Shown here piece after piece: positions 1 to 64,000 of a DNA stretch of 64,000 nucleotides. Every line of letters begins with the position of its first letter. Position 1 is the first letter of the stretch. The DNA is from Thermoplasmatota archaeon. Lineage in GTDB: Archaea; Thermoplasmatota; Poseidoniia; Poseidoniales; Thalassarchaeaceae. A model generated the notes under the pieces. That model was not told where the DNA came from. It worked only from the letters and a program-made list of their open reading frames with translations, and made no database searches. A program made the translations under genes and the position numbers. The DNA is taken from the NCBI GenBank assembly GCA_036251765.1, contig JAZANL010000025.1:667-64666 (forward strand), given 5' to 3'.

Positions 1-1
1 A

Positions 2-403
2 GATGTAGTAATCATGGAGAGCGGAGTCAATGCAGCTGGAAACCTAATTGAGTGCAACGACAACGGTGCGGTGGTTAGCCCAACGATCCCAGAAGCAGGG
101 GCAGAGATGATTTCTGACGTCCTGGGGGTGAAGGCGATTAGATCGCAGGTCGCTGGTCACGGCACCGTTGGAAGCATGATTGTTGCAAACAACAAGGGGG
201 TCCTGGCACATCCAGACGTAAAGACGTCAGAGGTCGAGGCAATCGAGTCTGCATTGGGTGTTCCGGTAATGGTTGGCACCGTAACCTTCGGCTCACCTTT
301 CGTAGGTGCTGGTTGCTGTACTAGCGACTCCCACGCCCTGGTTGGATCTGGCTCCACAGGTCCTGAATTGAATCGAATTGAAGACGCTCTGGGACTAATT
401 TAA
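2..403 (+). CDS. eif6: Translation initiation factor 6 (aIF6/eIF6), 5'-partial. The frame is open to the window edge.
   Basis: Internally repeated Gly/Val-rich pseudo-repeats (..NDNGAVVSP.., ..NNKGVLAHPD.., ..VGSGSTG..) typical of the eIF6 pentein fold. The ORF runs off the 5' end of the window. Confidence 0.65.
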   Translation, partial: DVVIMESGVNAAGNLIECNDNGAVVSPTIPEAGAEMISDVLGVKAIRSQVAGHGTVGSMIVANNKGVLAHPDVKTSEVEAIESALGVPVMVGTVTFGSPFVGAGCCTSDSHALVGSGSTGPELNRIEDALGLI

Positions 404-1623
404 CCTTGAAAAACCCCGTAATCAACGTTGTTCTTATCTATTTTGGAACTAACCTCAGGCATTGGATACTTCAAACCTGTTGCAGTGTTGAAGAGCACCA
501 CAGACTCGCTCCTTGAGACCAATCCAGATTGCAATGAGTTCCGATATGCCGCCACCGTGGCAGCACCCTCTGGGCACAGAAGCAGACCCTCACTAAGGCC
601 AATCTCATTCTGTATTTCTATGGTCTCCTCATCAGTTACAGAGATTGCAAAACCCCCTGAAGACCTGACTGCATCTAGGATCAGGAAGTCTCCAAGGGCC
701 GAAGGCACTCGGATTCCAGAAGATATGGTTTCAGCATTCTCCCAGTAGTCAGCAAACTCGGCCCCTTCTTCCCAGGCTCGAACAATTGGTGCGCAACCCG
801 TGGATTGAACAGATACCATTCTAGGCAATTTATCTTCTATCCACCCAAGCTCGATTAATTCATGGAACCCCTTCCACATCCCAATAATTCCAGTTCCCCC
901 ACCAGTTGGATAGAAAATGACGTCCGGTAGGCTCCAATCCATCTGCTCGGCGAGCTCCAGACCCATCGTTTTCTTTCCCTCAATCCTATATGGCTCCTTC
1001 AGTGTTGAAACCGCGAACCAGTCAATATCATTAGAACCATCAGCTATTATTTTCCCACATTCCCCAATTAGCCCATTGACGATGTGAGTGCTAGCACCTT
1101 GCATCTGGGTTTCTCTGACATTTATCTCCGGGGTGTTGTCCGGGCACAAGACGGTACACTGAATCCCCGCTCTTGTTGCATAAGCAGCCAATGCAGAACC
1201 GGCATTCCCATTAGTTGGGATGGCTAGATGCTTAACTCCCAATTCCTTTGCCATAGAAACCGCCATCCCCAATCCTCTTGCCTTGAAAGATCCTGTTGGT
1301 AGTCTCGACTCATCCTTAACAAATACAGATTCTACTTCTCCTCCAAATATCGATGCCGAATTATCAAGTGAAATCAAAGGAGTGACCACCTCTCCGAGTG
1401 AAACCCTATTCTGTTCCGACTCTACTGGAAGCAGAGGCGCGTATCTCCAGAATCCCGCGTCCTTCGACTGTTCAATAGAATCCCGCCCGACCTCGGTAGA
1501 GATCCTTTCTAGATCGTACTTCACAACTATCGGCTTTCCTATTTCAGAAACCGTGTGAATCTTGCCGAACTCGTATTTCTTCCCCGAGTATGCGCATTCT
1601 AGATGACTAACGTAACCGCTCAT
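400..1623 (-). CDS. thrC: Threonine synthase (PLP-dependent)
   Basis: 407 aa. PLP-lysine motif context 'SFKARGLG'. Glycine-rich loop 'FYPTGGGTG' of fold-type II PLP enzymes. Overall ThrC-like. Confidence 0.85.
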   Translation of the reverse strand: MSGYVSHLECAYSGKKYEFGKIHTVSEIGKPIVVKYDLERISTEVGRDSIEQSKDAGFWRYAPLLPVESEQNRVSLGEVVTPLISLDNSASIFGGEVESVFVKDESRLPTGSFKARGLGMAVSMAKELGVKHLAIPTNGNAGSALAAYATRAGIQCTVLCPDNTPEINVRETQMQGASTHIVNGLIGECGKIIADGSNDIDWFAVSTLKEPYRIEGKKTMGLELAEQMDWSLPDVIFYPTGGGTGIIGMWKGFHELIELGWIEDKLPRMVSVQSTGCAPIVRAWEEGAEFADYWENAETISSGIRVPSALGDFLILDAVRSSGGFAISVTDEETIEIQNEIGLSEGLLLCPEGAATVAAYRNSLQSGLVSRSESVVLFNTATGLKYPMPEVSSKIDKNNVDYGVFQG

Positions 1624-1661
1624 GAATCCGAAATAGGCAGATGTCCAATGAATTTACCGCT

Positions 1662-1895
1662 CTAAACAGCCGTTGGTGCCACATGGTCATCGCCCTTCGT
1701 TCCAGAACTTCTTACCCTTGACCAGACTTCCACCATTAGTCGATCATGGCACTTTTTGCAGTAGTTGAATCTCTCATACGCTTCCCTGAAAGAGTAGGCC
1801 TTATTCCCACTAGAAACAAGAAATCCCTTAGGCGATAGCCTACTAACTATGTCCGACTTGCTGTCGCAGTTTTCGAAGTCACATTTAGGCATCAT
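1662..1895 (-). CDS. Small Cys-rich (zinc-ribbon-like) protein, last gene of the carboxylase operon
   Basis: 77 aa with CDFENC ... CKKCH cysteine pairs. Start overlaps the stop of the BCCP gene by 4 nt (translational coupling). Confidence 0.35.
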   Translation of the reverse strand: MMPKCDFENCDSKSDIVSRLSPKGFLVSSGNKAYSFREAYERFNYCKKCHDRLMVEVWSRVRSSGTKGDDHVAPTAV

Positions 1896-2320
1896 TCCTC
1901 AACTCCCAAGGAATTACTTATCTCCATTAGGGGCATATTAGCTTCGACCCTCTCTCCTGGCTTGCACATGACCTTCTTCACAGTGCCGTCTATACTCGAC
2001 TTAATCTCATTTTGCATCTTCATCGCTTCAAGGACTATTACTACGCTACCCGCCTCTACTTCATCTCCCTCTGACTTCATAATCGCCACTATCTTACCGG
2101 GAATTGCAGAAGAAATAGCCCCAGTTCCCGATCCCCCAACACTCTTTGTCACACGTCTCTTTCTAGACTTCTTCCTCTCGCCATCGCCAACCTCAACAAT
2201 GTAGGTTCTGCCTTCGATAGAAACTTCCCAGTTCCCCTCTTCCAGACTAACTTCGACTTCGAACTCTTCCCCGTCAACAGTGACTTTCCTTTTTTCAGAC
2301 ACATTATCACCTCTTGGCAC
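1892..2320 (-). CDS. Biotin carboxyl carrier protein / biotinyl-domain subunit
   Basis: C-terminal biotinyl domain with the biotin-attachment motif 'EAMKMQNEI'. Preceded by a Lys/Arg-rich linker. Confidence 0.8.
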   Translation of the reverse strand: MPRGDNVSEKRKVTVDGEEFEVEVSLEEGNWEVSIEGRTYIVEVGDGERKKSRKRRVTKSVGGSGTGAISSAIPGKIVAIMKSEGDEVEAGSVVIVLEAMKMQNEIKSSIDGTVKKVMCKPGERVEANMPLMEISNSLGVEE

Positions 2321-2513
2321 TCCTGATTGCTCTTGCTTTAATCAAGGAAGCCTTCCCCACTGCCATCCTCCTATGAGAAACTGACCAAGAACTACCCCTC
2401 TCTCGACCTAGAGATGGTTTTATTGATTCACCTGACATATTTTCTATCAGTACGGATGAGATTACCGCAGCAATGATTCGCATGTCTCTTTCTTCCTTGC
2501 TCATGTTTCTCAC
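2307..2513 (-). CDS. Small ORF translationally coupled between carboxyltransferase and BCCP (possible small decarboxylase/carboxylase subunit)
   Basis: 68 aa. Overlaps both neighbours by 4-14 nt in operon context. No recognisable motif. Confidence 0.3.
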
Positions 2514-4096
2514 AACGGAATGTTCCCATGTTTCTTCTCGGGGCGGGGTTCTTCTTTCTCCAGAATTGCACCCAAAGCTTTGACCAACACAGACCTAGTC
2601 TCGGATGGCATGACTACATCATCGATGTATCCCAGTGCCGCAGCCTTGTACGGATTTGCAAACGTCTCCTCATAGTCGTCAACAAGCCTCTCCCTCTCTT
2701 GATCGGGGTTTCTTGAATTCGCTATCCTGCGTCTGTGAATAATTTGCACTGCACCCTCTGCACCCATAACAGCTAGTTCTGCAGAAGGCCAAGCAATGTT
2801 GTAATCTCCTCTGATGTGCTTGGAAGACATTACGTCATACGCCCCCCCATATGCCTTCCTCGTGATAACCGTGAGTTTCGGAACCGTCGCCTCAGCAAAT
2901 GCATAGAGAAGCTTGGCCCCGTGCCTAATTATTCCGCCCCATTCTTGACTTGCTCCCGGAAGAAAACCAGGGACATCAACAAATGTTAGTAGTGGTATAT
3001 TGAATGCGTCACAGAATCGAACAAATCTTGCCGCCTTTACAGATGCGTCAATATCGAGACACCCAGCTAAGTGCATCGGTTGATTTGCAACAATTCCGAT
3101 CGATTGCCCACCAAGCCGGCCCAGTCCGATGATGATATTAGGGGCATAACCATCTTGAATCTCTAAGAAACTCCCATTGTCTATGGTTTCCTCGATAACC
3201 TCCAGCATATCATACGGTATTCCAGGGTCCTCCGGGACTATCGAGTCTAGAGATTCACATTTCCTATCAAGAGAATCATTGGTATCTGAAACAGGCGCCT
3301 TTTGTAGGTTGTTCGACGGAATTAGGCCCACTAACTCCCTAACTATCTCCAATGCATCGCCATCGTCTTTTGCCGTAAAGTGAGTAACGCCTGATTTTGT
3401 GGCATGAGTGGAAGCCCCCCCCAGTTCTTCAAACCCGACTTCCTCATTAGTTACAGTCTTGATTACCTCTGGCCCCGTAATGAACATGTGCGATGTATCC
3501 TCGACCATGATCACGAAGTCCGTTATTGCCGGGGAGTATACTGCACCACCTGCGCATGGTCCCATGATAACTGATATTTGGGGTATCACTCCACTAGACC
3601 TAACATTCCTAAAGAAAATCTCTGCATAGGACCCCAGACTTGCAACTCCTTCCTGAATCCTTGCTCCTCCACTATCGTTCAATCCAATTACTGGAGCACC
3701 TGTCTTTACTGCCATGTCTAGAATCTTGCAAATCTTCAAGCCATGCATTTCTCCCAGGGAGCCACCGTAAACAGTAAAGTCCTGCGCAAAACAATAGACG
3801 AGCCTGCCATCAATCGTACCATGACCACAAACCACTCCATCCCCGGGTATCACGTTCCTATCCATATCGAAATCTCTGCACCGGTGCTCTACCAAGGCAT
3901 CAACTTCACAGAATGAATCTGGATCAAGCATCTGCTCTATTCGTTCTCTGGCAGTCATCTTTCCCTTGGCGTGCTGTGCTGAGATGCGTTTCTGCCCACC
4001 TCCAGACTGGGACTTAGACTTACGACGCCTAAGGTCCTCAATCTTGTCGGAGTTGCCACTCATGGAGTTTGGTGGGGGCAGGCCGCCCATGAGCAT
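2510..4096 (-). CDS. Acyl-CoA carboxyltransferase (propionyl-CoA carboxylase beta / methylmalonyl-CoA decarboxylase alpha family)
   Basis: 528 aa. Tandem crotonase-like carboxyltransferase halves. The match to PccB/MmdA family proteins is long-range. The true start may be the internal Met at ~4063. Confidence 0.85.
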
Positions 4097-4165
4097 TCCT
4101 AAAGTGGGGTCGATTCCATCTTCCGGTTGCTTGAAGGCGTATCACCATGTGCAACTAGTTGAAAC

Positions 4166-4603
4166 ATGCGTGTTGTTATTGCTAAACCGGGTCTTGATGG
4201 CCATGATAGAGGTGCCAAGGTAATCGCTAGAGCGCTTAGAGATGGGGGTCACGATGTCATCTACACCGGTCTGAGGAAAACCCCTTCAGACATTGTTAGG
4301 ATCGTGAATGACGAAGATGCAGAAGTACTAGGGCTATCGACTCTTTCCGGGGCCCACGACTCCCTCATCCCAAAGATTTGCGAGGGGCTTAGGCAAGGGG
4401 ATCTCGGCAAAGTAATTGTCTTTGCAGGCGGAATAATCCCTGATCGAGATCTAGAACTTCTCTATGAATCGGGGGTTCGGGCTGTTTTCGGGCCCGGCAC
4501 TCCGACTTCAGACGTCCTGGCATTCTTGGATGAAGCAATCCAAAGGAAAGAAAAAAACGATCCAATAGGAGTTGGAGACGATTTGGGGTGGCACTGGAAT
4601 TGA
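4166..4603 (+). CDS. Methylmalonyl-CoA mutase, B12-binding (C-terminal) subunit
   Basis: 145 aa. 'DGHDRGAKVIARAL' (DxHxxG cobalamin-binding motif) and a Rossmann-like B12 domain. Confidence 0.85.
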   Translation: MRVVIAKPGLDGHDRGAKVIARALRDGGHDVIYTGLRKTPSDIVRIVNDEDAEVLGLSTLSGAHDSLIPKICEGLRQGDLGKVIVFAGGIIPDRDLELLYESGVRAVFGPGTPTSDVLAFLDEAIQRKEKNDPIGVGDDLGWHWN

Positions 4604-5481
4604 GCAATATTTCCGAACTCATTGAACTAGCAAAGTCCGGAGACCGTCGAAGTTTGTCTAGGCTAATGACCAAGGTTGCAGAGTCGGAAAACGAACTAAA
4701 CCTTGAATCAGACACCATCTGGACTTTGGGAGTAACAGGCCCCCCTGGATCGGGAAAATCTACTCTGATTGGCAGATTGGCGAAGCATTGGGCAGAAAGA
4801 GGAGAGAGTGTAGCAATCTTGGCCGTTGACCCCACGTCACCAATCTCGGGAGGTTCATTTCTCGCTGACAGAATTAGGATGGGGGAGGGGGATTTGGGTG
4901 AAAGGGTGTTCGTCAGGTCTATTGCTTCGGGAAATAGCCCGGGAGGTATTTCTCCACGAATTTGGCCTATGTGCCATGCACTATCCCTCTGTGGTTGGAA
5001 ACGAATATTGATAGAAACTGTAGGAACAGGGCAATCTGAGTTCCGAATCGCCGCACTGGCTGATAGGCTTCTCCTCGTCGATGGTCCAGACAGGGGCGAC
5101 ATAATTCAGGCAGAGAAGGCAGGCATTCTGGAGCTAGCCGATGTAATTGCAGTGAACAAATCCGACCTACCCGGAGCGTCTATGACCGCTCAGAGCATTC
5201 GAACTTCTCTGGAACTCTCGGATGGTGACTCTAGGGAGGTCCTCCTAGTCTCCGCTCTAGAAGGAGTTGGAATAGGCGATTTAGTCTCAACAATAGAGGC
5301 CTGTGAACCGCATAGGGGCAAAAATAAGGTCATAATGAGGGAGATGCTAATTTCTGAATGGGATTCAATTTTGGTTTCACACCCAGAAATCGACGATATT
5401 GTCGCACAATTATGTGACAGTTCAATAACTATCGATGAAGCGATAGAATTACTAATTTCAACCATTAACGATAGCAGGTAA
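4588..5481 (+). CDS. meaB: MeaB/ArgK-type GTPase (methylmalonyl-CoA mutase metallochaperone)
   Basis: P-loop 'GVTGPPGSGKSTLIGRL' and NKxD-like 'AVNKSDL'. Overlaps the mutase small subunit by 16 nt. Confidence 0.85.
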   Translation: MALELSNISELIELAKSGDRRSLSRLMTKVAESENELNLESDTIWTLGVTGPPGSGKSTLIGRLAKHWAERGESVAILAVDPTSPISGGSFLADRIRMGEGDLGERVFVRSIASGNSPGGISPRIWPMCHALSLCGWKRILIETVGTGQSEFRIAALADRLLLVDGPDRGDIIQAEKAGILELADVIAVNKSDLPGASMTAQSIRTSLELSDGDSREVLLVSALEGVGIGDLVSTIEACEPHRGKNKVIMREMLISEWDSILVSHPEIDDIVAQLCDSSITIDEAIELLISTINDSR

Positions 5482-5485
5482 TAAT

Positions 5486-6133
5486 ATGAAAGACGGGCAA
5501 AACGACTTCTTTGTTGATCATGTTGGGCACTCAATTGGGGGTATGGGAGGGCATGCTTTCAGACGCCTAACTCATGTTTCAATGGCATCAATCCCATACC
5601 TATACTACGTGCATGGAGAGGCAATATCGTCATACTTCTCCCTGGAACCAAGCGAATTTGTCAGTGTAATTTGCATACTTATTCTTGTGATCGAGGCAAT
5701 ACGACTCAAAACCGGCATTGTCATAGTAGGACAGAGAGAATACGAATCCAACCAGATTTCCGCCTTGGCTTGGGGGGCATTGGCAGTAGCACTTGCCCTT
5801 CTGATAGCACCATTGGGAGAGCCCCTGGGGAGTATGCAAGCAGGGTTGTATGGGGCTCCAATAATTCTGGGCATGACTCTGGTGGACCCGGTTATGGGGG
5901 AGGTAAAGAGGACGAAGAAAGATCTTCGGGCAGCAATTATCGTAGGATTAGCCGTTTCTTACACAGTTTGGATGGGCTGTTATTACTGGATTGGAACCGA
6001 TTTTATCGCAGCGCTGTTGCTCGCCCCACTGACGGTTCTGGGAGAGCTCCCCCCTACTCGGGAGATCGATGATAATGCCACCATGATTCTTTTCCCCCTT
6101 GTCGGTCTCGTCCTAATACTGCCTTTCTTGTGA
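5486..6133 (+). CDS. Polytopic membrane protein, function unknown (possible dolichol kinase/CTP-transferase-like)
   Basis: 215 aa with several hydrophobic helices. 5-nt gap after meaB. No diagnostic motif. Confidence 0.4.
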   Translation: MKDGQNDFFVDHVGHSIGGMGGHAFRRLTHVSMASIPYLYYVHGEAISSYFSLEPSEFVSVICILILVIEAIRLKTGIVIVGQREYESNQISALAWGALAVALALLIAPLGEPLGSMQAGLYGAPIILGMTLVDPVMGEVKRTKKDLRAAIIVGLAVSYTVWMGCYYWIGTDFIAALLLAPLTVLGELPPTREIDDNATMILFPLVGLVLILPFL

Positions 6134-6296
6134 TTCCACTCCCGTCATGTTTACATCCTAATTTCATGCCCCAAGGCCGTGGAAATGGAGGATAACGACA
6201 CGAACTCATCGACCGAGATGTGGGAATCTCCATTGGGGCAGAGCACATACATGTTCATCTGGGCCCTCGCCTCATTGGCTTCGTTCGCTATTTTCT

Positions 6297-6557
6297 TCAA
6301 GTATTTCTAGAATTGCGGATCTTCTCTTCAACGGCTAGGAGGATAGTCTTGCCAGAAATTCCCCCAGGCCCACTGTAACCCCCAACGCTTCCATCTGAGC
6401 GAATGACCCTGTGGCAAGGGATTGAAATTGGAACAGGGTTGGAGCCACAAGCATTCGCAACTGCTCTGTAAGAGCCAGGCCTTCCAATTGCAATTGCTAT
6501 GTTCTTGTAAGTGCTGGTCTCTCCGGGTGGGATTTTGGTAATCTCTTCCCACACCAT
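6297..6557 (-). CDS. ogt: Methylated-DNA-protein-cysteine methyltransferase (Ogt), short single-domain form
   Basis: Active-site 'IPCHRVIRSDGSVGGYSGPGG' (PCHR motif). Start placed at the internal Met so as not to overlap the upstream ORF. The long ORF extends to 6689. Confidence 0.7.
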   Translation of the reverse strand: MVWEEITKIPPGETSTYKNIAIAIGRPGSYRAVANACGSNPVPISIPCHRVIRSDGSVGGYSGPGGISGKTILLAVEEKIRNSRNT

Positions 6558-6589
6558 TCTCTGAAAGGCGGTCCCTTGGATTTCTAGCG

Positions 6590-6880
6590 CTATTTCTTCT
6601 CCCACAATTCTTCGCCTTCCAACTCTTCCATTCCGACAATCTCGTAGTTTGATGGGAATAGGGCTATTGCGATTCCGATAACAATGCACCCAATACCGAA
6701 CCAGAAAGAACCCCTGATCATCAACTCCATCCCAATGGCGAATAGGATTAGACCTCCCAGGTTAGAGACCCAAACAAGAGTCTTGAATGTGGAAAGAGAA
6801 ACCCCACTTGCCCTCTTGGTCCTATGGGGGCCGAACTCTGCACCGAATCTAACCGGATCGTCATCAGCCAACTTGTTCAC
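6590..6880 (-). CDS. Small membrane protein (2 TM), tail of the bc-type operon
   Basis: 96 aa. Hydrophobic segments 'LILFAIGMELMI' and 'FGIGCIVIGIAIALF'. Start overlaps the ferredoxin stop. Confidence 0.3.
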   Translation of the reverse strand: MNKLADDDPVRFGAEFGPHRTKRASGVSLSTFKTLVWVSNLGGLILFAIGMELMIRGSFWFGIGCIVIGIAIALFPSNYEIVGMEELEGEELWEKK

Positions 6881-7209
6881 CTATCTATCATTATGATGGC
6901 ATCCGTTGGGCACGCTAGGACGCAAATCTTGCAACCAGTGCAAGGATCTCTCAGAATCCTGGCCTTCCTGTTCACATCAATATCCATTATGGGGCTTGCT
7001 AGCGGGGTGTCATAGAGCTCTATGGCGTCGTCTTCGCATACGATGGTGCACTGATCGCACCCTATGCATAATTCCTCCTTGACCCAAGCGACCGCGTCCT
7101 CACCACCTTTGAGTAAGGCCTCCTCCTCTGCTCTAACCGAGTTTAATTGAACTCTGATTCTGGATTGCTCTATCAGCCTTCTCTTCAGTACGTCACTAAC
7201 CTTGGTCAT
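6877..7209 (-). CDS. 2x[4Fe-4S] ferredoxin-domain protein
   Basis: 'CIGCDQCTIVC' and 'CTGCKICVLACP' clusters. Start trimmed to the internal Met to remove a 112-nt overlap with the upstream gene. Confidence 0.6.
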   Translation of the reverse strand: MTKVSDVLKRRLIEQSRIRVQLNSVRAEEEALLKGGEDAVAWVKEELCIGCDQCTIVCEDDAIELYDTPLASPIMDIDVNRKARILRDPCTGCKICVLACPTDAIIMIDR

Positions 7210-7220
7210 GCACCCTGCTC

Positions 7221-10034
7221 CTATGTTCGTGACTCTTCTATCTGTCTCGCAAGGAAGCTGACAACGTCCAGAATCTCGAAGTCGTGACGAGGGTCTCCCT
7301 CGAACTTCAAGCATTCGAAGTGAGCTACACACTTGGGGCAGGAGGTAAGCATGATGTCTGCACCGGTGGCCCTCACTTCGTCGAACCTCTGGACTCTGAG
7401 TGCCCTGCTGTTCTCATTGCATGACATCATGCTTGATACTCCGCAGCAGAGGGCATCTTCTCCAGTGTGCTCCATCTCAACTAGATTGACTCCATCTACA
7501 GAGCCAACGAGGTCACGTGGCTCATCGTAGATGTTCATCTGCCTGCCTAGGCGACATGGGTCGTGATACGTCACGGTCACCTCGTCGTCCGTCTTCAGTT
7601 CCATGTCAAATCCATTCTCGATTAGGAACTCTGTAGTGTGCATGACCTTCATGTCGTCTAACTCGTAGTCTAGTGCGAATGTCCTGAAGCACTCCGCGCA
7701 AGATGTTACTAGGGTCTCGATTCCGCTCTCGCCCAACTTCTTCTGGTTGTACGACTTGAGCTTCTCGAAGACTTCGGTCATTCCCTGCCACTTCTGATCG
7801 TGTCCACAGCACTTCAGGAAGTCCCTACCAAGGTACGTTACTTCCTCGCCCATTTCCTCGAAGATAGTGAATGCGGAAGTAGTGGCATCCCCAAGATCCA
7901 TGCTTCCCTTATTCACATGGCTGAACACCATTTCTTGGTCAATGTAGTCGACGCAGCCAGGGTAGTATCCAATGCTGGAGTCAAGCGGATAGTCCTCAAC
8001 GGGAATGAATGCATCATCAGCATCTTCCTCTGCCTCTGCGGCTAGAACGGCCTGAAGGACAGTGTGTGGAATCTCGGTAGCAGGCGGACCTCCGACAACG
8101 AGGTTTCTCCTGATGTCGATATATGAGTCATAATCAACAAGCTGTGGGCATGCGTTAGTGCACGCTGTACAGGTCAAGCAGGAGTAAAGTGGGACTCCGT
8201 CGTCTTCGTTGTTCCATGTGTTGTATATGATGTTCAGCTTGTCACCAGCGTTGAACAGCCTTACCGGGCACGCATCATCACAAAGGTCGCAGCCATAGCA
8301 CTTGTTCATCTCCCACTCGTAGCCCCTAGCCATGCTCCTTAGCATAACGAAGACAAGTGCTCCCACGCCCAGGCATGGGATGAACATGGAGTAGATTAGC
8401 TTAGCATCCAGGCTCTTCGGATTCTTCTCGTAAGTCGGATTGGTGATTGACATCTCGGACAACTCCTCGTCACTGAGGCCAACTTCGGAACGGATTACAG
8501 CCGTACCATCCTCGGCGAGTAGAAGTGGTTGATACGCGACTGCAGAGAAGTCGGAAATCATCGTGACGCTTTCGTTGACCCCTTCTGAAGTGGTAGTGAA
8601 GGTTATGGTGTATGAAAATCCAGAGTCTAGGTATATTGTCCCGGAGTCGCAGGATGCCCCCTCATTCATCCATAGCGTCTCGCCAGCTTCATCGGTAAGC
8701 ACGAGACTCTGCGTGTGCAAACCAGCCCCGCGAACTGTGGTTCTGAAGTTACAACCTACGTCGGTCGGCACGCTCGCGACTCCCAAGTTTTCTACTTCGA
8801 ACTGAATTGACTCTGTGATTTCGATAACGGATCCGTCTTGCGCTCCTTCGTATATTATCTCGTTAGCACCTATGTTCCTGGAAGTTTGAGAATCGGCATG
8901 GCCGTTGGCTCCGCTGAAGTCGATAATCTTGCTTCTTGTAGGCTGGAATATCCCCCAGTTAACCCAATGCTTAGCCGGAATTACGCACCATTCGCTATGT
9001 TCAGTTCCCTCTTCCATCGAGTCCCAAGCAGAAAGTGAACTCGTTTGCTCGTAAGGCAGGCAATCATCCTCCCATTCCTCCCAAACGGGAACCTCACCTG
9101 CATGGATTAGCGTATCTCCTGGCTGGCCTCTTATGCCGTCTAACTCCTCTATCTTGGCATCGTATTGGTACTCCCAGAACCCCATAGTGCCCAATCCTCG
9201 CTGATTCCAGAATCCGTTCTCGTACACAGGCCATGTTACTGTGCACAAAAGTACTGTAGCAACCAAAGACCCAACTGCCACCTGTCTTCCCAATACTGGA
9301 GTTAGTCTGGATCCCAGGGGGCCAATCAGGAATTTCCTCACCGAGAAGTAAAGAACAGTGAAAATGAAAACCCCCGTGAGTATCCATGGAATTGCATTGA
9401 ACACTTCCGCGGTCCATGGCGATTGTGTGCCGCAATTGAAACCGCCATGGGCGCTAGACCAACAATAGTCGGTCCTATTTTGAGCATACATTTCCAGGAA
9501 GATGTTTATTGAGAACACGGAGATGAACCAGACGTGAGCGAGATATACTGCCCCAGCCGTCGCAAACCAGGGGTCCTCAACCCCCCTCTTCTCCCTTTTT
9601 CCAATGATGAATGGGGGTAGTGCTAGTATTCCCACTGGTAGTCCGGTGATCATTGCACCCCAGACTCCAGCATTCCAGGAAACAATCGGTTGCCCGAAGA
9701 ACTCACCTATGGGGCCAGCGGGTATGTCGAATTGAGGTAGGTATTCGCCCCACCTCAGATAACCGTAGGAGAACAAAACATACCAATCTGGAAAGACGAA
9801 TCCGGCCTGGGCATATGGGTCTGCTGCATTGTGCAGTGGGGGCGGTATGATCCACGAGTAGAATGCGATCACCATGACAATGGCTGCGAAGATGATTGTG
9901 TCTCTGAGGACTTCAGTGGGCCAGAAAGCATGCCCTGTGAACACCCTCTTCCGTTCTTCTTCTGCTCCCAGCAACTGCTCCTTCTCATCGATGTAGGTAT
10001 CAGCAATCCTCCCAAATCTCTCTATCATGCCCAT
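7221..10034 (-). CDS. Fusion protein of three parts: cytochrome b subunit-IV-like N-domain (Qo 'PDWY' motif), large extracytoplasmic domain, and C-terminal HdrD/GlpC-like 2x[4Fe-4S] + CCG-domain module
   Basis: 937 aa. N-terminus has 'PDWYVLFSYGYLRW' (PEWY-type Qo motif) and ~6 TM helices. Central ~300-aa Thr/Ser/Gly-rich soluble domain, then one TM. C-terminal 'CYGCDLCDDACPV' and 'CLTCTACTNACP' iron-sulfur motifs. Two CCG-type cysteine motifs ('KCCGHD', 'LCCGVS'). Confidence 0.75.
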   Translation of the reverse strand: MGMIERFGRIADTYIDEKEQLLGAEEERKRVFTGHAFWPTEVLRDTIIFAAIVMVIAFYSWIIPPPLHNAADPYAQAGFVFPDWYVLFSYGYLRWGEYLPQFDIPAGPIGEFFGQPIVSWNAGVWGAMITGLPVGILALPPFIIGKREKRGVEDPWFATAGAVYLAHVWFISVFSINIFLEMYAQNRTDYCWSSAHGGFNCGTQSPWTAEVFNAIPWILTGVFIFTVLYFSVRKFLIGPLGSRLTPVLGRQVAVGSLVATVLLCTVTWPVYENGFWNQRGLGTMGFWEYQYDAKIEELDGIRGQPGDTLIHAGEVPVWEEWEDDCLPYEQTSSLSAWDSMEEGTEHSEWCVIPAKHWVNWGIFQPTRSKIIDFSGANGHADSQTSRNIGANEIIYEGAQDGSVIEITESIQFEVENLGVASVPTDVGCNFRTTVRGAGLHTQSLVLTDEAGETLWMNEGASCDSGTIYLDSGFSYTITFTTTSEGVNESVTMISDFSAVAYQPLLLAEDGTAVIRSEVGLSDEELSEMSITNPTYEKNPKSLDAKLIYSMFIPCLGVGALVFVMLRSMARGYEWEMNKCYGCDLCDDACPVRLFNAGDKLNIIYNTWNNEDDGVPLYSCLTCTACTNACPQLVDYDSYIDIRRNLVVGGPPATEIPHTVLQAVLAAEAEEDADDAFIPVEDYPLDSSIGYYPGCVDYIDQEMVFSHVNKGSMDLGDATTSAFTIFEEMGEEVTYLGRDFLKCCGHDQKWQGMTEVFEKLKSYNQKKLGESGIETLVTSCAECFRTFALDYELDDMKVMHTTEFLIENGFDMELKTDDEVTVTYHDPCRLGRQMNIYDEPRDLVGSVDGVNLVEMEHTGEDALCCGVSSMMSCNENSRALRVQRFDEVRATGADIMLTSCPKCVAHFECLKFEGDPRHDFEILDVVSFLARQIEESRT

Positions 10035-10043
10035 CTTATCACC

Positions 10044-10916
10044 TCAGTGCGGCTCCGCAATTCCCTGAACCCAGACGATGAAAAGATGCGCCAATATGAG
10101 AACAGTAACAATTAGCGGTAATACGAAGACATGGAGGAAATACATCCGGACCACTGTCTGCCCTGTTAGGGTCGTCCCCCCGAACATCGCATTAGCGACC
10201 CACTCCCCAACAAGTGGTGTGGCCATTGCCATGTTTATGCCAATCGTAGCCGCACCGAAGGCTAGACTGTCCCATGGAAGTAGATAGCCTGAGTAACCGA
10301 AGAAAATGGAGAAGAACATCAGAGCGACCCCGATTAACCAGTTTAGCTCCCTGGGGTTCCTGTATGCCCCAGTGAAGTAAACTCGGCACATATGGAGGAA
10401 GACCGCAGCCACGAAGAAGTGTGTACCCCAGTGATGGATTGATCTGATGATGTATCCGAAAGGCAACTCCAACATGATGAACTCCATTGACGCATAGGCA
10501 GGGGTCGGATCAGAATTCAGATCCCCTCCCGGTACGTAGTAGAAGCCTAGAATTGTGCCTGTGATCACTAGGATGATGAAAGCGATGAAAGATATCCCGC
10601 CCAAGCAGTATAGGGGATACCAGTACCAGATTATCCTGAGTTTGTATTTCTCGGCATGAGTGAGCGGCATCTGCCTGTGCATGCTGTAGTAAGAGTCCCT
10701 GCTCATTCCCCAGTAATCCTGGATTCTGAATCTTGTGTCCAACCAGGAGAAGGCCCAGAGGAACAACTTCTCTGCGAGACCCATGCTTCCAGCATTCGTC
10801 TCCACTGCCCTAAGTATGTCCTTTCGAGGCATGTCGTCTCGCTCCCTCCTTAGGGTGAATGCGAAAATAACGACAACAACCGCGATGAAAATCCACAAGA
10901 ACCAGAATTGTATCAT
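10044..10916 (-). CDS. Cytochrome b (b6-like N-terminal haem-binding part of a split cytochrome b)
   Basis: 290 aa, polytopic. Conserved His pairs in TM helices ('HHWGTHFFVAAVFLHMCRVYFTGAYR'). Sits immediately upstream of the subunit-IV-like fusion gene. Confidence 0.8.
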   Translation of the reverse strand: MIQFWFLWIFIAVVVVIFAFTLRRERDDMPRKDILRAVETNAGSMGLAEKLFLWAFSWLDTRFRIQDYWGMSRDSYYSMHRQMPLTHAEKYKLRIIWYWYPLYCLGGISFIAFIILVITGTILGFYYVPGGDLNSDPTPAYASMEFIMLELPFGYIIRSIHHWGTHFFVAAVFLHMCRVYFTGAYRNPRELNWLIGVALMFFSIFFGYSGYLLPWDSLAFGAATIGINMAMATPLVGEWVANAMFGGTTLTGQTVVRMYFLHVFVLPLIVTVLILAHLFIVWVQGIAEPH

Positions 10917-10924
10917 TTTTTCAC

Positions 10925-11797
10925 CTAACCGCAGAATGTGTACCAGTCCATGAAGTCTGGAAGGGCCTCTATGGTGCCCCCATTAACAGTGAACGGTATT
11001 AGGGGCATCCCATAAGGTGCAGGGCCACCGGTCTTCTTCACTCCGATGAAATCGAACTCTTGCCCATTTGATCTATTTCTGGCTGTGTTCTTTTCTATCA
11101 CCGTGTGGTCGTACCTACTAGAGTGGCAAATGCAGAACGACTTGTTTCCACTTGAATCGGTTCCGCCGGGCAACCAGCTATCGGCCGTGAAGTCATTGTT
11201 GACTAATTGCCAGCCTGGTATGCAACACAGGTGGGGGCATCTAGCAAAAACGATAATCATGTTATTGTGGATATTAAGTGACGCATATTCCTCCTTTTCC
11301 TCAATCTCGAAACCGGATCCGACATAAGCCCCTCCGGCAGTGTAACCATCCATTAGCTGGAACCGGGGAGTGTCTGCTTCCAATGGTTTGTTCTTGTTCT
11401 CCTCGTGAGGGACATAGGTTGCGATAATCGGCAATCCAGACCATAGGCCGGCAGCCCCTACCATTCCTGTTGTTGAATTTGCGGATTCGTCGATGAACGC
11501 TTGCATGGTCATGGGTTGCTTGTCCATGTTACCATACCAAACATCGGATCCTTTTGGGACATAGAATTTGATCGATGAGTCAGAGCCACCGCCTTCAGCC
11601 TGCCCCATTAGGAATGAGGCAAAACCCACGCCACCCAGTGCGGCTGTTGTAATTAGTCCAGCAGCGGTATTGAATGACAGCCTCATGAACTCCCTCCTGT
11701 CGATGACCCCACTCTTCTCGTGGTGACTCACATTTTGTGTTTCGATCGGACGTAATTTGAACTTCCTCGCCATGGTCAGACCTCGTATTTCTTCCAA
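10925..11797 (-). CDS. Rieske [2Fe-2S] iron-sulfur protein with Tat signal
   Basis: Twin-arginine-type N-terminus 'RREFMRLSF...'. Rieske boxes 'CPHLCC' and 'CICHSSRYD'. Confidence 0.8.
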   Translation of the reverse strand: MEEIRGLTMARKFKLRPIETQNVSHHEKSGVIDRREFMRLSFNTAAGLITTAALGGVGFASFLMGQAEGGGSDSSIKFYVPKGSDVWYGNMDKQPMTMQAFIDESANSTTGMVGAAGLWSGLPIIATYVPHEENKNKPLEADTPRFQLMDGYTAGGAYVGSGFEIEEKEEYASLNIHNNMIIVFARCPHLCCIPGWQLVNNDFTADSWLPGGTDSSGNKSFCICHSSRYDHTVIEKNTARNRSNGQEFDFIGVKKTGGPAPYGMPLIPFTVNGGTIEALPDFMDWYTFCG

Positions 11798-12225
11798 GAA
11801 TTAGTGTCATGGCTAGTGATGTACTTGTTCCTTCTGTGTTTAACAATCACCACATCCGGAAGTACGTACTTCAAGTACACTATCCCCATGATAATCAGGG
11901 TAAGTAGAGTCATTGCCAGATTGAATGAAAGTAACTGCTGGTCCCAATTGTTGTACAAACCGTAAGCCAGTGCGCCAGCCCAATAGAGTGTCCACATTAG
12001 TCCCCATAGGCCGACTAGGATGATTAGCCAAGAGTCACCAGAAGGTGCCAGACTGGCTCTTACTATGGTGCCCGGCTTGACCTCGTTGAAGACACCGTGA
12101 TCAACCGCCGCTGCGAAGGACTCCTCCGTCAGCGTGGCCTCTTCAAGAGCCACTCTGGCGTCCTCGACGCTAACTTCTCCCGACTTAACTTGTCGAAGTA
12201 GCCTCATCACCACATCGTCTTTCAT
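11776..12225 (-). CDS. Small membrane protein (2 TM) of the Rieske/cyt b operon
   Basis: 149 aa. Hydrophilic N-domain followed by two TM helices. Overlaps neighbours by 4-22 nt. Confidence 0.4.
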   Translation of the reverse strand: MKDDVVMRLLRQVKSGEVSVEDARVALEEATLTEESFAAAVDHGVFNEVKPGTIVRASLAPSGDSWLIILVGLWGLMWTLYWAGALAYGLYNNWDQQLLSFNLAMTLLTLIIMGIVYLKYVLPDVVIVKHRRNKYITSHDTNSWKKYEV

Positions 12226-13025
12226 AGTTGATCGCCTCTCCTTAGATGCTTTATTCTTAGCCTCAGTAGATTACTTCTCCCTTCGTAATGCCTGGAGAAA
12301 CCGTATCTCAGGAAAAGCCCACAGAATAGGATTACCAGCATCACGGCCCCAAATCCAAGAAGCCCAAGCCAGTGGGCCAAGAGTTTGGCACCCATGTGAT
12401 GGAGATCAGTGTGACTCTCAACCGGTGCCGGAGGGGTGATGTCCCCATTTCCAGAGAAAACCGTCCTAGTTCTTCCGTTGTCCTCACCTTCGTCGAAGCT
12501 AGTAGTTAGGCGATTCCATCTATCTAGGCTTGATGGCGCCATGTCCCCATTTACCGAATTTCCAGCGACCATGAAGTCTACAGTCCCAGAACCCTCCGCG
12601 GGGCTCACCCACCGGAACAACCATGATCTGTCAGAGGTCCTTGAACCGGCATCTGTGTGAGTAAGTGTGGTCGGGTCATCTTCCCAGTTCTGGACAAGAC
12701 CTTCTGATCCTTCCGAAGGCTCTAGTGAACCAACACTAACTTTCATCGAGAAACCTCCCGTGTAGGACTCAAGATCGGCCTCAGGTCCGCCGATGAGTTG
12801 TAACTTCATCTCATATGCTGTTTCTGGGGCATAATGGAAAGGAACCCCGTCAAGAATCACGGTAACCGAATTGTCCGGCTCCTCAGCATGGCATGTGCAT
12901 CCTGCAAGGGCGACATCGCCCTGTCCATTTGCATTACCCCCCACTCCTGTGTGCAAAGCCTGGCCAGAACCCGCAACAAAAACAGTCACCAAAATAAGTA
13001 CGATTGTTTTCTGTCGCGATGCCAT
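12222..13025 (-). CDS. Secreted, C-terminally membrane-anchored protein; first gene of the Rieske/cyt b operon (possible redox partner)
   Basis: 267 aa. N-terminal signal/TM 'TIVLILVTVFVAGSG'. C-terminal TM 'LLGFGAVMLVILFCGLFL'. Cys pair 'GCTCH' near the N-terminus. Confidence 0.4.
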   Translation of the reverse strand: MASRQKTIVLILVTVFVAGSGQALHTGVGGNANGQGDVALAGCTCHAEEPDNSVTVILDGVPFHYAPETAYEMKLQLIGGPEADLESYTGGFSMKVSVGSLEPSEGSEGLVQNWEDDPTTLTHTDAGSRTSDRSWLFRWVSPAEGSGTVDFMVAGNSVNGDMAPSSLDRWNRLTTSFDEGEDNGRTRTVFSGNGDITPPAPVESHTDLHHMGAKLLAHWLGLLGFGAVMLVILFCGLFLRYGFSRHYEGRSNLLRLRIKHLRRGDQL

Positions 13026-13089
13026 CTTACTTCACCTAGCATCTGCTAATGCCGCTTCCAAAAAAAAGGGGGATATTAACGTTCCACCC

Positions 13090-13106
13090 CGGCCCCTACG
13101 GGGCCG
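13090..13106. promoter_or_regulatory. GC hairpin (CGGCCCC-TAC-GGGGCCG) plus A8/T8 run in the divergent intergenic region between the bc-type operon and the TPR/FtsZ-like pair
   Basis: Perfect 7-bp inverted repeat at 13090-13106. A8 (T8 on the minus strand) at 13062-13069, ~35-42 nt upstream of the minus-strand operon ATG. Confidence 0.25.
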
Positions 13107-13158
13107 AACAAAATTGTCGCTAGAAAAGAACCAAACACCCCTGTTAGGGACGAGTATT

Positions 13159-13464
13159 ATGGGAGCCCCGCGGTGGAAGAACATTTACGATCTCACTCCC
13201 GACCAAATAGAAAAATTGGAGGAAGCCGAGGACAAAATGGAATCCATGGAGATAAACGAATCCGAGAGGATTCTATTGGCTCTTCTGGAGGATGACGAGA
13301 ATTGCATTCCCGTTTTGAATATCCTAGGGCACCTACATGGCCGGTACCTTTCTGATTTTGAAGCATCGATCGAGTACTACGACAGAGTTCTGGAACTTGA
13401 GCCTGATAACGCCTGGGCAAGAGACGAAAGGAGGAGATACAGGCGTTATGTTACATATGATTAG
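13159..13464 (+). CDS. Small TPR-like helical protein, upstream partner of the FtsZ-like gene
   Basis: ~102 aa from the internal Met. TPR-like 'ASIEYYDRVLELEPDNAWAR'. The 5' part of the long ORF overlaps the opposite-strand operon and was discarded. Confidence 0.4.
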   Translation: MGAPRWKNIYDLTPDQIEKLEEAEDKMESMEINESERILLALLEDDENCIPVLNILGHLHGRYLSDFEASIEYYDRVLELEPDNAWARDERRRYRRYVTYD

Positions 13465-13499
13465 AACAGAATAATCTAGTCAGTCGCACGCGGGGCCTC

Positions 13500-14405
13500 A
13501 TGGAGCAAGGCTCTATTCTGATAGTAGGGGTTGGCGGGATAGGTTGCCAGTGGTCCGGAGGGGCCCACGATAAATGCCAAGAGCTAGCAGATCTGCTAAT
13601 GATAGATGCCGATGAATCCTCATTTTCTTCCGAACACGAGGCCCATTGCCTGCACTTAGACGCCAGCGGTAGTGCGAGAGGCGCAGCGGCACTGCCAAAC
13701 CTTGCTGCTCACCGCCTCAACGAGGGCATCGGAAACATCTCCGCGCTATTGGAGAAATCAGAATTAGTAATATTGTTGGCGGCATTAGGCGGTGGGACCG
13801 GTTCGGGGGCAACTGCAGAGATTGCAGCAAAATCACGTGAGTCCGGTAGTTTGGTGATCAGCATAGTTGGAGTGCCATTCGCAGAGCAACCACTAAGATG
13901 CGCAATAGCAGAGAAAGCGCTCCCCGCAATTGAGAGAAATTCAGATTTATGCATTCGAGTGAGTCTCGAGAGGCTCGCTTGGCAGGCCAGGCACCGGGAC
14001 TCGGATTGGAAGCTAGGATCGGAATGGATTGGCGAGCTGATCGAGGGACTCGTGACGACTCTGGCAAGAGTCGGTAAGATGAACCTCGATTTGATGGACC
14101 TGCGGACAGTCGTTGGTAGGCCAGGAAATGCTACTCTAATCGTTGGAAACGGTACTACGGACGATCCTGATGGGGTTGTTAGGATGGCGAGAAACTCCCC
14201 CCTGTCTGAGATTGCTGTAGACGGCGCAAAGGGTTGCCTAATCCAAGTGGAGGGGGGACCAGACATGACTCTCGGCCACCTAAATAGGGTCTCTGAGGCA
14301 TTCGTCTCCACTCTAGATTATGACTGTCAGGTAATACTAGGCGCTAGAGCTAGTGAAGATATGGCAGGACGGCTTCGTCTTGTTGCTGTAGTTAGTGGCC
14401 TCTAG
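13500..14405 (+). CDS. Divergent FtsZ/tubulin-superfamily GTPase
   Basis: 301 aa. T1-like 'ILIVGVGGIGCQW', tubulin signature 'GGGTGSGA', T7-like 'NLDLMDLRTVVG', then '...ATLIVGNG'. Confidence 0.7.
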   Translation: MEQGSILIVGVGGIGCQWSGGAHDKCQELADLLMIDADESSFSSEHEAHCLHLDASGSARGAAALPNLAAHRLNEGIGNISALLEKSELVILLAALGGGTGSGATAEIAAKSRESGSLVISIVGVPFAEQPLRCAIAEKALPAIERNSDLCIRVSLERLAWQARHRDSDWKLGSEWIGELIEGLVTTLARVGKMNLDLMDLRTVVGRPGNATLIVGNGTTDDPDGVVRMARNSPLSEIAVDGAKGCLIQVEGGPDMTLGHLNRVSEAFVSTLDYDCQVILGARASEDMAGRLRLVAVVSGL

Positions 14406-15652
14406 TCCAGCAATTCGACTACTTCATCTTCCACGTTTGTCTGCGAATGAGTTAAATTTTCTACCATCGGCATTTGCTTCGTTTCACCCGCTAATTCTTC
14501 CGGCGTGGATTGATCCACATCTAATACAACCTCACTTTCCGGCCTCCCAGTCCAAGACAAACACATCGGCAAAATCCCCATCATCACCATTGCGGTAATT
14601 GCATGCCCAATTGCCGTTGTTGTAAGTAGACTACCTTCGGATAGTGCAGTTAGTGATGATATGCTGCCTGCATAAATGAATCCGAAACCAATTCCCCAGA
14701 AGACCGCTGATTGTCCTTGAAAGATCTTCCAACCGCCCTTTTCCCCTCTTTTTGCCATTGACCACACTGCTAGAATGATAGAAATTGACATCAATATGCC
14801 TTCTTCAATAAGCATACCTCCCGAACTCTTATCGGCCCAAATCGGGCTTCTTCTCCATGCACCTAGGAGATGCCAACAAGATGTTAGGAAAATGAAGAAA
14901 AATACCTTGTCTAAGGCAACTCCGTCAACCCCTTCCCTGCTTCTAACACTCTTGGTGTAACGATCCAATAATATGCCTAATAAAGCGATTATTAGTAAGA
15001 ATAAAATCCAGTAAATATTCTCAGTAAAACCCGAGTTCCTAGGATCTTCCGCTCCGTATCCAAACCACCAAACCAAGGGAATGAGAACAATAACTGTCAC
15101 CATTGACATACCGAATGAAAAAATCCCCCCAGCTCTACTCTTTCGAGGTGATTGCTGAGCCTTCCTTGAATACACAACCCAACCATAGGCCAGCGAAACC
15201 CCCTGGAAGACAGACATGGCGATGAACATCAGTGCCAGAAATATTCTAGCATTGCCCAACTGCTCGTTACCTAAAACTAAGTTTGAGAGTAGCCAGATAG
15301 TTCCCGCAACTGTAATGATTGGAATTAGCCGGGAAAACCCTCCAAGCCAGTAATTCCGGTTTAGAACTCCATCATCGCTTTTTTGGACTGTAAAAATCCA
15401 TTTTCCCATTCTGCTCGGTGATAGCAATGCAGCAAAGATGTATGATACAGATAGAGAAAGAAAAATGATGCTTCCTTGCATCTCTGAACCAAATAAGTCC
15501 ACCTTCATTGCAATATAGAGAAAACCGGAAAATGCGCCCAATGATAGCAAGTGCGGGAGAGTCGATGGGCTCGAGAAAATTTTGAGCATATTTTCAGGTT
15601 CATGGTCGATTGCCATCCCCGCATCTCTCATATCCTTCCGTGAACCCACCAT
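14402..15652 (-). CDS. Polytopic integral membrane protein (10+ TM), unknown function
   Basis: 416 aa, highly hydrophobic. Convergent with, and overlapping, the FtsZ-like gene stop. Confidence 0.5.
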   Translation of the reverse strand: MVGSRKDMRDAGMAIDHEPENMLKIFSSPSTLPHLLSLGAFSGFLYIAMKVDLFGSEMQGSIIFLSLSVSYIFAALLSPSRMGKWIFTVQKSDDGVLNRNYWLGGFSRLIPIITVAGTIWLLSNLVLGNEQLGNARIFLALMFIAMSVFQGVSLAYGWVVYSRKAQQSPRKSRAGGIFSFGMSMVTVIVLIPLVWWFGYGAEDPRNSGFTENIYWILFLLIIALLGILLDRYTKSVRSREGVDGVALDKVFFFIFLTSCWHLLGAWRRSPIWADKSSGGMLIEEGILMSISIILAVWSMAKRGEKGGWKIFQGQSAVFWGIGFGFIYAGSISSLTALSEGSLLTTTAIGHAITAMVMMGILPMCLSWTGRPESEVVLDVDQSTPEELAGETKQMPMVENLTHSQTNVEDEVVELLD

Positions 15653-15680
15653 TGGTTAAGGTAAACCCCTTCGGAGTGGT

Positions 15681-15998
15681 ATGCCGAAGCCGAAAAAGGC
15701 TGCGAGGGGAAAACACCGATGGATTGGATTCCAGATCGAGAATACTCATTCGAGGGCTGAGCTGAAACGCTCATTGAAAGACGAATTGGACGGTTTTGAA
15801 TGGCGTTTGTTCGATATCTTGGAAGCGGGTGAAAAAACCCTGGCTATTGTTAAAACTCCTCTTGGAAACTTCAAACAAGTTATCTCACAAATTAATAATT
15901 CAGGGTCAATGCAAACTCTAACCAGTTCTGGCAAGATCAGATTGGTCAGAAAACGTCTAGAATCAATGATTGGGGAGTATCCAAAAGATGCCATCTAA
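15681..15998 (+). CDS. rnp2: RNase P protein component Pop5 (Rnp2)
   Basis: 105 aa. 'KHRWIGFQIE' matches the conserved RHRYIAFE N-terminal motif of archaeal Pop5. Size is typical. Confidence 0.6.
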   Translation: MPKPKKAARGKHRWIGFQIENTHSRAELKRSLKDELDGFEWRLFDILEAGEKTLAIVKTPLGNFKQVISQINNSGSMQTLTSSGKIRLVRKRLESMIGEYPKDAI

Positions 15999-17495
15999 GT
16001 CCTCAAAAACGGCCCTTTCCTCTATTCCAACCAATTCCAACTCACCAGACTTATTCATTCCAGTAGGCCTATACATCTCTCCATCAAGGGTTGTCAGAAC
16101 GCCTCTCGAGAGGAATCTGGAAAGTGCTTTCCACGAGGATTGTGAGAGTTTAGCAGAATCCGTAGCTGCAATCATTTTCTTGTTCTCGAAGGTTGAGGAT
16201 ATTGCTCTGTCGACTCTATGAAAAATCTCCAAAAAATCAAGTCCACCAATCGTTTCTTCCCATCCAGAGGCTACAACTCCGCCTTCAGCAAAACCACTCC
16301 TGTTGGCACCAACCCCCACTCTGATGGAGTTATTGTTGGACGATTCAACAAGAACACCCCCGATCTTCACTCCATTTTCATCGACTATGTCATTCGGCCA
16401 TTTCATATCCGCACCCAATACTTCAGAAACGATCGCACCTATGCTAGTCTGAATAAGGCCTGGCGGGATTTTTTCGAGCAATTCAACTTCAAGGGACCAT
16501 GTCGCAAACAACCCCCCCTCCTCGGAAACCCAATCTGAGCCCCTCCTTCCCCTGCCTTTGGTCTGCTTCTTTGATAGGATTCTCTGCCACCCCCCTAGCG
16601 GCAGACTCTCAGCCTCGTCCATGGTCGAGGTGCACGAATCAAGAATTGTCGGAGCCTTTCCAGAACCGGTGCGCCAGAAACCGATAACTTCCAACTTCTC
16701 GTCTCCAAACCTTTCCATCCTCAGTGTTCGCGAAGACCATCCATTTTGCTCCCAGTCGAGAACTCTGCTGCTTCCCACTGGGTCCGTCCTCATCACCAAT
16801 ATTGCCATTATATTTTCAGGCAAATCGCTTCTAGAATTTTCCAATGATTTCAGCAGGACTCCCCCCCATCCGCCCTTCGGAATATCGGCCAACGCCGCCT
16901 CTTCGATCTTCTCTAGTACTCCGAAGTTTTCTTCGTCCTCTTCTAGGTAGGGGAGATTCCAAACAACCAACTCAGTATCTTCGGGGATAGGAAAATCACT
17001 CTCAAAATCTGCTTCGATAATACTGGCCCTATCCGATAGGCCATTCGCCTCTAGGTTCCCCCTAGTACAGGCTACAGCGAATGGATTCACATCGCAAGCG
17101 GTTACTTCCCACCCTAATGCCGAGAGAACCATTGTAACCAGGCCGGACCCGCATCCTATTTCCATGGCCTTGGAATCCGATTTTGCCGATAGTTTGGATA
17201 AGACATCACAAAGCATCAACGTGTCTTCTTTGGGGGGGTAAACGGTAGGTGGCACAATTACATCCCACTCCCCAACGCCTTCAATGCGAACTCTACGATC
17301 TTGCATTGTATTTTTCACTCGTATTCGGGACAAAATTGTTCTGCCCGCGACCATTTCTATCTCAACAACATTTATGTCGCCGACCAACGAAGGATGGATA
17401 GTACCGGCATCCTCCGGTACCTCTCGCAGATTTGCGAGAGCGTTGCTGTGCGCAAGCCTTTTGAACACCCCTAGGGTCGGAGGATAGCCCAGCAT
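15963..17495 (-). CDS. Fusion of a class I SAM-dependent methyltransferase (HemK/PrmC-like) with biotin-protein ligase BirA
   Basis: N-half has 'EIGCGSGLVTMVL' (motif I) and 'VVWNLPY' (NPPY-like motif IV). C-half has 'KGRGRRGSDWVSEEGGLFATW' (BirA GRGRRG motif). Confidence 0.65.
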   Translation of the reverse strand: MLGYPPTLGVFKRLAHSNALANLREVPEDAGTIHPSLVGDINVVEIEMVAGRTILSRIRVKNTMQDRRVRIEGVGEWDVIVPPTVYPPKEDTLMLCDVLSKLSAKSDSKAMEIGCGSGLVTMVLSALGWEVTACDVNPFAVACTRGNLEANGLSDRASIIEADFESDFPIPEDTELVVWNLPYLEEDEENFGVLEKIEEAALADIPKGGWGGVLLKSLENSRSDLPENIMAILVMRTDPVGSSRVLDWEQNGWSSRTLRMERFGDEKLEVIGFWRTGSGKAPTILDSCTSTMDEAESLPLGGWQRILSKKQTKGRGRRGSDWVSEEGGLFATWSLEVELLEKIPPGLIQTSIGAIVSEVLGADMKWPNDIVDENGVKIGGVLVESSNNNSIRVGVGANRSGFAEGGVVASGWEETIGGLDFLEIFHRVDRAISSTFENKKMIAATDSAKLSQSSWKALSRFLSRGVLTTLDGEMYRPTGMNKSGELELVGIEERAVFEDLDGIFWILPNH

Positions 17496-17502
17496 CAGCC
17501 AT

Positions 17503-17576
17503 GGGCCTGTAGCTTAGTCAGGTAGAGCGCCGGGCTTTTAACCCGGTGGCCGGGGGTTCGAATCCCCTCAGGCCCG
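17503..17576 (+). tRNA. tRNA-Lys (anticodon UUU)
   Basis: Cloverleaf folded by hand: acceptor GGGCCUG/CAGGCCC, anticodon stem CCGGG/CCCGG, loop CUUUUAA, T-loop GUUCGAAUC. No encoded CCA. Confidence 0.85.
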
Positions 17577-17624
17577 CCTGATAGGACTGCAGGCTCACGG
17601 TTTTTCTGGGTCGGGGCGGCAAAC

Positions 17625-18212
17625 ATGGCAGTAAAGAGCTCAACAAAAAAGAGATTGATAGAGCTGGGAATTCCAGAGGATCACGCACACAAGTTGGCAG
17701 ACGACGCAAATCTGGATGCAATCAAGAGAATGTCGCGCGAGCAAGTAGCAAAGAAGGTCGACGTAGAGGAGGGCGCATCAGAGCTCGACCACATCATGAC
17801 CGTAATCAGTGAACATGTCGGATCCAGGAAGAGAAGCAAGAGCAATCGAATAACTATCTCTAGGAAGGCCCTATTGGACGAGGACATCCCTACAGGCGAC
17901 TACAGATTCAATGTCCTCAACCACTTCCTGGTTCCTCATCATGAACTGGTCCCGATAGAGTCGGAGGCGGAGGTTCTGGAACCATGGGGCCTAACCACAG
18001 ACGATGCATTTGGAACTGGAAGGCTGGCTAAGGAACTCTTGCCAAAGATTCTGATAACTGATCCTGCAATCCAGGTAATCAAGGAGATGGAGGAATCAGA
18101 GAATGATGAATTGCCAGCCGGCTGGCTCGCAAACAGGGTCGTCAAGATAGTTCGTTACAGCCGTTCAGCTGGAAATTCTGTGGCCTTTCGCTTAATTGTG
18201 GAAAGTGCATAA
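17625..18212 (+). CDS. rpoH: RNA polymerase subunit H (Rpo5) with a ~95-aa N-terminal extension
   Basis: C-terminal ~80 aa match the RpoH core ('HFLVPHHELVP', 'VVKIVRYSRSAGNSVAFRLIV'). Sits directly upstream of rpoB. The N-terminal extension begins 'MAVKSSTKKRLIELGIPEDHAHKLADD'. Confidence 0.75.
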   Translation: MAVKSSTKKRLIELGIPEDHAHKLADDANLDAIKRMSREQVAKKVDVEEGASELDHIMTVISEHVGSRKRSKSNRITISRKALLDEDIPTGDYRFNVLNHFLVPHHELVPIESEAEVLEPWGLTTDDAFGTGRLAKELLPKILITDPAIQVIKEMEESENDELPAGWLANRVVKIVRYSRSAGNSVAFRLIVESA

Positions 18213-18228
18213 TTTTGGAGGTGTAAAT

Positions 18229-21200
18229 ATGAAGGAGATTGTTGAGAGTTATTTCAAACAGAGAAGCCTAGTGAACCATCAGCTTGCTTCGTACGATGAC
18301 TGCATACCAGTCGGAGACGGGAAGGAAAGCAGGATGGAGAAGATCGTTAGAAACATCAGGATCGGAAGCGATGAGCCCGTTGAGGATGATGAGGGAGGAC
18401 TAGTGAAGCTAGATCTTCTGGATAAGGAAATTATTGTCAGACTGAAGAACCTTCGACTGGGCAGGCCCACAATAAAGGAAGCTAACGGGGCAGAGCACCA
18501 TGCCACTCCAATGGAGTGCAGGCTTAGGAAGCTAACATATTTCTCCCCAGTGTACTTGGACTTCAAGATATTCCGCGACGATTTACCACCCTCCCCGGGC
18601 ACTGAGATGGGATTCCAAGAAGAGACCAGCGTACACATCGGGAACCTGCCCATAATGGTTAGGTCTGGCCGATGCAATCTAAACCACAATCATGTAGACG
18701 AAAACAGGCGTCTCTCCCCCGATACGTCCGTTGAAGATTCTGAAAGATACAAACAACTACTGAGGAAATCCGGAGAGGATCCTCTTGACCCCGGTGGATA
18801 CTTCATCATCAACGGAACTGAGAGGGTTCTGATATCTATGGAGGATCTTGCTCCAAACAGAGTTACGGTTGAGAAGAACAAGAAGTATGCACACGAAACT
18901 CAGGTTGCAAAGATTTTCTCTCAGAAGGACGGAGTTAGGAAACCACTCAACGTTGAGAAGAGGAGAGATGGAATGCTGATGGTCAAGATTCCAAGTGCAG
19001 GTACAACACCAATCCCTCTTGTCTTGTTGATGAGGGCTCTCGGAGTGGAAAATGACAGAGAGATATTCGCATCAATAGCCGGTCCCCCGGAGGCAATGAA
19101 ATTTACAGTTGCCAACCTGAACGATTTGAGGGATAACGAGGAATATGGCGTCGATACTTCAGAGGAGGCCCTTGCATGGCTGGAGAAGAAATTCGCAGCA
19201 GGGCAGCAGAAAGAGTATCGTGAATCTCGCATTCAGAATCTCCTAGATAACGAACTCCTGCCCCACTTGGGATCAAGCATAGACAACAGAGAGAAGAAGG
19301 CAATATTCCTAGGAAGAATTGCACGCCAGGTCCTTGAAATGGCAATTAAAGACAAGGACCCAAACGACAAGGATCACTATGCAAACAAGCGTGTAAGATT
19401 GGCCGGTGACCTGATTGAAGACCTATTCAGAGTCAGCCTACAACAGCTTGCTAGAGACTTGAAATATCAGCTCGAGAGGCACCATAACAGGAAGAGGGAA
19501 CTTCGAATCTCCTCTTGCCTCAGGCCAGACGTACTGACTACGAAGATTATGCACGCATTGGCTACAGGAAACTGGGTCGGGGGCAGATCCGGGGTCAGCC
19601 AGCTTCTTGACAGGACCACGTATCTTTCTGCACTTTCCCACATGAGGAGAGTGACTAGCCCGCTCGTGAGGAGCCAACCACACTTCGAGGCAAGGGACTT
19701 GCACCCAACACAATGGGGGCGGCTATGCCCCAACGAAACTCCAGAGGGACAGAATTGCGGACTCGTCAAGAATGCTGCACAAATGATCGACGTCTCGGAG
19801 GAGGTTCCAGAAAGCGATGTGAAGGCTCTGCTAAAGGAAGCAGGCGTCAATGACAACCCCGATGGATGGGCCGACGGCTCCCGTATCCACGTCAATGGTG
19901 ACATCTTCGGTCTGCACAAGAGGCCCCAGAAGCTGGTTAGTCAGTTCAAGAGGAGGAGGAGATCAGGCAGAATCAGGCCCGAGGTGAGCATCAGGCACGA
20001 TCTTGAGAATCGCGATGTTTTCATCAATACTGACAGAGGTAGAATGCTTCGTCCGCTCTTGATTATCGATCATGGCAGCCTTCAGATTACGAAGATGCAT
20101 CTCGAAGGTCTAAGCTCGGGTGAGATAACATTCTCAGATCTAGTTTCTGGAGGTGTTGTTGAGTGGGTTGATGCAGAGGAGGAAGAAGACTTGCTGATCG
20201 CACCGAGACCATTCGATCTCCCTGCTCTTTCCCCCAAGAACAACCGCCCAATCAATCCAGCCAAGGTGGAGTGGACCAACTTGGGCGAACATGGAATTTC
20301 TCATGCTGAAGTTTCTGCAGAGGTAAAGATGCCCAATGGGGAAGTGAAGACTGAGAAGTTCAAAGTCCCACTAAATTACCACCAAGAAAATATAGATGCG
20401 CTGAAGAGAAAGGAGAAGAAGGACAACACAGTCCTCGTCTACACTCACGTCGAGATAGATCCACAACTGATTATGGGTGTTTGCGCGTCCTTGGTACCAT
20501 ATCCAGAGCACAACTCAACTCCCAGGGTTACAGGGGGAACGGCGATGGTCAAGCAAAGCCTCGGAGTTGCTAGTGCTAACTTCCGACTCAGGCCAGATAC
20601 ACGCGCACACGTGATGCATTACCCCCAACGCTCAATTGTTGGAACCAGGGCAATGACGTCAACAAAGTTCGATCAGAGGCCCGGGGGACAGAATTTCGTC
20701 GTGGCAATCGTCAGCCATCATGGATACAATATGCAAGATGCAGTGATAATGAACCGTGCTTCCGTTGAGAGAGCACTTGGACGATCGGCGTTCATCAGGA
20801 CGTACAACGCGGAGAATAAGAGATTCCCAGGCGGACAAGAGGAGAGGATAGAGGTCCCCGGAACCGGCCTTGACGAGATAAAGGGCCTAAAATCGTGGGA
20901 CTCTTATTCGCACCTGGAAAGGGACGGCCTCCCAGTTCCTGAGGTCGAACTCACCAGCCAAGAGGGAGGCAGGGGCATACTCGTAGGGAAGACGAGCCCG
21001 CCCAGATTCCTCGAGGAGTCTCATGGCGCTTTCCTACAAGCCCAAGAAAGGCGTGAATCATCAATGATGGTTAGGCATGGCGAGCAGGGATGGGTCGACA
21101 ACATCTTCGTCACCGAATCGCTCGATTCGGGTAGACTCGTAAGGATAACATTGCGCACCAACAAGATTCCAGAACTCGGTGACAAGTTCGCCAGTCGTCA

Positions 21201-21921
21201 CGGGCAGAAGGGAATCATCGGGAGATTGGTCGAGCAAGAGGATATGCCATTTACGGAAGATGGAGTAATCCCCGACCTTCTGATTAACCCACACGCCATT
21301 CCTTCCAGGATGACGGTTGCTCACGTTCTCGAAATGATTGGTGGAAAGGTAGGTTCGATGGAAGGTAGGAGAATTGATGGCACTGCATTCACCGGTGAGA
21401 AGGAGGAATCACTCCGTTCTGGGCTTCTGAGGAATGGCCTCAGGCACACGGGAAGGGAGTCTATGATTAACGGGGAGACCGGAGAGAGCTTCCCGGTCGA
21501 GACTTTCGTTGGCGTTATTTACTATCAGAGGCTCCACCACCTGGTTAGTAGCAAACTACACGCCCGCAGTAGGGGACGGGTACAGATTCTCACAAGGCAG
21601 CCGACCGAGGGGCGTGCCCGACAGGGCGGTCTACGATTCGGTGAGATGGAGAGGGATTGCCTCATTTCACACGGGGCGTCGATGGTCATCAAAGACAGGC
21701 TTCTGGATGAGTCCGATGGCTGGAATCTGATGGTATGCAACACTCCTCGTTGCGGGCATATCGCCTATTATGACTGGAAGAGGAGGACCACCATTTGCCC
21801 GGTTTGTGGCGATAGGTCGGATGTACATTCGGTACAGACATCTTACGCATTCAAGCTACTCCTGGATGAAATGAAGAGTCTTGGAGTTGCGATGAGACTA
21901 GAACTGGAGGATAGAAGATGA
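18229..21921 (+). CDS. rpoB: DNA-directed RNA polymerase subunit B (Rpo2), unsplit
   Basis: ~1230 aa from the Met after RBS 'GGAGGTG'. Conserved RNAP beta blocks ('GEMERDCLISHGA', C-terminal zinc ribbon 'CNTPRCGH...CPVCG'). Confidence 0.95.
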   Translation: MKEIVESYFKQRSLVNHQLASYDDCIPVGDGKESRMEKIVRNIRIGSDEPVEDDEGGLVKLDLLDKEIIVRLKNLRLGRPTIKEANGAEHHATPMECRLRKLTYFSPVYLDFKIFRDDLPPSPGTEMGFQEETSVHIGNLPIMVRSGRCNLNHNHVDENRRLSPDTSVEDSERYKQLLRKSGEDPLDPGGYFIINGTERVLISMEDLAPNRVTVEKNKKYAHETQVAKIFSQKDGVRKPLNVEKRRDGMLMVKIPSAGTTPIPLVLLMRALGVENDREIFASIAGPPEAMKFTVANLNDLRDNEEYGVDTSEEALAWLEKKFAAGQQKEYRESRIQNLLDNELLPHLGSSIDNREKKAIFLGRIARQVLEMAIKDKDPNDKDHYANKRVRLAGDLIEDLFRVSLQQLARDLKYQLERHHNRKRELRISSCLRPDVLTTKIMHALATGNWVGGRSGVSQLLDRTTYLSALSHMRRVTSPLVRSQPHFEARDLHPTQWGRLCPNETPEGQNCGLVKNAAQMIDVSEEVPESDVKALLKEAGVNDNPDGWADGSRIHVNGDIFGLHKRPQKLVSQFKRRRRSGRIRPEVSIRHDLENRDVFINTDRGRMLRPLLIIDHGSLQITKMHLEGLSSGEITFSDLVSGGVVEWVDAEEEEDLLIAPRPFDLPALSPKNNRPINPAKVEWTNLGEHGISHAEVSAEVKMPNGEVKTEKFKVPLNYHQENIDALKRKEKKDNTVLVYTHVEIDPQLIMGVCASLVPYPEHNSTPRVTGGTAMVKQSLGVASANFRLRPDTRAHVMHYPQRSIVGTRAMTSTKFDQRPGGQNFVVAIVSHHGYNMQDAVIMNRASVERALGRSAFIRTYNAENKRFPGGQEERIEVPGTGLDEIKGLKSWDSYSHLERDGLPVPEVELTSQEGGRGILVGKTSPPRFLEESHGAFLQAQERRESSMMVRHGEQGWVDNIFVTESLDSGRLVRITLRTNKIPELGDKFASRHGQKGIIGRLVEQEDMPFTEDGVIPDLLINPHAIPSRMTVAHVLEMIGGKVGSMEGRRIDGTAFTGEKEESLRSGLLRNGLRHTGRESMINGETGESFPVETFVGVIYYQRLHHLVSSKLHARSRGRVQILTRQPTEGRARQGGLRFGEMERDCLISHGASMVIKDRLLDESDGWNLMVCNTPRCGHIAYYDWKRRTTICPVCGDRSDVHSVQTSYAFKLLLDEMKSLGVAMRLELEDRR

Positions 21922-24900
21922 GCGCCCGCGATGCAGCCAAGATACCAAAGAGGATCGACTCTATTAGATTCACATTGATGGATCCCAACGAAATAAGGAA
22001 GATGTCTTCAGTTGAGGTAAAGACTGCGGATACTTACAAGGACGATGGTCACGCATTCAAGCAGGGGCTAATGGATCCCAAAATGGGGGTAATCGATCCC
22101 GGCATAAGGTGTGAGACCTGCGGCAACAAGCATGAGGAGTGCCCCAGTCACTTCGGACACATAGCCCTTGAACTTCCAGTGATGCACATCGGCTTCACGG
22201 GGTTGATCAAGACTTGCCTGAAGACCACCTGCAACACTTGCAGCAAGGCACTACTGCTCGATGCCCCGGAGTCACATCCTACCGACCCTGAGAAGTCTGA
22301 GCAGGACTATTACAGGGACCGTGTAAACGACATCATACTGAAGCATGGAGTGGGTGGCAGGGAGTTCAAGAAGATAATCAAGGACATCGAGAATCTCTGT
22401 GCCGGTGCAAAGAGGGCAATTTGCATGCACTGCGGTGCGGAACAAGGCAAGATAATCTTGGACAAGCCTACGACCTTTAAAGAAAAGAAGGCTGACAAGG
22501 GAGAGCACAAGCTGAATGCCAGAGATATCAGGGAGTGGCTCGAGAAGATCCCCGACGAGCATCTAATTTTCGTTGGAATGGAGAAAGACGTCAGTAGGCC
22601 AGAATGGACGATAATGAAGGTTCTTCCAGTCCCCCCAATTACCGTACGACCGTCAATCACACTAGAGAGTGGTGATAGATCTGAAGACGATCTAACTCAC
22701 AAGTTGGTCGATGTTCTGAGGATTAATCAGCGACTAAGGGAGAATCGTGACTCGGGTGCCCCACAGCTAATAGTGGAAGATCTCTGGGAACTTCTACAAT
22801 ACCACTGCACAACCTACTTCGACAATCAGACTAGTGGAATCCCCCCAGCAAGACATCGATCTGGACGACCCCTCAAGACTCTCTCTCAGAGATTAAAGGG
22901 CAAAGAAGGAAGGTTCAGGAGCAACCTATCAGGAAAGAGGGTGAATTTCTGCGCAAGGACCGTAATCAGCCCGGATCCAAATCTCGGAATTAACGAAGTC
23001 GGCGTGCCTGTAAAGACAGCGAAGGAACTAACGGTCCCTATCAGGGCTACTAGTAGAAACCGCGAACAATTGAGGCAGATGATACTCCGTGGCCCCGATG
23101 TCCATCCTGGTGTGAACTATATCATCAGGGGTGACAGATTCAGAGTGAGGATTACTGATAGAACCAAGTACATCTGGGCCGGCTTCAGATGTTTGAACCC
23201 GGAATGCCATTCTGGAAGCGAGGAAGAACCCTACATGGGCTATAGGCCAGACCTAAATGAGGTGCTACCAGCTCCAAACTTCCTTCCCGGACTAGTCCTA
23301 AAAGAGCAGATGCGGAGAGATCCGATCACCGATGAGCTAGTGCCCGAATGGAACGTTGACCTCGACCGAACTCTCTCTAACCTAAGAGGCGAAGGAGAAG
23401 ATGGAAAGCCATTGGCCGAAGATGACCCAGATGCAGCAATTCACTACAGATGGAAGTGGGAGGTAAATAATCCTGAAGAATATCTTCCAGAGCACCTAGA
23501 GGTGAAGTGTCCACACTGTGGTAGCCCTGAGGTTGAAGACGAGCATGGCAATGTCTACCCGACTGAGACGGAAGACAGACTTAGCACATACGACAGAGAA
23601 GGAAACCCTCGCCCCGGAGTAGTAGTTGAAAGGCATTTGATTGACGGAGACGTGACTATTTTCAATCGTCAACCATCCCTGCACCGGATGTCAATGCTCG
23701 TCCACGAGATTAGAGTAATGGAAGGCAAGACGTTCAGGTTCAATCTAGCCGATTGCACCCCATACAATGCAGATTTCGATGGTGATGAGATGAACCTCCA
23801 CGTTATTCAGAGCGAGGAAGCCAGAGCAGAAGCCAGAATCTTGATGAGGGTCCAAGAGCACATTATCTCCCCGAGGTATGGTGGTAGCGTTATCGGGGGG
23901 ATCCACGACCACATCACTGGTGCATACCTACTTACCCACGGAGAGGCCTTCCTGCCAATGCATGTTGCAATGGATGTGTTAAGCTCAATCGGATGGGAGG
24001 GTGAATTGCCAGAAGCAGTAGAGAGGAACGGACAGACTGGATACCTTGGAAACCAAATCTTCAGCCTATTGGTACGTGGGGGATTCAGCCTGAACTTCAA
24101 GAATAGAGCCGGGGAAGACGTACAAGTATCTCAAGGAGATGTTTCTGGCTCTATCGATAAGAGAGGAATAGGTGCCGAAGACGGCAGACTCCTAGATGCG
24201 GTAGTGCAGACGCATGGGACCGACCTTGGAGCAGACTTCATCAACAAGATGACCAAGATGACCATCGCTATTTGTACAGCAATGGGCTTCACAACGGGGA
24301 TTGATGACGAGGATCTTCCACCCGAGGCAAAGGAGGAGATTGACAGAATTAATGCTGAGGCCAGCACCAACGTGGATGCCGAATTGGAGAAATTCGGAAA
24401 GGACGGTAGGAAGTACGAGGCTAGACCAGGGAGGACTCCCCATGAGACCCTAGAAGAGAACATCCTTACAATTCTGGACGCAGCCAAGGCCGAGACTGGA
24501 AACGTCGCCAAGGCACTACTAGGCGATGACAACTCAGCGGTACTGATGGCCACTTCCGGTGCTAGAGGGTCTATGGACAACCTAGCGATGATGGCCGGAT
24601 CAATCGGACAACCGAAAGTTAGGGGCAAGAGGCTTGAGAGAGGATACCAAGACCGCGTCCTTTCCCACTTCCCCAGGAAGGTAAAGGGTGCCAAGGAGAA
24701 GGGCTTCGTTTCCTCTTCATTCAAGAGGGGCCTAGAACCCACTGAATTCTTCATGCTATCAGTATCAGGAAGGGAGTCCTTGGTTGATACAGCAGTTAGG
24801 ACGAGCAAATCTGGATACATGCAACGGCGTCTGATTAATGCAATGGACGACCTAAAGGTTTCAAACGACCCGATGGCTTCGGTTAGAAATACCGCTAACC

Positions 24901-25013
24901 GAATAATCCAATTCGAATACGGAGAAGACGGCACAGATCCTGCTAGGAGCAGGAAAGGAAGCCCATTCGACGTGGACCAAGTTCTGAATGACGCATTGGG
25001 AGGTGCTAACTGA
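21918..25013 (+). CDS. rpoA1: DNA-directed RNA polymerase subunit A' (Rpo1N), carrying a ~130-aa insertion
   Basis: 1031 aa. N-terminal zinc cluster '[17 protein letters not shown]'. '[10 protein letters not shown]' catalytic Asp triad. Start overlaps the rpoB stop (ATGA). Confidence 0.95.
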
Positions 25014-26593
25014 TGGTAGTCAAGAGTGCGACAAAGAAGAAACTGATGGATCTGGGAATCGAGGAAGAGTATGCACACAAGCTCGCCGATGACAGAAAAT
25101 GGGATGACGTGAAGGGACTCTCTCCCGGGCAAATTGCTCAGATATGCGGAATAGACTCGGGAACTTCACAGCGAATACACGATGTAATGGCAAGCTCTGT
25201 AAAATCATCCAGAGCCTCCGCTGCAAGCTCCGAGAAGACTATTGTACGGCGTCGAACAGTCTCTCGACGTCGAAGAACTACTCGTTCCCTACCATTGCAG
25301 GATTACGACTACGATTCAAAAATGAAGCAACTAATCCGTGACATTGATCACGAGGATGAGATGTACATACAACTCAACAAAGCCGCAGAAAAAGAAGGCT
25401 CTAGCATGACTCCAATGATGATTGACCAACTGGTCAAGGGACTCCACAGCAGAGGGGAGAAGAAACTGACTGATGCCAAGGCAAAGAAGATCATCAATTC
25501 TGCAAATAACTTCTACATGGATTCCAAGGCAGTCCCTCACGAAGCCGTCGGTATCACAACTGCTCAATCAATTGGCGAACCGGGGACTCAGATGACAATG
25601 CGTACCTTCCACTACGCTGGTGTGGCAACTGTAAACGTCACCCAGGGTCTTCCAAGGATTATCGAGATTGTCGATGCTAGGAAGGTGCCTAAGACCCCAA
25701 CAATGATAATTTACATGGATGAGAAGAACTCTAAGGGCAAGCCCCTAAGGACCAATGAAAAGCTCGTCAGAGATCTAGCAGCCTCAATAGAGACTACCAC
25801 TGCAATGGACATAGCCACTATCGATGTGGACGTCGCCCAGCGGAACATAGTACTTCAATTGAACAATAGCAATATGAGGCTGAAGAAGATGAATGGAGCC
25901 GAGGTTAGGGACAAACTATCCCGCGCACTCAGGCTTTACGTCCAAGCAGATGACGAAGATCGCCCTAAGTCACTAAGGATAATTCCCGGGGTTTCAAAGG
26001 AAGAGGATCTTGCTGACCTTGCATCAGACCCACCGACATATACGGCGCTCCTGCAACTAGAAGACAAGATCAAGAAACTCCGTCTGAAGGGACTTCCTGG
26101 AATCAGTAGAGCCACCGTACAAGGACCCATGTCAGAAACAGGTGAGTACTACATTTCCACAATCGGCTCCAATCTTTCGAAGGTCAGCGAGTTCGATGGC
26201 GTGGATAGATCGAGAACTTACACCAACAATATCAACGAGATTCATGACTACCTGGGGATTGAGGCTGCTCGTCAGGCGATAATTAACGAAATGTGGGACA
26301 CACTCGAAGGAGCCGGGCTTGATGTGGATGTTAGACACCTCATCATGGTTTCAGATGTTATGACAACCGGCGGTGAAGTTAGGGCAATAGGGCGTCACGG
26401 TGTCAGCGGGACCAAGCACTCGATTCTTGCCAGATCAGCCTTCGAGGTTACTGTCACCCATCTATTGAAGGCTGGTGTAATCGGTGAGAGAGACATGCTA
26501 TCGGGTGTGACTGAGAACATCATTGTCGGTCAGCCGGTGGCTTTGGGTACTGGCAGCGTCGAGCTATTCTACATACCAGAAGAAACCAATTGA
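25013..26593 (+). CDS. rpoA2: DNA-directed RNA polymerase subunit A'' (Rpo1C) with a ~150-aa N-terminal extension
   Basis: Core A'' region begins near '[30 protein letters not shown]'. N-terminus '[27 protein letters not shown]' parallels the RpoH extension. Start overlaps the rpoA' stop. Confidence 0.9.
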
Positions 26594-26603
26594 GGTGAAA
26601 GGA

Positions 26604-26900
26604 ATGGACATAGCTAGGCAATTGAAGCAAGGAATAAACACCGGAAACATTGTTTTCGGTCAAAGGCAGACATCATCTGAGTGCTCCAAGGGAGGGGCGA
26701 AAATGGTCCTAGTTGCCGCCAACTGCCCTGAATCATTTATCGATGAACTTCGGAACTCACATCCATCTGTGCCAGTTCACCAGGTTACGTTGGTGAATCG
26801 GCAGCTTGGAGCAGCGTGTGGAAAACCATTCCCAGTAAGCTCCCTATGCATCATAGATGCTGGCCAGAGCGACTTGCTCCAACTCGCACCCAATCTTTGA
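26604..26900 (+). CDS. rpl30e: Ribosomal protein L30e
   Basis: 98 aa from the internal Met after RBS 'GGTGAAAGG'. 'GKVVLVAANCPE' L30e/L7Ae-fold core. Canonical position after rpoA''. Confidence 0.85.
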   Translation: MDIARQLKQGINTGNIVFGQRQTSSECSKGGAKMVLVAANCPESFIDELRNSHPSVPVHQVTLVNRQLGAACGKPFPVSSLCIIDAGQSDLLQLAPNL

Positions 26901-26929
26901 TTGGATAATCGTCCTCAGAAACTATTTTC

Positions 26930-27889
26930 TTGGGTTTTCTTCAAAGTCACACCCTTCGCCCTAGATCTATGGAAGAGGCGTTGCGGGATCTTCTCAGAAT
27001 AAAAGCTGTTAACCTCCGCACCCAGAAAGTGGGCTCTGTAGCGCCCGGCTTCACCTTCCTGGGCGTCGCCAATGCAATCCCAGATTTGGAAATACACTCG
27101 AATGAGGTTTTTATTTGGCATGCCAAAGCCGGAATATTGCCAATCACTGAGAGTGAGATAATCAGGTTTGGAATGGATGCACCCAATGGCCTCAACATAA
27201 TCCTGAGTGAAAGGCCCGTTCATTCGGAATGCCACTCGGTAGCTACTTTCAATTTCAGAATTCTTGAACCCGAGGAAGTTTCCATGTGGGTCGGAAAGGC
27301 CGTTCTATCAGGAGATTTGATTGCAACCGCTAAGGATGAAGTAGAGGACCAAATGGAACGATTAGAACATGAAAAAAGAACCCAGAAACTGTTAGTTCTG
27401 AACCCAGTCATTGAGATCAAGGAATGGTCTTCACAACGTGGAATGGATGGTTTCTCTTCAACCCCCATTCTCCTAAGGGCACGACTGTGGTCGGTATCGG
27501 GGGAATTGAAAGGGCCCGATGGTGAAAGAGAATCCGGTGAATGGGTGATTCTTGAGGATCCGTGGTCAAAAACCGTGTCTCTAATGAATGATATTCACAA
27601 TCTCCGCCAGGCACCAATTCTGAGGACTATTGAACCACAGAATTCCAATTGGCTTACTCCTGATAGGATAAATCAAGAATTGTCCAAAGCCATCGAGGAA
27701 AGGAGGAGAGGGGGCTCAGGAGAGATCAGTGATTCAGGAACCGTCCGTAGCATGCTTCTACAGAAATGGTCTTTGGACTCCGAAAGAGCCAGAATTGCCG
27801 ATTGCAAGATAATGATTCCTGGATGGCTAATACACTTTGAATCCGAAAAGATTCTGCACGGACGTAACGGTCGCCTATACGATTACTAA
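26930..27889 (+). CDS. Hypothetical protein (319 aa) occupying the position where nusA/rps12/rps7 normally follow rpl30e
   Basis: Long ORF with ordinary composition. No recognisable motif. Start uncertain (internal Met at ~26969 is possible). Confidence 0.4.
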   Translation: MGFLQSHTLRPRSMEEALRDLLRIKAVNLRTQKVGSVAPGFTFLGVANAIPDLEIHSNEVFIWHAKAGILPITESEIIRFGMDAPNGLNIILSERPVHSECHSVATFNFRILEPEEVSMWVGKAVLSGDLIATAKDEVEDQMERLEHEKRTQKLLVLNPVIEIKEWSSQRGMDGFSSTPILLRARLWSVSGELKGPDGERESGEWVILEDPWSKTVSLMNDIHNLRQAPILRTIEPQNSNWLTPDRINQELSKAIEERRRGGSGEISDSGTVRSMLLQKWSLDSERARIADCKIMIPGWLIHFESEKILHGRNGRLYDY

Positions 27890-28749
27890 TTCCTCTGTAG
27901 CAGCATCATATCTTCATCCGAGAGGGTTTGACCCTCCATAAGCCTAGACATTAAGTCAGTAACTTCAACCCTCTCCGAATCCTGCTCTTTCTTTGTTCCT
28001 GATAACTTCAGAATATCCTGCATAGAATGAATACACCGGAGGGAGATGATGTATTTGTTGTGTAAATCATCAGCTTCACCCTTAGTTGCAGTTAGTCCTA
28101 GATGTTCTGAATTTGCCATCCCCCTGAGCCTATCAACTTCATTTGAAAGCTCCATCATCAGGGAGTGGGCCTCCTCTGACTTCTCGGAAGCGTCGGTTAC
28201 AGCATCATGTGCTTTCTGCTGCCTCTTCTCAGCTTGCTTCACTTCCTTCAGAACAGAAGAGCTACTCGCTTCCTCTTCCTTTTTGAGCAATTTAAATTCA
28301 GTCTGCAACCTCTTCATTGTCGCATAGAAGTCCCTCTCCTTCTTTGGGCTAATTTGACCTGTCTGATGCCGCCACTCCAGCTTATTCATCTGCTCGCGAA
28401 TTTTTCGGGATCCTGGGCCCTTCCTCTTTTTGCCTTTGTCTTGATCATTATTTTCAACCGAGCTCCTCAATTTAGCCCTAACTTCCTTTAATTCATTTGT
28501 CTTCTCGAGCCTAATCTTCCTAAGTTCTGCGACCCTACTATTTGCCTCATTCCGCAATGTCTTCTGCTTCTGCACTTCGGTGATCAATTGCTTCACTTGA
28601 CTATTTATCTCATTCCTCTTGTCTAATTGACCTCTGACTTTCACGTTGAGTTGGTCACGTCTTGTTTTGAAATCTGTCAGCTTATCACTAACCAACTGAG
28701 TTTTCGTTTCGAAAACTTGACTAAAATTCGACTGATTGAGTTCCAACAA
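27886..28749 (-). CDS. Coiled-coil protein, paralogue 3 of a tandem triplet
   Basis: 287 aa, K/E/R/Q-rich heptad-like sequence. Overlaps the upstream paralogue's 3' region. Confidence 0.5.
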   Translation of the reverse strand: MLELNQSNFSQVFETKTQLVSDKLTDFKTRRDQLNVKVRGQLDKRNEINSQVKQLITEVQKQKTLRNEANSRVAELRKIRLEKTNELKEVRAKLRSSVENNDQDKGKKRKGPGSRKIREQMNKLEWRHQTGQISPKKERDFYATMKRLQTEFKLLKKEEEASSSSVLKEVKQAEKRQQKAHDAVTDASEKSEEAHSLMMELSNEVDRLRGMANSEHLGLTATKGEADDLHNKYIISLRCIHSMQDILKLSGTKKEQDSERVEVTDLMSRLMEGQTLSDEDMMLLQRN

Positions 28750-28808
28750 CTACCCTCAGAGATGCCCAATTGAAGCCTCCATTTAAGGAATACCGAGTTT
28801 TTACACCC

Positions 28809-29774
28809 CTATTCCCTTCTAGTGGCAACTCTACCTTGCCTACTCCCTCTTCTGGATACTCCAATCTTTCTGCTCTTTTTCCTAGGCCTGGACACCCTTT
28901 TCGAATCATCCGAACCTTCCTTTTTAGTTCCTGAAATTGTTGAGAGGCCCCCAGATTCTAGCAATGCCCCCAACTCATCTGTGCTAAGGGAGCCGCCCTT
29001 GGCCGCAATTCCACGAATGTCTTCTATGCTGGAGAAGTCTCCACGGCCAGAAGAGATTCTCGAATACCTCTCTACCCTTTTCAATTCCTTTCTCTCAACC
29101 TTAACTGATCTTTTCTTTGCCTCAATATTATTGTCGATTGATGAAATCCTCTTGCTGATTCTCCGTATCTCTTTCCTGCTGATTTTCTCGTCTTCAATTT
29201 CTACATTATCTTTGAGATCAGACACTACCTTGTCCGAGACTTCTTTGTTCTGATCCAACTTCGTAGAAATCTTCCTCATTTCACTAACTCTGTTGATATA
29301 ATCGGAATGAGCCTTTTCTGCCTCTTTCTTTTTCTTAATTGATGCCTGAATCTCGAAGAATCTGCTGAATGCAGTTAGCTCCGGATTTAGCATTGGTACA
29401 GCAGTCAGATCATTATCTATGCTGGTAAGGGATTGGAATGTATCACTCAACCATTCTTCTAGAATCTTTGACGGAGGCGGAACACACTTGTTGATTGAGT
29501 CCCGCTTCTCTCGTTGTTTTTGAGCATCCTTTCTTGATGCGTGAAATTCTCCTAGCAACTTCTTTCTCCCTGAATCAGAATGCTCGAAGCCTACTATTGC
29601 AGACCTCAAAGCCTTGACTATGTGCACTTGCTCCTTCCTCTCAGATTGAAGATCCCTAATCTCCCCTTCAATAGAGCGTAACATAGCCTTCTTTTCTTTG
29701 ACCATTCTACTGACTCCTTCTGCATCCAAAACCTTGAGGTCTTCCCAATTGTTGGTTTCAGGGCTGTCGCTCAT
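28809..29774 (-). CDS. Coiled-coil protein, paralogue 2, with basic C-terminal tail
   Basis: 321 aa, coiled-coil composition. C-terminal 'SRPRKKSRKIGVSRRGSRQGRVATRRE'. Start overlaps paralogue 1's stop by 4 nt. Confidence 0.5.
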   Translation of the reverse strand: MSDSPETNNWEDLKVLDAEGVSRMVKEKKAMLRSIEGEIRDLQSERKEQVHIVKALRSAIVGFEHSDSGRKKLLGEFHASRKDAQKQREKRDSINKCVPPPSKILEEWLSDTFQSLTSIDNDLTAVPMLNPELTAFSRFFEIQASIKKKKEAEKAHSDYINRVSEMRKISTKLDQNKEVSDKVVSDLKDNVEIEDEKISRKEIRRISKRISSIDNNIEAKKRSVKVERKELKRVERYSRISSGRGDFSSIEDIRGIAAKGGSLSTDELGALLESGGLSTISGTKKEGSDDSKRVSRPRKKSRKIGVSRRGSRQGRVATRRE

Positions 29775-30595
29775 TCTTCCTCACCAGCCGTTTTTTCCAC
29801 CCTTGCTTTGCTCTTCTTTGCGAAGGAGGAAAGCCCCCCTTCCTCGACATTCCTTCTAGCCCTTAGCAGGTCTCGGAAACCAGGACCGATTTGACCAAAT
29901 CCTTCTTTGAGCCTCTTTTCCCAGTGTGCAATCGCCTTGTCACTCTGAGAAAGAAGCTCCCTTGCTCTGTCTAATTGACTCCTCACTTCCTTTAATTCGC
30001 CCGATGCCTCTGACATCTTCTTGTACATTGGTTGGGCCTTAGAAACCGCTTCGATCATCTTGGCGTGTTCCTTATCCGCCTTTTTGAACAATGCAGACAT
30101 TTTCCGGCTCTTTTCTAGGTAGTTCGACATCTCGGGATTGGAATCCTTTCTATCTCTGACCCACTTGTCGTTCTCTGAAATAAGTGCCCTCCTTTTCTCC
30201 AGAAGCTTCCTCTCAGATTTGTGATCTAGGGCCGATGTCTGAATCTTATCCTCAATCTCCTCAATCTGCTCCAGAAGCTTCTGCTTCTTCCACTTGGGGT
30301 CTAGGCTAATCATTCCTCCTGAGCTAATCAGCTTCTCCCTGATTTCTTTGACCTCGGGAATCAATCCCCCAGCTTCAGTCTGAAACCGATCTCTCTCCTC
30401 CTTGAATGCTGCAACCTTGCTATTTGCATCATCGAACGCGTTTTTCATTCGCTCAACTTTTGGACTCAGTGAGTCTTCTTCAGCCTCTAGATTTCGTATC
30501 ACACCGGGAAGACTGTCTTTCAGCATAACCCTCCTTCTCAGGAGTTTCTCAGCAAGCTCACCAGGCTCAACCTCCATCAGTTCTGCAGTGTCCAT
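29771..30595 (-). CDS. Coiled-coil protein, paralogue 1 (first gene of the triplet)
   Basis: 274 aa, K/E-rich. 'ERKLLEKRRALISENDKW' segment resembles 'ENSLIKKLRSLISRRDEL' in the 34497 ORF. Confidence 0.5.
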   Translation of the reverse strand: MDTAELMEVEPGELAEKLLRRRVMLKDSLPGVIRNLEAEEDSLSPKVERMKNAFDDANSKVAAFKEERDRFQTEAGGLIPEVKEIREKLISSGGMISLDPKWKKQKLLEQIEEIEDKIQTSALDHKSERKLLEKRRALISENDKWVRDRKDSNPEMSNYLEKSRKMSALFKKADKEHAKMIEAVSKAQPMYKKMSEASGELKEVRSQLDRARELLSQSDKAIAHWEKRLKEGFGQIGPGFRDLLRARRNVEEGGLSSFAKKSKARVEKTAGEEE

Positions 30596-30649
30596 TTCGA
30601 TTCCGAGAAATCCCTCCTTTTTTTAGCAATACTGGACAATTTTCTGGGT

Positions 30650-32227
30650 TTGATTCATACGATGGCCATTCAAGCCGACTCCATGCGGGTCTTGCTAGGC
30701 AATACTATTGCCATGTCCATTGCAATAATATTGCTATCCAGCATGGCATCGCATTCATTCTCGACAAACCAACTAGAATTTAGCAGAATAGGCGCCAAGT
30801 ATTCCGACGAGCCAACTAACTCCACCAATTTCACATCATCGGGAGGATCTGGATTGGCAGTATCCGGTGAACCAGGTTACGTTGGTGACACTCTTACTGC
30901 CTCAATGATGGTGACAAATTCAGGAAACGTAAGCGCATCAGTCTCACTCCTTGTTGCTACAGTTTCTGGTGATGAGTCATTCGAGGGTGCCCACTTCCCT
31001 ATTTCTCCCGGATCTACCCGAGAGGTTTCCACTCCATTCAAATTGACCTCATCTGGTACTAATCATTTTGATTGGCGGGTATCTGTAGTTGAAGATCCTG
31101 ATAATTCGCAATTACAAGGAAATTTTTCTGTCGAGGTACTGCCCAGCCAGACACTAAACGTATCTATTGACTCAATAGAATGGACAAATTCTGACGGCTT
31201 GAATTTCGATGCCTCCATTTTCCTATCCAATGGAAGATCACGGGGAATCATTCTCGAGGCCTCTTCCGGACAAAATGGCGGCTACAAACTATTGCAGAGT
31301 TTACAAATCGACTCGAATCCAGGTAGAAGGACAATCTCTTTCGATTTGGGACATCCTTCAGCAGACGAGGTAATATTGGAGGCTATTCCAATCGCTTGGC
31401 AGCCTTCATCAGATTCCACTAATTTAACACAACTTAGCGTCACAGAGCCATTGGTAAACAAAGCCTCACTATCCGTAGATGCCACCTTCGACCCAGAAAT
31501 GCCCACCCCCGGAAGTAGAGTCATGGTCTCGATATCATTAGAAAATACGGGCAACTATCAAGCACAATCCGGCCATGTAAGGGTGATATCTTCATCCGAC
31601 CAGCAAATCCTCGCTGAGACAGCGGTTCAGTCAGTAATGCCTGGATCAATCTTCACAACCGAGGTGTCTTTGTCAGATTGGCCAAATAGCGATAGCGTCG
31701 GTTTAGAGCTGCAGTGGCTAACAAGCGGTACAAAATCTACGGACTACCTAACAATCGAGACCGAGAAGAGTCAGGAAGGATTGAATCTCCCCTTTGACTT
31801 AGTTGCAGCCGCCTATGGACTTCTAGCCGGAATACTAACAATTCTTGTGGGTACATTTGTCTGGCGCGCAGTTTCTACTCGAACTCCTTCTACTACCGAT
31901 TATAATCTCCGTGAAACAAAGGAATCTGCAAAATCACAGTCAAAACTGGAGAAGACGGAGATTCAATGTTCGTATTGTGACCAGAGACTGATGGTTCCTC
32001 ACAATCATGTGGGCGGAGTCCGCTGTCCGGCTTGCTCGATGGAATTCGTTGTCGGCCAAGTCGACCAGCCATCACATCCCGTAGTCCGCTCATCAGAAGA
32101 CACCCTTAATTGCCCAGAATGTCAACAGGCCTTGAGGGTGAAAATGGAGAATAGGCCAGTAATGTCTAGATGCCCGGTCTGCAAGACTCAGTTCATGGCC
32201 GAGGCCGAGGAGGATCAAGATGTCTGA
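30650..32227 (+). CDS. Membrane protein with a large extracellular domain and a cytoplasmic tandem zinc ribbon
   Basis: 525 aa. N-terminal TM/signal and ~380-aa S/T-rich exodomain. TM 'LVAAAYGLLAGILTILVGTFVW'. C-terminal 'CSYCDQ...CPACS' and 'CPECQQ...CPVCK'. Confidence 0.55.
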   Translation: MIHTMAIQADSMRVLLGNTIAMSIAIILLSSMASHSFSTNQLEFSRIGAKYSDEPTNSTNFTSSGGSGLAVSGEPGYVGDTLTASMMVTNSGNVSASVSLLVATVSGDESFEGAHFPISPGSTREVSTPFKLTSSGTNHFDWRVSVVEDPDNSQLQGNFSVEVLPSQTLNVSIDSIEWTNSDGLNFDASIFLSNGRSRGIILEASSGQNGGYKLLQSLQIDSNPGRRTISFDLGHPSADEVILEAIPIAWQPSSDSTNLTQLSVTEPLVNKASLSVDATFDPEMPTPGSRVMVSISLENTGNYQAQSGHVRVISSSDQQILAETAVQSVMPGSIFTTEVSLSDWPNSDSVGLELQWLTSGTKSTDYLTIETEKSQEGLNLPFDLVAAAYGLLAGILTILVGTFVWRAVSTRTPSTTDYNLRETKESAKSQSKLEKTEIQCSYCDQRLMVPHNHVGGVRCPACSMEFVVGQVDQPSHPVVRSSEDTLNCPECQQALRVKMENRPVMSRCPVCKTQFMAEAEEDQDV

Positions 32228-32879
32228 ATTCAGCGAAATCGAGGAGATGTATCTGAAGACCATATTCGAGGTTCACTCCGAGATGCCCGGGGAGATCGTA
32301 AAGACCACACAGATTGCTGATTTGATGGGCGTTTCTGCCGCCTCTGTTACAGAAATGGTCCAACGCCTAACCCAACGTGGAATGATCACTCACATACCAT
32401 ATCGCGGCTGCCGACTGACAACTGAGGGTTTTCAGTTAGCTGCCAGAGTTAAAAGACGAGAAGGCCTACTAGAGGTTCTTCTGAAAGACGTGATAGGTTT
32501 CAAGGGGGATGTGAAAGCTGTTGCATGCAAAATGGAGCATGCCGTAGGGATAGATCTGGAGGAAACTCTAGACCGCCTTCTTGGTTATCCGGAAACAACT
32601 GTCGGTGGAGGGAAGATCCCTAGTATCGAGCGTGATTTTGAAACATTGGGCGTTGGAACACTATTGCCATTGGGGCGACTACCTGAGGGATCATCAGCGG
32701 AAGTCGAGATGATTGTTGCAAACGATGTTGAAACCATAACTATCAATGATTGCGGTATCAGTATTGGAGCCCCGATCTCTGTTTCTGAGGGGAAGATAAC
32801 TACTGGTGGCATGGAAATCGGCTTATCTGATGGCATTTCAATGAAGATACTGGCCAGAATCACTTCAATGGGGGAGTAA
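32220..32879 (+). CDS. DtxR/MntR-family metal-dependent transcriptional regulator with C-terminal FeoA (SH3-like) domain
   Basis: N-terminal 'EMYLKTIFEV...' wHTH. Dimerisation/metal-site region 'RREGLLEVLL'. C-terminal FeoA-like domain. Start overlaps the upstream gene by 8 nt. Confidence 0.75.
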   Translation: MSEFSEIEEMYLKTIFEVHSEMPGEIVKTTQIADLMGVSAASVTEMVQRLTQRGMITHIPYRGCRLTTEGFQLAARVKRREGLLEVLLKDVIGFKGDVKAVACKMEHAVGIDLEETLDRLLGYPETTVGGGKIPSIERDFETLGVGTLLPLGRLPEGSSAEVEMIVANDVETITINDCGISIGAPISVSEGKITTGGMEIGLSDGISMKILARITSMGE

Positions 32880-32929
32880 GAATTTCTTCGAACGAGGACC
32901 CAACAAATTTCACCTCTCCAGAGAGTGAG

Positions 32930-34462
32930 TTGGAATCAATGGTAGAAACCCTGCAAATAGAGACTCCTTCGGCCCCTGAAATCAAAGGAATGGTCAAGGT
33001 CGAAGAAAGGGCCGAAACAGTCAACAAAAAGACACAATTGAAATCTAGAGAGACGATTCTTACAGGTATCGACGATATTCTGATCAGCCGCGGGGCTCGT
33101 TTGATATTATTCCTCCCCATCGCAGTAGTCGTCCTTTTCGGACTAGCCCAGTCATATCGTGGGTCCGTCCCTAGTTGGTGGGAAGGTGGAGTTCAGGAAC
33201 TATTCTTCGACCTCTCATTCTCAAATTCAGTCTACTTACTTGCTCTGGCCATCATGGTCACAGACCTAGTTCTACTGTTCGTTCTTCATTACCTGCTGTG
33301 GGTAACAAAGCGCATTTTCCAAATCGAAACCGATGAAATAGTCTCCACGGGAATTACCTTCCGAAGCTCGCATGGTTATAGTGAGATGAAAGCGGTAATT
33401 GATGGGGCATCTAACCAACTCAATCTTACTACTACCATGATGTTTCTTTCAACCGTTCTACTTGGCTTAGCATTGATTTTCTCATCAGATGATTCCCAAG
33501 GAATCCCCGTTCTGATTGCATTGTCTACCGGTGCTCTACTATCCGGACACAGTGTTTACATGGTTTCCAACCGACCAAGATTCAACACAGTCGAGCCATG
33601 GGGGCTGTTAGACGCATTCACCCCCCCAATGCATCCCGCATTGCTGAACAAACCATTCACAGATGTGATCAGATCACACGTCGACCCGCTGCTAGCCGTG
33701 CGCTTCTCAAAGTACGTCACTTCGTTTAGTGATAATCTCCAGAGCGGCGTAAGACTTTCTGAGTTGCAGGAATATCTTCTGCAGGTACTAGATATGTTCC
33801 GCTCTGGGTTGATAGAAGAGGATGAATTCCATGCAGCTCTTGGGGAATTAGTAGACACAAGAACCATTGATCAAATCATCAATCATCCAGAGCTTGGTGA
33901 AGAGACATTGGATAGGTTGCTTATGCATGCAAGGGAAAGATGCGCCCCCTTCTTCCGCCTTAACGACAGGATGAGGATGCACTTGTCCTCACACATGAAT
34001 GAGCAGATATGGTTTGATGTGGATATGGAGAACCTTACTCTCGGCCAGGCAAACCTATTCGCATTCGTCCTCAACCAGACAGATGAAACACAGGATCTTA
34101 TCCTCAGGGTACAGACTCCCGACTTCCGTCCAAACGAGTGCGTATATCGACTCAAAGCCGAACCCCACGCCGATGACAAATTATCTGGAAAGACCACTTA
34201 CGAGAGGGTTTCCTCCTCTGTGTCATCGTCGAGGATTGTTTGGCAGACCCTCATCCCATCCTCTATGGGCGATGCTACTGTAACAGTTAGGCTAGAGGAC
34301 TCCTCAGGAAACCTAATCTCAGGCAAGGTTCTAACTTCACAAGTAAGATCAGACCTCTTTACTCGTCTAAGGATGACTACTGGTGCAGTATTCATGTTCG
34401 GTGCCGCACTCGCCATCATTTCACCGATCCTACCCTTTGTAGCAAAGTTACTTGGCCTTTAG
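32930..34462 (+). CDS. Large membrane protein (N-terminal TM bundle, long soluble C-domain, C-terminal TM)
   Basis: 510 aa, hydrophobic helices at both ends. No diagnostic motif. Confidence 0.5.
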   Translation: MESMVETLQIETPSAPEIKGMVKVEERAETVNKKTQLKSRETILTGIDDILISRGARLILFLPIAVVVLFGLAQSYRGSVPSWWEGGVQELFFDLSFSNSVYLLALAIMVTDLVLLFVLHYLLWVTKRIFQIETDEIVSTGITFRSSHGYSEMKAVIDGASNQLNLTTTMMFLSTVLLGLALIFSSDDSQGIPVLIALSTGALLSGHSVYMVSNRPRFNTVEPWGLLDAFTPPMHPALLNKPFTDVIRSHVDPLLAVRFSKYVTSFSDNLQSGVRLSELQEYLLQVLDMFRSGLIEEDEFHAALGELVDTRTIDQIINHPELGEETLDRLLMHARERCAPFFRLNDRMRMHLSSHMNEQIWFDVDMENLTLGQANLFAFVLNQTDETQDLILRVQTPDFRPNECVYRLKAEPHADDKLSGKTTYERVSSSVSSSRIVWQTLIPSSMGDATVTVRLEDSSGNLISGKVLTSQVRSDLFTRLRMTTGAVFMFGAALAIISPILPFVAKLLGL

Positions 34463-34496
34463 GTCTCTTCAATAAGGGGGCACTATTCGCAATTGC

Positions 34497-35483
34497 ATGG
34501 TTAGCGACGATGGGGACTCGGATGACCTCCGAACTAGGTTGCACGCCATGGAGTCCAAGCTAACTAGAGTTCGTGGTCAGCGTGACTCCCACAATGACTC
34601 CGCAAAGAGGGCAGCAGATCAGAGAAACTCTGCTCAGAATAAAAGAAATGAGGTACAGGAATCAATCACATCCAGGATGGACGAACAGAAGAAGGTACGT
34701 GCACAGGCAAAGATCCACCAAGCAAGCCGCGATGAGATACAGCATAGCATCAGGGAGATCATCTCGCGAAAGAAGGGCAAGAAGGACCAAGGCCCGGGGA
34801 AGTCCGTAGTGATTCAACTATCGGAAACAGTTGGCGAGATAGAGAGGATAGAGGATCGGATAATGACCGACGGAGGCCTTTCTCTGGAGAAGGAAAACTC
34901 CCTCATCAAGAAACTTCGCTCATTAATTTCTAGAAGGGACGAACTAATACCTCATGTAGAGCAACAGCGCATAGTCTCTATCGATTTGAGTGATATGGAC
35001 GAATCTATTCAGAGATTGAGGGCTGAGGCAGATAACGAACACAAGTTAATGCTCGAGCAAAATAGCCTGGCAGATGAGATTTGGAATGAAATCAAACCCC
35101 TTTTCGAGGAAAGGGACTTTCTCAGAGGCGAAGGTGATAGGCTGCATGCCCTTTTCTTGGAGGAAAGGGGCAAGGCCGACGAGGCGCATCAGGGAGTGGT
35201 CGAACTCCTTTCCAAGGTGAATGAGATCCGGAGTGAGATACGCTCTCAGCACGAGGAGAGAGAAAGGATGGTAAACGACCATAACAAATCTGTAAGACAG
35301 GCTCTAAGAGGGCCCGATCAGAACGAAGAACTCGCAGAATCTCTATCTGACAAGCTCCTAGGAGGTCAATCAATCACCTTCGGAGGAATCGTTGCCACCG
35401 ATGCCAACGTTACTCAGGATGAAAAACCGAGGCCAAAGAGGAAATCGAGGAAGCTCGGTACTTCTCGTGGCAGGAAGAGCTAG
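34497..35483 (+). CDS. Coiled-coil protein, fourth paralogue, with basic C-terminal tail
   Basis: 328 aa, K/E/R/Q-rich. C-terminal 'KPRPKRKSRKLGTSRGRKS'. Confidence 0.5.
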   Translation: MVSDDGDSDDLRTRLHAMESKLTRVRGQRDSHNDSAKRAADQRNSAQNKRNEVQESITSRMDEQKKVRAQAKIHQASRDEIQHSIREIISRKKGKKDQGPGKSVVIQLSETVGEIERIEDRIMTDGGLSLEKENSLIKKLRSLISRRDELIPHVEQQRIVSIDLSDMDESIQRLRAEADNEHKLMLEQNSLADEIWNEIKPLFEERDFLRGEGDRLHALFLEERGKADEAHQGVVELLSKVNEIRSEIRSQHEERERMVNDHNKSVRQALRGPDQNEELAESLSDKLLGGQSITFGGIVATDANVTQDEKPRPKRKSRKLGTSRGRKS

Positions 35484-36491
35484 TCACCATCCTCTCTCGT
35501 CCATCTTGACCTCGAGAGTATCTATTTCTAGGCCTGGCATTGCCTCTCCAACCATATCACAAGCTTCTGCCACTACTGCTGAGTCCTCGAAGTGATGTGT
35601 TGCAAGGACAATGGCTTCAGCGGTTCTTGTCGGATCAGAACTCTTGAAAATCCCGGATCCAACGAAAATCCCATCCATTCCATGCTTCATCATCAATGAC
35701 GCGTCTGCTGGGGTCGCTATCCCACCAGCAGAAAAAGTCACCACGGGCAGACGCCCTAATTGCGCTACCTCATCCAAAACGGATGCCACCTCTTTCCTCA
35801 ATTCTTCTAGGGTTCCGAATGGAGTATTTTGTACTGAGGCACCTATTTCAGATGATTTTTCCAGCCTTCTATAACCATCCAGGATATTCTCTACTATATC
35901 CTCCCGAGCCTTTGAGTTAGATTCCCTAGTGGTCTCAATTTCGGTTGCTAGGAGTCTGGCGTGCTTTACAGCACTCACAACGTTGCCAGTACCAGCCTCG
36001 CCCTTCGTCCTGATCATTGCAGCCCCCTCTGCCACCCTCCGAACAGCCTCTCCAAGGCTAGTGCACCCGCAGACGAATGGAATCGTGAAGTCGGCTTTTG
36101 GGATGTGGTAGTAAGGATCAGCAGGGGTAAGAACTTCCGACTCGTCGATCATGTCTACTCCGAGTGTTTCCAATACCCTGGCCTCCTCATCGTGGCCAAT
36201 TCTAGCCTTAGCCATGACTGGAATACTAGTCGTCTCGATGATTTCCTTGATCAGCTTGGGGTGGCTCATCCTCGCGACTCCCCCAGAAGATCGAATATCT
36301 GCTGGAACCCTCTCCAGAGCCATTACGGAGACGGCCCCAGCATCCTCTGCAACATGGGCCTGTTCCGGAGTCACTACATCCATCACTACTCCACCCTCCT
36401 GCATCTTCGCAAAGCCCCGCTTGAGAAGCTCTGTTCCATGCCTCATATCGCCTAGCTCAATCCTATGCGGCATACGGATTCCTCTCGGCAT
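35484..36491 (-). CDS. pdxS: Pyridoxal 5'-phosphate synthase, synthase subunit PdxS (Pdx1)
   Basis: 335 aa TIM barrel. '[17 protein letters not shown]' and '[12 protein letters not shown]' PdxS blocks. Confidence 0.9.
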
Positions 36492-36523
36492 GTATTCATG
36501 AACCTATTTGGCGAACCAATTTC

Positions 36524-36802
36524 CTAACTATCAGCCAGAACAGGGGAATCACCCTCTGCTATTGGAAGGTCAGGTGACTCTACCTCATTCTTCTCCAACC
36601 ATTCCATTTCCTCGTCCGGTAGATCAGTATCAGCATAGATCGCCTCTTCTGGACATTCTGGAATGCATGCCGCGCAGTCTATGCACTCATCGGGATCTAT
36701 CACCAAATATTGTTCGGCTTCCCTAAACGCTTCTACTGGGCAGACATGTACGCAATCTTGGTATTTGCACATAACACATGCACTGGTTACTACGTGGGTC
36801 AT
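36524..36802 (-). CDS. Ferredoxin (2-cluster, 7Fe/8Fe type) with acidic C-terminal extension
   Basis: '[18 protein letters not shown]' and '[16 protein letters not shown]'. Confidence 0.8.
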
Positions 36803-36843
36803 ATAGGTAGAACTCCCATGTAATCAGCATATGAATTCTTGTA

Positions 36844-37314
36844 TTATTCGTCAATCAGGCCAATTATCAAATCCTCAGCAACCTCAATCGATTTCTGACC
36901 AGGGTATACCTCCAACTTGAATCTGCCCTTGGCAACAGGATCGTTCGAATTCCGTGATACAACGCCACGTCCTTGTACAAGTTTGTCCAATCTCAGTCTG
37001 ACGTGAAAGAACTTGTCTTCGTCCACTCTGCTGTCTAGCCCGCCTTCTAGTACGTAAACCAATGAGTCCCTCTCTACTTTCGCCAATGATGATAGTGCCT
37101 CCCTCCCCTTCATCTTTACACTGATTGTTTGCATGGGGGCCCCCAATGTCGAGTTTTCCTTTTTAACGACAATCTCCGATAACCCCCCACAAAGCCAACT
37201 AAGAGAATCCTCTATCACCCTCGTTTCGTCAACGGCACTTGCATGTATCCTCCATTCGCCGCCATGTAGGCTCATGCCCATCGCAGTTGATGACGTGACT
37301 TCAATGCGTTCCAA
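36844..37314 (-). CDS. Conserved hypothetical protein (156 aa)
   Basis: Good ORF with balanced composition. No motif recognised. Confidence 0.45.
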   Translation of the reverse strand: MERIEVTSSTAMGMSLHGGEWRIHASAVDETRVIEDSLSWLCGGLSEIVVKKENSTLGAPMQTISVKMKGREALSSLAKVERDSLVYVLEGGLDSRVDEDKFFHVRLRLDKLVQGRGVVSRNSNDPVAKGRFKLEVYPGQKSIEVAEDLIIGLIDE

Positions 37315-37406
37315 AGACGTTGCTTACAATAGCATTCCGTTCAAATACTGGTTGCAGGTCGGACGGCTCGCAAACGGGGTAGCCCCCGCAATATGGAGAC
37401 ATCTCA

Positions 37407-38303
37407 ATGGCCAAAGGAGCATCAGCGAGAGCCGCGGCTCGTAGGCAGAAGGACAAGTGGAAGGCCAAGAGATGGTACTCAATACGAGCCCCTAGGAATC
37501 CATGGTCGTTCAAGGTAATAGGCGAGACAATTGCCGAGGAAGAGGACATGCTAGTAGGCAGGCCATTCGAGATTATGCAGAATGAGCTCGACGGCGACTT
37601 CACCAAGATGCATGTAAAGATCAAATTCCGAATCAAGGAAGTTGTCGGAAACGACGCCATCACTGAGTTCGTCGGCCATGATGTCATGAAGGACTTCGTC
37701 AGGAGGCAGATAAGGAGGGACAGGGGGAAAATTGACGATACCATTGATGTCGTTACCGAAGATGGCTACTTTGTCAGAATCAAGCCCTTCATCGTAACCA
37801 GGTCAAGCGTCAAGGCTAGTCAGAAGAATGAGTCCAGGAGCGTAACCAGGAACGAGGTAGTCAAGTTCTGCGCCCAATCTACGTGGATCAATGTACAGAA
37901 GGCACTCATGGACGGATCGTTGGAGGAGACCGTCTCCAAGGCTATATCCAAGATTCAACCTGTTCGTGCGGTCTTCTTCAGGCGCAGCCAACTTATTCAG
38001 GACGGTGTTGTGGTAGACGACGGGCCAACTCTGGAGGAGATCAAGGCCCAGGAGAAGGAGGCAAGGGAGCAAGAAGAGATGACTCCAGACGAAGATGATG
38101 AGGTCGCGGCTGAGCAACCGAATGAGGATGGTCCAGACGAGGATCACGAGGCTGAATCTGAAGACGAAGGACAAGACGTTGAGAGTCCCGCTGATGTCGA
38201 CTACGAGTCGATGACCGTTGCACAGCTGAAGGAACTACTGAAGAAAGACGGCAAGCCAGTGTCAGGTAAGAAGGCCGACCTCATATCTAGATTATCGGAG
38301 TGA
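37407..38303 (+). CDS. rps3ae: Ribosomal protein S3Ae (eS1) with acidic linker and C-terminal SAP domain
   Basis: N-terminal 'MAKGASARAAARRQKDKWKAKRWYSIRAP' is the typical S3Ae start. C-terminal 'MTVAQLKELLKKDGKPVSGKKADLISRL' matches the SAP motif. Confidence 0.85.
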   Translation: MAKGASARAAARRQKDKWKAKRWYSIRAPRNPWSFKVIGETIAEEEDMLVGRPFEIMQNELDGDFTKMHVKIKFRIKEVVGNDAITEFVGHDVMKDFVRRQIRRDRGKIDDTIDVVTEDGYFVRIKPFIVTRSSVKASQKNESRSVTRNEVVKFCAQSTWINVQKALMDGSLEETVSKAISKIQPVRAVFFRRSQLIQDGVVVDDGPTLEEIKAQEKEAREQEEMTPDEDDEVAAEQPNEDGPDEDHEAESEDEGQDVESPADVDYESMTVAQLKELLKKDGKPVSGKKADLISRLSE

Positions 38304-38307
38304 GGAG

Positions 38308-39069
38308 ATGCCCCGCATAGCGGTGATTTGTGGCACTGGGATGAGCGCATTCTCGACCACTCTGGGAGAATCGACATCTTCTTCTCGTAGCTCAATGATA
38401 GCAGAGTCTATGTGGGGCGAAGTACCAGTTTCCGTGGTTAAACTAGACCTCGGCCATGTTTTCGTCATAGATCGGCATCACTCAGAAGGCGAATCAAGAA
38501 CCCCGCCTCATGCAATCGAGCACCGTGCGATCGTGAAAGCAGCCACTAGTTGCTCACCAGATCTAATCGTTAGCGTGAACTCGGTTGGTTCGATGACAGA
38601 ATCCATGCCTCCGGGTACAGTTGGAATTGCAAGTGGAATACTAGACCTTTCCATCAAGCCATGGACATTTCACGATGATGATGCGACTCACGCTGATCGG
38701 ACTCGACCATTCGATCAAAGGTACATCTCGGTTTGCGAGGCAACCCTCATGGAGAGACAGGGCACCTCACCGACGGGGTTGATTGTGGCACAGTGCGTAG
38801 GGCCACAGTTCGAGAGCATATCCGAGATCGATGCACTAGAGACGCTAGGGGCACATCTAGTCGGGATGACCCTTGGTCCAGAGCAGAGGCTAATATCAGA
38901 GACAGGAATCCCCCATGTCTCGTTGCCATGCTCTTCGAACTGGGCCGCAGGAAGGACACCAGGGGAACCCGATGCAGAAATCAATCACGAGGAGGTCGAC
39001 GAGATGGCATCTCAGATGCGAGAATTGGTTTCATCGTGCATTCTGGCGCTTCTTGAAGACATCAATTAG
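38308..39069 (+). CDS. Purine-nucleoside / 5'-methylthioadenosine phosphorylase family protein (divergent)
   Basis: 253 aa. 'IAVICGTGMS' glycine-rich N-terminus and 'LVGMTLGPEQRLISETGI' resemble PNP/MTAP family II blocks. Confidence 0.55.
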   Translation: MPRIAVICGTGMSAFSTTLGESTSSSRSSMIAESMWGEVPVSVVKLDLGHVFVIDRHHSEGESRTPPHAIEHRAIVKAATSCSPDLIVSVNSVGSMTESMPPGTVGIASGILDLSIKPWTFHDDDATHADRTRPFDQRYISVCEATLMERQGTSPTGLIVAQCVGPQFESISEIDALETLGAHLVGMTLGPEQRLISETGIPHVSLPCSSNWAAGRTPGEPDAEINHEEVDEMASQMRELVSSCILALLEDIN

Positions 39070-39108
39070 TGCAACTACCTTGATGGAGCCCCCCTCACCT
39101 GTATTGCC

Positions 39109-39495
39109 ATGGTGGAAAGGCTGAGTGTAGATGATTGGTTGCAGGTGGAGCACGGTGAGGAGTCCGATGGATCTTGGTCGACAATGATGGCCAGAGTCGC
39201 AAAGTTCCACCATAAGCACAAGTTCGAAGACGACCAGAACCATGGACATGACATGGGATTCCGGATTGCCCTCACTGTGGAGGAGCTCGGAGAACTCTCT
39301 GCTGCGATAACTAAGGGAAAGCCAGACGAGGAGGCGGCTGAGGAACTGGCCGATCTTCTGATACTGATTCTAGGGCATTCTCTCGCAATGAAAGTAGACC
39401 TAGAGGCGGAATTCCACAAGAAGATGGACAAGGTCATGACTAGGAAGGCTCGAACAGGGAAGCTCGGAATCAGAGTCACAGAGTACACTGATTAG
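39109..39495 (+). CDS. MazG-like nucleotide pyrophosphohydrolase (small all-alpha NTP-PPase)
   Basis: 'VEELGELSAAI' and 'EELADLLILIL' EExxE motifs. Confidence 0.6.
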   Translation: MVERLSVDDWLQVEHGEESDGSWSTMMARVAKFHHKHKFEDDQNHGHDMGFRIALTVEELGELSAAITKGKPDEEAAEELADLLILILGHSLAMKVDLEAEFHKKMDKVMTRKARTGKLGIRVTEYTD

Positions 39496-39680
39496 TGGAA
39501 TTAGCAAGAATTAGTGTGCCTATCAACACCCATTTTAGTAGAAATTACTAGGTGTAGATAGGTACACCGGCTTTTCTGAAAAAGTGCGTTTTTAGCCGTT
39601 TTTCGCAGGTTTAGTACCTTCGCTATTATATACTCCAGAGAAACGAGACGAAGTCACTCGTTATACGAGGAGATGAAAAA

Positions 39681-40301
39681 ATGAACGTAGATATGAATGC
39701 AATGAAAGCAGAACTAGGTGGCGCCTTTGTGCTGTCGTGGATGGTGTTTGGAATGGGTCTGGGCACGTTGGAGGGAGCAGTCGCTCTCGCTGTCGTGTGG
39801 ATGGCCTTTTCCGGCGCTCACGTGCTTCCCGTTGTTACCTGGAGTCACATGATGACAGGGGACATGGGCGACACAGAAGGCAACTGGATGCCCAATGGGA
39901 TGCGCTTAGTGGCGCAGGCCCTAGGTGCGATGCTAGCCCTAATGATGGTTACCAAATTTGGTGATCATGAGACTGGGTGGTCGGCAACTGACATGTGGAT
40001 AGCTGACCTGGACGGAGACGCAGTATTGGGAGCAGCGCTTGGTGATACTGGAATTATCGGTATGATAGCAGCAGGTGCAATTTGGTGGCAGATCCACACC
40101 AGGTGCGACAGCGTTTGGGCTAGCGCCTTCGGAATGATGGTTCTCGGCGGGGCGATGACCCTTACCGGGGCCCACGAGATGGGAGCATCATTGGCCAGCT
40201 TCGGTGACGGCATTGTCGACACACTGGTAAACTGGATCTTTGATGGTCTGTTCGTAGGCCTAGGTGCCTTTATTGGCGTAAAGATCGATCAAAGTCTTTG
40301 A
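39681..40301 (+). CDS. MIP/aquaporin-like membrane protein with degenerate NPA boxes
   Basis: 206 aa. 'SGAHVLPVVTW' aligns to the MIP 'SGAHxNPAVT' box but NPA is LPV. The second half is Gly/Ala-rich TM. Confidence 0.45.
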   Translation: MNVDMNAMKAELGGAFVLSWMVFGMGLGTLEGAVALAVVWMAFSGAHVLPVVTWSHMMTGDMGDTEGNWMPNGMRLVAQALGAMLALMMVTKFGDHETGWSATDMWIADLDGDAVLGAALGDTGIIGMIAAGAIWWQIHTRCDSVWASAFGMMVLGGAMTLTGAHEMGASLASFGDGIVDTLVNWIFDGLFVGLGAFIGVKIDQSL

Positions 40302-40335
40302 TGTCATAGTGTATCAACACAAAAACACACGAAAG

Positions 40336-40364
40336 CAGGTCGGGGGGAAAATCTCCCCGGCCTG
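40336..40364. terminator. Strong 13-bp hairpin (3-nt loop) between convergent genes; candidate bidirectional terminator
   Basis: CAGGTCGGGGGGA-AAA-TCTCCCCGGCCTG (two G.U pairs). Lies between the stop of the MIP-like gene (+) and the stop of tsr3 (-). No long T-run. Confidence 0.35.
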
Positions 40365-40394
40365 TACACGAAATACCGCCTAGTGACTACTCGC

Positions 40395-40946
40395 TCAACT
40401 ATTGAAGAAATCATTTTCGATTTCAGTAATTTCCTCTCTGGAATAGGCATTACCGTATGCTTCCAGAGGTTTCCTGTTCAGATCCATGAACTGTTCCCCG
40501 AATTCGAATGGCTGTAGAATTCTAGTAGCCTGTTCCTGATAGCCTAGTATGGCCAGAGTAGCTGCCAATGCCTCCACAGAAGACAACCTACCTACCCTTC
40601 CCCAGGAAACGGGGTTTGCAGCTAGCAGTGCTGGCAATTTCCTCCCTACTAGTTTTGTTTTTCCAGATATTTCCTCCAATGACTCATCGATCCTCTTCCA
40701 TGAGCAGTCTAGAACTACAATAGAAGCACCTATCGAGATGAGGGTGCGATCTTCGGGTGCGAGTGTTGTTGGTGATTTCGGATCTAGGAGATACCCCCTC
40801 CTAGGTGCTCTTGATATCGATTCGTGGAATTCTACTAGACCATTGGCATGCATCTTCCTAGCAGTACACTTCCGTGGATCATCCTGATCGAGATGAATCA
40901 CATGGAGGGGGACCTCTTCCACGAAACTATCTCCTCGATCTAGCAC
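40395..40946 (-). CDS. tsr3: 16S rRNA aminocarboxypropyltransferase Tsr3 (DUF367)
   Basis: 'DQDDPRKCTARKM' matches the conserved DPKKCT block of Tsr3. Confidence 0.75.
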   Translation of the reverse strand: MLDRGDSFVEEVPLHVIHLDQDDPRKCTARKMHANGLVEFHESISRAPRRGYLLDPKSPTTLAPEDRTLISIGASIVVLDCSWKRIDESLEEISGKTKLVGRKLPALLAANPVSWGRVGRLSSVEALAATLAILGYQEQATRILQPFEFGEQFMDLNRKPLEAYGNAYSREEITEIENDFFNS

Positions 40947-41574
40947 CAGACCGGGAGACTCCTATCCTTCTCCCTTTCTTCTTCTTACTCTTCTTCTTGG
41001 GTTCGGACTCGGGTGAATTATTCGCATCCGAGATGGTCATCTGCCTATCATTATCCGAAGCTACGATTGTATGGGCATGTGAAACTGACTCCACGAATAG
41101 CTTGATGTCTAACGCCTTCGCGAATTTGTTCAGGAGGGAGTCAGTCGGCCTAATGCCATTCTCGGTCTTCTGAATGGTGGCAATCTTTTCGTTCATCCGT
41201 TTGGCAAGCTCTTCCTGTGAGAGCCCTCTATGCTTCCTAGCATTCCTAATTCGCGAATGGAAGTCATTTGCTAGTTCAACCTCATCCTTAGTCATGATAT
41301 CTACTCCAGAGATCCCTTTCCCTGAGACTGAGCTTTGATTCTCAGTTGGGGGCAGATGTGCCGGAGTCCTCACCGCTTCGACAATTAGTCCCATGGATTG
41401 GATGCACCTATTGCAGCACTCGAGCATCGAATTATTTCCAACGGGTTTCGAAATCTTCGCCCTCTTTGTGCTAATTCCCTCAGCCCCACAGAGCTCGCAT
41501 GCACCCATGCATTGCCGTCTCGATTGAACATCATAGTCCTTCGCAGGAGTCATAAGTATCCGTTTAGTGTGCAC
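40927..41574 (-). CDS. mbf1: Archaeal multiprotein bridging factor 1 homologue (zinc ribbon + HTH_XRE) with basic C-terminal tail
   Basis: 'CELCG...CCNRC' zinc ribbon. 'LSQEELAKRMNEKIATIQKTENG' HTH. C-terminal 'KKKSKKKKGRRIGVSRSGARSRR'. The true start is probably the internal Met (~41508 or 41553). Confidence 0.65.
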   Translation of the reverse strand: MHTKRILMTPAKDYDVQSRRQCMGACELCGAEGISTKRAKISKPVGNNSMLECCNRCIQSMGLIVEAVRTPAHLPPTENQSSVSGKGISGVDIMTKDEVELANDFHSRIRNARKHRGLSQEELAKRMNEKIATIQKTENGIRPTDSLLNKFAKALDIKLFVESVSHAHTIVASDNDRQMTISDANNSPESEPKKKSKKKKGRRIGVSRSGARSRR

Positions 41575-41577
41575 TAC

Positions 41578-42810
41578 ATGGCATCAGAGGCGAATGAGAA
41601 ACCAACTGGTAACGATCCCCTCGAAAACACAAACTCCCACAAAGACGCTCTAGACCGTCTTTCCAAGGACTACCGCGAGCTCTCCGACAAGGCTCAGCAG
41701 TTATTGACAGAGAAGCTATTCCTGGAGAACGAGCTAACACAACTCAAGAAACGCTCGAATAGGCTCGAGGAAGAGATAAGCAACATTCGAACTCCTCCGT
41801 TAATCATCGGTTACATACAGGACATGGTCAACGAACAGGCGGTTGTCAGGAGTTCCAATGGCACGGTATTTCTAGTGTCAATAAATCGCCGTTTGGATAG
41901 TAAAAAAATCAAACCAGGCACCAGGGTGGCCCTAAATCAGGACACTCTATCCGTAGTGGAGATTCTCTCCGATTCTTGGGATCCGTTAGTTAGCAATGCA
42001 GAGATCATCGACACCCCGGACGTGGACTATTCATCAATAGGAGGCCTTGATAAGCAAATTAAGGAGCTAAAGGAGGCAATAGAGCTCCCTTTCGAAAATC
42101 CTTCAGCATTCTCTGACTTCGGGATAGATCCACCAAAGGGAGTCCTCCTTACCGGGCCCCCGGGAACTGGTAAGACAATGCTCGCCAAGGCAGTTGCAAA
42201 CTCTACCAATGCTGCATTCCTGGGATTGGTCGGTGCAGAACTAGCTCAGAAGTACATCGGCGAGGGGGGAAGAATGGTCAGAGAGCTTTTCGAAATGGCG
42301 AGACAGAAGTCCCCATCGATTATCTTCATCGATGAAATAGACTCCATAGGTTCGAAGCGTCTCGACGTCGCTACATCCGGTGACCGTGAGGTTCAGAGGA
42401 CCTTGATGCAACTCCTTTCTGAGCTTGACGGTTTCGAGAGTCTGGATAATGTCAAGGTTATCGCCGCAACCAATCGCCCTGAACTGCTCGATGCTGCTCT
42501 TCTTCGACCTGGTAGATTTGACAGAATAATCGAGATACCTATTCCAGATCTGGAAGCTAGGGAGGCCATCTACTCTGTACACACCAGTTCCATGCCAATG
42601 GCCAAGGGTTTGGATAACAGAACATTGGCTTCAATGTCAGATGGTTTCAGTGGAGCCGAAATCAAGTCTGCTGTTGTTGAAGCCGGAATATCAGCAATAT
42701 CTAGCGGGCGCAAGTCTGTGAATAAGTCCGACTTCATAGGGGCGATAAAGAAGGTCGAGGACAACAGGAAAGGCCCCACAGAAACCAACTCTGAGGGGAT
42801 ATACGGATAA
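41578..42810 (+). CDS. pan: Proteasome-activating nucleotidase PAN (AAA+ ATPase)
   Basis: N-terminal coiled coil, OB domain, Walker A 'GPPGTGKT', Walker B 'IIFIDEID'. Start set to the internal Met 'MASEANE'. Confidence 0.9.
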   Translation: MASEANEKPTGNDPLENTNSHKDALDRLSKDYRELSDKAQQLLTEKLFLENELTQLKKRSNRLEEEISNIRTPPLIIGYIQDMVNEQAVVRSSNGTVFLVSINRRLDSKKIKPGTRVALNQDTLSVVEILSDSWDPLVSNAEIIDTPDVDYSSIGGLDKQIKELKEAIELPFENPSAFSDFGIDPPKGVLLTGPPGTGKTMLAKAVANSTNAAFLGLVGAELAQKYIGEGGRMVRELFEMARQKSPSIIFIDEIDSIGSKRLDVATSGDREVQRTLMQLLSELDGFESLDNVKVIAATNRPELLDAALLRPGRFDRIIEIPIPDLEAREAIYSVHTSSMPMAKGLDNRTLASMSDGFSGAEIKSAVVEAGISAISSGRKSVNKSDFIGAIKKVEDNRKGPTETNSEGIYG

Positions 42811-42846
42811 GCAAAATATCTTGACGAGCAGTGACTTCGAACGTCC

Positions 42847-43884
42847 ATGCAGGGAACCCTGGTCGAGTGCGTCCCAAATTTTAGCGAAGGAAGGGACAAG
42901 AACGTAATTGATCAAATCACTAGCCCGATTATTGAGGCATCGGGGGTCTCTCTGCTCGATGTCGACATGGGTCACGATTTCAACAGGACAGTCGTGACGA
43001 TGGTGGGTGAGCCGGAGAGGGTATTGGACACGGTAATCCAGTGTACAAGGGTAGCAACACGACTGATCGATATGAGAGAGCACTCGGGTGAGCATGCAAG
43101 GATGGGCGCAGTAGACGTGGTCCCTTTCATACCAATACGAGGAATTTCCATGGAAGATTGCGTAAAACTTTCTGAAAGATACGCTCAAGCAGTCTCGGAA
43201 GAGCTTGATTTACCAGTCTACCTATATGCCAAAGCAGCAAGAACACCACAACGGCATAGGCTTCCCGATATTCGTAGGGGCCAGTACGAGGGAATGGCCG
43301 AGAAGGTAACTTCTCCAGAATGGGAACCGGACTTTGGACCAGCCGTATTCAAGCCGAAGATGGGGGTAACTGCAACTGGGGCAAGACCCATACTAATTGC
43401 CTATAACGTAAACCTGGATACTGATGATAAAACATTGGCAAACTCGATTGCTTCCAAGATAAGGACAAGTGGATCACTCGTTAAGGACGAGAACGGCGAG
43501 AAGGTCATCGGAGACGACGGCAAGCCGCTCAGAAATCCAGGAATGTTCGAGTCATTACAGGCTGCTGGATGGATGTATGACCCTTCTACTGCACAGGTAT
43601 CGATGAACCTTCTTGATTACGAAGTTACAGGCCTTCATGATGTTACAGAAGCAATACGACTCGAGGCGGAAAAGATTGGACTAAACGTTACTGCTGGGGA
43701 GTTGGTCGGGCTAGTTCCATTGAGCGCCATGAAATCTGCTGGGAATTATTACAATGATGGCAGCGTCAATAATGATGAAAAATCAATCGTCGAAAGGGCG
43801 ATTTCAGGACTCATGCTGGACAGGCTTAGAGATTTTGACCCGCAATCATGCATTATTGAATGGGCAATTGAAAGGGGGACCTGA
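42847..43884 (+). CDS. Glutamate formiminotransferase (FtcD N-terminal-type)
   Basis: 'LVECVPNFSEGRD' formiminotransferase N-terminal signature. ~345 aa. Confidence 0.8.
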   Translation: MQGTLVECVPNFSEGRDKNVIDQITSPIIEASGVSLLDVDMGHDFNRTVVTMVGEPERVLDTVIQCTRVATRLIDMREHSGEHARMGAVDVVPFIPIRGISMEDCVKLSERYAQAVSEELDLPVYLYAKAARTPQRHRLPDIRRGQYEGMAEKVTSPEWEPDFGPAVFKPKMGVTATGARPILIAYNVNLDTDDKTLANSIASKIRTSGSLVKDENGEKVIGDDGKPLRNPGMFESLQAAGWMYDPSTAQVSMNLLDYEVTGLHDVTEAIRLEAEKIGLNVTAGELVGLVPLSAMKSAGNYYNDGSVNNDEKSIVERAISGLMLDRLRDFDPQSCIIEWAIERGT

Positions 43885-43887
43885 AAA

Positions 43888-44508
43888 TTGAATGAAGGGT
43901 ACAAAGAGGTTCTTCGCTCGATCGCCTCGTCTGAACCTACACCGGGGGGTGGTTCAGTTGCCGCCCTTGCTCTGGCGCACGCGCACTCTCTTGCAATGAT
44001 GGTGGCAAGGCTAACTGAGGGCAAGAAGAAGTGGGCAGATGGCCATGAAACAGCTCAATCTGTCATTTCTGAATCACAAGCTGGTCTAGCAGAATCGCTT
44101 CGCCTAGCTGAGATTGATGCGGGGGCATTTGAGTCAGTAATGTCTGCCTATCGCCTTCCCAGGGAGACCGAGGAAGAAAAGGAAATCAGAAAGAAATCGA
44201 TTCGTGATGCGACCATAGGAGCTGCCGAGGCCCCACTTGCTACGGCTTCCTCTGCAAGGAGGCTTTTGTCTAGCCTGGAAAGGCTATGTGAATCATGCAA
44301 TGAAAATGCTCTAACCGATCTAGCATCATCATCAGAACTTTGCCTTTCTGCAGTAAAAATCGCTGCAATGAACGTACGGATAAATCTCGATTTTATCGAT
44401 GGAGATGACGTTGACAGACTTTCATCTCAAATAGATAAAGTCGTTCAACAATCAACTACTTCTGCGGAGGCAATTGCCTTGAAGGTTAACGAAAGGTTGG
44501 GTTGGTGA
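43888..44508 (+). CDS. Formiminotetrahydrofolate cyclodeaminase (FtcD C-terminal-type, stand-alone)
   Basis: 'SEPTPGGGSVAALALAHAHSLAMMV' cyclodeaminase motif. 3-nt gap after the transferase gene. Confidence 0.7.
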   Translation: MNEGYKEVLRSIASSEPTPGGGSVAALALAHAHSLAMMVARLTEGKKKWADGHETAQSVISESQAGLAESLRLAEIDAGAFESVMSAYRLPRETEEEKEIRKKSIRDATIGAAEAPLATASSARRLLSSLERLCESCNENALTDLASSSELCLSAVKIAAMNVRINLDFIDGDDVDRLSSQIDKVVQQSTTSAEAIALKVNERLGW

Positions 44509-46520
44509 TGGATTACGCAGATTTTACCTATGGCATCCCAAACGAACTTCCACCTTTCAGAGAAATTGATGATTCTGTCCCCCATGCACCAAAAAGGCCT
44601 CAAGTACTAGACGAAAAGGAGAGGAGACTGGCAATAGAAAACTCTCTGAGATACTTCCCTAAAGACTGGCATCACATTCTGGGACCTGAGTTTCTTGAAG
44701 AGCTAGAAAGATTAGGCCACATATACATGCACAGATTTAGGCCAAATTACGACATGTTAGCAAGACCGATTTCGCAATATAGATGCAATAGTAAGAAGGC
44801 TGCTTCTATAATGCTAATGATCCAGAATAATCTGGATCCAAAAGTTGCCCAGTACCCACATGAATTAATCACATATGGTGGAAATGGAGGCGTTTTTCAG
44901 AATTGGGCACAGTACCTGATTACTATGGGTTATCTTAGTAAAATGAATGAAGATCAGACTCTAGTCATGTATTCTGGCCATCCGCTAGGCCTATTCCCTT
45001 CCAGCAATGATTCACCGATGGTAGTTGTCACAAACGGGATGGTTATTCCAAACTACTCGTCCCAGAACGATTACGAGAGAATGAGTGCATTGGGTGTCTC
45101 CCAGTACGGCCAGATGACTGCAGGCTCTTACATGTATATTGGGCCCCAAGGAATCGTCCACGGGACTACGATAACCATATTGAATGCTGCAAGGAAGTAC
45201 CTAGGCAAAACATCAGATCAGGATCTGGGCGGGGTCTTGTACGTTACTTCAGGTCTAGGGGGGATGTCTGGTGCTCAGGCGAAGGCTGCAGTGATTGCAG
45301 GTGCGGTTTGCGTAATTGCCGAGATTGATCCAATACCAGCACACAAGCGGCACTCACAGGGCTGGCTATCTGAGTTATACGAGGACTTGGAGGATCTAAG
45401 CACTCGAGTCGAGCAGGCCATCTCGATGAAAGAAGCCGTCTCACTGGGATATTTGGGCAACATAGTAGATTTGCTGGAGCATCTAGTGGAAAAGGGCATA
45501 ACTCCAGAGTTAGCTAGCGATCAAACCAGCCTCCACAATCCTTGGTTGGGTGGATACATGCCTGCCGGCCTATCCTTCGAAGATGGTTTGAGTATGATAG
45601 AGAATGACCCAGAAGAATTCAAGAAACACGTCCAGGAGTCACTTAGGAGGCAGGTATCTGCAATAAACACCCTAACTGACAGGGGTACGCGTTTTTGGGA
45701 CTATGGAAACGCCTTCCTTCTCGAGTCTAGACGTGCCGGAGCCGATGTCACAACAGCTGATGGCTCATTCAGATACCCGTCCTATGTAGAGGATATAATG
45801 GGGCCAATGTGCTTCGACTATGGTTTCGGGCCATTCAGGTGGGTTTGTACTTCGGGAAGCGATGCTGATCTGCAAACTACCGACAAGATAGCAATGCAAG
45901 TTCTGCAAAGACTCTCTTCAGAATGTTCCGAAGACATTAGAACACAGTACCTAGATAACATCAAATGGATCAAAGAAGCAGAAAATCATGAGCTCGTAGT
46001 GGGCAGCAAAGCACGAATTTTGTATGCTGATGAAGTGGGTAGGAGAACCATTGCTAGTGAATTCAACAATGCTATTTCCAATGGTTTGGTATCCGCGCCA
46101 ATAGTATTAGGCAGGGATCACCATGATGTGGGAGGTACTGATAGCCCCTTCAGAGAAACTGCCAACATTTACGATGGCTCAATGTTCACTGCAGATATGG
46201 CCGTGCATAATTTCGTTGGGGACTCTTTCAGAGGGGCAACTTGGATCAGCCTACACAATGGAGGCGGAGTTGGCTGGGGAGAGGTTGTTAACGGCGGTTT
46301 TGGAATGGTTATCGATGGTTCAGAAACAGCTCAGATCAATATCGATTCAATGATCTCTTGGGATGTCAATAATGGTATTGCAAGAAGGTCTTGGGCCAGG
46401 AATGCCGGTGCCATATCAGCAATTAATCGAGCCATGGATTCAGACAGTAGGCTAGAGGTCACCATCCCTGAGATAGTTGATGAAAACATGTTGGACAACA
46501 TGTTCGATGACTCTATTTGA
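44502..46520 (+). CDS. hutU: Urocanate hydratase (long form)
   Basis: 672 aa. Urocanase blocks 'ITYGGNGGVFQNW', NAD-binding 'GGMSGAQ'. Confidence 0.9.
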   Translation: MVMDYADFTYGIPNELPPFREIDDSVPHAPKRPQVLDEKERRLAIENSLRYFPKDWHHILGPEFLEELERLGHIYMHRFRPNYDMLARPISQYRCNSKKAASIMLMIQNNLDPKVAQYPHELITYGGNGGVFQNWAQYLITMGYLSKMNEDQTLVMYSGHPLGLFPSSNDSPMVVVTNGMVIPNYSSQNDYERMSALGVSQYGQMTAGSYMYIGPQGIVHGTTITILNAARKYLGKTSDQDLGGVLYVTSGLGGMSGAQAKAAVIAGAVCVIAEIDPIPAHKRHSQGWLSELYEDLEDLSTRVEQAISMKEAVSLGYLGNIVDLLEHLVEKGITPELASDQTSLHNPWLGGYMPAGLSFEDGLSMIENDPEEFKKHVQESLRRQVSAINTLTDRGTRFWDYGNAFLLESRRAGADVTTADGSFRYPSYVEDIMGPMCFDYGFGPFRWVCTSGSDADLQTTDKIAMQVLQRLSSECSEDIRTQYLDNIKWIKEAENHELVVGSKARILYADEVGRRTIASEFNNAISNGLVSAPIVLGRDHHDVGGTDSPFRETANIYDGSMFTADMAVHNFVGDSFRGATWISLHNGGGVGWGEVVNGGFGMVIDGSETAQINIDSMISWDVNNGIARRSWARNAGAISAINRAMDSDSRLEVTIPEIVDENMLDNMFDDSI

Positions 46521-46540
46521 CCGAATAGCCTCGCAGTCAT

Positions 46541-48067
46541 ATGGCACATATTGCTATTGACGGTAATTCTCTTACACTTGAGTCAGCATTAGCAATAGCA
46601 AAAGGTACTGCAACAGCCTTTCTGCCTGCATCATCTAGGGAAAAGATGCAAGATTCTCGTGATGCGGTAGAAGATGTATTGGAGTCAAAGAATGTCGTGT
46701 ACGGAATAAATACAGGCTTTGGAGCACTATCATCTGTAGTGATAGAAAATGAACAACTCGAGACACTGCAGGAGAACCTCGTGAGAAGTCATGCTTGTGG
46801 GATAGGAGAGCGGATGGAGCCAGAAACCGTCCTCCTAATGATGGTTTTTCGAGCAAATTCGCTCGCCAGAGGAGTCTCCGGGTCAAGGCCCGATATCGTC
46901 GAACTAATCCTCTCCATGGTTAACTCGAGAATCGCACCAGTAGTCCCTAGGATTGGTTCTTTAGGGGCATCAGGAGATCTCGCACCACTTTCTCATATGA
47001 CACTAGGCATGATGGGCGAAGGCCAAAGCCATAGATTCGTGGCAGGCCAATGGGAGCTCGCCGATTCAGGAGTTGCATTATCCGATGCAGGATTGAGCCC
47101 AATCAAGTTACAGGCTAAGGAAGGACTCTCTCTGATTAATGGAACTAGCCAAATGTGTGCCTACCTGACATGCACGGTCATCAACATGGAAACACTATGC
47201 TTAGCAGCCGATGCATCAATAGCTTGCTCACTGGAGGCGATCAAAGGATCTCACAAGCCTTTCGACCGTAGGATCCACGACTCTAGGCCACATTTGGGAC
47301 AGTCTATTTCAGCTGCTAGAATCTCCGAACTCGTCTCCAACTCAGAAATTATGCTTTCACATATCGATTGTGATCGTGTACAGGATGCCTACTGCTTCCG
47401 ATGCTCCCCCCAGGTTCATGGTCCCGTAATAGACATGATACGGGAAGTTCGAAGAATCCTCGAGATTGAGATTAACAGTGCCACCGATAACCCATTGGTA
47501 TTTGTCGATGATGATGGTAGTGCAGATATTATCAGTGGAGGTAATTTTCATGGTCAGAACCTCTCATTAGCCAGTGATTCAATTGCAATAGCGTGCCACG
47601 AATTAGCAAGTATTTCTGAACGCAGGATTAACCAGTTGCTAGATCCGAACTGGAGTGGTCAGCATGCATTCTTAGCAAAAAACGAGGGGTTAGAGAGCGG
47701 TTTGATGATTGTGCAGTATGTCGCTGCTGCAGTAATAGCCGAGCTTCATTTGCTAGCCAACCCAGTTTCAACAAGCAACGTCCCTGTGAGCATGGGCAAG
47801 GAAGACCATGTTTCCATGGGTGCTACTGGAGCATATAGGGCGCTCCAATCATCAATCCTTCTATCTCAGGTACTAGCAAATGAGCTAGTCTGCTCTACAG
47901 AAGCTCTCGACGGCGTCTCAGAGTCACCAGGGACAGGAGTAGCCAAAGTTGCCGAGTGGGTCCGGAAGCATGTGAGCAAGCTAAATGGCGATCGCTCACT
48001 TACAACAGAATGTGAGGCCCTGTCCACAGCCATTCTCGATGGTGGTTTAACTAGTATTTTCGGGTGA
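46541..48067 (+). CDS. hutH: Histidine ammonia-lyase
   Basis: 'GSLGASGDLAPLSHM' (MIO-forming ASG triad context). 508 aa. Confidence 0.9.
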   Translation: MAHIAIDGNSLTLESALAIAKGTATAFLPASSREKMQDSRDAVEDVLESKNVVYGINTGFGALSSVVIENEQLETLQENLVRSHACGIGERMEPETVLLMMVFRANSLARGVSGSRPDIVELILSMVNSRIAPVVPRIGSLGASGDLAPLSHMTLGMMGEGQSHRFVAGQWELADSGVALSDAGLSPIKLQAKEGLSLINGTSQMCAYLTCTVINMETLCLAADASIACSLEAIKGSHKPFDRRIHDSRPHLGQSISAARISELVSNSEIMLSHIDCDRVQDAYCFRCSPQVHGPVIDMIREVRRILEIEINSATDNPLVFVDDDGSADIISGGNFHGQNLSLASDSIAIACHELASISERRINQLLDPNWSGQHAFLAKNEGLESGLMIVQYVAAAVIAELHLLANPVSTSNVPVSMGKEDHVSMGATGAYRALQSSILLSQVLANELVCSTEALDGVSESPGTGVAKVAEWVRKHVSKLNGDRSLTTECEALSTAILDGGLTSIFG

Positions 48068-48083
48068 TATCATTCAAGAAAAA

Positions 48084-48794
48084 TTGCACATGCAACGACA
48101 TCCTGGGACCGATCCCCCATCATTTACGAGCAGAGTTTTGGCGACTGAAGGCGACTCTATCATTTTGGAAGAAACACATTGCTATCCAAGGGGAGGCGGG
48201 CAACCAGGAGATACAGGTTTGTTTAGATTGGAAGATGGCGCCACCGTCAAACTAGATGAGGTTCTACCTGGCGAAATGATTCTGCATCCTGTGGAAGAGA
48301 TTCAAAAGTTCTCAAAGGGCCAGAAAGTAAAATGCGAAATTGACGTGATTAGAAGGAACGGTCACACTATGATGCACACTGCTCAACATATCTTCTCTGC
48401 GTTAGCCGAAGACTTGTGGGGGTGTGAGACCGTTGGAAACCAGATTGGTGCTGATCAATCTAGAGTAGACCTACTTTTTGACGACAAGGAGTTATTCAAC
48501 CCGGAACAGCTAATTGAAAATGTGAATTCAGTACTCTCCTCAAATATTCCAGTGAACATTCACGAATGGGAGCGTGATAAGATTCTGGGGCATGAGAAAA
48601 TGAGACATACGAAGTTTATGCACAGAATCCCTTCATCAATAACTCATCTGCGTGTCGTCGAAGTAGAAGGGATAGATCTTTGCCCCTGTGCAGGTACTCA
48701 TGTTTCAAATACGTCGCAAATCCCACGCGTCAGGTTTCTGGGAAAGAAGAACAAGGGCAAGGGGAGACTCCGTGTTTCCTATGATTTTGAATAA
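48084..48794 (+). CDS. alaX: Alanyl-tRNA editing protein AlaX-like (AlaRS editing domain homologue)
   Basis: 'HTAQHIFSA' and 'CPCAGTHV' zinc-binding motifs of the AlaX/AlaRS editing domain. Confidence 0.7.
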   Translation: MHMQRHPGTDPPSFTSRVLATEGDSIILEETHCYPRGGGQPGDTGLFRLEDGATVKLDEVLPGEMILHPVEEIQKFSKGQKVKCEIDVIRRNGHTMMHTAQHIFSALAEDLWGCETVGNQIGADQSRVDLLFDDKELFNPEQLIENVNSVLSSNIPVNIHEWERDKILGHEKMRHTKFMHRIPSSITHLRVVEVEGIDLCPCAGTHVSNTSQIPRVRFLGKKNKGKGRLRVSYDFE

Positions 48795-48818
48795 TACAAT
48801 AGATAGAATAGATTCTAT

Positions 48819-48894
48819 TGGTGGGCTCGGCAGGAATTGAACCTGCGATCTTCGCCATGTCAAGGCGACGTCATAACCCCTAGACCACGAGCCC
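48819..48894 (-). tRNA. tRNA-Val (anticodon GAC), CCA encoded
   Basis: Reverse complement folds: acceptor GGGCUCG/CGAGCCC, anticodon stem UCGCC/GGCGA, loop UUGACAU, T-loop GGUUCAAUUCC, 3' ACCA. Confidence 0.85.
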
Positions 48895-49221
48895 GGCTCT
48901 CCTTCGAATTGTCTTCCACTCAAGAATCATTCTGAAGGCTATGAAACAATCTTGGAGATGCGTCCACCGCATCCATCGATGGAACATTCCCCTGCAACCC
49001 GTGTCCTTCCATTACTCATCACGATCAGCTTAGGTAGAAAAATTGGAACGTAAGTTTTGCATTTCATACAGAACCCATTGTATTCCGAAGACATGATCTC
49101 TGCACCACTCACCCAACTTCAATATTTCACTTCCAGGAGGGGGGTTTTAGGCAAATTATGCATATTTCTACGAAAACGAGATACTGCGGCTATGTTTAGC
49201 AATTCTAGATATTTTCAATTT

Positions 49222-49241
49222 CTGATAACGTAGGTTATCAG
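49222..49241. promoter_or_regulatory. Perfect palindrome CTGATAAC-N4-GTTATCAG in an AT-rich noncoding region
   Basis: 8-bp inverted-repeat arms with a 4-nt spacer. Nearby direct repeats of AATATTCTG (x2). Confidence 0.25.
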
Positions 49242-49360
49242 TAAGAAAACCAGCGGAATATTCTGCATTTTCGAAATATTCTGGAGATGAAGAGTTATTG
49301 CGAAGAAATATTGAAAAACGTGCTACATTAAATCAGACATATATATTTTCTCTAGTAGAA

Positions 49361-50656
49361 TCAATAAACCTTATTGGAATTAACAATCTCTCCATTTTTG
49401 ATAGTTATTCTAATCGGTGATGTTCCAGGTGTTTGGCACCATGAGTCAGCAGATGAAGACCATAGAATATTCAAGTCGGCAATTCCTCCTTCTGCAATTA
49501 CCCCCCGTGTGTCTCCAGGTTCTTGGAACATTGTCGAAGCTGGGTTCCGCGTCACAGCTGCGAGTGCAGCTATTGGATCAATGCCTAATCTGTGAGTTGC
49601 TAAACTTCCAATCAGTGGTAACGAAGTAATTGGGCAATTAGGATTGAAATCTGTTGCAAAAGAGAACGGCCAATCCTCTTCTATGCATTTATTTATCGGT
49701 AGATCGAGGCTCTTCCCAAGAACATAAGGGGTTCCCGGGAGAAAGGTCTGAACTGTACCCGACTCCGCCGCACTAACTCTGGAATCATCATTTGAGCATG
49801 CGACATGATCAGCACTAACTGATCCTAGTTCAGATGCCAACTGTAAGCCACCACTATCAATAAACTCATCCACATGTAGTCTCGATTCCATGCCATAAGA
49901 CTTCGATGCAGACACTATCTCCTCGGTTTGCTCGTTAGTGTACCACCCTTCTTCACAGAAAACGTCTACCCATTTTGCCAGAGACAACTCGGAAACAACA
50001 GGCAATTGTTCGGTTATGAGATGTTCTACATACTCATCCCTAGACATCTCTTTGGGAAAATCGTGTGCTCCCAGCCAAGTTGCTTGAACGTCGCAAGCGG
50101 ACATCCTGTCTATCACAGATATTGACTCAAGAAGCTTAACTTCAGAGTCTAAATCCAATCCATAACCACTCTTAGCTTCGATCGAAGTTGTCCCGTTCTT
50201 CATTGCCGTCTCGAGCCTTCTGAGACCACTTTCGACAATATGATTCTGGGGAGTACTTCGAGTACTGTTCACAGTCTTCATTATCCCGCCTCCAATCTTG
50301 GCGATTTCTTTGTACGTCTTTCCTGATATCCTCATGGCTAGCTCATTTGATCTATCCCCAGACCAAACTAGATGTGTGTGACTGTCTACGAATCCGGGCA
50401 CGACAGACATTCCCCCGACATCAATCACCCTAGTTCCGCCATCCTCACTCTTGGTTGGGTACCATGGAGCATACTCGGCAACCAGATCTTGCATTGGCTC
50501 GATTTTCAGGATCTTGCCAGAATCTATGAGAATCCCAATTCCCGGAGGTGAAATCAGGGCCTCCCTCTCCAACATTCTATTTCCCGAAAGGGGGAATTCG
50601 TCATCACCAGTAGATAGATGTGCAACTTCACCACAGTTGTACAGCAGGGTCCTCAT
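49361..50656 (-). CDS. hutI: Imidazolonepropionase (amidohydrolase superfamily)
   Basis: 431 aa. Metal-binding 'FVDSHTHLVW' and later His/Asp residues. Sits in the hut gene neighbourhood. Confidence 0.75.
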   Translation of the reverse strand: MRTLLYNCGEVAHLSTGDDEFPLSGNRMLEREALISPPGIGILIDSGKILKIEPMQDLVAEYAPWYPTKSEDGGTRVIDVGGMSVVPGFVDSHTHLVWSGDRSNELAMRISGKTYKEIAKIGGGIMKTVNSTRSTPQNHIVESGLRRLETAMKNGTTSIEAKSGYGLDLDSEVKLLESISVIDRMSACDVQATWLGAHDFPKEMSRDEYVEHLITEQLPVVSELSLAKWVDVFCEEGWYTNEQTEEIVSASKSYGMESRLHVDEFIDSGGLQLASELGSVSADHVACSNDDSRVSAAESGTVQTFLPGTPYVLGKSLDLPINKCIEEDWPFSFATDFNPNCPITSLPLIGSLATHRLGIDPIAALAAVTRNPASTMFQEPGDTRGVIAEGGIADLNILWSSSADSWCQTPGTSPIRITIKNGEIVNSNKVY

Positions 50657-50707
50657 GATTGCTGGAGATTCCGATAGTTGAAAGAACTCGCGCCCATGGG
50701 AGGGGGT

Positions 50708-51715
50708 ATGAGTGGCATTATACTAGGTATAGAAAGCACTGCTCACACCTTCTCTTTTGGTAGCGTAAGTACTCAAGGAGACCTCTTCCCTTCATTTTCT
50801 TCACTATTCCGACCAGATGAGGGAGGAATCCATCCACGAGAGGCTGCTGATCATCACTCCGAATCAACCTCAAAGCTACTCAACCAGTTCTCAAGCGAAA
50901 GGGATTTTTCTTGGGACTCAATTGTTGCAGTAGCATTTAGCCAGGGTCCCGGACTTGGCCCTTGCCTCCGTGTCGGAGCCTCAGTAGCTAGAACTCTGGC
51001 AACACGACTCTCTGTCCCTTTGATTGGAGTAAACCATTGCGTTGCCCACATAGAAGTTGGAAGGAATCAGACTGGCTGTATCGACCCAGTATTACTGTAT
51101 GTTAGCGGAGGAAATACTCAGGTGATAGCAAGAGCCGATGGCCGCTATCGAGTTCTAGGTGAGACATTGGATATCGGAATAGGAAACATGCTGGACAAAT
51201 TTGGTAGGTCCCAGGGTATGCCTTTTCCAGGAGGTCCAAAAATCGAGAAGCTTTCTCTGAAGCATTCGCAGAAAGGCCCGCAATCACTCGAAGAGGTATA
51301 TCTCCCATATGGTGTGCACGGGATGGATCTAGCATTCTCAGGCATGCTCACAGCAGCAAACCAGAAGGTTTCCGAAGGCATGCCACTGGAACAAGTTTGT
51401 TGGTCTCTTCAGGAGCACTCTTTTGCCACATGTGTTGAAGTTGCAGAGAGGGCTCTCGCACATACTGGAAAGTCAGAACTATTGTTGGGCGGAGGAGTTG
51501 CGTGTAATGAAAGGCTCAGAGAAATGAGCAGAATAATGTGTGAAGAGAGGGGGGCTATCTGCTATTGGCCCGAAAAACCATTCTGTATTGACAATGGAAC
51601 GATGATCGCTGAGCTAGGTAGGAGAATGCTCGAATCCGGCATAGAAACACCGATTATGAGTAGCGCCATCGATCCGTCACTCAGGACCGATAACACAGCC
51701 GTTGTGTGGCCATAA
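50708..51715 (+). CDS. kae1: tRNA N6-adenosine threonylcarbamoyltransferase Kae1
   Basis: 'ILGIESTAHTF', 'NHCVAHIE' (HxxH metal site), 'GGVACNERL'. Start placed at the Met preceding 'SGIILGIES' (the ORF opens at 50678). Confidence 0.85.
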   Translation: MSGIILGIESTAHTFSFGSVSTQGDLFPSFSSLFRPDEGGIHPREAADHHSESTSKLLNQFSSERDFSWDSIVAVAFSQGPGLGPCLRVGASVARTLATRLSVPLIGVNHCVAHIEVGRNQTGCIDPVLLYVSGGNTQVIARADGRYRVLGETLDIGIGNMLDKFGRSQGMPFPGGPKIEKLSLKHSQKGPQSLEEVYLPYGVHGMDLAFSGMLTAANQKVSEGMPLEQVCWSLQEHSFATCVEVAERALAHTGKSELLLGGGVACNERLREMSRIMCEERGAICYWPEKPFCIDNGTMIAELGRRMLESGIETPIMSSAIDPSLRTDNTAVVWP

Positions 51716-51730
51716 AAATAACGAACTCTT

Positions 51731-52621
51731 ATGAGAGTCCGTCCAACCGGTTGTTTGAGGATTGATTCGAAAGTGCAGAGGAGACGTAAGAAGAAGGCTG
51801 CCCCAAAGAACATTTTCGGGTCCGTTTCACAACCTGCTCAGAAACCAAGGAAAACAACCACGAGTAAAAACAATCCATCTAGGCCTAGGTCTCAGATAGC
51901 TCCCCCGCCATCAGTTCCAGGTGCTAAGCCAAAGAAAATTTCACCACCAGAACCACGTATGATAGAACCTACTTCACAATCCGAAGAAATCTCAACTCCA
52001 CTTGAGGAAACCACGCCTCCTCAGCAGGAAAATGTTGTAGATCCTGCTCCCGTGGAAACCGTAGAAGCAGATCCCGAAGTGAAGGAAGAAGACATCATTC
52101 AGGACCAGATTCTTGGGGAAAGCACAAGGAAAGACATAGGCCTCGATAAGAAAAACGATCAATCGCCTGAAGAACGCATTGTCGAGGAAGGCCATGGAAA
52201 GAGTTTGAAGGCTAGGCAGATTATTCAGGATAGTATGCTGAAAGCATCTCTTGCCGTGGAAGAGGCAAAGACACAGAAGAAAATCCAGCAAGAGGCCCCG
52301 TCCACTGTTGAGGTACCAAAGAAGCCTCAGAAGAAATTCAAGAGCAAGACTTCATCATATCAACCAGCAAACAGGGCTAAGAGATTGGATAGAAGTAGAC
52401 ACATGGAGTACAAGTATGAAATGCGCGGCCTTCTTTCCGATATTGGAATTGCAGAAGAGCATCGTTCAAACCTCCTCGCTACGATATGGGCTAGGGGTGA
52501 AAGGCAAACTACCAAGGAGGCCAAGGAATTCTTAGAGGAGAAACTCAGCGAGGGAATAATCGATGAAGATCAAATGACGTCTCTAGAAAAGATAGTTGAA
52601 GGATATACTGTTAGAAGATAA
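51731..52621 (+). CDS. Low-complexity/disordered protein (Pro/Lys/Glu-rich N-terminal 220 aa) with small C-terminal helical domain
   Basis: 296 aa. Compositional bias (PPPSVPGAKPKK...) and a C-terminal 75-aa predicted helical region. No motif. Confidence 0.4.
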   Translation: MRVRPTGCLRIDSKVQRRRKKKAAPKNIFGSVSQPAQKPRKTTTSKNNPSRPRSQIAPPPSVPGAKPKKISPPEPRMIEPTSQSEEISTPLEETTPPQQENVVDPAPVETVEADPEVKEEDIIQDQILGESTRKDIGLDKKNDQSPEERIVEEGHGKSLKARQIIQDSMLKASLAVEEAKTQKKIQQEAPSTVEVPKKPQKKFKSKTSSYQPANRAKRLDRSRHMEYKYEMRGLLSDIGIAEEHRSNLLATIWARGERQTTKEAKEFLEEKLSEGIIDEDQMTSLEKIVEGYTVRR

Positions 52622-52624
52622 GAA

Positions 52625-54196
52625 TTGAGAATGGTTCATGGGTCTAAACCCTCTGGGCATAACGTGGTAGAAAAGACAGACAGTATGGACGGAGCGCCCC
52701 CGAATTCTCCGGGTTCTCCTCCATACCGCAGGGGCATCCATACTGGAATGTACAGAGACAAGCTCTGGACAATGAGGCAGTATGCCGGTTTCTCATCACC
52801 CGCAAATACGAATAAGCGATTCAAAACCCTCCTGGAAAGTGGCCAGACAGGCATCTCCATAGCGTTTGATCTACCTACTCAACTAGGTCTGGATTCTGAT
52901 GACGAACTCGCATCTGGCGAGGTCGGTAAGGTTGGGGTGCCAATAGACTCAATCCATGACATGCGTGAGTTATTTTCCGGGATAGATATGTCCTCGATAT
53001 CGACATCAATGACGATAAATGCACCAGCAACAACCCTCCTTGCATTGTATGTGGCGGTAGCTGAAGAGAAAGGAATAGCAATAGATTCGTTAACCGGAAC
53101 CGTACAGAATGATATTCTGAAAGAATACATATCTCGAGGTTTGTACATCTTCCCCCCCGAACAATCGATTCGATTGACTACAGATCTAATGTCTTGGTGC
53201 AATACAAACGCACCCAGGTGGAATACCATTTCAATTAGTGGCTACCACATGAGGGAGGCCGGGTGTACTGCCTCACAGGAAATCGCTCTTACATTAGCAA
53301 ATGCTATTTTCTATTCTAGAAAGGCGTTAGAGGCTGGTATGAAAATAGATGATTTCGCACCCAGAATGTCCTTTTTCTTTGCCTGCCATAATAATTTCAT
53401 AGAAGAGGTCAGTAAATTCAGGGCAGCAAGGCAACTGTGGTATGAATTGGTAGAGCATGAGTTCTCCCCCAGCGATCCAAAATCTTCACAGTTGAGATTT
53501 CACACCCAAACATCGGGAGTTACACTAACAGCACAACAACCCATGAATAATGCCATTAGAGTAGCATATCAAGCACTCTCTGCCGTCTTTGGAGGAACAC
53601 AATCACTGCATACCAATAGCTTCGATGAGGCTTTGGGTCTACCAACAGAAGAGTCAGCAAGACTAGCACTGCGAACCCAGCAGATTATAGCAGAGGAATT
53701 GGGAATTACGGAGCATGTTGATCCACTTGGTGGCTCTTCAACAATAGAAGATCATACTGATGATTTGATCGATCAAGCACGCTCTATAATACATGATATA
53801 GAGATGTTAGGCGGAGCTATGGAGTGCGTGAAATCAGGCCACCAACAGAGAATAATCCATGAAAGCGCATGGGATCAGATTCGCAGAGTAGAGGATAAGA
53901 GTGAGCTTGTCGTAGGCGTCAACTCCCATGTTGATGACGAAGAGCCAGATTTCGAAGGGCTCATCCTCGACTCCAGCGAAGCTAAATCTAAGGTCTCGCA
54001 GTTAATCGATATGAAATCAAAAAGAGATATAGGACCAGTCGAAGAGTCATTATCCGAGCTTAGACGCTATTGCAGAAATGGCTCCAACGTTATGCCGGCG
54101 ATAATTTCTGCTGTTAAAGCAGAGGCAACCGTAGGAGAGGTCAACAGTGTTTTGAGAGAAGAGTTCGGGACATGGGTCGCCCCAAGTGGTGTTTGA
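52625..54196 (+). CDS. Methylmalonyl-CoA mutase, catalytic (N-terminal TIM-barrel) subunit
   Basis: 523 aa. Characteristic MCM substrate-barrel blocks ('RQYAGFSS', 'ISISGYHMREAG'). Confidence 0.9.
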   Translation: MRMVHGSKPSGHNVVEKTDSMDGAPPNSPGSPPYRRGIHTGMYRDKLWTMRQYAGFSSPANTNKRFKTLLESGQTGISIAFDLPTQLGLDSDDELASGEVGKVGVPIDSIHDMRELFSGIDMSSISTSMTINAPATTLLALYVAVAEEKGIAIDSLTGTVQNDILKEYISRGLYIFPPEQSIRLTTDLMSWCNTNAPRWNTISISGYHMREAGCTASQEIALTLANAIFYSRKALEAGMKIDDFAPRMSFFFACHNNFIEEVSKFRAARQLWYELVEHEFSPSDPKSSQLRFHTQTSGVTLTAQQPMNNAIRVAYQALSAVFGGTQSLHTNSFDEALGLPTEESARLALRTQQIIAEELGITEHVDPLGGSSTIEDHTDDLIDQARSIIHDIEMLGGAMECVKSGHQQRIIHESAWDQIRRVEDKSELVVGVNSHVDDEEPDFEGLILDSSEAKSKVSQLIDMKSKRDIGPVEESLSELRRYCRNGSNVMPAIISAVKAEATVGEVNSVLREEFGTWVAPSGV

Positions 54197-54604
54197 ATGA
54201 CTAGAGGTACTGTAAATCACATAGGAATAGCGACTTCATCTCTTGATGGATCAGAGGAACTATGGTCAAAATTGGGTTTCTCAAACTCAGTGGACAAGGT
54301 TAACGAAGAACAGGGTGTGAGAATCAGGTACCTACATGGCTCGGGCGACACTAGAATAGAACTTTTAGAGCCACTATCAGAGGATACCCCCGTAGGGCGC
54401 TTCATAGAAAAAAGAGGACCAGGTCTTCAACAGATTGCAATAGATGTTGAAGATTTAGATTCGATGATATCAGAATTGATTGGAATTGGGGTCACAATGG
54501 TTTCAGAGGAACCCGTCGTTGGTTCAGATGGGGTCCGAGTAGCCTTCATCCACCCTTCATCTGCAGGGGGGGTACTCATAGAATTAGTAGAATCTGCCAA
54601 GTGA
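54197..54604 (+). CDS. Methylmalonyl-CoA epimerase (VOC/glyoxalase family)
   Basis: 'VNHIGIAT' N-terminal metal-His and 'GGVLIELVE' C-terminal Glu. 135 aa. Abuts the mutase stop. Confidence 0.8.
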   Translation: MTRGTVNHIGIATSSLDGSEELWSKLGFSNSVDKVNEEQGVRIRYLHGSGDTRIELLEPLSEDTPVGRFIEKRGPGLQQIAIDVEDLDSMISELIGIGVTMVSEEPVVGSDGVRVAFIHPSSAGGVLIELVESAK

Positions 54605-54638
54605 GAATCATCAAAAAGAAACTGCATCTCGGATCATC

Positions 54639-54941
54639 ATGATTACTTCATTGGGCAGATTCGATAATCTAGGTGAGGCATCTGTCGGAGAAATTGAGTT
54701 AGAACGAGACTTCATCAGAGACTCTCTTGAGGTTCTGAGGGGAACAGGCCAGATTTCCAATGACGCATTCCTAGACGCAGGAACCATTCAAGGCGGGCTT
54801 TCCCTTCTTCTAAGCCTCATATCCCAGGGTATTTCTGAAGAAGAAGCAGCCATCCAACTAAACAGCCTCAAGCAAAGGGCAAATTCGCTTGAAGAAAAAT
54901 ATCCAGGATTAGATGAAAAGATTGAGAAAATACGAAAGTAA
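54639..54941 (+). CDS. Small hypothetical protein (100 aa)
   Basis: ORF only. Confidence 0.3.
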   Translation: MITSLGRFDNLGEASVGEIELERDFIRDSLEVLRGTGQISNDAFLDAGTIQGGLSLLLSLISQGISEEEAAIQLNSLKQRANSLEEKYPGLDEKIEKIRK

Positions 54942-54993
54942 TATCCCAGTAATACTCCAGTAATATTATATCCCTACCCAAGTTCGGTAGGTT

Positions 54994-55155
54994 ATGCCCA
55001 AGATTAGCCTGGACATGCCAAATGAAATCGTTTCCGATCTCAAGGAACACGTTGGCGACTCGAAGAAATTCGTTAGCTTGGCTGACGCAATTAGGACTGC
55101 TTGTAGGAAGATGCTCGATCAATTAGACGAAATTGACTCAAGACACGGGAGGTGA
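54994..55155 (+). CDS. Small ribbon-helix-helix-like protein (53 aa) upstream of folE; not in the supplied ORF track
   Basis: Translation by hand: MPKISLDMPNEIVSDLKEHVGDSKKFVSLADAIRTACRKMLDQLDEIDSRHGR. A beta-strand 'KISLDMP' followed by two helices is RHH-like. Stop lies 4 nt before the folE start. Confidence 0.35.
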   Translation: MPKISLDMPNEIVSDLKEHVGDSKKFVSLADAIRTACRKMLDQLDEIDSRHGR

Positions 55156-55159
55156 AGAA

Positions 55160-55738
55160 ATGAGCAAACCCGGCAGGGAAGACGCAATTGATGCAGTCCG
55201 TGCTCTAGTTCGCTACATAGAACAGTGCGGACCAGACCTACGTGAGGGCCTAGAAAATACCCCCCAGAGAGTAATCAACTCATTTGAAGAGATTTTTTGT
55301 GGATATACTCAGGATGCCGACGACATTCTCAACTCGACATTCAACGCAGAGGGGTACGATGGCATCGTTCTGCTCAGGGACATCGAGTTCCACAGCACCT
55401 GCGAGCACCATCTCCAACCCTTCTCTGGAAGGGCCCACGTGGCATACATCCCTGTAGACAGGATAGTCGGGATTAGCAAGCTAGCTAGGCTTGTCGACAT
55501 GCACGCAAAGAGGCTTCAGAACCAAGAGAGGATAACGAAGGGAATAACGGACGACTTGATGGAGCACCTAGAGCCAAAGGGCTGCGCCGCGATCATCGAA
55601 GCTCAGCATGGATGCATGAGGTGCAGGGGAGTACAGAAGCAGAATTCGGTTATGACAACTAGTTCGATGAGAGGGGCCTTCTTCGACAAGTCCGAGGCTC
55701 GTTCGGAGTTGCTGCAACTTATTCGCAGTCCACCTTAG
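55160..55738 (+). CDS. folE: GTP cyclohydrolase I (FolE type)
   Basis: 'HSTCEHHLQPF' zinc-site motif. RBS 'GGGAGGTGA' upstream of the Met. Confidence 0.85.
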   Translation: MSKPGREDAIDAVRALVRYIEQCGPDLREGLENTPQRVINSFEEIFCGYTQDADDILNSTFNAEGYDGIVLLRDIEFHSTCEHHLQPFSGRAHVAYIPVDRIVGISKLARLVDMHAKRLQNQERITKGITDDLMEHLEPKGCAAIIEAQHGCMRCRGVQKQNSVMTTSSMRGAFFDKSEARSELLQLIRSPP

Positions 55739-55750
55739 GGGCGTAGAGAA

Positions 55751-56347
55751 ATGGTAAACTATCCTATAGTAGAGATATTCCATTCAGTCCAGGGTGAGGG
55801 TTTTCACAGCGGCGTTCCCCACGTCTTCGTGAGGTTCGGTAACTGCAACCTAAGGTGCGAGTGGTGTGACACCGACTTCATGGTCTACGAGGAGATGGAC
55901 TTGGATTCCATAGTCGAGCAGGTGCTATCCTACGAATGCGACAGGGTGATCTTCACTGGGGGGGAGCCCGCAATGCAGGATCTTTCGACCATAGGCAATC
56001 GCCTCAAGGAGCACGGCATAAAACTCTCCATAGAGACCAATGGCACCATAGAAGTGGACCCCATAATCGACTGGATATGCGTCAGCCCAAAGGACCAGTT
56101 GTACCCAAATGTGGCTATCAGACAGAGGACTGGCGATGAGTTGAAAGTAGTTTTTTGCGGGCAGCCTCTAGACATATATGACGATCTGAAGGATGGTTTC
56201 ACACACCATTTCATTCAACCATGCTACATCGATACCGATTCTGTGGAGCAGAACGGGAGGAACTTCCAGCTCGTGGAGAAATTGGTGAAGGAGAGCCCCG
56301 GATGGAGGCTCAGCTTACAGACTCACAAGTGGATGGGGGTTCTCTGA
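55751..56347 (+). CDS. queE: 7-carboxy-7-deazaguanine synthase (radical SAM)
   Basis: 'FGNCNLRCEWCDT' cluster motif and 'FTGGEP'. Confidence 0.85.
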   Translation: MVNYPIVEIFHSVQGEGFHSGVPHVFVRFGNCNLRCEWCDTDFMVYEEMDLDSIVEQVLSYECDRVIFTGGEPAMQDLSTIGNRLKEHGIKLSIETNGTIEVDPIIDWICVSPKDQLYPNVAIRQRTGDELKVVFCGQPLDIYDDLKDGFTHHFIQPCYIDTDSVEQNGRNFQLVEKLVKESPGWRLSLQTHKWMGVL

Positions 56348-57126
56348 TGCGTGCTGTTATGGCGCTATCAGGTGGAATGGACAGCACCGGCCTACTGATG
56401 AGGCTACTTGCTGATGGGTACAAGGTCAGTTGCTTGTCATTCGACTACGGGCAGAAGCACTCAATAGAGTTGGAGAGGGCCAAAGAGAATATCAGTTACC
56501 TCTCGCAAAATGGCATCCATGTGGATCATATGATAGCGGAACTAGGTTCGGTAATGGGACTATTCCAATCTGCTCTAACTACCGAGGGGATAGAAGTCCC
56601 AGAGGGTCACTATGAGTCAGTCCAGATGAAGCAGACTGTCGTCCCGAACAGGAACGCTATCTTCTCATCCATACTGTATGGATACGCCCTATCCGTGGCG
56701 CTCAGAGAGGGTAAGGAGACGAAAATTGCGCTGGGGGTCCACAGCGGCGACCACGAGATCTACCCAGACTGCCGCCCCGAGTTCTACGAAGCGATAGGCG
56801 AGGCCTTCCACATCGGGAACTGGGATAGCGAACTCGTCTCGTTCCATCTGCCATACATCGACGGCGACAAGGAGACCATCCTAACGGACTCGGATCAGGC
56901 GATCCGTTCCCTGGGGCTCGACTTCGATACTGTCTTCTCCAACACTAACACATCCTACAACCCAGACGAGTTAGGTCGTAGCTCTGGAAAATCAGGAGCC
57001 GATGTGGAGAGGATTCTGGCATTCCACTCCATAGGCAGGAAGGACCCGGTTGAGTACGTGGATGGGTGGGAATCCGCCCTTGAGAACGCGCTGATGGAGG
57101 CCGAGAAACACGAGGAGATAACATGA
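56347..57126 (+). CDS. queC: 7-cyano-7-deazaguanine synthase
   Basis: 'ALSGGMDST' PP-loop and 'SFDYGQKH'. Start set to the internal Met overlapping the queE stop (TGATG). Confidence 0.85.
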   Translation: MRAVMALSGGMDSTGLLMRLLADGYKVSCLSFDYGQKHSIELERAKENISYLSQNGIHVDHMIAELGSVMGLFQSALTTEGIEVPEGHYESVQMKQTVVPNRNAIFSSILYGYALSVALREGKETKIALGVHSGDHEIYPDCRPEFYEAIGEAFHIGNWDSELVSFHLPYIDGDKETILTDSDQAIRSLGLDFDTVFSNTNTSYNPDELGRSSGKSGADVERILAFHSIGRKDPVEYVDGWESALENALMEAEKHEEIT

Positions 57127-57542
57127 GTCGTGATGAGCCGAGATTTGATCCGGAAAGGGATGAGGAGTGGAGGTCAAGATTGACCCCACTGCAGTACCAC
57201 GTTACCAGAGAAGGAGGTACTGAGAGACCTGGTACAGGATCACTGAACATGGAGGACAGGGACGGAGACTACTTCTGCATCTGCTGTGGGAACCTACTTT
57301 TCACTAGCCAGATGAAGTACGACTCTGGTTGCGGGTGGCCCGCCTTCCACACAGAGCACCCCGAAGCCGGGATAAGAAGGCTTGAGGACACCAGCCACGG
57401 AATGGTTCGCGTTGAAGTCAGGTGCAAAGACTGTGACGCCCATCTAGGACACGTCTTCGATGATGGCCCATTGAGTCTCGGAGGCGAGAGATACTGCATC
57501 AACTCAGCAAGTCTGGACTTCGTACCGGAGGCATCACAATGA
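57123..57542 (+). CDS. msrB: Peptide methionine-(R)-S-oxide reductase MsrB
   Basis: 'CICCGNLLF', 'CGWPAF', 'RYCINSASL' MsrB zinc and catalytic motifs. Confidence 0.85.
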   Translation: MSRDEPRFDPERDEEWRSRLTPLQYHVTREGGTERPGTGSLNMEDRDGDYFCICCGNLLFTSQMKYDSGCGWPAFHTEHPEAGIRRLEDTSHGMVRVEVRCKDCDAHLGHVFDDGPLSLGGERYCINSASLDFVPEASQ

Positions 57543-57994
57543 GCACTTCGATAAGACGCTGGGTAGAGACAGATACCGGCCACAGGGTCCCTAACCACAA
57601 GAGCAAGTGCAAACACATTCACGGCCATAGGTATCGCTGGGAGGCTGAGTTGGAGGGCGATGTTGTAACAGAGAAAGGCGTGTCAGATGAGGGCATGTTG
57701 ATGGACTTCTCCGATCTGTCTAGAATCCTAGAGGAAAATATCCACGATGTAATCGACCATGCTTTCGTAGTATTCGAGGGAGATGAAGACGCAAGAGCAG
57801 CGCTATCAATGATGGGTGAAGCCCACAAGACACTAGTCGTCCCATTTGTGCCTACGGCAGAGAATCTTGCCAGATGGGCATTCGAGCAGATCGATCCTCA
57901 CATCAAATCCTCGTACGGCAACTCCCTAAGGTTGAGGGCATTCCACGTCCGAGAAACCCCCAAGTCTTGGGCTAGTTGGAATCCTTCTGATTAG
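57539..57994 (+). CDS. queD: 6-carboxy-5,6,7,8-tetrahydropterin synthase QueD (PTPS family)
   Basis: 'CKHIHGHRYRWE' (CxxHGH zinc motif). Confidence 0.8.
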   Translation: MSTSIRRWVETDTGHRVPNHKSKCKHIHGHRYRWEAELEGDVVTEKGVSDEGMLMDFSDLSRILEENIHDVIDHAFVVFEGDEDARAALSMMGEAHKTLVVPFVPTAENLARWAFEQIDPHIKSSYGNSLRLRAFHVRETPKSWASWNPSD

Positions 57995-58778
57995 CATCAA
58001 TATCCCATTCTAGCTTCTTTGATAGCGAGTTCTTTGACATGCTAATAACCCCAATAATTCTATGAATTTCATCATCCTTGGGAAGTCCTCGAAGAATAAC
58101 TCTGTTGAGAGTCTCTTCAATCCCAGATTTCTTATGGTTCTGGGTTGGTAGTGACTTAACCAATTCACTGACCTCAGACTTTAGTTGCCTCCTCAAATTC
58201 GGATCCAGCAATCTACCTCCAGAGCCACTAGTAATCGTATTACTGAATGAAACATGCCATGAATAGCATATTATCGACACTGCATGACTTAGATTGAGTA
58301 TTGGATATCCCTCCCAAGAAGGGATTGTGACTAGCAGATCGCACGCAACGAGCTGATCATTCAGGAGCCCCTTTCCTTCAGGGCCAAAGACTAATGCAAC
58401 CCTCCCATCTACTCCAGAAAGCCTCTCAGGCAGCTCATCTGGCAGTAGGAAGTGCCTCATAGCAGTCTTCTCACCGTCTTCCCTCTTTCCTGAAGTGCCC
58501 ACTACTATCGAACAATCTGCAACTGCCTCATCCAATGTATTCACAATCTTACATTCGTCGAGAACTACCTGAGCGTTCTTTGCACGTTTTCGCGTTTCAT
58601 CGGACCAATCACCCTCTCTACCCACGACTCTCAAATCAGAAATTCCGAAATTTAGCATCGAACGTGCGACTGCACCAATGTTCCCGTCATGTTCAGGCTC
58701 TACAAGAACAATGCAGACAGACGAGCTATATGCTGGTAGAGAATCTTCACGCCTCTCTCCCATGAGATCGCGAGACAC
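57972..58778 (-). CDS. SPOUT (SpoU/TrmH)-class RNA 2'-O-methyltransferase with C-terminal extension
   Basis: 'VLVEPEHDGNIGAVARSMLNFG' motif 1 and 'LVFGPEGKGL' motif 2. Confidence 0.65.
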   Translation of the reverse strand: MSRDLMGERREDSLPAYSSSVCIVLVEPEHDGNIGAVARSMLNFGISDLRVVGREGDWSDETRKRAKNAQVVLDECKIVNTLDEAVADCSIVVGTSGKREDGEKTAMRHFLLPDELPERLSGVDGRVALVFGPEGKGLLNDQLVACDLLVTIPSWEGYPILNLSHAVSIICYSWHVSFSNTITSGSGGRLLDPNLRRQLKSEVSELVKSLPTQNHKKSGIEETLNRVILRGLPKDDEIHRIIGVISMSKNSLSKKLEWDIDANQKDSN

Positions 58779-58799
58779 CCATAGGTGATGAGTAGTCCG

Positions 58800-58994
58800 T
58801 TAGTCCACTCTTCGCTGTTTGTACCTGGTGATATAACCCGCAATCCAGTTTCTCATCCTTTTATTATTGCCAACATCAGAGAATTCAGATACAAGATGCT
58901 TGTTTTTCTCGAAATCGTCGGTAAATTGATCCGGATACATCTCCACTAACCTCAGAGCCCTGGATTTAATGAATGAAGGTCTGATATTTCCCAT
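58800..58994 (-). CDS. rps17e: Ribosomal protein S17e
   Basis: '[24 protein letters not shown]' is a typical S17e start. 64 aa. Confidence 0.85.
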
Positions 58995-58996
58995 AT

Positions 58997-59260
58997 TTAT
59001 TCCTCCAGTAGTTTTACTTCAATCGGAAAACCCTCTTCTCTAGTGCAAACGACCCTGATCTTCCTAGGAGGATTCTGCATCCCCCTGGCCCAAATTGCAT
59101 GATTTACTGACTCGTCAATCCAAATCTCCTCTTCATCAGTTTTCTTCATGTGCCTCGAAACATGAATTTTTACTTCTGCCATAGCTCTCTTTGCTCTATT
59201 GGTCCGGGGCACCTTCCAAGCGGCCCTTAGTGGGATTGTGATCTCCTTTATCTCTGCCAT
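58997..59260 (-). CDS. rpl31e: Ribosomal protein L31e
   Basis: '[24 protein letters not shown]...[15 protein letters not shown]'. Start set to the internal Met (the ORF extends to 59293). Confidence 0.8.
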
Positions 59261-59265
59261 AAATT

Positions 59266-59421
59266 TCACCTCTGTAACTTCGAACGACGCCACATATGCC
59301 TCTTGGGATGAGAATTGGTCTTCCTGTTAGTTCGCATAACAACCCACACTGGAACCCTCTTGTTCTGCTTAGTGACCTTATTCAGGCGCTTCTTCTTTGC
59401 AAAGGGTTTGTTTCGTGCCAT
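59266..59421 (-). CDS. rpl39e: Ribosomal protein L39e (not in the supplied ORF track; <60 aa)
   Basis: Minus-strand translation by hand: [51 protein letters not shown]. Confidence 0.8.
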
Positions 59422-59429
59422 AGATATCA

Positions 59430-59900
59430 CTAGTACCTCTCCAAACCAGGATACCTTTCCTCCGCAGCACCACGAACCGAATGTGCTACCTCGTCTAGGA
59501 GCGCTTGCCCTACAGGACTTACGACTCGACCTCGATTAACGGTCCCTGCTGAATTCATCGAATTCTCAATAAGTCCCGAGTCGGATAGTTGTTGCAGAAT
59601 TTTCCGGGAAACATTCCTCGAACCGGAAACAGCCTTGTTTCTTTTCACGCCTCTATTCTTGGCTCCGCCAAACTCATGAGAAATACGATTTGTGCCTATA
59701 GGCCCTTTAATCGCCACTTTCCTGAGAATAGAGGCAGCCCTTGTATGCCACCAGTCATCTTGAACTGGGGGCCTTTCACGATGAGTACCGGTTTTGACCT
59801 GAGAGGCCCACTCGGGTGCAACTATCTTCTCGAAAGTAGTCATTTTTTCCGCCAGACCAGTAATCAGAAGATCCGCAGGAACGTCGTAGTATGTCGTCAT
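59430..59900 (-). CDS. rps19e: Ribosomal protein S19e
   Basis: From the internal Met: '[19 protein letters not shown]...' is a typical S19e N-terminus (the ORF extends to 59993). Confidence 0.85.
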
Positions 59901-60008
59901 GGCTTCACCGTCCGTCCGGGCCGTCCAACAGACCATATTTAACCGTGATGACCTGTTTTTCCAAATGCGCCTGTGTGAAATGCGTCTCGACAAGGATTCA
60001 AAAAATAC

Positions 60009-60827
60009 TTGGCATGTCGAAAAAGCGTGAAGAGATCGCTCTCTAAGAATCCGAACATGTTGCGAACCATGGTCGGAACAGGCTTGACATTGATTATTCT
60101 GCTATCATATGCTGTTTATTCTAACACAGTAGATTCTGAGTACTACTCTTACACAACAACTAACGAACACAATGTGATGGATATTTCAGCAGAGGTAGAG
60201 GGAGAGGCGAGTTGGTATTACACGACATACTCTGCAATTACCTGGGTAAATTTTACTGTTGAAAACGCTGCACCTGGATCTACTCTGACAGTAGAGTCGG
60301 AGGGCACAAATTGGTCTCATTCACCAAGCCTAGGGCTGCAGGAACAGAGCTACATTTGCAATGAGCCTAACTCAGATTACTCAAAATATCTGGAAACTTG
60401 CGATTACAGTAGGACGCACTCGATTGTTCTGGAGAATGGCACCGGAACACTGCGCGGCAGAGTATCGCTAGATCTGCCAATAAAAGGAAAGGGCTACCTT
60501 GAAAGTGATAGTGCCCTTAATGCAGAGAAAGAAGCAAACGAATTGGTTCAATCCGCAAAAAGGACCATCACTTGGAAGATTAAGATTGAAGAGGATAGTC
60601 AAATAGCGTCCAGCGACGGGATTTTAGTACATTCGGAATTCTCTTCTCACGAGCTTTTGGAATTGGAGAAATTCAAGCTTAACCCTGTCGAAGAGACCGT
60701 ATACAGCTTTTCTGCCTTGGTGGGTTGCTTCTTCTTGGTCCTAGTGATCCCCCTAATGATTTTCTTCTCCGCTAGGTATAGGGAAAATAGGAACGAGGAG
60801 ATGAGAGCCGCAGTCGAGGAAACATAA
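60009..60827 (+). CDS. Secreted/membrane-anchored protein (N-terminal TM, extracellular domain, C-terminal TM)
   Basis: 272 aa. TM 'VGTGLTLIILLSYAVY' and C-terminal 'FFLVLVIPLMIFF'. Confidence 0.4.
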   Translation: MACRKSVKRSLSKNPNMLRTMVGTGLTLIILLSYAVYSNTVDSEYYSYTTTNEHNVMDISAEVEGEASWYYTTYSAITWVNFTVENAAPGSTLTVESEGTNWSHSPSLGLQEQSYICNEPNSDYSKYLETCDYSRTHSIVLENGTGTLRGRVSLDLPIKGKGYLESDSALNAEKEANELVQSAKRTITWKIKIEEDSQIASSDGILVHSEFSSHELLELEKFKLNPVEETVYSFSALVGCFFLVLVIPLMIFFSARYRENRNEEMRAAVEET

Positions 60828-60834
60828 CTCAAGG

Positions 60835-61173
60835 CTACTCTTCTTCATTTCGTGATGGATTTAATTTAACTAAACCTAAATGTACGAATTCAGCAATAGC
60901 GCGATTCACTCTTTCTGATGCAGGTGCTATCTTCTCAGCAAAAGCCAAATCCATTTCCGACACAATCTGGTTTACAGACATCTTTCCATCCATCAAAATC
61001 CATAGTTTACTATTCATTACATCTAGTGGCCTTCTAACCGACTTTGGAGCCCCTAGAAAATTAGCAATCTTTTCTTCAAAATAGCCTAGATCTTTGTTTA
61101 CAATAATCACAATTTCTCCGGGGGCTAGATGTTCCCACTCTACTTCTGTTCTAGTTGGGAATATGTCTGCCAA
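60835..61173 (-). CDS. PqqD-like (RRE-fold) small protein
   Basis: 112 aa. 'SKLWILMDGKMSVNQIVSEMDLAF...VNRAIAEFVHLGLVKL' resembles the PqqD family core. Confidence 0.4.
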   Translation of the reverse strand: MADIFPTRTEVEWEHLAPGEIVIIVNKDLGYFEEKIANFLGAPKSVRRPLDVMNSKLWILMDGKMSVNQIVSEMDLAFAEKIAPASERVNRAIAEFVHLGLVKLNPSRNEEE

Positions 61174-61174
61174 T

Positions 61175-61741
61175 CTATCTCCTCAGTTTAATTGTATTTT
61201 CAACAATTGAGGAAGCCATTGCCTTGACTCTTTGTTCTAGATCTTCATTGACAAGGGAGCCATCATCGTCGAAAGCCTCCTTGATATTTGGAATGGCAAC
61301 CTGTTCGGGTATTACCCAGCCATGAATCCACCTTGCAGCTATCCTCATGTGATTTAGCGTGTTGTTACTAGTCTGTCCACCAAGTGTACAAATTAGACCG
61401 AAAACCTTGCCCGATGTGTGTTTCGAATATAACCAATCTAGACTATTCTTCATTACTCCGCTCATAGTGCCATGGTATTCCGGACTAGAGAGGACAAATG
61501 CATCGGCAGAAACTGCCATTTCCTGGAATCCCTTCACATGTTCGTCATCCCAGCAACCCTCTGCACCAACCAGTGGCAGGGGCTTTGCGCCATGATCCCA
61601 TACCACTGTCTCCGCGCCCATTTCTCTGCACTCCTCTAGAATAATCTCTAACATTCTACCGTTTGCTGAATCAAGTTCGTAGGACCCGCAGATCCCCATC
61701 ACAACTATTGGGTCACTCACATCACCCACACTAGACATCAT
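61175..61741 (-). CDS. NAD(P)H-dependent FMN reductase (flavodoxin-like fold)
   Basis: 'VVMGICGS' and 'SSPEYHGTMSGVMKNSLDWL' match the FMN-reductase family. Confidence 0.7.
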   Translation of the reverse strand: MMSSVGDVSDPIVVMGICGSYELDSANGRMLEIILEECREMGAETVVWDHGAKPLPLVGAEGCWDDEHVKGFQEMAVSADAFVLSSPEYHGTMSGVMKNSLDWLYSKHTSGKVFGLICTLGGQTSNNTLNHMRIAARWIHGWVIPEQVAIPNIKEAFDDDGSLVNEDLEQRVKAMASSIVENTIKLRR

Positions 61742-61834
61742 GTCTTCAATTGTCGGTTCATTTCATAGATTTATATTCCAGAAAACATATTTTGTTGTGC
61801 GAATACTTATTGAACACGGTTTTTCCGAAAGTCT

Positions 61835-63007
61835 GTGGGAACTAGTTTAGACGAGGTAATGGAAATAGCAGATAGTCATGCTAATTCCGGAAATGATGCC
61901 GAGGCAATTCAGGCATACATGGAAGCCCTAGAAATAGACCCGGAAAATGCAACTGCATGGTACTGCCTTGGAGTTCTATATTCAAGGACTAACTCATTAG
62001 ATAAAGCGGTCGAATCATTCCAAAAATCGAACAAGATTTTTCCGAACCACCCTCCGACCCTAGCTAATATAGCATACCTAATTTCGAAAAGCGATGCATC
62101 TGAAAACTCTGAAAATGAGGACACTCATCCACCTTCCATCGCAGAAGAGAGTAATCTGAATTCTTTGTCTGGCGATGGAGAGATCACAGTAGAACGTGTT
62201 TTCGTAGAAGCTAGGCAAATAGAGGATTTAGATTCTGAAAATGATAGTTCTCAGGAAGCTAATTACTCAACTACTCCAGGCGGCTTTGAAGAAGCAAAAA
62301 CTCTGACCAATTCTGGTGATCATTCTGGCGCCGTAGCACTATGGAAGGGTCTACTCGAGGAGTCCCCCAATTCTCCAGAAGTATGGCGTGGTCTTGGGGA
62401 GGCATTACGTTCCGCTGGCTATGATGATAGAGCAGAACAGTGTTTCAGAAGGGCAGATGCCATCGAATACGAGGCCCCAACCGTAGTTGATATTGTTGAA
62501 AAACATGAGCAAGAGCAAGATGATGCTCTAATTTTAGCAGTTGAAGAAGCCAAGGTCACAACATCAGAAACACCTTCACGAGGCGATCTTGACGATGCAG
62601 TCGGTTGGTATAATATGGGAATCAATTTACTTGGTGAGGGTAAAAACGACGAGGCTTTGTCAAGTTTTGAGAAGGCAATTGGAGGTTGCCCACCATCTGA
62701 GATAGAGCTGAAGGTCAAGGCACAGAATGGCAGGGGTAATGCATTATACAATTCTGGAAGGTTTTCTGAAAGTGTCGTTGCATATCATACAGCCATAGGG
62801 ATGGATCCCCACAGTGTTTCTGGTCGAACCTTATTCAATATGGGCTCTTCATATGCTGCTGTGGAGATGTTCGATGACGCCATCAAATGCTTCACCCAGG
62901 CACTTGAAAGGGGATTGGACAAGGAAGAGGCCGAATTATGTGAAAAGCAGATTAGTCGATGCCGGCTACTTTCGCGTGAACAAGCTAAACGACAGGCTAG
63001 GTCCTAA
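61835..63007 (+). CDS. TPR-repeat protein with acidic low-complexity linker
   Basis: Multiple 34-aa TPR-like units ('AWYCLGVLYSRTNSLDKAVESFQKS', 'WYNMGINLLGEGKNDEALSSFEKA', etc.). Confidence 0.6.
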   Translation: MGTSLDEVMEIADSHANSGNDAEAIQAYMEALEIDPENATAWYCLGVLYSRTNSLDKAVESFQKSNKIFPNHPPTLANIAYLISKSDASENSENEDTHPPSIAEESNLNSLSGDGEITVERVFVEARQIEDLDSENDSSQEANYSTTPGGFEEAKTLTNSGDHSGAVALWKGLLEESPNSPEVWRGLGEALRSAGYDDRAEQCFRRADAIEYEAPTVVDIVEKHEQEQDDALILAVEEAKVTTSETPSRGDLDDAVGWYNMGINLLGEGKNDEALSSFEKAIGGCPPSEIELKVKAQNGRGNALYNSGRFSESVVAYHTAIGMDPHSVSGRTLFNMGSSYAAVEMFDDAIKCFTQALERGLDKEEAELCEKQISRCRLLSREQAKRQARS

Positions 63008-64000
63008 TTCATTGGTTCAATAGTCACTATTACCGACTTGCTTGTTGGGGTATTGCTGCCATCAGCTACACTTTCAAGGGGTATTAGCACATTTGACTCT
63101 GGGAAATATGTAGCCACGTTACCATAGGGTATATCGTATTCTATAATCTTCCAGCCATTCGAGGAAATCTCATTTCCATCGAAGTGTGACGTTATTGTAA
63201 CCTCTTGGAACTCCTGCCATCCATTTGCTTCAATATCCAAATGACTCATCAGAACCACTCTCCTAGCATTTGAAATTCCTCTGTATCGGTCATTATTGCT
63301 GTAGATTGTAGTATTATACTGATCATGCGATCTTATAGTCATCATAACAAATTCACGCTCATTAGTCATAATAGGCTGCAATTCATTGGTAATGATGTTC
63401 GCAAAGCCGGATTCTGTGTTGAAAATACGATCGTCCCTAGGGGGGTTTGGCAGGTAGAAACCACCATCTTCCCTACATCTTTCATTGTATGAGTCAAATC
63501 CACTAACGGTTCTCTCTATGCAATCTCTAATTAGGTCATAATCAGAAACCAGGTCATTCCACGGAATGCCTGATTCTCCAATCTCTTCCTCTATTGCGAT
63601 AGCAAGTCTTGCTACAACTGCACACTCCGAAATAAGCTCAGAGCTAGCAGGCTTCCTTTTTCCTATCGATCTGTGGACAACTCCCATTGAATTCTCAACT
63701 GTCACGAACTGCCTCTTTCCACCAGTTTTGTCCAATTCGGTCCTACCCAGACAAGGGAGAATTATTCCAGTCTTTCCTGTTACTAGATGGGATCGATTTG
63801 GCTTAGTCGAAATCTGAACAGTCAAACTACAGTTTTTCAATGCTCGAGCCGTAGCTTGTGTATCTGACATAGCTGAAAGGAAGTTACCTCCCATAGAAAC
63901 GAAAACTCGTGCATCGCCACGGGTCATTTTCTTCACGGACTCGACAGAATCTACGCCGCCTTTCCGTGGCATATCAATTCCAAATTCAGTACTCAATGAA
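63004..64000 (-). CDS. Molybdopterin-oxidoreductase family protein, C-terminal part (formate-dehydrogenase-like/YdeP-like); gene continues beyond the window edge
   Basis: Blocks of this kind are typical of molybdopterin dinucleotide-binding/oxidoreductase alpha subunits. The frame is open to the window end. Confidence 0.5.
   Translation of the reverse strand, partial: SLSTEFGIDMPRKGGVDSVESVKKMTRGDARVFVSMGGNFLSAMSDTQATARALKNCSLTVQISTKPNRSHLVTGKTGIILPCLGRTELDKTGGKRQFVTVENSMGVVHRSIGKRKPASSELISECAVVARLAIAIEEEIGESGIPWNDLVSDYDLIRDCIERTVSGFDSYNERCREDGGFYLPNPPRDDRIFNTESGFANIITNELQPIMTNEREFVMMTIRSHDQYNTTIYSNNDRYRGISNARRVVLMSHLDIEANGWQEFQEVTITSHFDGNEISSNGWKIIEYDIPYGNVATYFPESNVLIPLESVADGSNTPTSKSVIVTIEPMN

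Follow-up and report, generated by a model that had tools for sequence, protein, structure and literature searches.

Four genes, A to D, in the window (the whole 64-kb stretch of DNA that was analysed) are real, ancient genes, and they represent ancient paralogues within one pan-archaeal family, DUF7121/COG1340. The products of B and D have one basic tail in common with an MBF1-type protein encoded in the same window; this MBF1-type tail on two DUF7121 paralogues provides a testable lead on the function of a near-universal archaeal family. The explanation that we favour, tentatively, is that A to D assemble hetero-oligomerically into a housekeeping scaffold with a link to MBF1 and translation.

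Locus, conservation and family membership

Genes A (30595..29771; 274 aa, a DUF7121 paralogue), B (29774..28809; 321 aa, a divergent paralogue that resembles DUF7121 but escapes the Pfam model) and C (28749..27886; 287 aa, TTG start, the tail-less canonical DUF7121/COG1340 copy) are encoded co-directionally on the minus strand, and the ORF coordinates agree with the three gene sizes and the 4-nt overlap of A and B given in the original prediction. The overlap joins the A stop to the B start in an ATGA (29771..29774, minus strand); it recurs (A end = B start + 3) in nearly all of 47 related loci and suggests that the two genes are translationally coupled. All four genes lie in one divergent locus, in which A, B and C are read in one direction and a membrane protein (M1), a DtxR-type gene, a second membrane protein (M2) and D (34497..35483, plus strand; 328 aa, a DUF7121 paralogue) are read in the other, with D at the end of the string. 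An A/T-rich intergenic region of 54 bp (30596..30649, no strand), with a T7/A7 run ~25 nt upstream of the ATG of A, separates A from the M1 operon and presumably serves as a bidirectional promoter.

The M1 gene (30650..32227, plus strand; 525 aa, Pfam CARDB 33.6 bits) encodes a signal/anchor, an extracellular CARDB Ig-like region and, after a transmembrane segment, two Zn ribbons in a cytoplasmic tail (hydrophobic segments at 14-32 and 378-396; DZR 20.1 bits, under its cut-off), and it is kept between A and D at Poseidoniales loci. It overlaps by 8 nt with the gene for a DtxR/MntR-type metal-dependent repressor with a FeoA-like C-terminus (32220..32879, plus strand; Pfam Fe_dep_repress 56.5 bits, Fe_dep_repr_C 56 bits), which is followed by M2 (32930..34462, plus strand), a multi-pass membrane protein of 510 aa with four hydrophobic segments and no match in the Pfam search. 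The positions of all three genes are conserved.

With respect to phylogenetic distribution, the four-gene layout was found in the same order in all 44 of the Poseidoniales (Marine Group II, MGII) species genomes found, with A orthologues present at every Poseidoniales locus and B orthologues in 44 genomes at 44-84% identity. Ka/Ks against orthologues was 0.02-0.12 across A to D (A, 0.085-0.105; C, 0.02-0.05; D, 0.03), indicating purifying selection. Therefore, the four genes are not compositional artefacts of their K/E/R/S-rich makeup (K+E+R = 30-35%), which had been raised as a possible undoing of the original prediction. The flanking housekeeping genes are as syntenic in MGII as the A to D block, and since the whole region is syntenic, conserved order alone is no proof of functional linkage.

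In Pfam scans run to E ≤ 1, DUF7121 (gathering threshold 29 bits) was matched by A (42.5 bits, E 7e-11), C (57.5 bits) and D (33.9 bits), and B gave no Pfam match. The B profile aligns collinearly over 231 columns with a profile of 52 family members (hhalign, 91.5%, E 8.5e-7), and B carries the family C-terminal motif G-x-x-L-S-T-E-E-L. Comparison of the orthologue groups by hhalign gave 95% for A-C, 93% for A-D and 95.6% over 249 columns for C-D; D, some 4 kb from the array, is indeed another paralogue, as proposed earlier. The B profile, built from Poseidoniales sequences only, scored poorly (6-30%) against A, C and D. Pairwise similarity is mostly weak, so the profiles carry the case for paralogy: the sole clearly significant pair alignment by BLASTP joins A110-215 to D114-220 (30% identity, E 1.5e-5), C-D reaches 24% over 248 aa (E 6e-4), and B-D similarity is confined to the tail. 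The recurring segments pointed out earlier between the tandem array and D (A128-145 and D133-150) fall within the A-D alignment and correspond to the conserved hairpin-tip motif of the family. Combined with the near-complete helicity of the AF2 models, the profile matches and Ka/Ks values bear out the description of A to C as real, paralogous, K/E/R-rich coiled-coil proteins.

DUF7121 (PF23435) is COG1340, described as a strongly conserved group of archaeal coiled-coil proteins without known function (PMC1322226), and is probably also arCOG01159, whose representative, TK2157, is a "coiled-coil protein" and which was found in 492 of 524 archaeal genomes (PMC6393860); no uncharacterised archaeal family is more widespread than arCOG01159. 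C has 313 relatives among representatives at 50% identity, most of them 285-300 aa long with full-length matches, and the IMG label on homologues is "uncharacterized coiled-coil DUF342 family protein". Profile searches thus did assign the genes to a named family; the refutation foreseen in the original prediction was assignment to a well-characterised family with known function, and no function is known for DUF7121/COG1340.

Predicted hairpin architecture and polar layers

The AF2 model of C (pLDDT 91.5; helices 6-107, 114-129, 135-271 and 278-286) predicts an intramolecular antiparallel coiled-coil hairpin of ~15 nm. Helix 1 bears four R-(D/N)-x-x-N layers (28495..28659, minus strand; within C residues 31-85, at 31-35, 45-49, 66-70 and 80-84), and helix 3 bears four A-(D/Q/E)-x-x-H layers (28060..28221, minus strand; within residues 177-230, at 177-181, 191-195, 212-216 and 226-230). 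In a 52-sequence alignment, R31, R66 and N70 on helix 1 and H195 and H230 on helix 3 are present in all 52 sequences, followed by R45 (51/52), N35 (47/52), N49 and H181 (45/52 each) and H216 (30/52, with Q in 20). Layers are spaced 14/21/14 on both helices, and the paired positions give a constant sum (35+230 = 49+216 = 70+195 = 84+181 = 265), which, with the equal spacing, is consistent with the antiparallel register of the modelled hairpin. The four polar layers, RDxxN facing A(D/Q)xxH, fix the hairpin register in the family. The distal tip (LE..QT..S...E..L) and a short C-terminal helix (G-x-K-L-S-T-E-D-L) are conserved as well.

Each paralogue keeps a different subset of layers, with most layers missing from A, B and D. 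The B model (pLDDT 70) has helices at 18-97, 101-121, 131-190 and 200-241 and then a disordered tail. The hairpin tip of B is remodelled (PPPSKILEEWL..LT.IDNDLT.VPMLNPEL..F.RFFEIQ; 29346..29480, minus strand; residues 99-143); its columns are nearly invariant in the B alignment, and it sits at the junction of helix 101-121, loop and helix 131-190. The C-terminal helix-loop-helix motif of B, IEDIRGIAAKGGSLSTDELGALLESGG (28947..29027, minus strand; residues 250-276), aligns to the family GEKLSTEDLMxLQxxG, is conserved in the B alignment and contains short model helices at 250-258 and 265-274.

The His/Asp/Asn layers could also be read as metal sites, such as those of a dimer-of-hairpins bundle with a role in metal storage or sensing, since the invariant His195 and His230 stand next to Asp or Gln, the four layers are regularly spaced and a metal role would explain the DtxR/MntR-type gene inside the MGII locus; A additionally has a weak hemerythrin-domain match (E 0.026). 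This is very unlikely, because that match is far under its cut-off, each layer offers one His per chain opposite Arg/Asn instead of Glu/His, most layers are lost from A, B and D, and the DtxR gene is not beside DUF7121 in the other lineages examined. Buried polar layers commonly fix register in coiled coils.

Foldseek searches against the PDB returned generic antiparallel arms only, from SMC arm fragments, SH3BP5 and chemoreceptors; no match reached E ≤ 1e-3, with the antiparallel SMC arm fragments 5xg2 and 5nnv as best neighbours (TMq 0.61-0.65). The original prediction had likened the array to PspA/Vipp1, ESCRT-III/CdvB or intermediate-filament proteins that polymerise on membranes, as the size (270-330 aa), the all-alpha K/E/R-rich composition and the presence of several paralogues, as in ESCRT-III sets, would allow. 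We consider such a divergent relationship hardly credible: PspA_IM30 and Snf7 were unmatched in A to D in Pfam at E ≤ 1, profile searches of all PDB sequences at E ≤ 10 gave no PspA, Vipp1 or ESCRT-III chain, none occurred in the top 50 Foldseek matches of either model, and the family profile scored 0.6% against E. coli PspA by hhalign. The hairpin of the A to D family has ~100 residues per arm, the alpha1-alpha2 hairpin of ESCRT-III/PspA being much shorter, and Vps4/CdvC and CdvA genes were not found in the locus. The intermediate-filament likeness was set aside, as the hairpin predicted here is intramolecular and antiparallel, whereas filament proteins form a parallel dimer rod; support for the membrane-remodelling analogy is limited to the two neighbouring membrane-protein genes.

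Basic tails, MBF1 and gene context

The basic tail of B, RPRKKSRKIGVSRRGSRQGRVATRRE (28812..28889, minus strand), carries a net charge of +13 across the last 30 aa, is modelled with pLDDT <50 and keeps the core [KR][KR][IL]GVSRRG.R.G in all B orthologues. In the orthologue alignment of the D tail, KPRPKRKSRKLGTSRGRKS (35424..35480, plus strand), the core KR[KR]xR[KR][LV]G[TSA][SF]R is found in most sequences and is replaced by RKPKSFRGR in one sub-clade. The tail of A is basic and then acidic (GGxSSFAKK...EEE). An MBF1-type gene (40927..41508, minus strand) encodes a Zn ribbon and a Cro/C1 HTH in 193 aa (HTH_3 48.7 bits), the gene call being confirmed by the exact 193-aa product on three contigs, and its C-terminus is the basic tail KKKSKKKKGRRIGVSRSGARSRR (40930-40998, minus strand), which persists in a Tara orthologue at 72% identity. 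The motif [KR][KR][IL]G[VT]SR..G occurs three times in the six-frame translation of the 64-kb window, against 0.015 expected, and all three occurrences are C-terminal, in B, D and MBF1. The recurring basic tail and its co-occurrence, proposed as a check earlier, were thus recovered on three proteins and conserved across orthologues. The tail is absent from 71 of 71 canonical family members, all of which end ≤9 residues after the C-terminal motif.

Archaeal MBF1 was reportedly described by Blombach et al. in 2014 as a binder of the 30S subunit. Its conserved C-terminal motif, [TS]-[LIVMF]-G-[DENI], does not disturb yeast Mbf1 function (PMC3062615), and the MGII tail agrees with this published motif only at the [LIVMF]-G core. 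In another archaeal lineage, contigs from several samples have DUF7121 immediately upstream of mbf1-sua5-metAP; its proteins there share 60-78% mutual identity, and the mbf1 adjacency is seen in this one lineage only. The same-strand gene upstream of DUF7121 in this lineage belongs to DUF1614, which we take to be an integral-membrane family. SRP54 adjoins DUF7121 on one further contig.

TK2157 was among ~26 proteins identified from isolated T. kodakarensis chromosomes, in a fraction containing ribosomal proteins, RNA polymerase and V-ATPase as well (PMC7325993), and was weakly detected in a GAN/GINS pull-down (PMC3152336). Its presence in the chromosome fraction reflects co-sedimentation only.

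These proteomic detections, the SMC arm fragments as best fold neighbours and weak SMC-arm matches in NCBIfam and PADLOC would suit a nucleoid or chromatin architectural protein, in which headless SMC-arm-like rods bridge or coat DNA through the tails and an Arg/Asn/His stripe. Such a role is distinctly unlikely: the SMC-type matches, confined to coiled-coil arms, score 10-25 bits where the cut-offs are 567-729, head, hinge and Walker motif are all absent, ribosomal and transcription proteins dominated the chromosome fraction, canonical members have no basic tail, and the observed gene contexts are translation-related rather than related to replication or chromatin.

A membrane-proximal scaffold, with the rods as a cytoplasmic lattice or adaptor docked on M2 and on the cytoplasmic Zn ribbons of M1, and with basic tails binding anionic archaeal lipids in a cytoskeleton-like or envelope-organising role, is as a whole unlikely. 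D closes the M1-DtxR-M2-D string, A-B-C diverge from the 54-bp spacer and the entire block is conserved in Poseidoniales; the DUF1614 and SRP54 neighbours and the V-ATPase in the TK2157 fraction point the same way, and M1 and M2 as immediate MGII neighbours favour this membrane link over the translation reading. However, the M1/M2 linkage may be incidental given the equally syntenic housekeeping flanks, and the tails are G/S/R-rich without a hydrophobic face, unlike amphipathic membrane-targeting helices. Additionally, the soluble HTH protein MBF1 bears the same tail, the canonical family is tail-less, and M1 and M2, in contrast to the near-universal family, lack known domains in common with other lineages.

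The gene was quadruplicated in Marine Group II archaea before the order diversified: C has stayed canonical in sequence, A, B and D have each retained only part of the ancestral layers, the tip of B has been rebuilt as an almost invariant block, and B and D have acquired a disordered basic tail. In the favoured explanation, the four rods may assemble as a single hetero-oligomeric scaffold, a reading drawn from the putative A/B translational coupling and the location of all four genes in one divergent locus. This scaffold would work in the housekeeping translation/ribosome neighbourhood rather than in membrane remodelling, and its tails on B and D would tether it to a polyanionic partner also used by the identical tail of MBF1; ribosomal RNA or the small subunit is the likeliest such partner. 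In favour of the link to MBF1 and translation are the tail shared by B, D and MBF1, its conservation across orthologues and absence from canonical members, the mbf1-sua5-metAP and SRP54 contexts of DUF7121, and the ribosomal proteins and RNA polymerase found alongside TK2157.

Comparison with known systems

The A to D proteins resemble DUF7121/COG1340 as all-alpha archaeal proteins of about 290 aa, with C having all conserved layers, the tip and the C-terminal motif; they differ in that the MGII locus holds four fixed paralogues, that B falls outside the Pfam model with a rebuilt tip, and that B and D carry basic tails of 20-45 aa missing from the 71 canonical members. PspA/Vipp1 and ESCRT-III (Snf7/CdvB) are likewise small, charged, all-helical, hairpin-based proteins that often occur as paralogue sets, but the A to D family showed no sequence, profile or fold match to them in the tests run, has a far longer arm and no MIM-like C-terminus, and is missing a Vps4 or CdvA partner gene at its locus. 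The arms of SMC/Rad50/MukB also form a long intramolecular antiparallel two-helix coiled coil; the A to D family is without ATPase head or hinge, at ~100 residues per arm, and its Foldseek (E >1e-3) and NCBIfam SMC scores stay short of significance.

Eukaryotic p180/RRBP1, a ribosome receptor with a long coiled coil and a highly basic ribosome-binding region, is a functional analogy only: it has no homology to A to D, is anchored in the membrane, and carries its basic region as a tandem repeat at the N-terminus. Relative to archaeal MBF1, A to D have neither HTH nor Zn ribbon and homology is limited to the tail, but the MBF1 of this organism ends like B and D, in [KR][KR][IL]G[VT]SR..G, and mbf1 and DUF7121 are adjacent on the same strand in another lineage.

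Four paralogues of one coiled-coil family in a conserved locus

Genes A (30595..29771, 274 aa), B (29774..28809, 321 aa) and C (28749..27886, 287 aa, TTG start) lie in tandem on the minus strand, the start of B overlapping the stop of A by 4 nt, and gene D (34497..35483, 328 aa) lies on the plus strand. The surrounding window is archaeal in content (rpoB, rpoA', rpoA'' and L30e at about 18-27 kb), and close homologues of A-D carry the labels Candidatus Thalassarchaeaceae or Poseidoniales, i.e., Marine Group II (MGII). Lysine, glutamate and arginine together make up 30-35% of the residues of A-D. All four are genuine genes, with Ka/Ks values of 0.02-0.12 against orthologues and hundreds of homologues in marine metagenomes, ranging from near-identical to diverged; gene calls on related contigs annotate the A-D frames only and not the ORFs antisense to A-C. 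The original prediction had allowed that A-C might be compositional artefacts, and these observations argue against that reading. The antisense plus-strand ORFs (28046-28327, 28046-28491 and 28822-29253; 93-143 aa) are Ser/Leu/Phe-rich and were rejected as genes, being shadow frames of the K/E-rich coding strand. Separately, the RpoA' subunit encoded nearby (21918-25013, plus strand, 1031 aa) contains a Cys-rich acidic stretch that looks like a lineage-specific insertion when set against other archaeal A' subunits.

Pairwise BLASTP similarity among A-D was weak overall: A matched D at 30% over 110 aa (E = 1.5e-5), a stretch including the segments A128-145 and D133-150 quoted in the original prediction, C matched D at 24% over 248 aa (E = 6e-4), and similarity between B and D was confined to the tail. 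The paralogy of A, C and D was therefore settled by profile comparisons. Against the Pfam family DUF7121 (PF23435, gathering threshold 29 bits), A, C and D scored 42.5, 57.5 and 33.9 bits, all above threshold, and hhalign comparisons of orthologue-group profiles, each built from 41-48 Poseidoniales sequences, aligned A-C, A-D and C-D in register at 95%, 93% and 96%, respectively. B had no Pfam match by hmmscan, and its narrow Poseidoniales-only profile aligned poorly with those of A, C and D (6-30%); against a 52-member family profile, the B profile reached 91.5% (E = 8.5e-7) across 231 collinear columns that include the C-terminal motif. B is probably a highly divergent member of the family, probable rather than certain because the assignment comes from hhalign with no accompanying hmmscan match. 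Overall, the family identity of A-D is well supported, and the predicted tandem of three co-directional K/E/R-rich paralogues with a 4-nt A/B overlap was borne out by coordinates, composition and the Pfam and hhalign results. Some homologues of B are labelled by IMG as 'tetrahydromethanopterin S-methyltransferase subunit G' or 'nucleic acid-binding Zn-ribbon protein'; these labels were set aside, as they look like spurious coiled-coil matches and B has neither a Cys-rich ribbon nor any family match.

Homologues of A-D are otherwise named by IMG as 'uncharacterized coiled-coil DUF342 family protein', which we take to be the product name of COG1340. DUF7121 representatives are mostly 285-300 aa long with full-length matches. 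No paper was found for DUF7121, for PF23435 or for the IMG product name, and no solved structure of a relative was found, including in PDB profile searches. Makarova, Wolf and Koonin placed arCOG01159, represented by the 'coiled-coil protein' TK2157 and present in 492/524 archaeal genomes, at the head of their list of top-priority uncharacterised archaeal proteins (PMC6393860). DUF7121/COG1340 is probably the same family, as suggested by the shared description, the 36.7 kDa size of TK2157 and the COG1340-type IMG name; if so, it would be the first entry of that list and would project to the archaeal ancestor. DUF7121/COG1340 is probably the most widespread uncharacterised archaeal protein family.

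The original prediction had placed the fourth paralogue 4 kb away; D is indeed a DUF7121 paralogue, but it is not separate, sharing one divergent locus with A-C. C, B and A are read in one direction and, beyond a 54-bp A/T-rich spacer, M1, a DtxR-type gene, M2 and D are read in the other. M1 (30650-32227, plus strand, 525 aa) has a signal/anchor and a transmembrane segment, with a CARDB Ig-like region in its ectodomain and two Zn ribbons on the cytoplasmic side; M2 (32930-34462, plus strand, 510 aa) is a membrane protein of the multi-pass type in which no domain is recognised. Both are conserved, and within the coiled-coil locus they flank the DtxR/MntR-type repressor. The layout recurs on independent contigs and the A/B overlap is conserved. 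Essentially all of the 44 Poseidoniales species genomes recovered with the B alignment, in which B identity falls from 84% to 44%, preserve the whole block along with the flanking L30e-U319 and PdxS. A scaffold that lies close to the membrane and works together with M1 and M2 would fit this co-encoding; gene order alone does not prove functional linkage because the housekeeping flanks are conserved as well, and we regard such a scaffold as unlikely. When M1 was compared with the soluble multi-Zn-ribbon neighbour in locus L054, no significant similarity emerged (best E = 0.031).

U319, a conserved ORF of 309-319 aa in Poseidoniales loci (26930-27889, plus strand), directly follows rpl30e and converges on C, the two 3' ends overlapping by 4 nt; it had no Pfam, NCBIfam-style or PADLOC match. 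In archaeal RNA polymerase operons the place after rpl30e is usually taken by nusA. Two further observations were made around the locus. A 10-kb contig with the complete archaeal A-B-C...D locus (NZEN01000001.1) is filed in a MAG titled 'Opitutia bacterium' and is almost certainly a mis-binned Poseidoniales contig. Additionally, ribosomal protein S3Ae (eS1; 37407-38303, plus strand) has a SAP domain at its C-terminus (MTVAQLKELLKKDGKPVSGKKADLISRL) as well as a long acidic linker; Pfam lists Ribosomal_S3Ae plus SAP on orthologous contigs, and the fusion looks unusual for a ribosomal protein.

A layered antiparallel hairpin and its uneven retention

An AlphaFold2 model of C, computed from 52 aligned homologues, had a pLDDT of 91.5 and helices at 6-107, 114-129, 135-271 and 278-286, and the model of B (pLDDT 70) had the same helix order. 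As modelled, the DUF7121 unit is a long all-alpha antiparallel hairpin that C fits, with ~100 residues per arm and a predicted length of roughly 15 nm. A signature of facing polar layers was defined in this analysis from the 52-member family alignment: R-(D/N)-x-x-N on helix 1 (31-35, 45-49, 66-70 and 80-84; R31, R66 and N70 present in 52/52) and A-(D/Q/E)-x-x-H on helix 3 (177-181, 191-195, 212-216 and 226-230; H195 and H230 invariant in the 52). The layers are spaced 14/21/14 on both helices and the sums of paired positions are equal (35+230 = 49+216 = 70+195 = 84+181 = 265), as an antiparallel hairpin predicts. By our heptad assignment, Arg falls at 'a' and Asn and His at 'e', which would make the layers one polar stripe along the rod. 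The recurring histidines could alternatively be read as metal ligands; with His set among Arg and Asn in that stripe, metal binding by the layers is considered very unlikely.

Beyond the layers, the family conserves residues at the tip, the distal end of the hairpin (L124, E125, Q129, T130 and E138), and a C-terminal motif, G-x-K-L-S-T-E-D-L-x-x-L or GEKLSTEDLMxLQxxG (G273-x-x-L-S-x-E-D-L), which reads EGQTLSDEDMMLLQRN in C and GGSLSTDELGALLESGG in B and is degenerate in A and D. C keeps every signature element apart from Asn84: three of its four layers are intact, and the fourth has Thr84 (Asn in 26/52 of the family) with an Asn at 85 instead. For the divergent A, B and D the alignment, and hence the count of retained layers, is approximate: the tip survives in A and D, with one or two layers in A and about 3/4 His layers in D, whereas B has one or two layers overall and retains the Arg residues of helix 1, a single complete RDxxN layer and the C-terminal motif. 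The tip of B is replaced by a nearly invariant block, PPPSKILEEWL..LT.IDNDLT.VPMLNPEL..F.RFFEIQ. That the paralogues retain different subsets, and that the A/B overlap is conserved, is what would be expected of subunits in one hetero-oligomer.

Basic tails, MBF1 and a possible translation-linked scaffold

The tails of B and D, ending in RPRKKSRKIGVSRRGSRQGRVATRRE and KPRPKRKSRKLGTSRGRKS, respectively, are conserved across orthologues and predicted to be disordered; that of A is basic, then acidic (GGxSSFAKK...EEE), and C has no tail. Because 71/71 full-length family representatives end <=9 residues from the C-terminal motif, the longer tails of B and D represent an MGII addition. When the six-frame translation of the window was scanned with the pattern [KR][KR][ILFV]G[VTS]SR.{0,2}G, three matches were found against 0.015 expected, all at protein C-termini: those of B, D and the product of an MBF1-type gene (40927-41508, minus strand) about 5.4 kb from D. 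This 193-aa product, confirmed on other contigs, combines a CxxC...CxxC ribbon at its N-terminus with an HTH_3 domain (48.7 bits) and ends in KKKSKKKKGRRIGVSRSGARSRR. Instead of the ending typical of aMBF1 (TLGDF in L048-L052, related contigs of another lineage), it has a lysine-rich stretch and then GRRIGVSRSGARSRR. The metagenome search with MBF1 recovered one orthologue only; a Tara orthologue, 72% identical, retains GRKIGVSRSGARSRR. The conserved aMBF1 C-terminal motif is [TS]-[LIVMF]-G-[DENI] (PMC3062615). At its position B has K-I-G-V, D has K-L-G-T and the window MBF1 has R-I-G-V, matching the [LIVMF]-G core with different flanks, and the three MGII tails resemble each other much more than they do the published motif.

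The immediate neighbours of mbf1 are an ORF downstream (40395-40946), whose positional counterpart on an identical contig has Fer4_RLI and Ribo_biogen_C domains and is read as Tsr3-type, and, on the other side, a divergently oriented gene at about 41.4 kb for an AAA ATPase, which has a Prot_ATP_ID_OB_C domain on the identical contig and is read as PAN-type. In another archaeal lineage, DUF7121 adjoins mbf1 directly in the order DUF1614, DUF7121, MBF1 (Zn ribbon + HTH_3), Sua5, MetAP and creatininase, and this order is conserved on contigs from several samples (L048-L053, L059 and L060). The DUF7121 proteins of that lineage share 23-30% identity with C and 60-78% with one another, and AlaRS, class I LysRS, Sec61-beta and deoxyhypusine synthase are encoded near them. 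A further DUF7121 member, encoded beside SRP54, is only 36-39% identical to them.

In Thermococcus kodakarensis, TK2157 was 1 of about 26 proteins in isolated chromosomes, a fraction that also held ribosomal proteins, RNA polymerase, EF1-alpha and V-ATPase (PMC7325993); it was weakly present in a GAN pull-down (PMC3152336), and a transposon insertion in it caused partial thermosensitivity, which the authors discussed with reference to the downstream gene arcS (PMC6393311); the insertion may be polar on arcS. A nucleoid-associated architectural protein would account for the chromosomal recovery; this role is considered unlikely, and less probable than one beside the membrane proteins. Four observations, namely the tail in common with MBF1, the adjacency to mbf1, the contexts rich in translation genes and the co-sedimentation of TK2157 with ribosome-rich material, point, tentatively and at somewhat less than even likelihood, to a scaffold in which the rods of A, B, C and D would form one hetero-oligomer. 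The scaffold would act in the neighbourhood of translation and the ribosome, linked to MBF1, and the tails of B and D would dock on the partner used by the MBF1 tail. Archaeal MBF1 is reported to bind 30S subunits (Blombach et al. 2014). A bolder joint reading, which we hold doubtful, is that DUF7121/COG1340 is a partner of MBF1 on the ribosome, as a rod at the small subunit or holding MBF1 by the C-terminal motif, and that MGII evolved a four-subunit hetero-oligomer in which B and D, with a tail copied from MBF1, dock where MBF1 does and possibly link ribosomes to the membrane proteins encoded in the locus. If true, it would supply a function for a family inferred in the last archaeal common ancestor.

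Significance and relation to known systems

Marine Group II is one of the most abundant archaeal groups of the surface ocean, and because its members are uncultured, sequence-derived leads are the only way in. The MGII locus is unsurprising in itself, yet it gives a specific, testable lead on a highly conserved archaeal orphan family through three handles. The first is a structural signature of four register-locking polar layers and a conserved tip, and the second is a natural experiment, the expansion of a single gene into four fixed paralogues that are complementary in part, two of which are presumably coupled in translation. The third is a short C-terminal tail shared with MBF1 alone, combined with the neighbouring position of mbf1 in another lineage; it suggests a specific partner that is testable in culturable archaea.

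The original prediction had likened these proteins to PspA/Vipp1, ESCRT-III or intermediate-filament scaffolds; a scaffold role is possible, and none of the specific analogies found support. With Pfam, A-D had no match to PspA_IM30 (PF04012) at E<=1 or to Snf7. PDB profile searches returned no PspA or Vipp1 chain at E<=10, and the family profile reached only 0.6% when aligned with E. coli PspA by hhalign. No ESCRT-III structure was among the top 50 Foldseek matches of the B or C model, and no Vps4 or CdvA domain is encoded in the genes neighbouring A-D. On these results PspA/Vipp1 and ESCRT-III (Snf7/CdvB) homology were rejected. The intermediate-filament type is a parallel dimeric rod with long uninterrupted heptads, whereas the single-chain models here are intramolecular antiparallel hairpins with matching polar layers, and a vimentin fragment matched without significance in the PDB profile search (E = 0.035). 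Size and coiled-coil composition had suggested such relationships; after these tests, homology to any of the three is extremely improbable.

Foldseek searches of the PDB with the C model returned generic antiparallel arms only, none at E<=1e-3: SMC arm fragments (5xg2 and 5nnv, TMq up to 0.65), Smc5/6 arms, chemoreceptors and SH3BP5, with the same neighbours for B. SMC_prok matches reached 10-25 bits against cut-offs of 567-729 and covered arm regions only. In contrast with SMC proteins, A-D are too short for an ABC ATPase head or hinge, which together with these scores argues against membership of that family. PADLOC gave A and B only 14-18-bit coiled-coil arm matches (JetC, DndD and LmuB) and had no match for C, D, M1, M2 or the 319-aa ORF, and membership of a defence system was rejected. 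The archaeal 30S dimerisation factor aRDF was also rejected as an identity, being a globular alpha-helical protein and not a coiled coil (PMC11724365). The kind of protein encoded by A-D is already known as a catalogued family, and what is new in MGII, as far as found, is a single divergent locus with four fixed paralogues, a subfamily missed by Pfam, and tails of the MBF1 type.

Follow-up and report, generated by a model that had tools for sequence, protein, structure and literature searches.

A conserved basic C-terminal motif on MBF1 and two coiled-coil proteins of Marine Group II archaea, possibly an anchor to RNA or the ribosome

The locus analyzed here, a 64 kb stretch of archaeal DNA (the window), raises the question of why three otherwise different proteins should end with the same short basic peptide, and what this peptide might do for them. 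A sequence-only reading had proposed a portable anchoring peptide, carried by two coiled-coil paralogues and by a homologue of MBF1, which may recruit the coiled-coil proteins to the machinery of MBF1. All three open reading frames and the tails quoted for them were found as described, except that the tail given for the first coiled-coil protein continues for six further residues (...QGRVATRRE). The host is a marine archaeon of Marine Group II (MGII).

A common motif at three C-termini

A six-frame translation of the whole window contains exactly 3 matches to the pattern [KR][IL]G[VT]SR, and all 3 are close to the end of an ORF longer than 200 aa, at 4, 7 or 13 residues from its stop (28809-29774, minus strand; 34497-35483, plus strand; and MBF1, 40927-41574, minus strand). 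The amino-acid frequencies of the window predict 0.12 matches per window and approximately 0.002 when only the C-terminal positions in ORFs of 100 aa or more are counted, versus the 3 observed, and 200 shuffles gave a mean count of 0.15 with a maximum of 2. Among the apparently real genes of at least 100 aa in the window, only the three tail carriers have a C-terminus with at least 35% K/R, and across approximately 430 kb of related loci no basic C-termini were found on other genes. One additional ORF in the window (9094-9453) was also flagged for a K/R-rich C-terminus, and was judged to be spurious. MBF1 and the protein encoded at 28809-29774, which we refer to as CC_B, have a longer motif in common, K-K-x-R-[KR]-[ILF]-G-V-S-R-x-G-x-R-x-x-R, while the tail of the third carrier, CC_D, is shorter and shares only the core of 6-8 residues.

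Profile scores and structure alignment identify the gene at 40927..41574 (minus strand) as an archaeal MBF1, with a zinc ribbon and an HTH_3 domain. The HTH domain scores 48.7 bits against PF01381 HTH_3 (cutoff 23), the protein aligns to the MBF1/EDF1 structures 2mez (S. solfataricus) and 1x57, and both Cys pairs of the N-terminal zinc ribbon are present in the sequence (CELC...CCNRC); in addition, its homologues carry PF26602 HVO_2718_N, and a beta ribbon is predicted at residues 10-32 of the AF2 model. Its score of 88.7 bits against TIGR00270 is below the equivalog cutoff of 110, which makes it a divergent member. The true start is probably M23, at 41508; homologues are 186-209 aa long and begin with MGACELCG. 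Directly downstream lies a Tsr3-like rRNA-maturation gene (40395..40946, minus strand; Pfam Ribo_biogen_C, 130 bits, and synteny), and the divergent neighbour on the other side encodes the proteasome-activating nucleotidase PAN (41578..42810, plus strand), of which a homologous 410-aa gene in related locus L029 has AAA and Prot_ATP_ID_OB domains. The gene for ribosomal protein S3Ae is a further neighbour.

The tail of this MBF1, KKKSKKKKGRRIGVSRSGARSRR (40930..40998, minus strand), is marked by its conservation, by codon evidence and by disorder in the AF2 model, where pLDDT drops below about 55 at residues 137-193. Canonical archaeal MBF1 (aMBF1) proteins have a C-terminal motif, [TS]-[LIVMF]-G-[DENI], defined in PMC3062615, and end a few residues past it. 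MGII proteins instead have an invariant T-I-S-D at the TLGD position (here at 41026..41037, minus strand, aligning to TLGD of 2mez), with Ser replacing Gly, and then continue for 32 more residues. They also depart from the canonical proteins in the linker between zinc ribbon and HTH, which is K/R-rich in all canonical aMBF1 (PMC3062615), while in 64 MGII homologues its mean K/R content is 8.6% (range 5-18%), so that it does not qualify as K/R-rich. According to a passage in PMC6301793 that cites Blombach 2014, it is through the HTH and the adjoining linker that archaeal MBF1 binds the ribosome.

The other two carriers belong to a group of four neighbouring coiled-coil genes, two of which have the basic tail. 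CC_B (28809..29774, minus strand; 321 aa), an all-helical coiled coil and apparently a divergent DUF7121-like paralogue, has 310 homologues, with 61-98% identity among the 120 listed. Its tail motif, RKKSRKIGVSRRGSRQGRVATRRE (residues 298-321; 28812..28883, minus strand), is delimited by entropy and codon evidence, and a hypervariable linker (residues 281-297; 28884..28934, minus strand) separates it from the canonical family end (GGSLSTDELGALLESGGL-STI). CC_D (34497..35483, plus strand; 328 aa), with orthologues in 28 Poseidoniales genomes, is a DUF7121 coiled coil whose tail, RPKRKSRKLGTSRGRKS (35430..35480, plus strand), was located by motif match and orthologue alignment. Of the two without a basic tail, CC_A (27886..28749, minus strand) is the paralogue nearest to canonical DUF7121, and CC_C (29771..30595, minus strand), whose stop overlaps the start of CC_B by 4 nt, has a different conserved end, GG-x-SSFAKK...GEEE.

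CC_A, CC_C and CC_D all pass the 29-bit cutoff of Pfam PF23435 (57.5, 42.5 and 33.9 bits, respectively), and a custom HMM of canonical DUF7121 proteins scores them at 124, 55 and 72 bits, with the alignment of CC_A reaching the C-terminus. CC_B matched nothing in Pfam, did not match the custom HMM at E <= 10, and is linked by hhalign only weakly to CC_D (E 4e-4) and CC_A (E 9e-5). The description of the two tailed coiled-coil proteins as paralogues is thus weakly supported: membership of DUF7121 is clear for CC_D but not for CC_B. The 105 canonical DUF7121 proteins end ...GEKLSTEDLM.LQKAGLL, without a basic tail; of this end (GEKL[ST]TEDLM.LQ[KR][SA]G[LY]L), CC_A keeps TLSDEDMMLLQRN as its own terminus, CC_B retains the element GGSLSTDELGALLESGGL and adds 43 extra residues, so that the invariant end is no longer the end of the protein, and in CC_D the element is degenerate and extended. 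The tail indeed sits on unrelated domains, namely an HTH/zinc-ribbon protein and coiled coils. Comparing the CC_B model with the PDB by Foldseek returned generic coiled coils only (SMC arms, SH3BP5 and chemoreceptors; E > 0.01, TM < 0.35) and no functional lead for CC_B.

Conservation of the motif and variability of its linker

The core [KR][KR]-[ILF]-G-[VT]-S-R-x-G-x-R is nearly unchanged in more than 250 Poseidoniales (Marine Group II) orthologues, while the sequence of the approximately 20-residue linker upstream varies freely. For CC_B, the mean column entropy rises from 0.68 bits in the tail to 2.47 bits in the linker, with 0.89 bits in the body of the protein, and the tail stays near-invariant in orthologues down to 61% identity, next to a variable linker. 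Nearly all full-length MBF1 sequences (120 protein clusters listed and 80 metagenome loci) keep the tail, down to 53% identity. In CC_D, R-[KR]-L-G-T-[ST]-R-G is invariant within the close clade, and a distant clade has RR-[NSK]-I-x-[AP]-RRG-[RK]. At the codon level, 50-75% of pairs differ synonymously in the motif and 0% nonsynonymously, versus 65-93% nonsynonymous pair differences in the linker; the non-basic core positions (I/L/F, G, V/T, S and G) are invariant despite this heavy synonymous turnover. Judged from the aligned codons, purifying selection acts strongly on the protein sequence of the motif. The DNA sequences encoding the three tails are alike only as far as their shared residues require, and their synonymous sites differ, which rules out recent gene conversion or a conserved DNA element as the source of the likeness.

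In a deeper Poseidoniales clade, the tails read RR-I-S-P-V-RRG-ARKTR and RR-N-I-Q-A-RRGR, so that the exact sequence of the tail is not essential. As synteny is lost past MazG, the 10 kb around CC_D do not include the MBF1 of this clade, and a metagenome scan for it returned only clades with the GVSR tail. Linker lengths are tight (20-24 residues); the idea that the linker acts as a molecular ruler was dropped, since the unrelated acidic linker of S3Ae is nearly as stable in length (56-62 residues).

What the tail might bind

The tails are short, disordered and strongly basic, with a net charge of +9 to +12 over 20-27 aa, 44-52% K/R, 30-35% G+S+P and a mean hydrophobicity of -0.7 to -1.0. In the AF2 model of CC_B, pLDDT is below 50 at residues 278-321 and the rest of the protein is all-helical; the tail region is non-helical in the AF2 models. 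They qualify as arginine-rich motifs in the sense of short disordered Arg/Lys-rich segments. The AT-hook core (R-G-R-P or G-R-P) was sought in the three tails and their orthologues, none of which has a GRP, and the RGG/RG box is represented in the tails by isolated R-x-G only, with no RGG.

From the composition of the tails and from what MBF1 does, we tentatively infer that the lineage-specific motif common to the three proteins may be a tethered arginine-rich anchor for RNA or the ribosome. The Lys/Arg run followed by [ILF]-G-[VT]-S-R-x-G-x-R, situated in a disordered region and joined by a sequence-variable linker of approximately 20 residues to the normal C-terminus of the host protein, would tether that protein to RNA, most likely to the small ribosomal subunit or to mRNA, where MBF1 acts. 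In MBF1, the tail would take over from the K/R-rich linker, absent in this lineage, by which the canonical archaeal protein binds the ribosome; the coiled-coil proteins would be brought by their tails to the same RNA or ribosome surface. The neighbouring genes for Tsr3, S3Ae and PAN are in keeping with a link to the ribosome. Against such an anchor stands the genomic context of canonical DUF7121 genes elsewhere, which lie beside or are fused to serine-metabolism genes, in one case beside a tubulin/FtsZ-family gene, and showed no ribosomal gene context in the neighbourhoods examined.

RNA binding is not the only role that would explain the invariant Gly and Ser and the fixed hydrophobic residue, which suit a specific docking site equally well. 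The tail could be a peptide that docks on a single protein instead of on RNA, and the three carriers would then compete for this partner or assemble on it. Although we consider this unlikely, such residues at set spacing are typical of peptide-in-groove motifs, and the two coiled-coil tails of the deeper clade have both exchanged G-[VT]-S-R for x-[PAV]-[AV]-R, a parallel shift that would fit co-evolution with one partner, even if it concerns two families and two clades only. The partner is so far a matter of candidates: the approximately 60-residue acidic linker before the SAP domain of S3Ae, both of which are kept in both clades; the PAN unfoldase; and the acidic GEEE end of CC_C, a conserved terminus encoded in the same operon. 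The S3Ae linker, however, is hypervariable in sequence and could therefore offer only electrostatic and not specific binding, and the net charge of the tails exceeds that of a typical docking motif. Rather unlikely, too, is that the tail binds DNA or chromatin, with MBF1 as a transcription cofactor, the coiled coils as SMC-like proteins on the nucleoid and the tail as a DNA clamp. MBF1 was first described as a TBP-bridging co-activator, DNA contact of aMBF1 through basic regions has been proposed (PMC3062615), an RNA polymerase operon lies just upstream, and basic disordered tails bind DNA as readily as RNA; yet the experiments on archaeal MBF1 cited in a passage of PMC6301793 indicate binding to the ribosome and not to TBP or DNA, the weak match of the coiled-coil proteins to SMC arms is a generic coiled-coil likeness at the Foldseek values given above, and the tails lack the GRP of an AT-hook.

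Two further explanations fare worse. A polybasic membrane anchor, or a tag for degradation by the adjoining PAN-proteasome system, seems a very improbable role for the tail: a polybasic stretch with a hydrophobic residue can bind acidic lipids, but the tails, rich in G/S/P and non-helical in the models, are unlike the amphipathic helices of MinD and FtsA, whose hydrophobicity is -0.3; and PAN does act on unstructured termini and is encoded next to MBF1, but a degron would not require Gly and Ser to stay invariant, and MBF1 and PAN are also adjacent in lineages whose canonical MBF1 is tail-less. Compositional convergence of K/R-rich low-complexity ends with no common function is hardly tenable. 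In its favour are the plain K/R runs that flank the core, the restriction of the likeness in CC_D to that short core, and the drift of the motif in the deeper clade. Against it, the core is fixed in its positions and keeps its non-basic residues under heavy synonymous turnover, its three C-terminal occurrences far exceed the chance expectation of 0.002, and no other gene in the window or in the related loci has a basic C-terminus. Conservation of the tails among orthologues, together with the codon evidence, largely refutes convergence, and the positional conservation seen in the window, in the approximately 430 kb of related loci and among orthologues shows that the tail is not generic K/R low complexity.

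Origin of the tail and relation to known systems

Searching 1.84 billion representative proteins with a profile of the tail alone gave six matches at E <= 1e-3, all of them MBF1 or CC_B fragments. No other tail-bearing families were found in this insensitive search, which recovered no full-length CC_B and no CC_D, and thus cannot exclude further families. A profile of the tail matched no chain among PDB sequences and no viral contig. Of the proposed portable anchoring peptide, the anatomy fits, with the motif ending a variable, disordered linker; wide portability is less well supported, as within the sequence examined these families are the only carriers, and the insensitive profile search reached MBF1 and CC_B-type proteins alone. 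Because canonical archaeal MBF1 and the canonical DUF7121 proteins of other archaea lack the tail, it is, on the sequences compared, a lineage-specific (Poseidoniales / Marine Group II) extension added after the normal C-terminus of each family.

Conceivably, although we think it distinctly doubtful, a whole C-terminal module of approximately 45 residues was transplanted from MBF1 onto the DUF7121 coiled-coil proteins. This putative module may consist of a T-[ILF]-[GS]-[DG] element, a linker of approximately 20 residues and the basic [ILF]-G-[VT]-S-R-x-G motif. Hints of a transplant are that the CC_D extension starts with I-T-F-G-G-I-V (Y-T-L-G-D-V-V in canonical MBF1), that the CC_B extension starts with S-T-I-S (T-I-S-D in MGII MBF1), and that in each of the three proteins the basic motif follows at a spacing of 20-23 residues. 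If true, what archaeal MBF1 conserves at its C-terminus would be a docking peptide that can move between proteins and that recognizes one conserved place on the ribosome. In this lineage, DUF7121/COG1340 proteins would work at that place too, for instance by scaffolding ribosomes that have stalled or collided. Members of DUF7121/COG1340 are widely conserved in archaea (Halobacteria, methanogens and Thermoplasmatota); full-text literature searches found COG1340 mentioned once in passing, and DUF7121 in no paper. A selected peptide common to MBF1 and these coiled-coil proteins is the first sequence-level hint that they have a common target, in at least one lineage. For finding this target, the tail offers a concrete reagent, a 24-residue peptide with obvious point mutants; the scope is narrow, with a motif restricted to marine archaea that are uncultivated and a function that we infer.

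Among known systems, the C-terminal extension of canonical aMBF1 (PMC3062615) occupies the same place on the same protein, as the alignment of TISD with the TLGD of S. solfataricus MBF1 indicates, and it, too, closes with a few basic residues (TLGDVVKRKD in Natrinema). It differs in having the motif Gly where MGII has Ser, and in lacking the 20-residue variable linker and the 12-residue conserved basic motif, an added part that in MGII is also found on non-MBF1 proteins. With DUF7121/COG1340 (PF23435), the coiled-coil proteins share the Pfam match of CC_A, CC_C and CC_D and, in CC_B, the C-terminal helix motif of the family and a position between two members; canonical members here are approximately 286 aa long with the invariant end ...LQ[KR][SA]G[LY]L, whereas the four paralogues of this lineage have remodelled ends, with a basic tail on two. 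JGI names among the CC_B homologues, which are automatic annotation, prompted a comparison with COG1579-type Zn-ribbon proteins. These proteins, such as H. pylori HP0958, pair a coiled-coil hairpin with a small nucleic-acid-binding module at the C-terminus. They match the present proteins in architecture, since in both a long helical hairpin leads into a short basic element at the C-terminus, but the coiled-coil carriers here have no zinc ribbon and no detectable homology to them. Similar in character are arginine-rich RNA-binding peptides (BIV Tat, HIV Rev and lambda N) and the extended basic tails of ribosomal proteins, which are likewise short and disordered, contain 45-50% Arg/Lys, and have Gly/Ser scattered between the charges along with one or two hydrophobic residues. 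In both composition and hydrophobicity, the tails closely match the BIV Tat arginine-rich motif. The likeness is one of composition, from which RNA binding is suggested here, and not of sequence homology, and unlike those peptides, the tail is C-terminal on cellular archaeal proteins and has a defined motif conserved across families.

A conserved basic tail on three proteins

The names attached to close homologues assign the window to the Thalassarchaeaceae (Marine Group II, MGII; Poseidoniales). All three ORFs that the sequence-only reading had credited with a common basic tail exist, with the ends it quoted: two coiled-coil proteins, CC_B (28809-29774, minus strand) and CC_D (34497-35483, plus strand), and the zinc ribbon and HTH protein MBF1 (40927-41574, minus strand), whose translation probably starts at Met23 (41508), since homologues begin with MGACELCG. 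Six-frame translation of the window gave exactly three matches to the pattern [KR][IL]G[VT]SR, one in each of these proteins, with 4, 7 or 13 residues between it and the stop. From the amino acid frequencies of the window, 0.12 matches are expected anywhere and ~0.002 in C-terminal positions, and 200 shuffles averaged 0.15 matches; three copies, all near stops, confirm the shared tail. A K/R-rich C-terminus is absent from every other real-looking ORF in the window and in ~430 kb of related loci.

Among the 120 CC_B homologues listed (61-98% identical), the tail consensus [RK]K[KR]x[RK][KR][IL]GVSR[RK]G[SG]R[QKR]G..A[ST]RR[ED] is hardly altered and the preceding 17 residues vary freely, with mean column entropies of 0.68 bits for the tail, 2.47 for the linker and 0.89 for the helical body. 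For MBF1, nearly all full-length sequences from 120 listed protein clusters and 80 metagenome loci end in KKKGR[RK][ILF]GV[ST]R[STK]G[AS]R[STN]RR, down to 53% identity, and close-clade orthologues of CC_D end in R[KR]LGT[ST]RG[RG]K[SRKN]. At the tail codons for G, V/T, S, R, G and R, synonymous differences occur in 50-75% of sequence pairs and nonsynonymous differences never; at linker codons, nonsynonymous differences occur in 65-93% of pairs. Orthologue conservation and codon comparison thus mark the tail as a positionally conserved, selected motif rather than generic K/R-rich low complexity. Because the three tail-coding DNAs are no more alike than their shared residues demand, recent gene conversion or a conserved DNA or RNA element behind the tail could be excluded. 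Aligned, the MBF1 and CC_B tails have in common K-K-x-R-[KR]-[ILF]-G-V-S-R-x-G-x-R-x-x-R, and the tail of a metagenomic CC_B-like fragment (P0243) is a hybrid of both types.

A deeper Poseidoniales clade (L019-L028, ~50% identity) retains both coiled-coil tails in altered form, CC_B ending in RR-I-S-P-[VAM]-RRG-ARKTR or RK-I-G-A-A-RGG-PRKTR and CC_D in RR-[NSK]-I-x-[AP]-RRG-[RK]; the MBF1 of this clade was not recovered from the loci or a metagenome scan. The tails follow a general scheme in which a basic stretch precedes a single hydrophobic residue and two or three small ones, and then Arg, any residue and Gly. The parallel loss of Ser from both tails in this clade hints, for the two families and two clades sampled, at a common constraint. 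A tail-only profile search of 1.84 billion representative proteins matched only MBF1 and CC_B-type proteins; as it missed CC_D and full-length CC_B, further carriers may exist. The same profile had no matches in the PDB and viral collections, and we found nothing on this tail in the literature.

Structure of the tail and a possible likeness of the extensions to the MBF1 C-terminal element

AlphaFold2 models built with orthologue alignments are all-helical for CC_B, with residues 278-321 disordered (pLDDT < 50), and for MBF1 comprise a zinc ribbon and an HTH, with low confidence for the C-terminal part that starts at residue 137. Foldseek with the CC_B model returned generic coiled coils and nothing else. 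The tails carry a net charge of +9 to +12 over 20-27 residues, with 30-35% Gly/Ser/Pro and a mean hydrophobicity of -0.7 to -1.0.

Canonical archaeal MBF1 stops a few residues past a conserved [TS]-[LIVMF]-G-[DENI] motif (PMC3062615); that of Natrinema ends in TLGDVVKRKD. In the MGII protein, an invariant TISD (41026-41037, minus strand), where nearly all archaeal MBF1 have TLGD, aligns with the TLGD of the S. solfataricus structure 2mez, and 32 residues follow it: 20 variable ones, then the basic motif. The CC_B extension begins with S-T-I-S, compared with T-I-S-D in MGII MBF1, and that of CC_D with I-T-F-G-G-I-V (35385-35405, plus strand; I-T-L-G-G in the deeper clade), compared with canonical Y-T-L-G-D-V-V. 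CC_D is in this respect nearer to the canonical motif than its own genome's MBF1. In all three proteins, 20-23 residues separate this element from the basic motif. Tentatively, the whole MBF1 C-terminal module may have been transplanted onto the coiled-coil proteins, the match being short and defined after the fact; the published regex [TS]-[LIVMF]-G-[DENI] matches none of the three. The tight linker length is not special, as the acidic linker of S3Ae is almost as length-stable.

The DUF7121 family and the surrounding genes

The two tailed coiled-coil proteins had been described as paralogues. CC_D is clearly a DUF7121 member by Pfam and a custom canonical profile, as are the neighbouring tailless CC_A (27886-28749, minus strand) and CC_C (29771-30595, minus strand). 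CC_B, however, matches neither Pfam nor the custom profile, and its profile-profile links are weak (E 4e-4 to CC_D, collinear; 9e-5 to the CC_A C-terminal helix), so that its paralogy to the neighbouring DUF7121 genes is plausible but not proven. In 105 proteins from Halobacteria, methanogens, Methanoperedens and Thermoplasmatales, canonical DUF7121 is ~286 aa long and ends in an invariant GEKL[ST]TEDLM.LQ[KR][SA]G[LY]L, without a basic tail. This extreme C-terminus is near-invariant across Halobacteria, methanogens and Thermoplasmatales (P0272-P0391), and its conservation suggests that this end itself serves in docking. In MGII, the family has grown to four genes, three in tandem (27886-30595, minus strand) plus CC_D, with different ends: CC_A retains the canonical one, CC_B still has it in recognisable form (GGSLSTDELGALLESGGL) followed by 43 extra residues with the basic motif, CC_D also carries the basic motif, and CC_C has a conserved GG.SSFAKK...GEEE. 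The tandem runs CC_C, CC_B, CC_A, the CC_C stop overlapping the CC_B start, and is preserved with CC_D, ~5 kb away, in both Poseidoniales clades sampled, which suggests that the four products may form a hetero-oligomeric assembly.

Elsewhere, a Methanocellales protein (P0290) has DUF7121 fused to phosphoserine phosphatase SerB, explaining the frequent "phosphoserine phosphatase" mis-annotation of DUF7121. The gene directly follows SHMT in a Thermoplasmatales MAG, has a gene for a SerA-like phosphoglycerate dehydrogenase ~4 kb away in a further genome and adjoins a tubulin/FtsZ-family gene in Natronorubrum (loci L112 4666-6864, L114 561-6861 and L031 4150-6747). The SerB fusion and the SHMT and SerA-like neighbours possibly tie DUF7121 to serine metabolism outside MGII. 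A literature search found no paper on DUF7121 and one passing mention of COG1340.

Between the coiled-coil genes, two conserved membrane proteins (30650-32227 and 32930-34462, plus strand) flank a DtxR-type repressor, an order retained in both clades; the first kind combines a CARDB domain with a transmembrane helix and a pair of cytoplasmic zinc ribbons, and the second is a 510-aa protein that Pfam does not match. S3Ae (eS1; 37407-38303, plus strand) continues into a strongly acidic linker of ~60 residues, variable in sequence, and then a SAP domain at the C-terminus (Pfam, 41 bits), unusual on a ribosomal protein; the fusion is kept in both clades (linker 56-62 residues). Between Tsr3 and MazG lies an unannotated 206-aa membrane protein (39681-40301), a position held by a rhodopsin gene in some related genomes (L029 11211-12035). 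A histidine-utilisation cluster (formiminotransferase, cyclodeaminase, urocanase; 42835-48067, plus strand) adjoins PAN, and its counterpart in L029 (2750-8706) has a histidine ammonia-lyase homologue. A 228-aa ORF (17526-18212, plus strand) carries the C-terminal domain of the RNA polymerase subunit Rpb5 (RpoH in archaea) at residues 128-224 only; either its start lies further downstream or it has a ~125-residue N-terminal extension like eukaryotic Rpb5.

Candidate roles of the tail

The proposal of a portable anchoring peptide is supported in part: it agrees with the anatomy and the selection, but portability is limited to MBF1 and two DUF7121-type proteins. In this one archaeal order, a basic, disordered, tethered and strongly selected peptide has been added to these proteins; as a basic disordered C-terminal motif, it is of a kind already known. 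We tentatively infer that it would tether MBF1, CC_B and CC_D to RNA, the small ribosomal subunit being the likeliest site. It has the make-up of arginine-rich peptides that bind RNA and of the tails of ribosomal proteins, and the neighbouring genes are Tsr3, S3Ae and PAN. Two papers place MBF1/EDF1 on the small subunit, close to where the mRNA enters (PMC6301793, PMC7486125), and the former, citing Blombach 2014, maps ribosome binding of archaeal MBF1 to the HTH and adjoining linker. As that linker is K/R-rich in canonical aMBF1 (PMC3062615) and only ~9% K/R in MGII, the tail may have assumed its ribosome-binding role. Against a ribosomal target, canonical DUF7121 genes elsewhere lack ribosomal context, with SerB fusion, SHMT or SerA nearby, or a tubulin/FtsZ-family neighbour.

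Docking to one specific protein partner is unlikely; one candidate is the acidic linker in the S3Ae-SAP protein, conceivably an electrostatic partner of the basic tails. Binding to DNA or chromatin seems, if anything, a shade less probable. We consider a membrane anchor or degron very improbable, the tail values being unlike those of the MinD and FtsA membrane helices. Least credible is a meaningless convergence, essentially refuted by codon-level selection and by the chance expectation in C-terminal positions. The shared tail offers a testable first link of MBF1 to a family of archaeal coiled-coil proteins that is widely conserved and uncharacterised. In charge, composition and hydrophobicity, the tail is close to the arginine-rich motif of BIV Tat. 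Compared with canonical archaeal MBF1, it is an add-on past the normal C-terminus of the MGII protein, and it likewise extends the end of CC_B, whereas canonical DUF7121 members of other archaea lack it.
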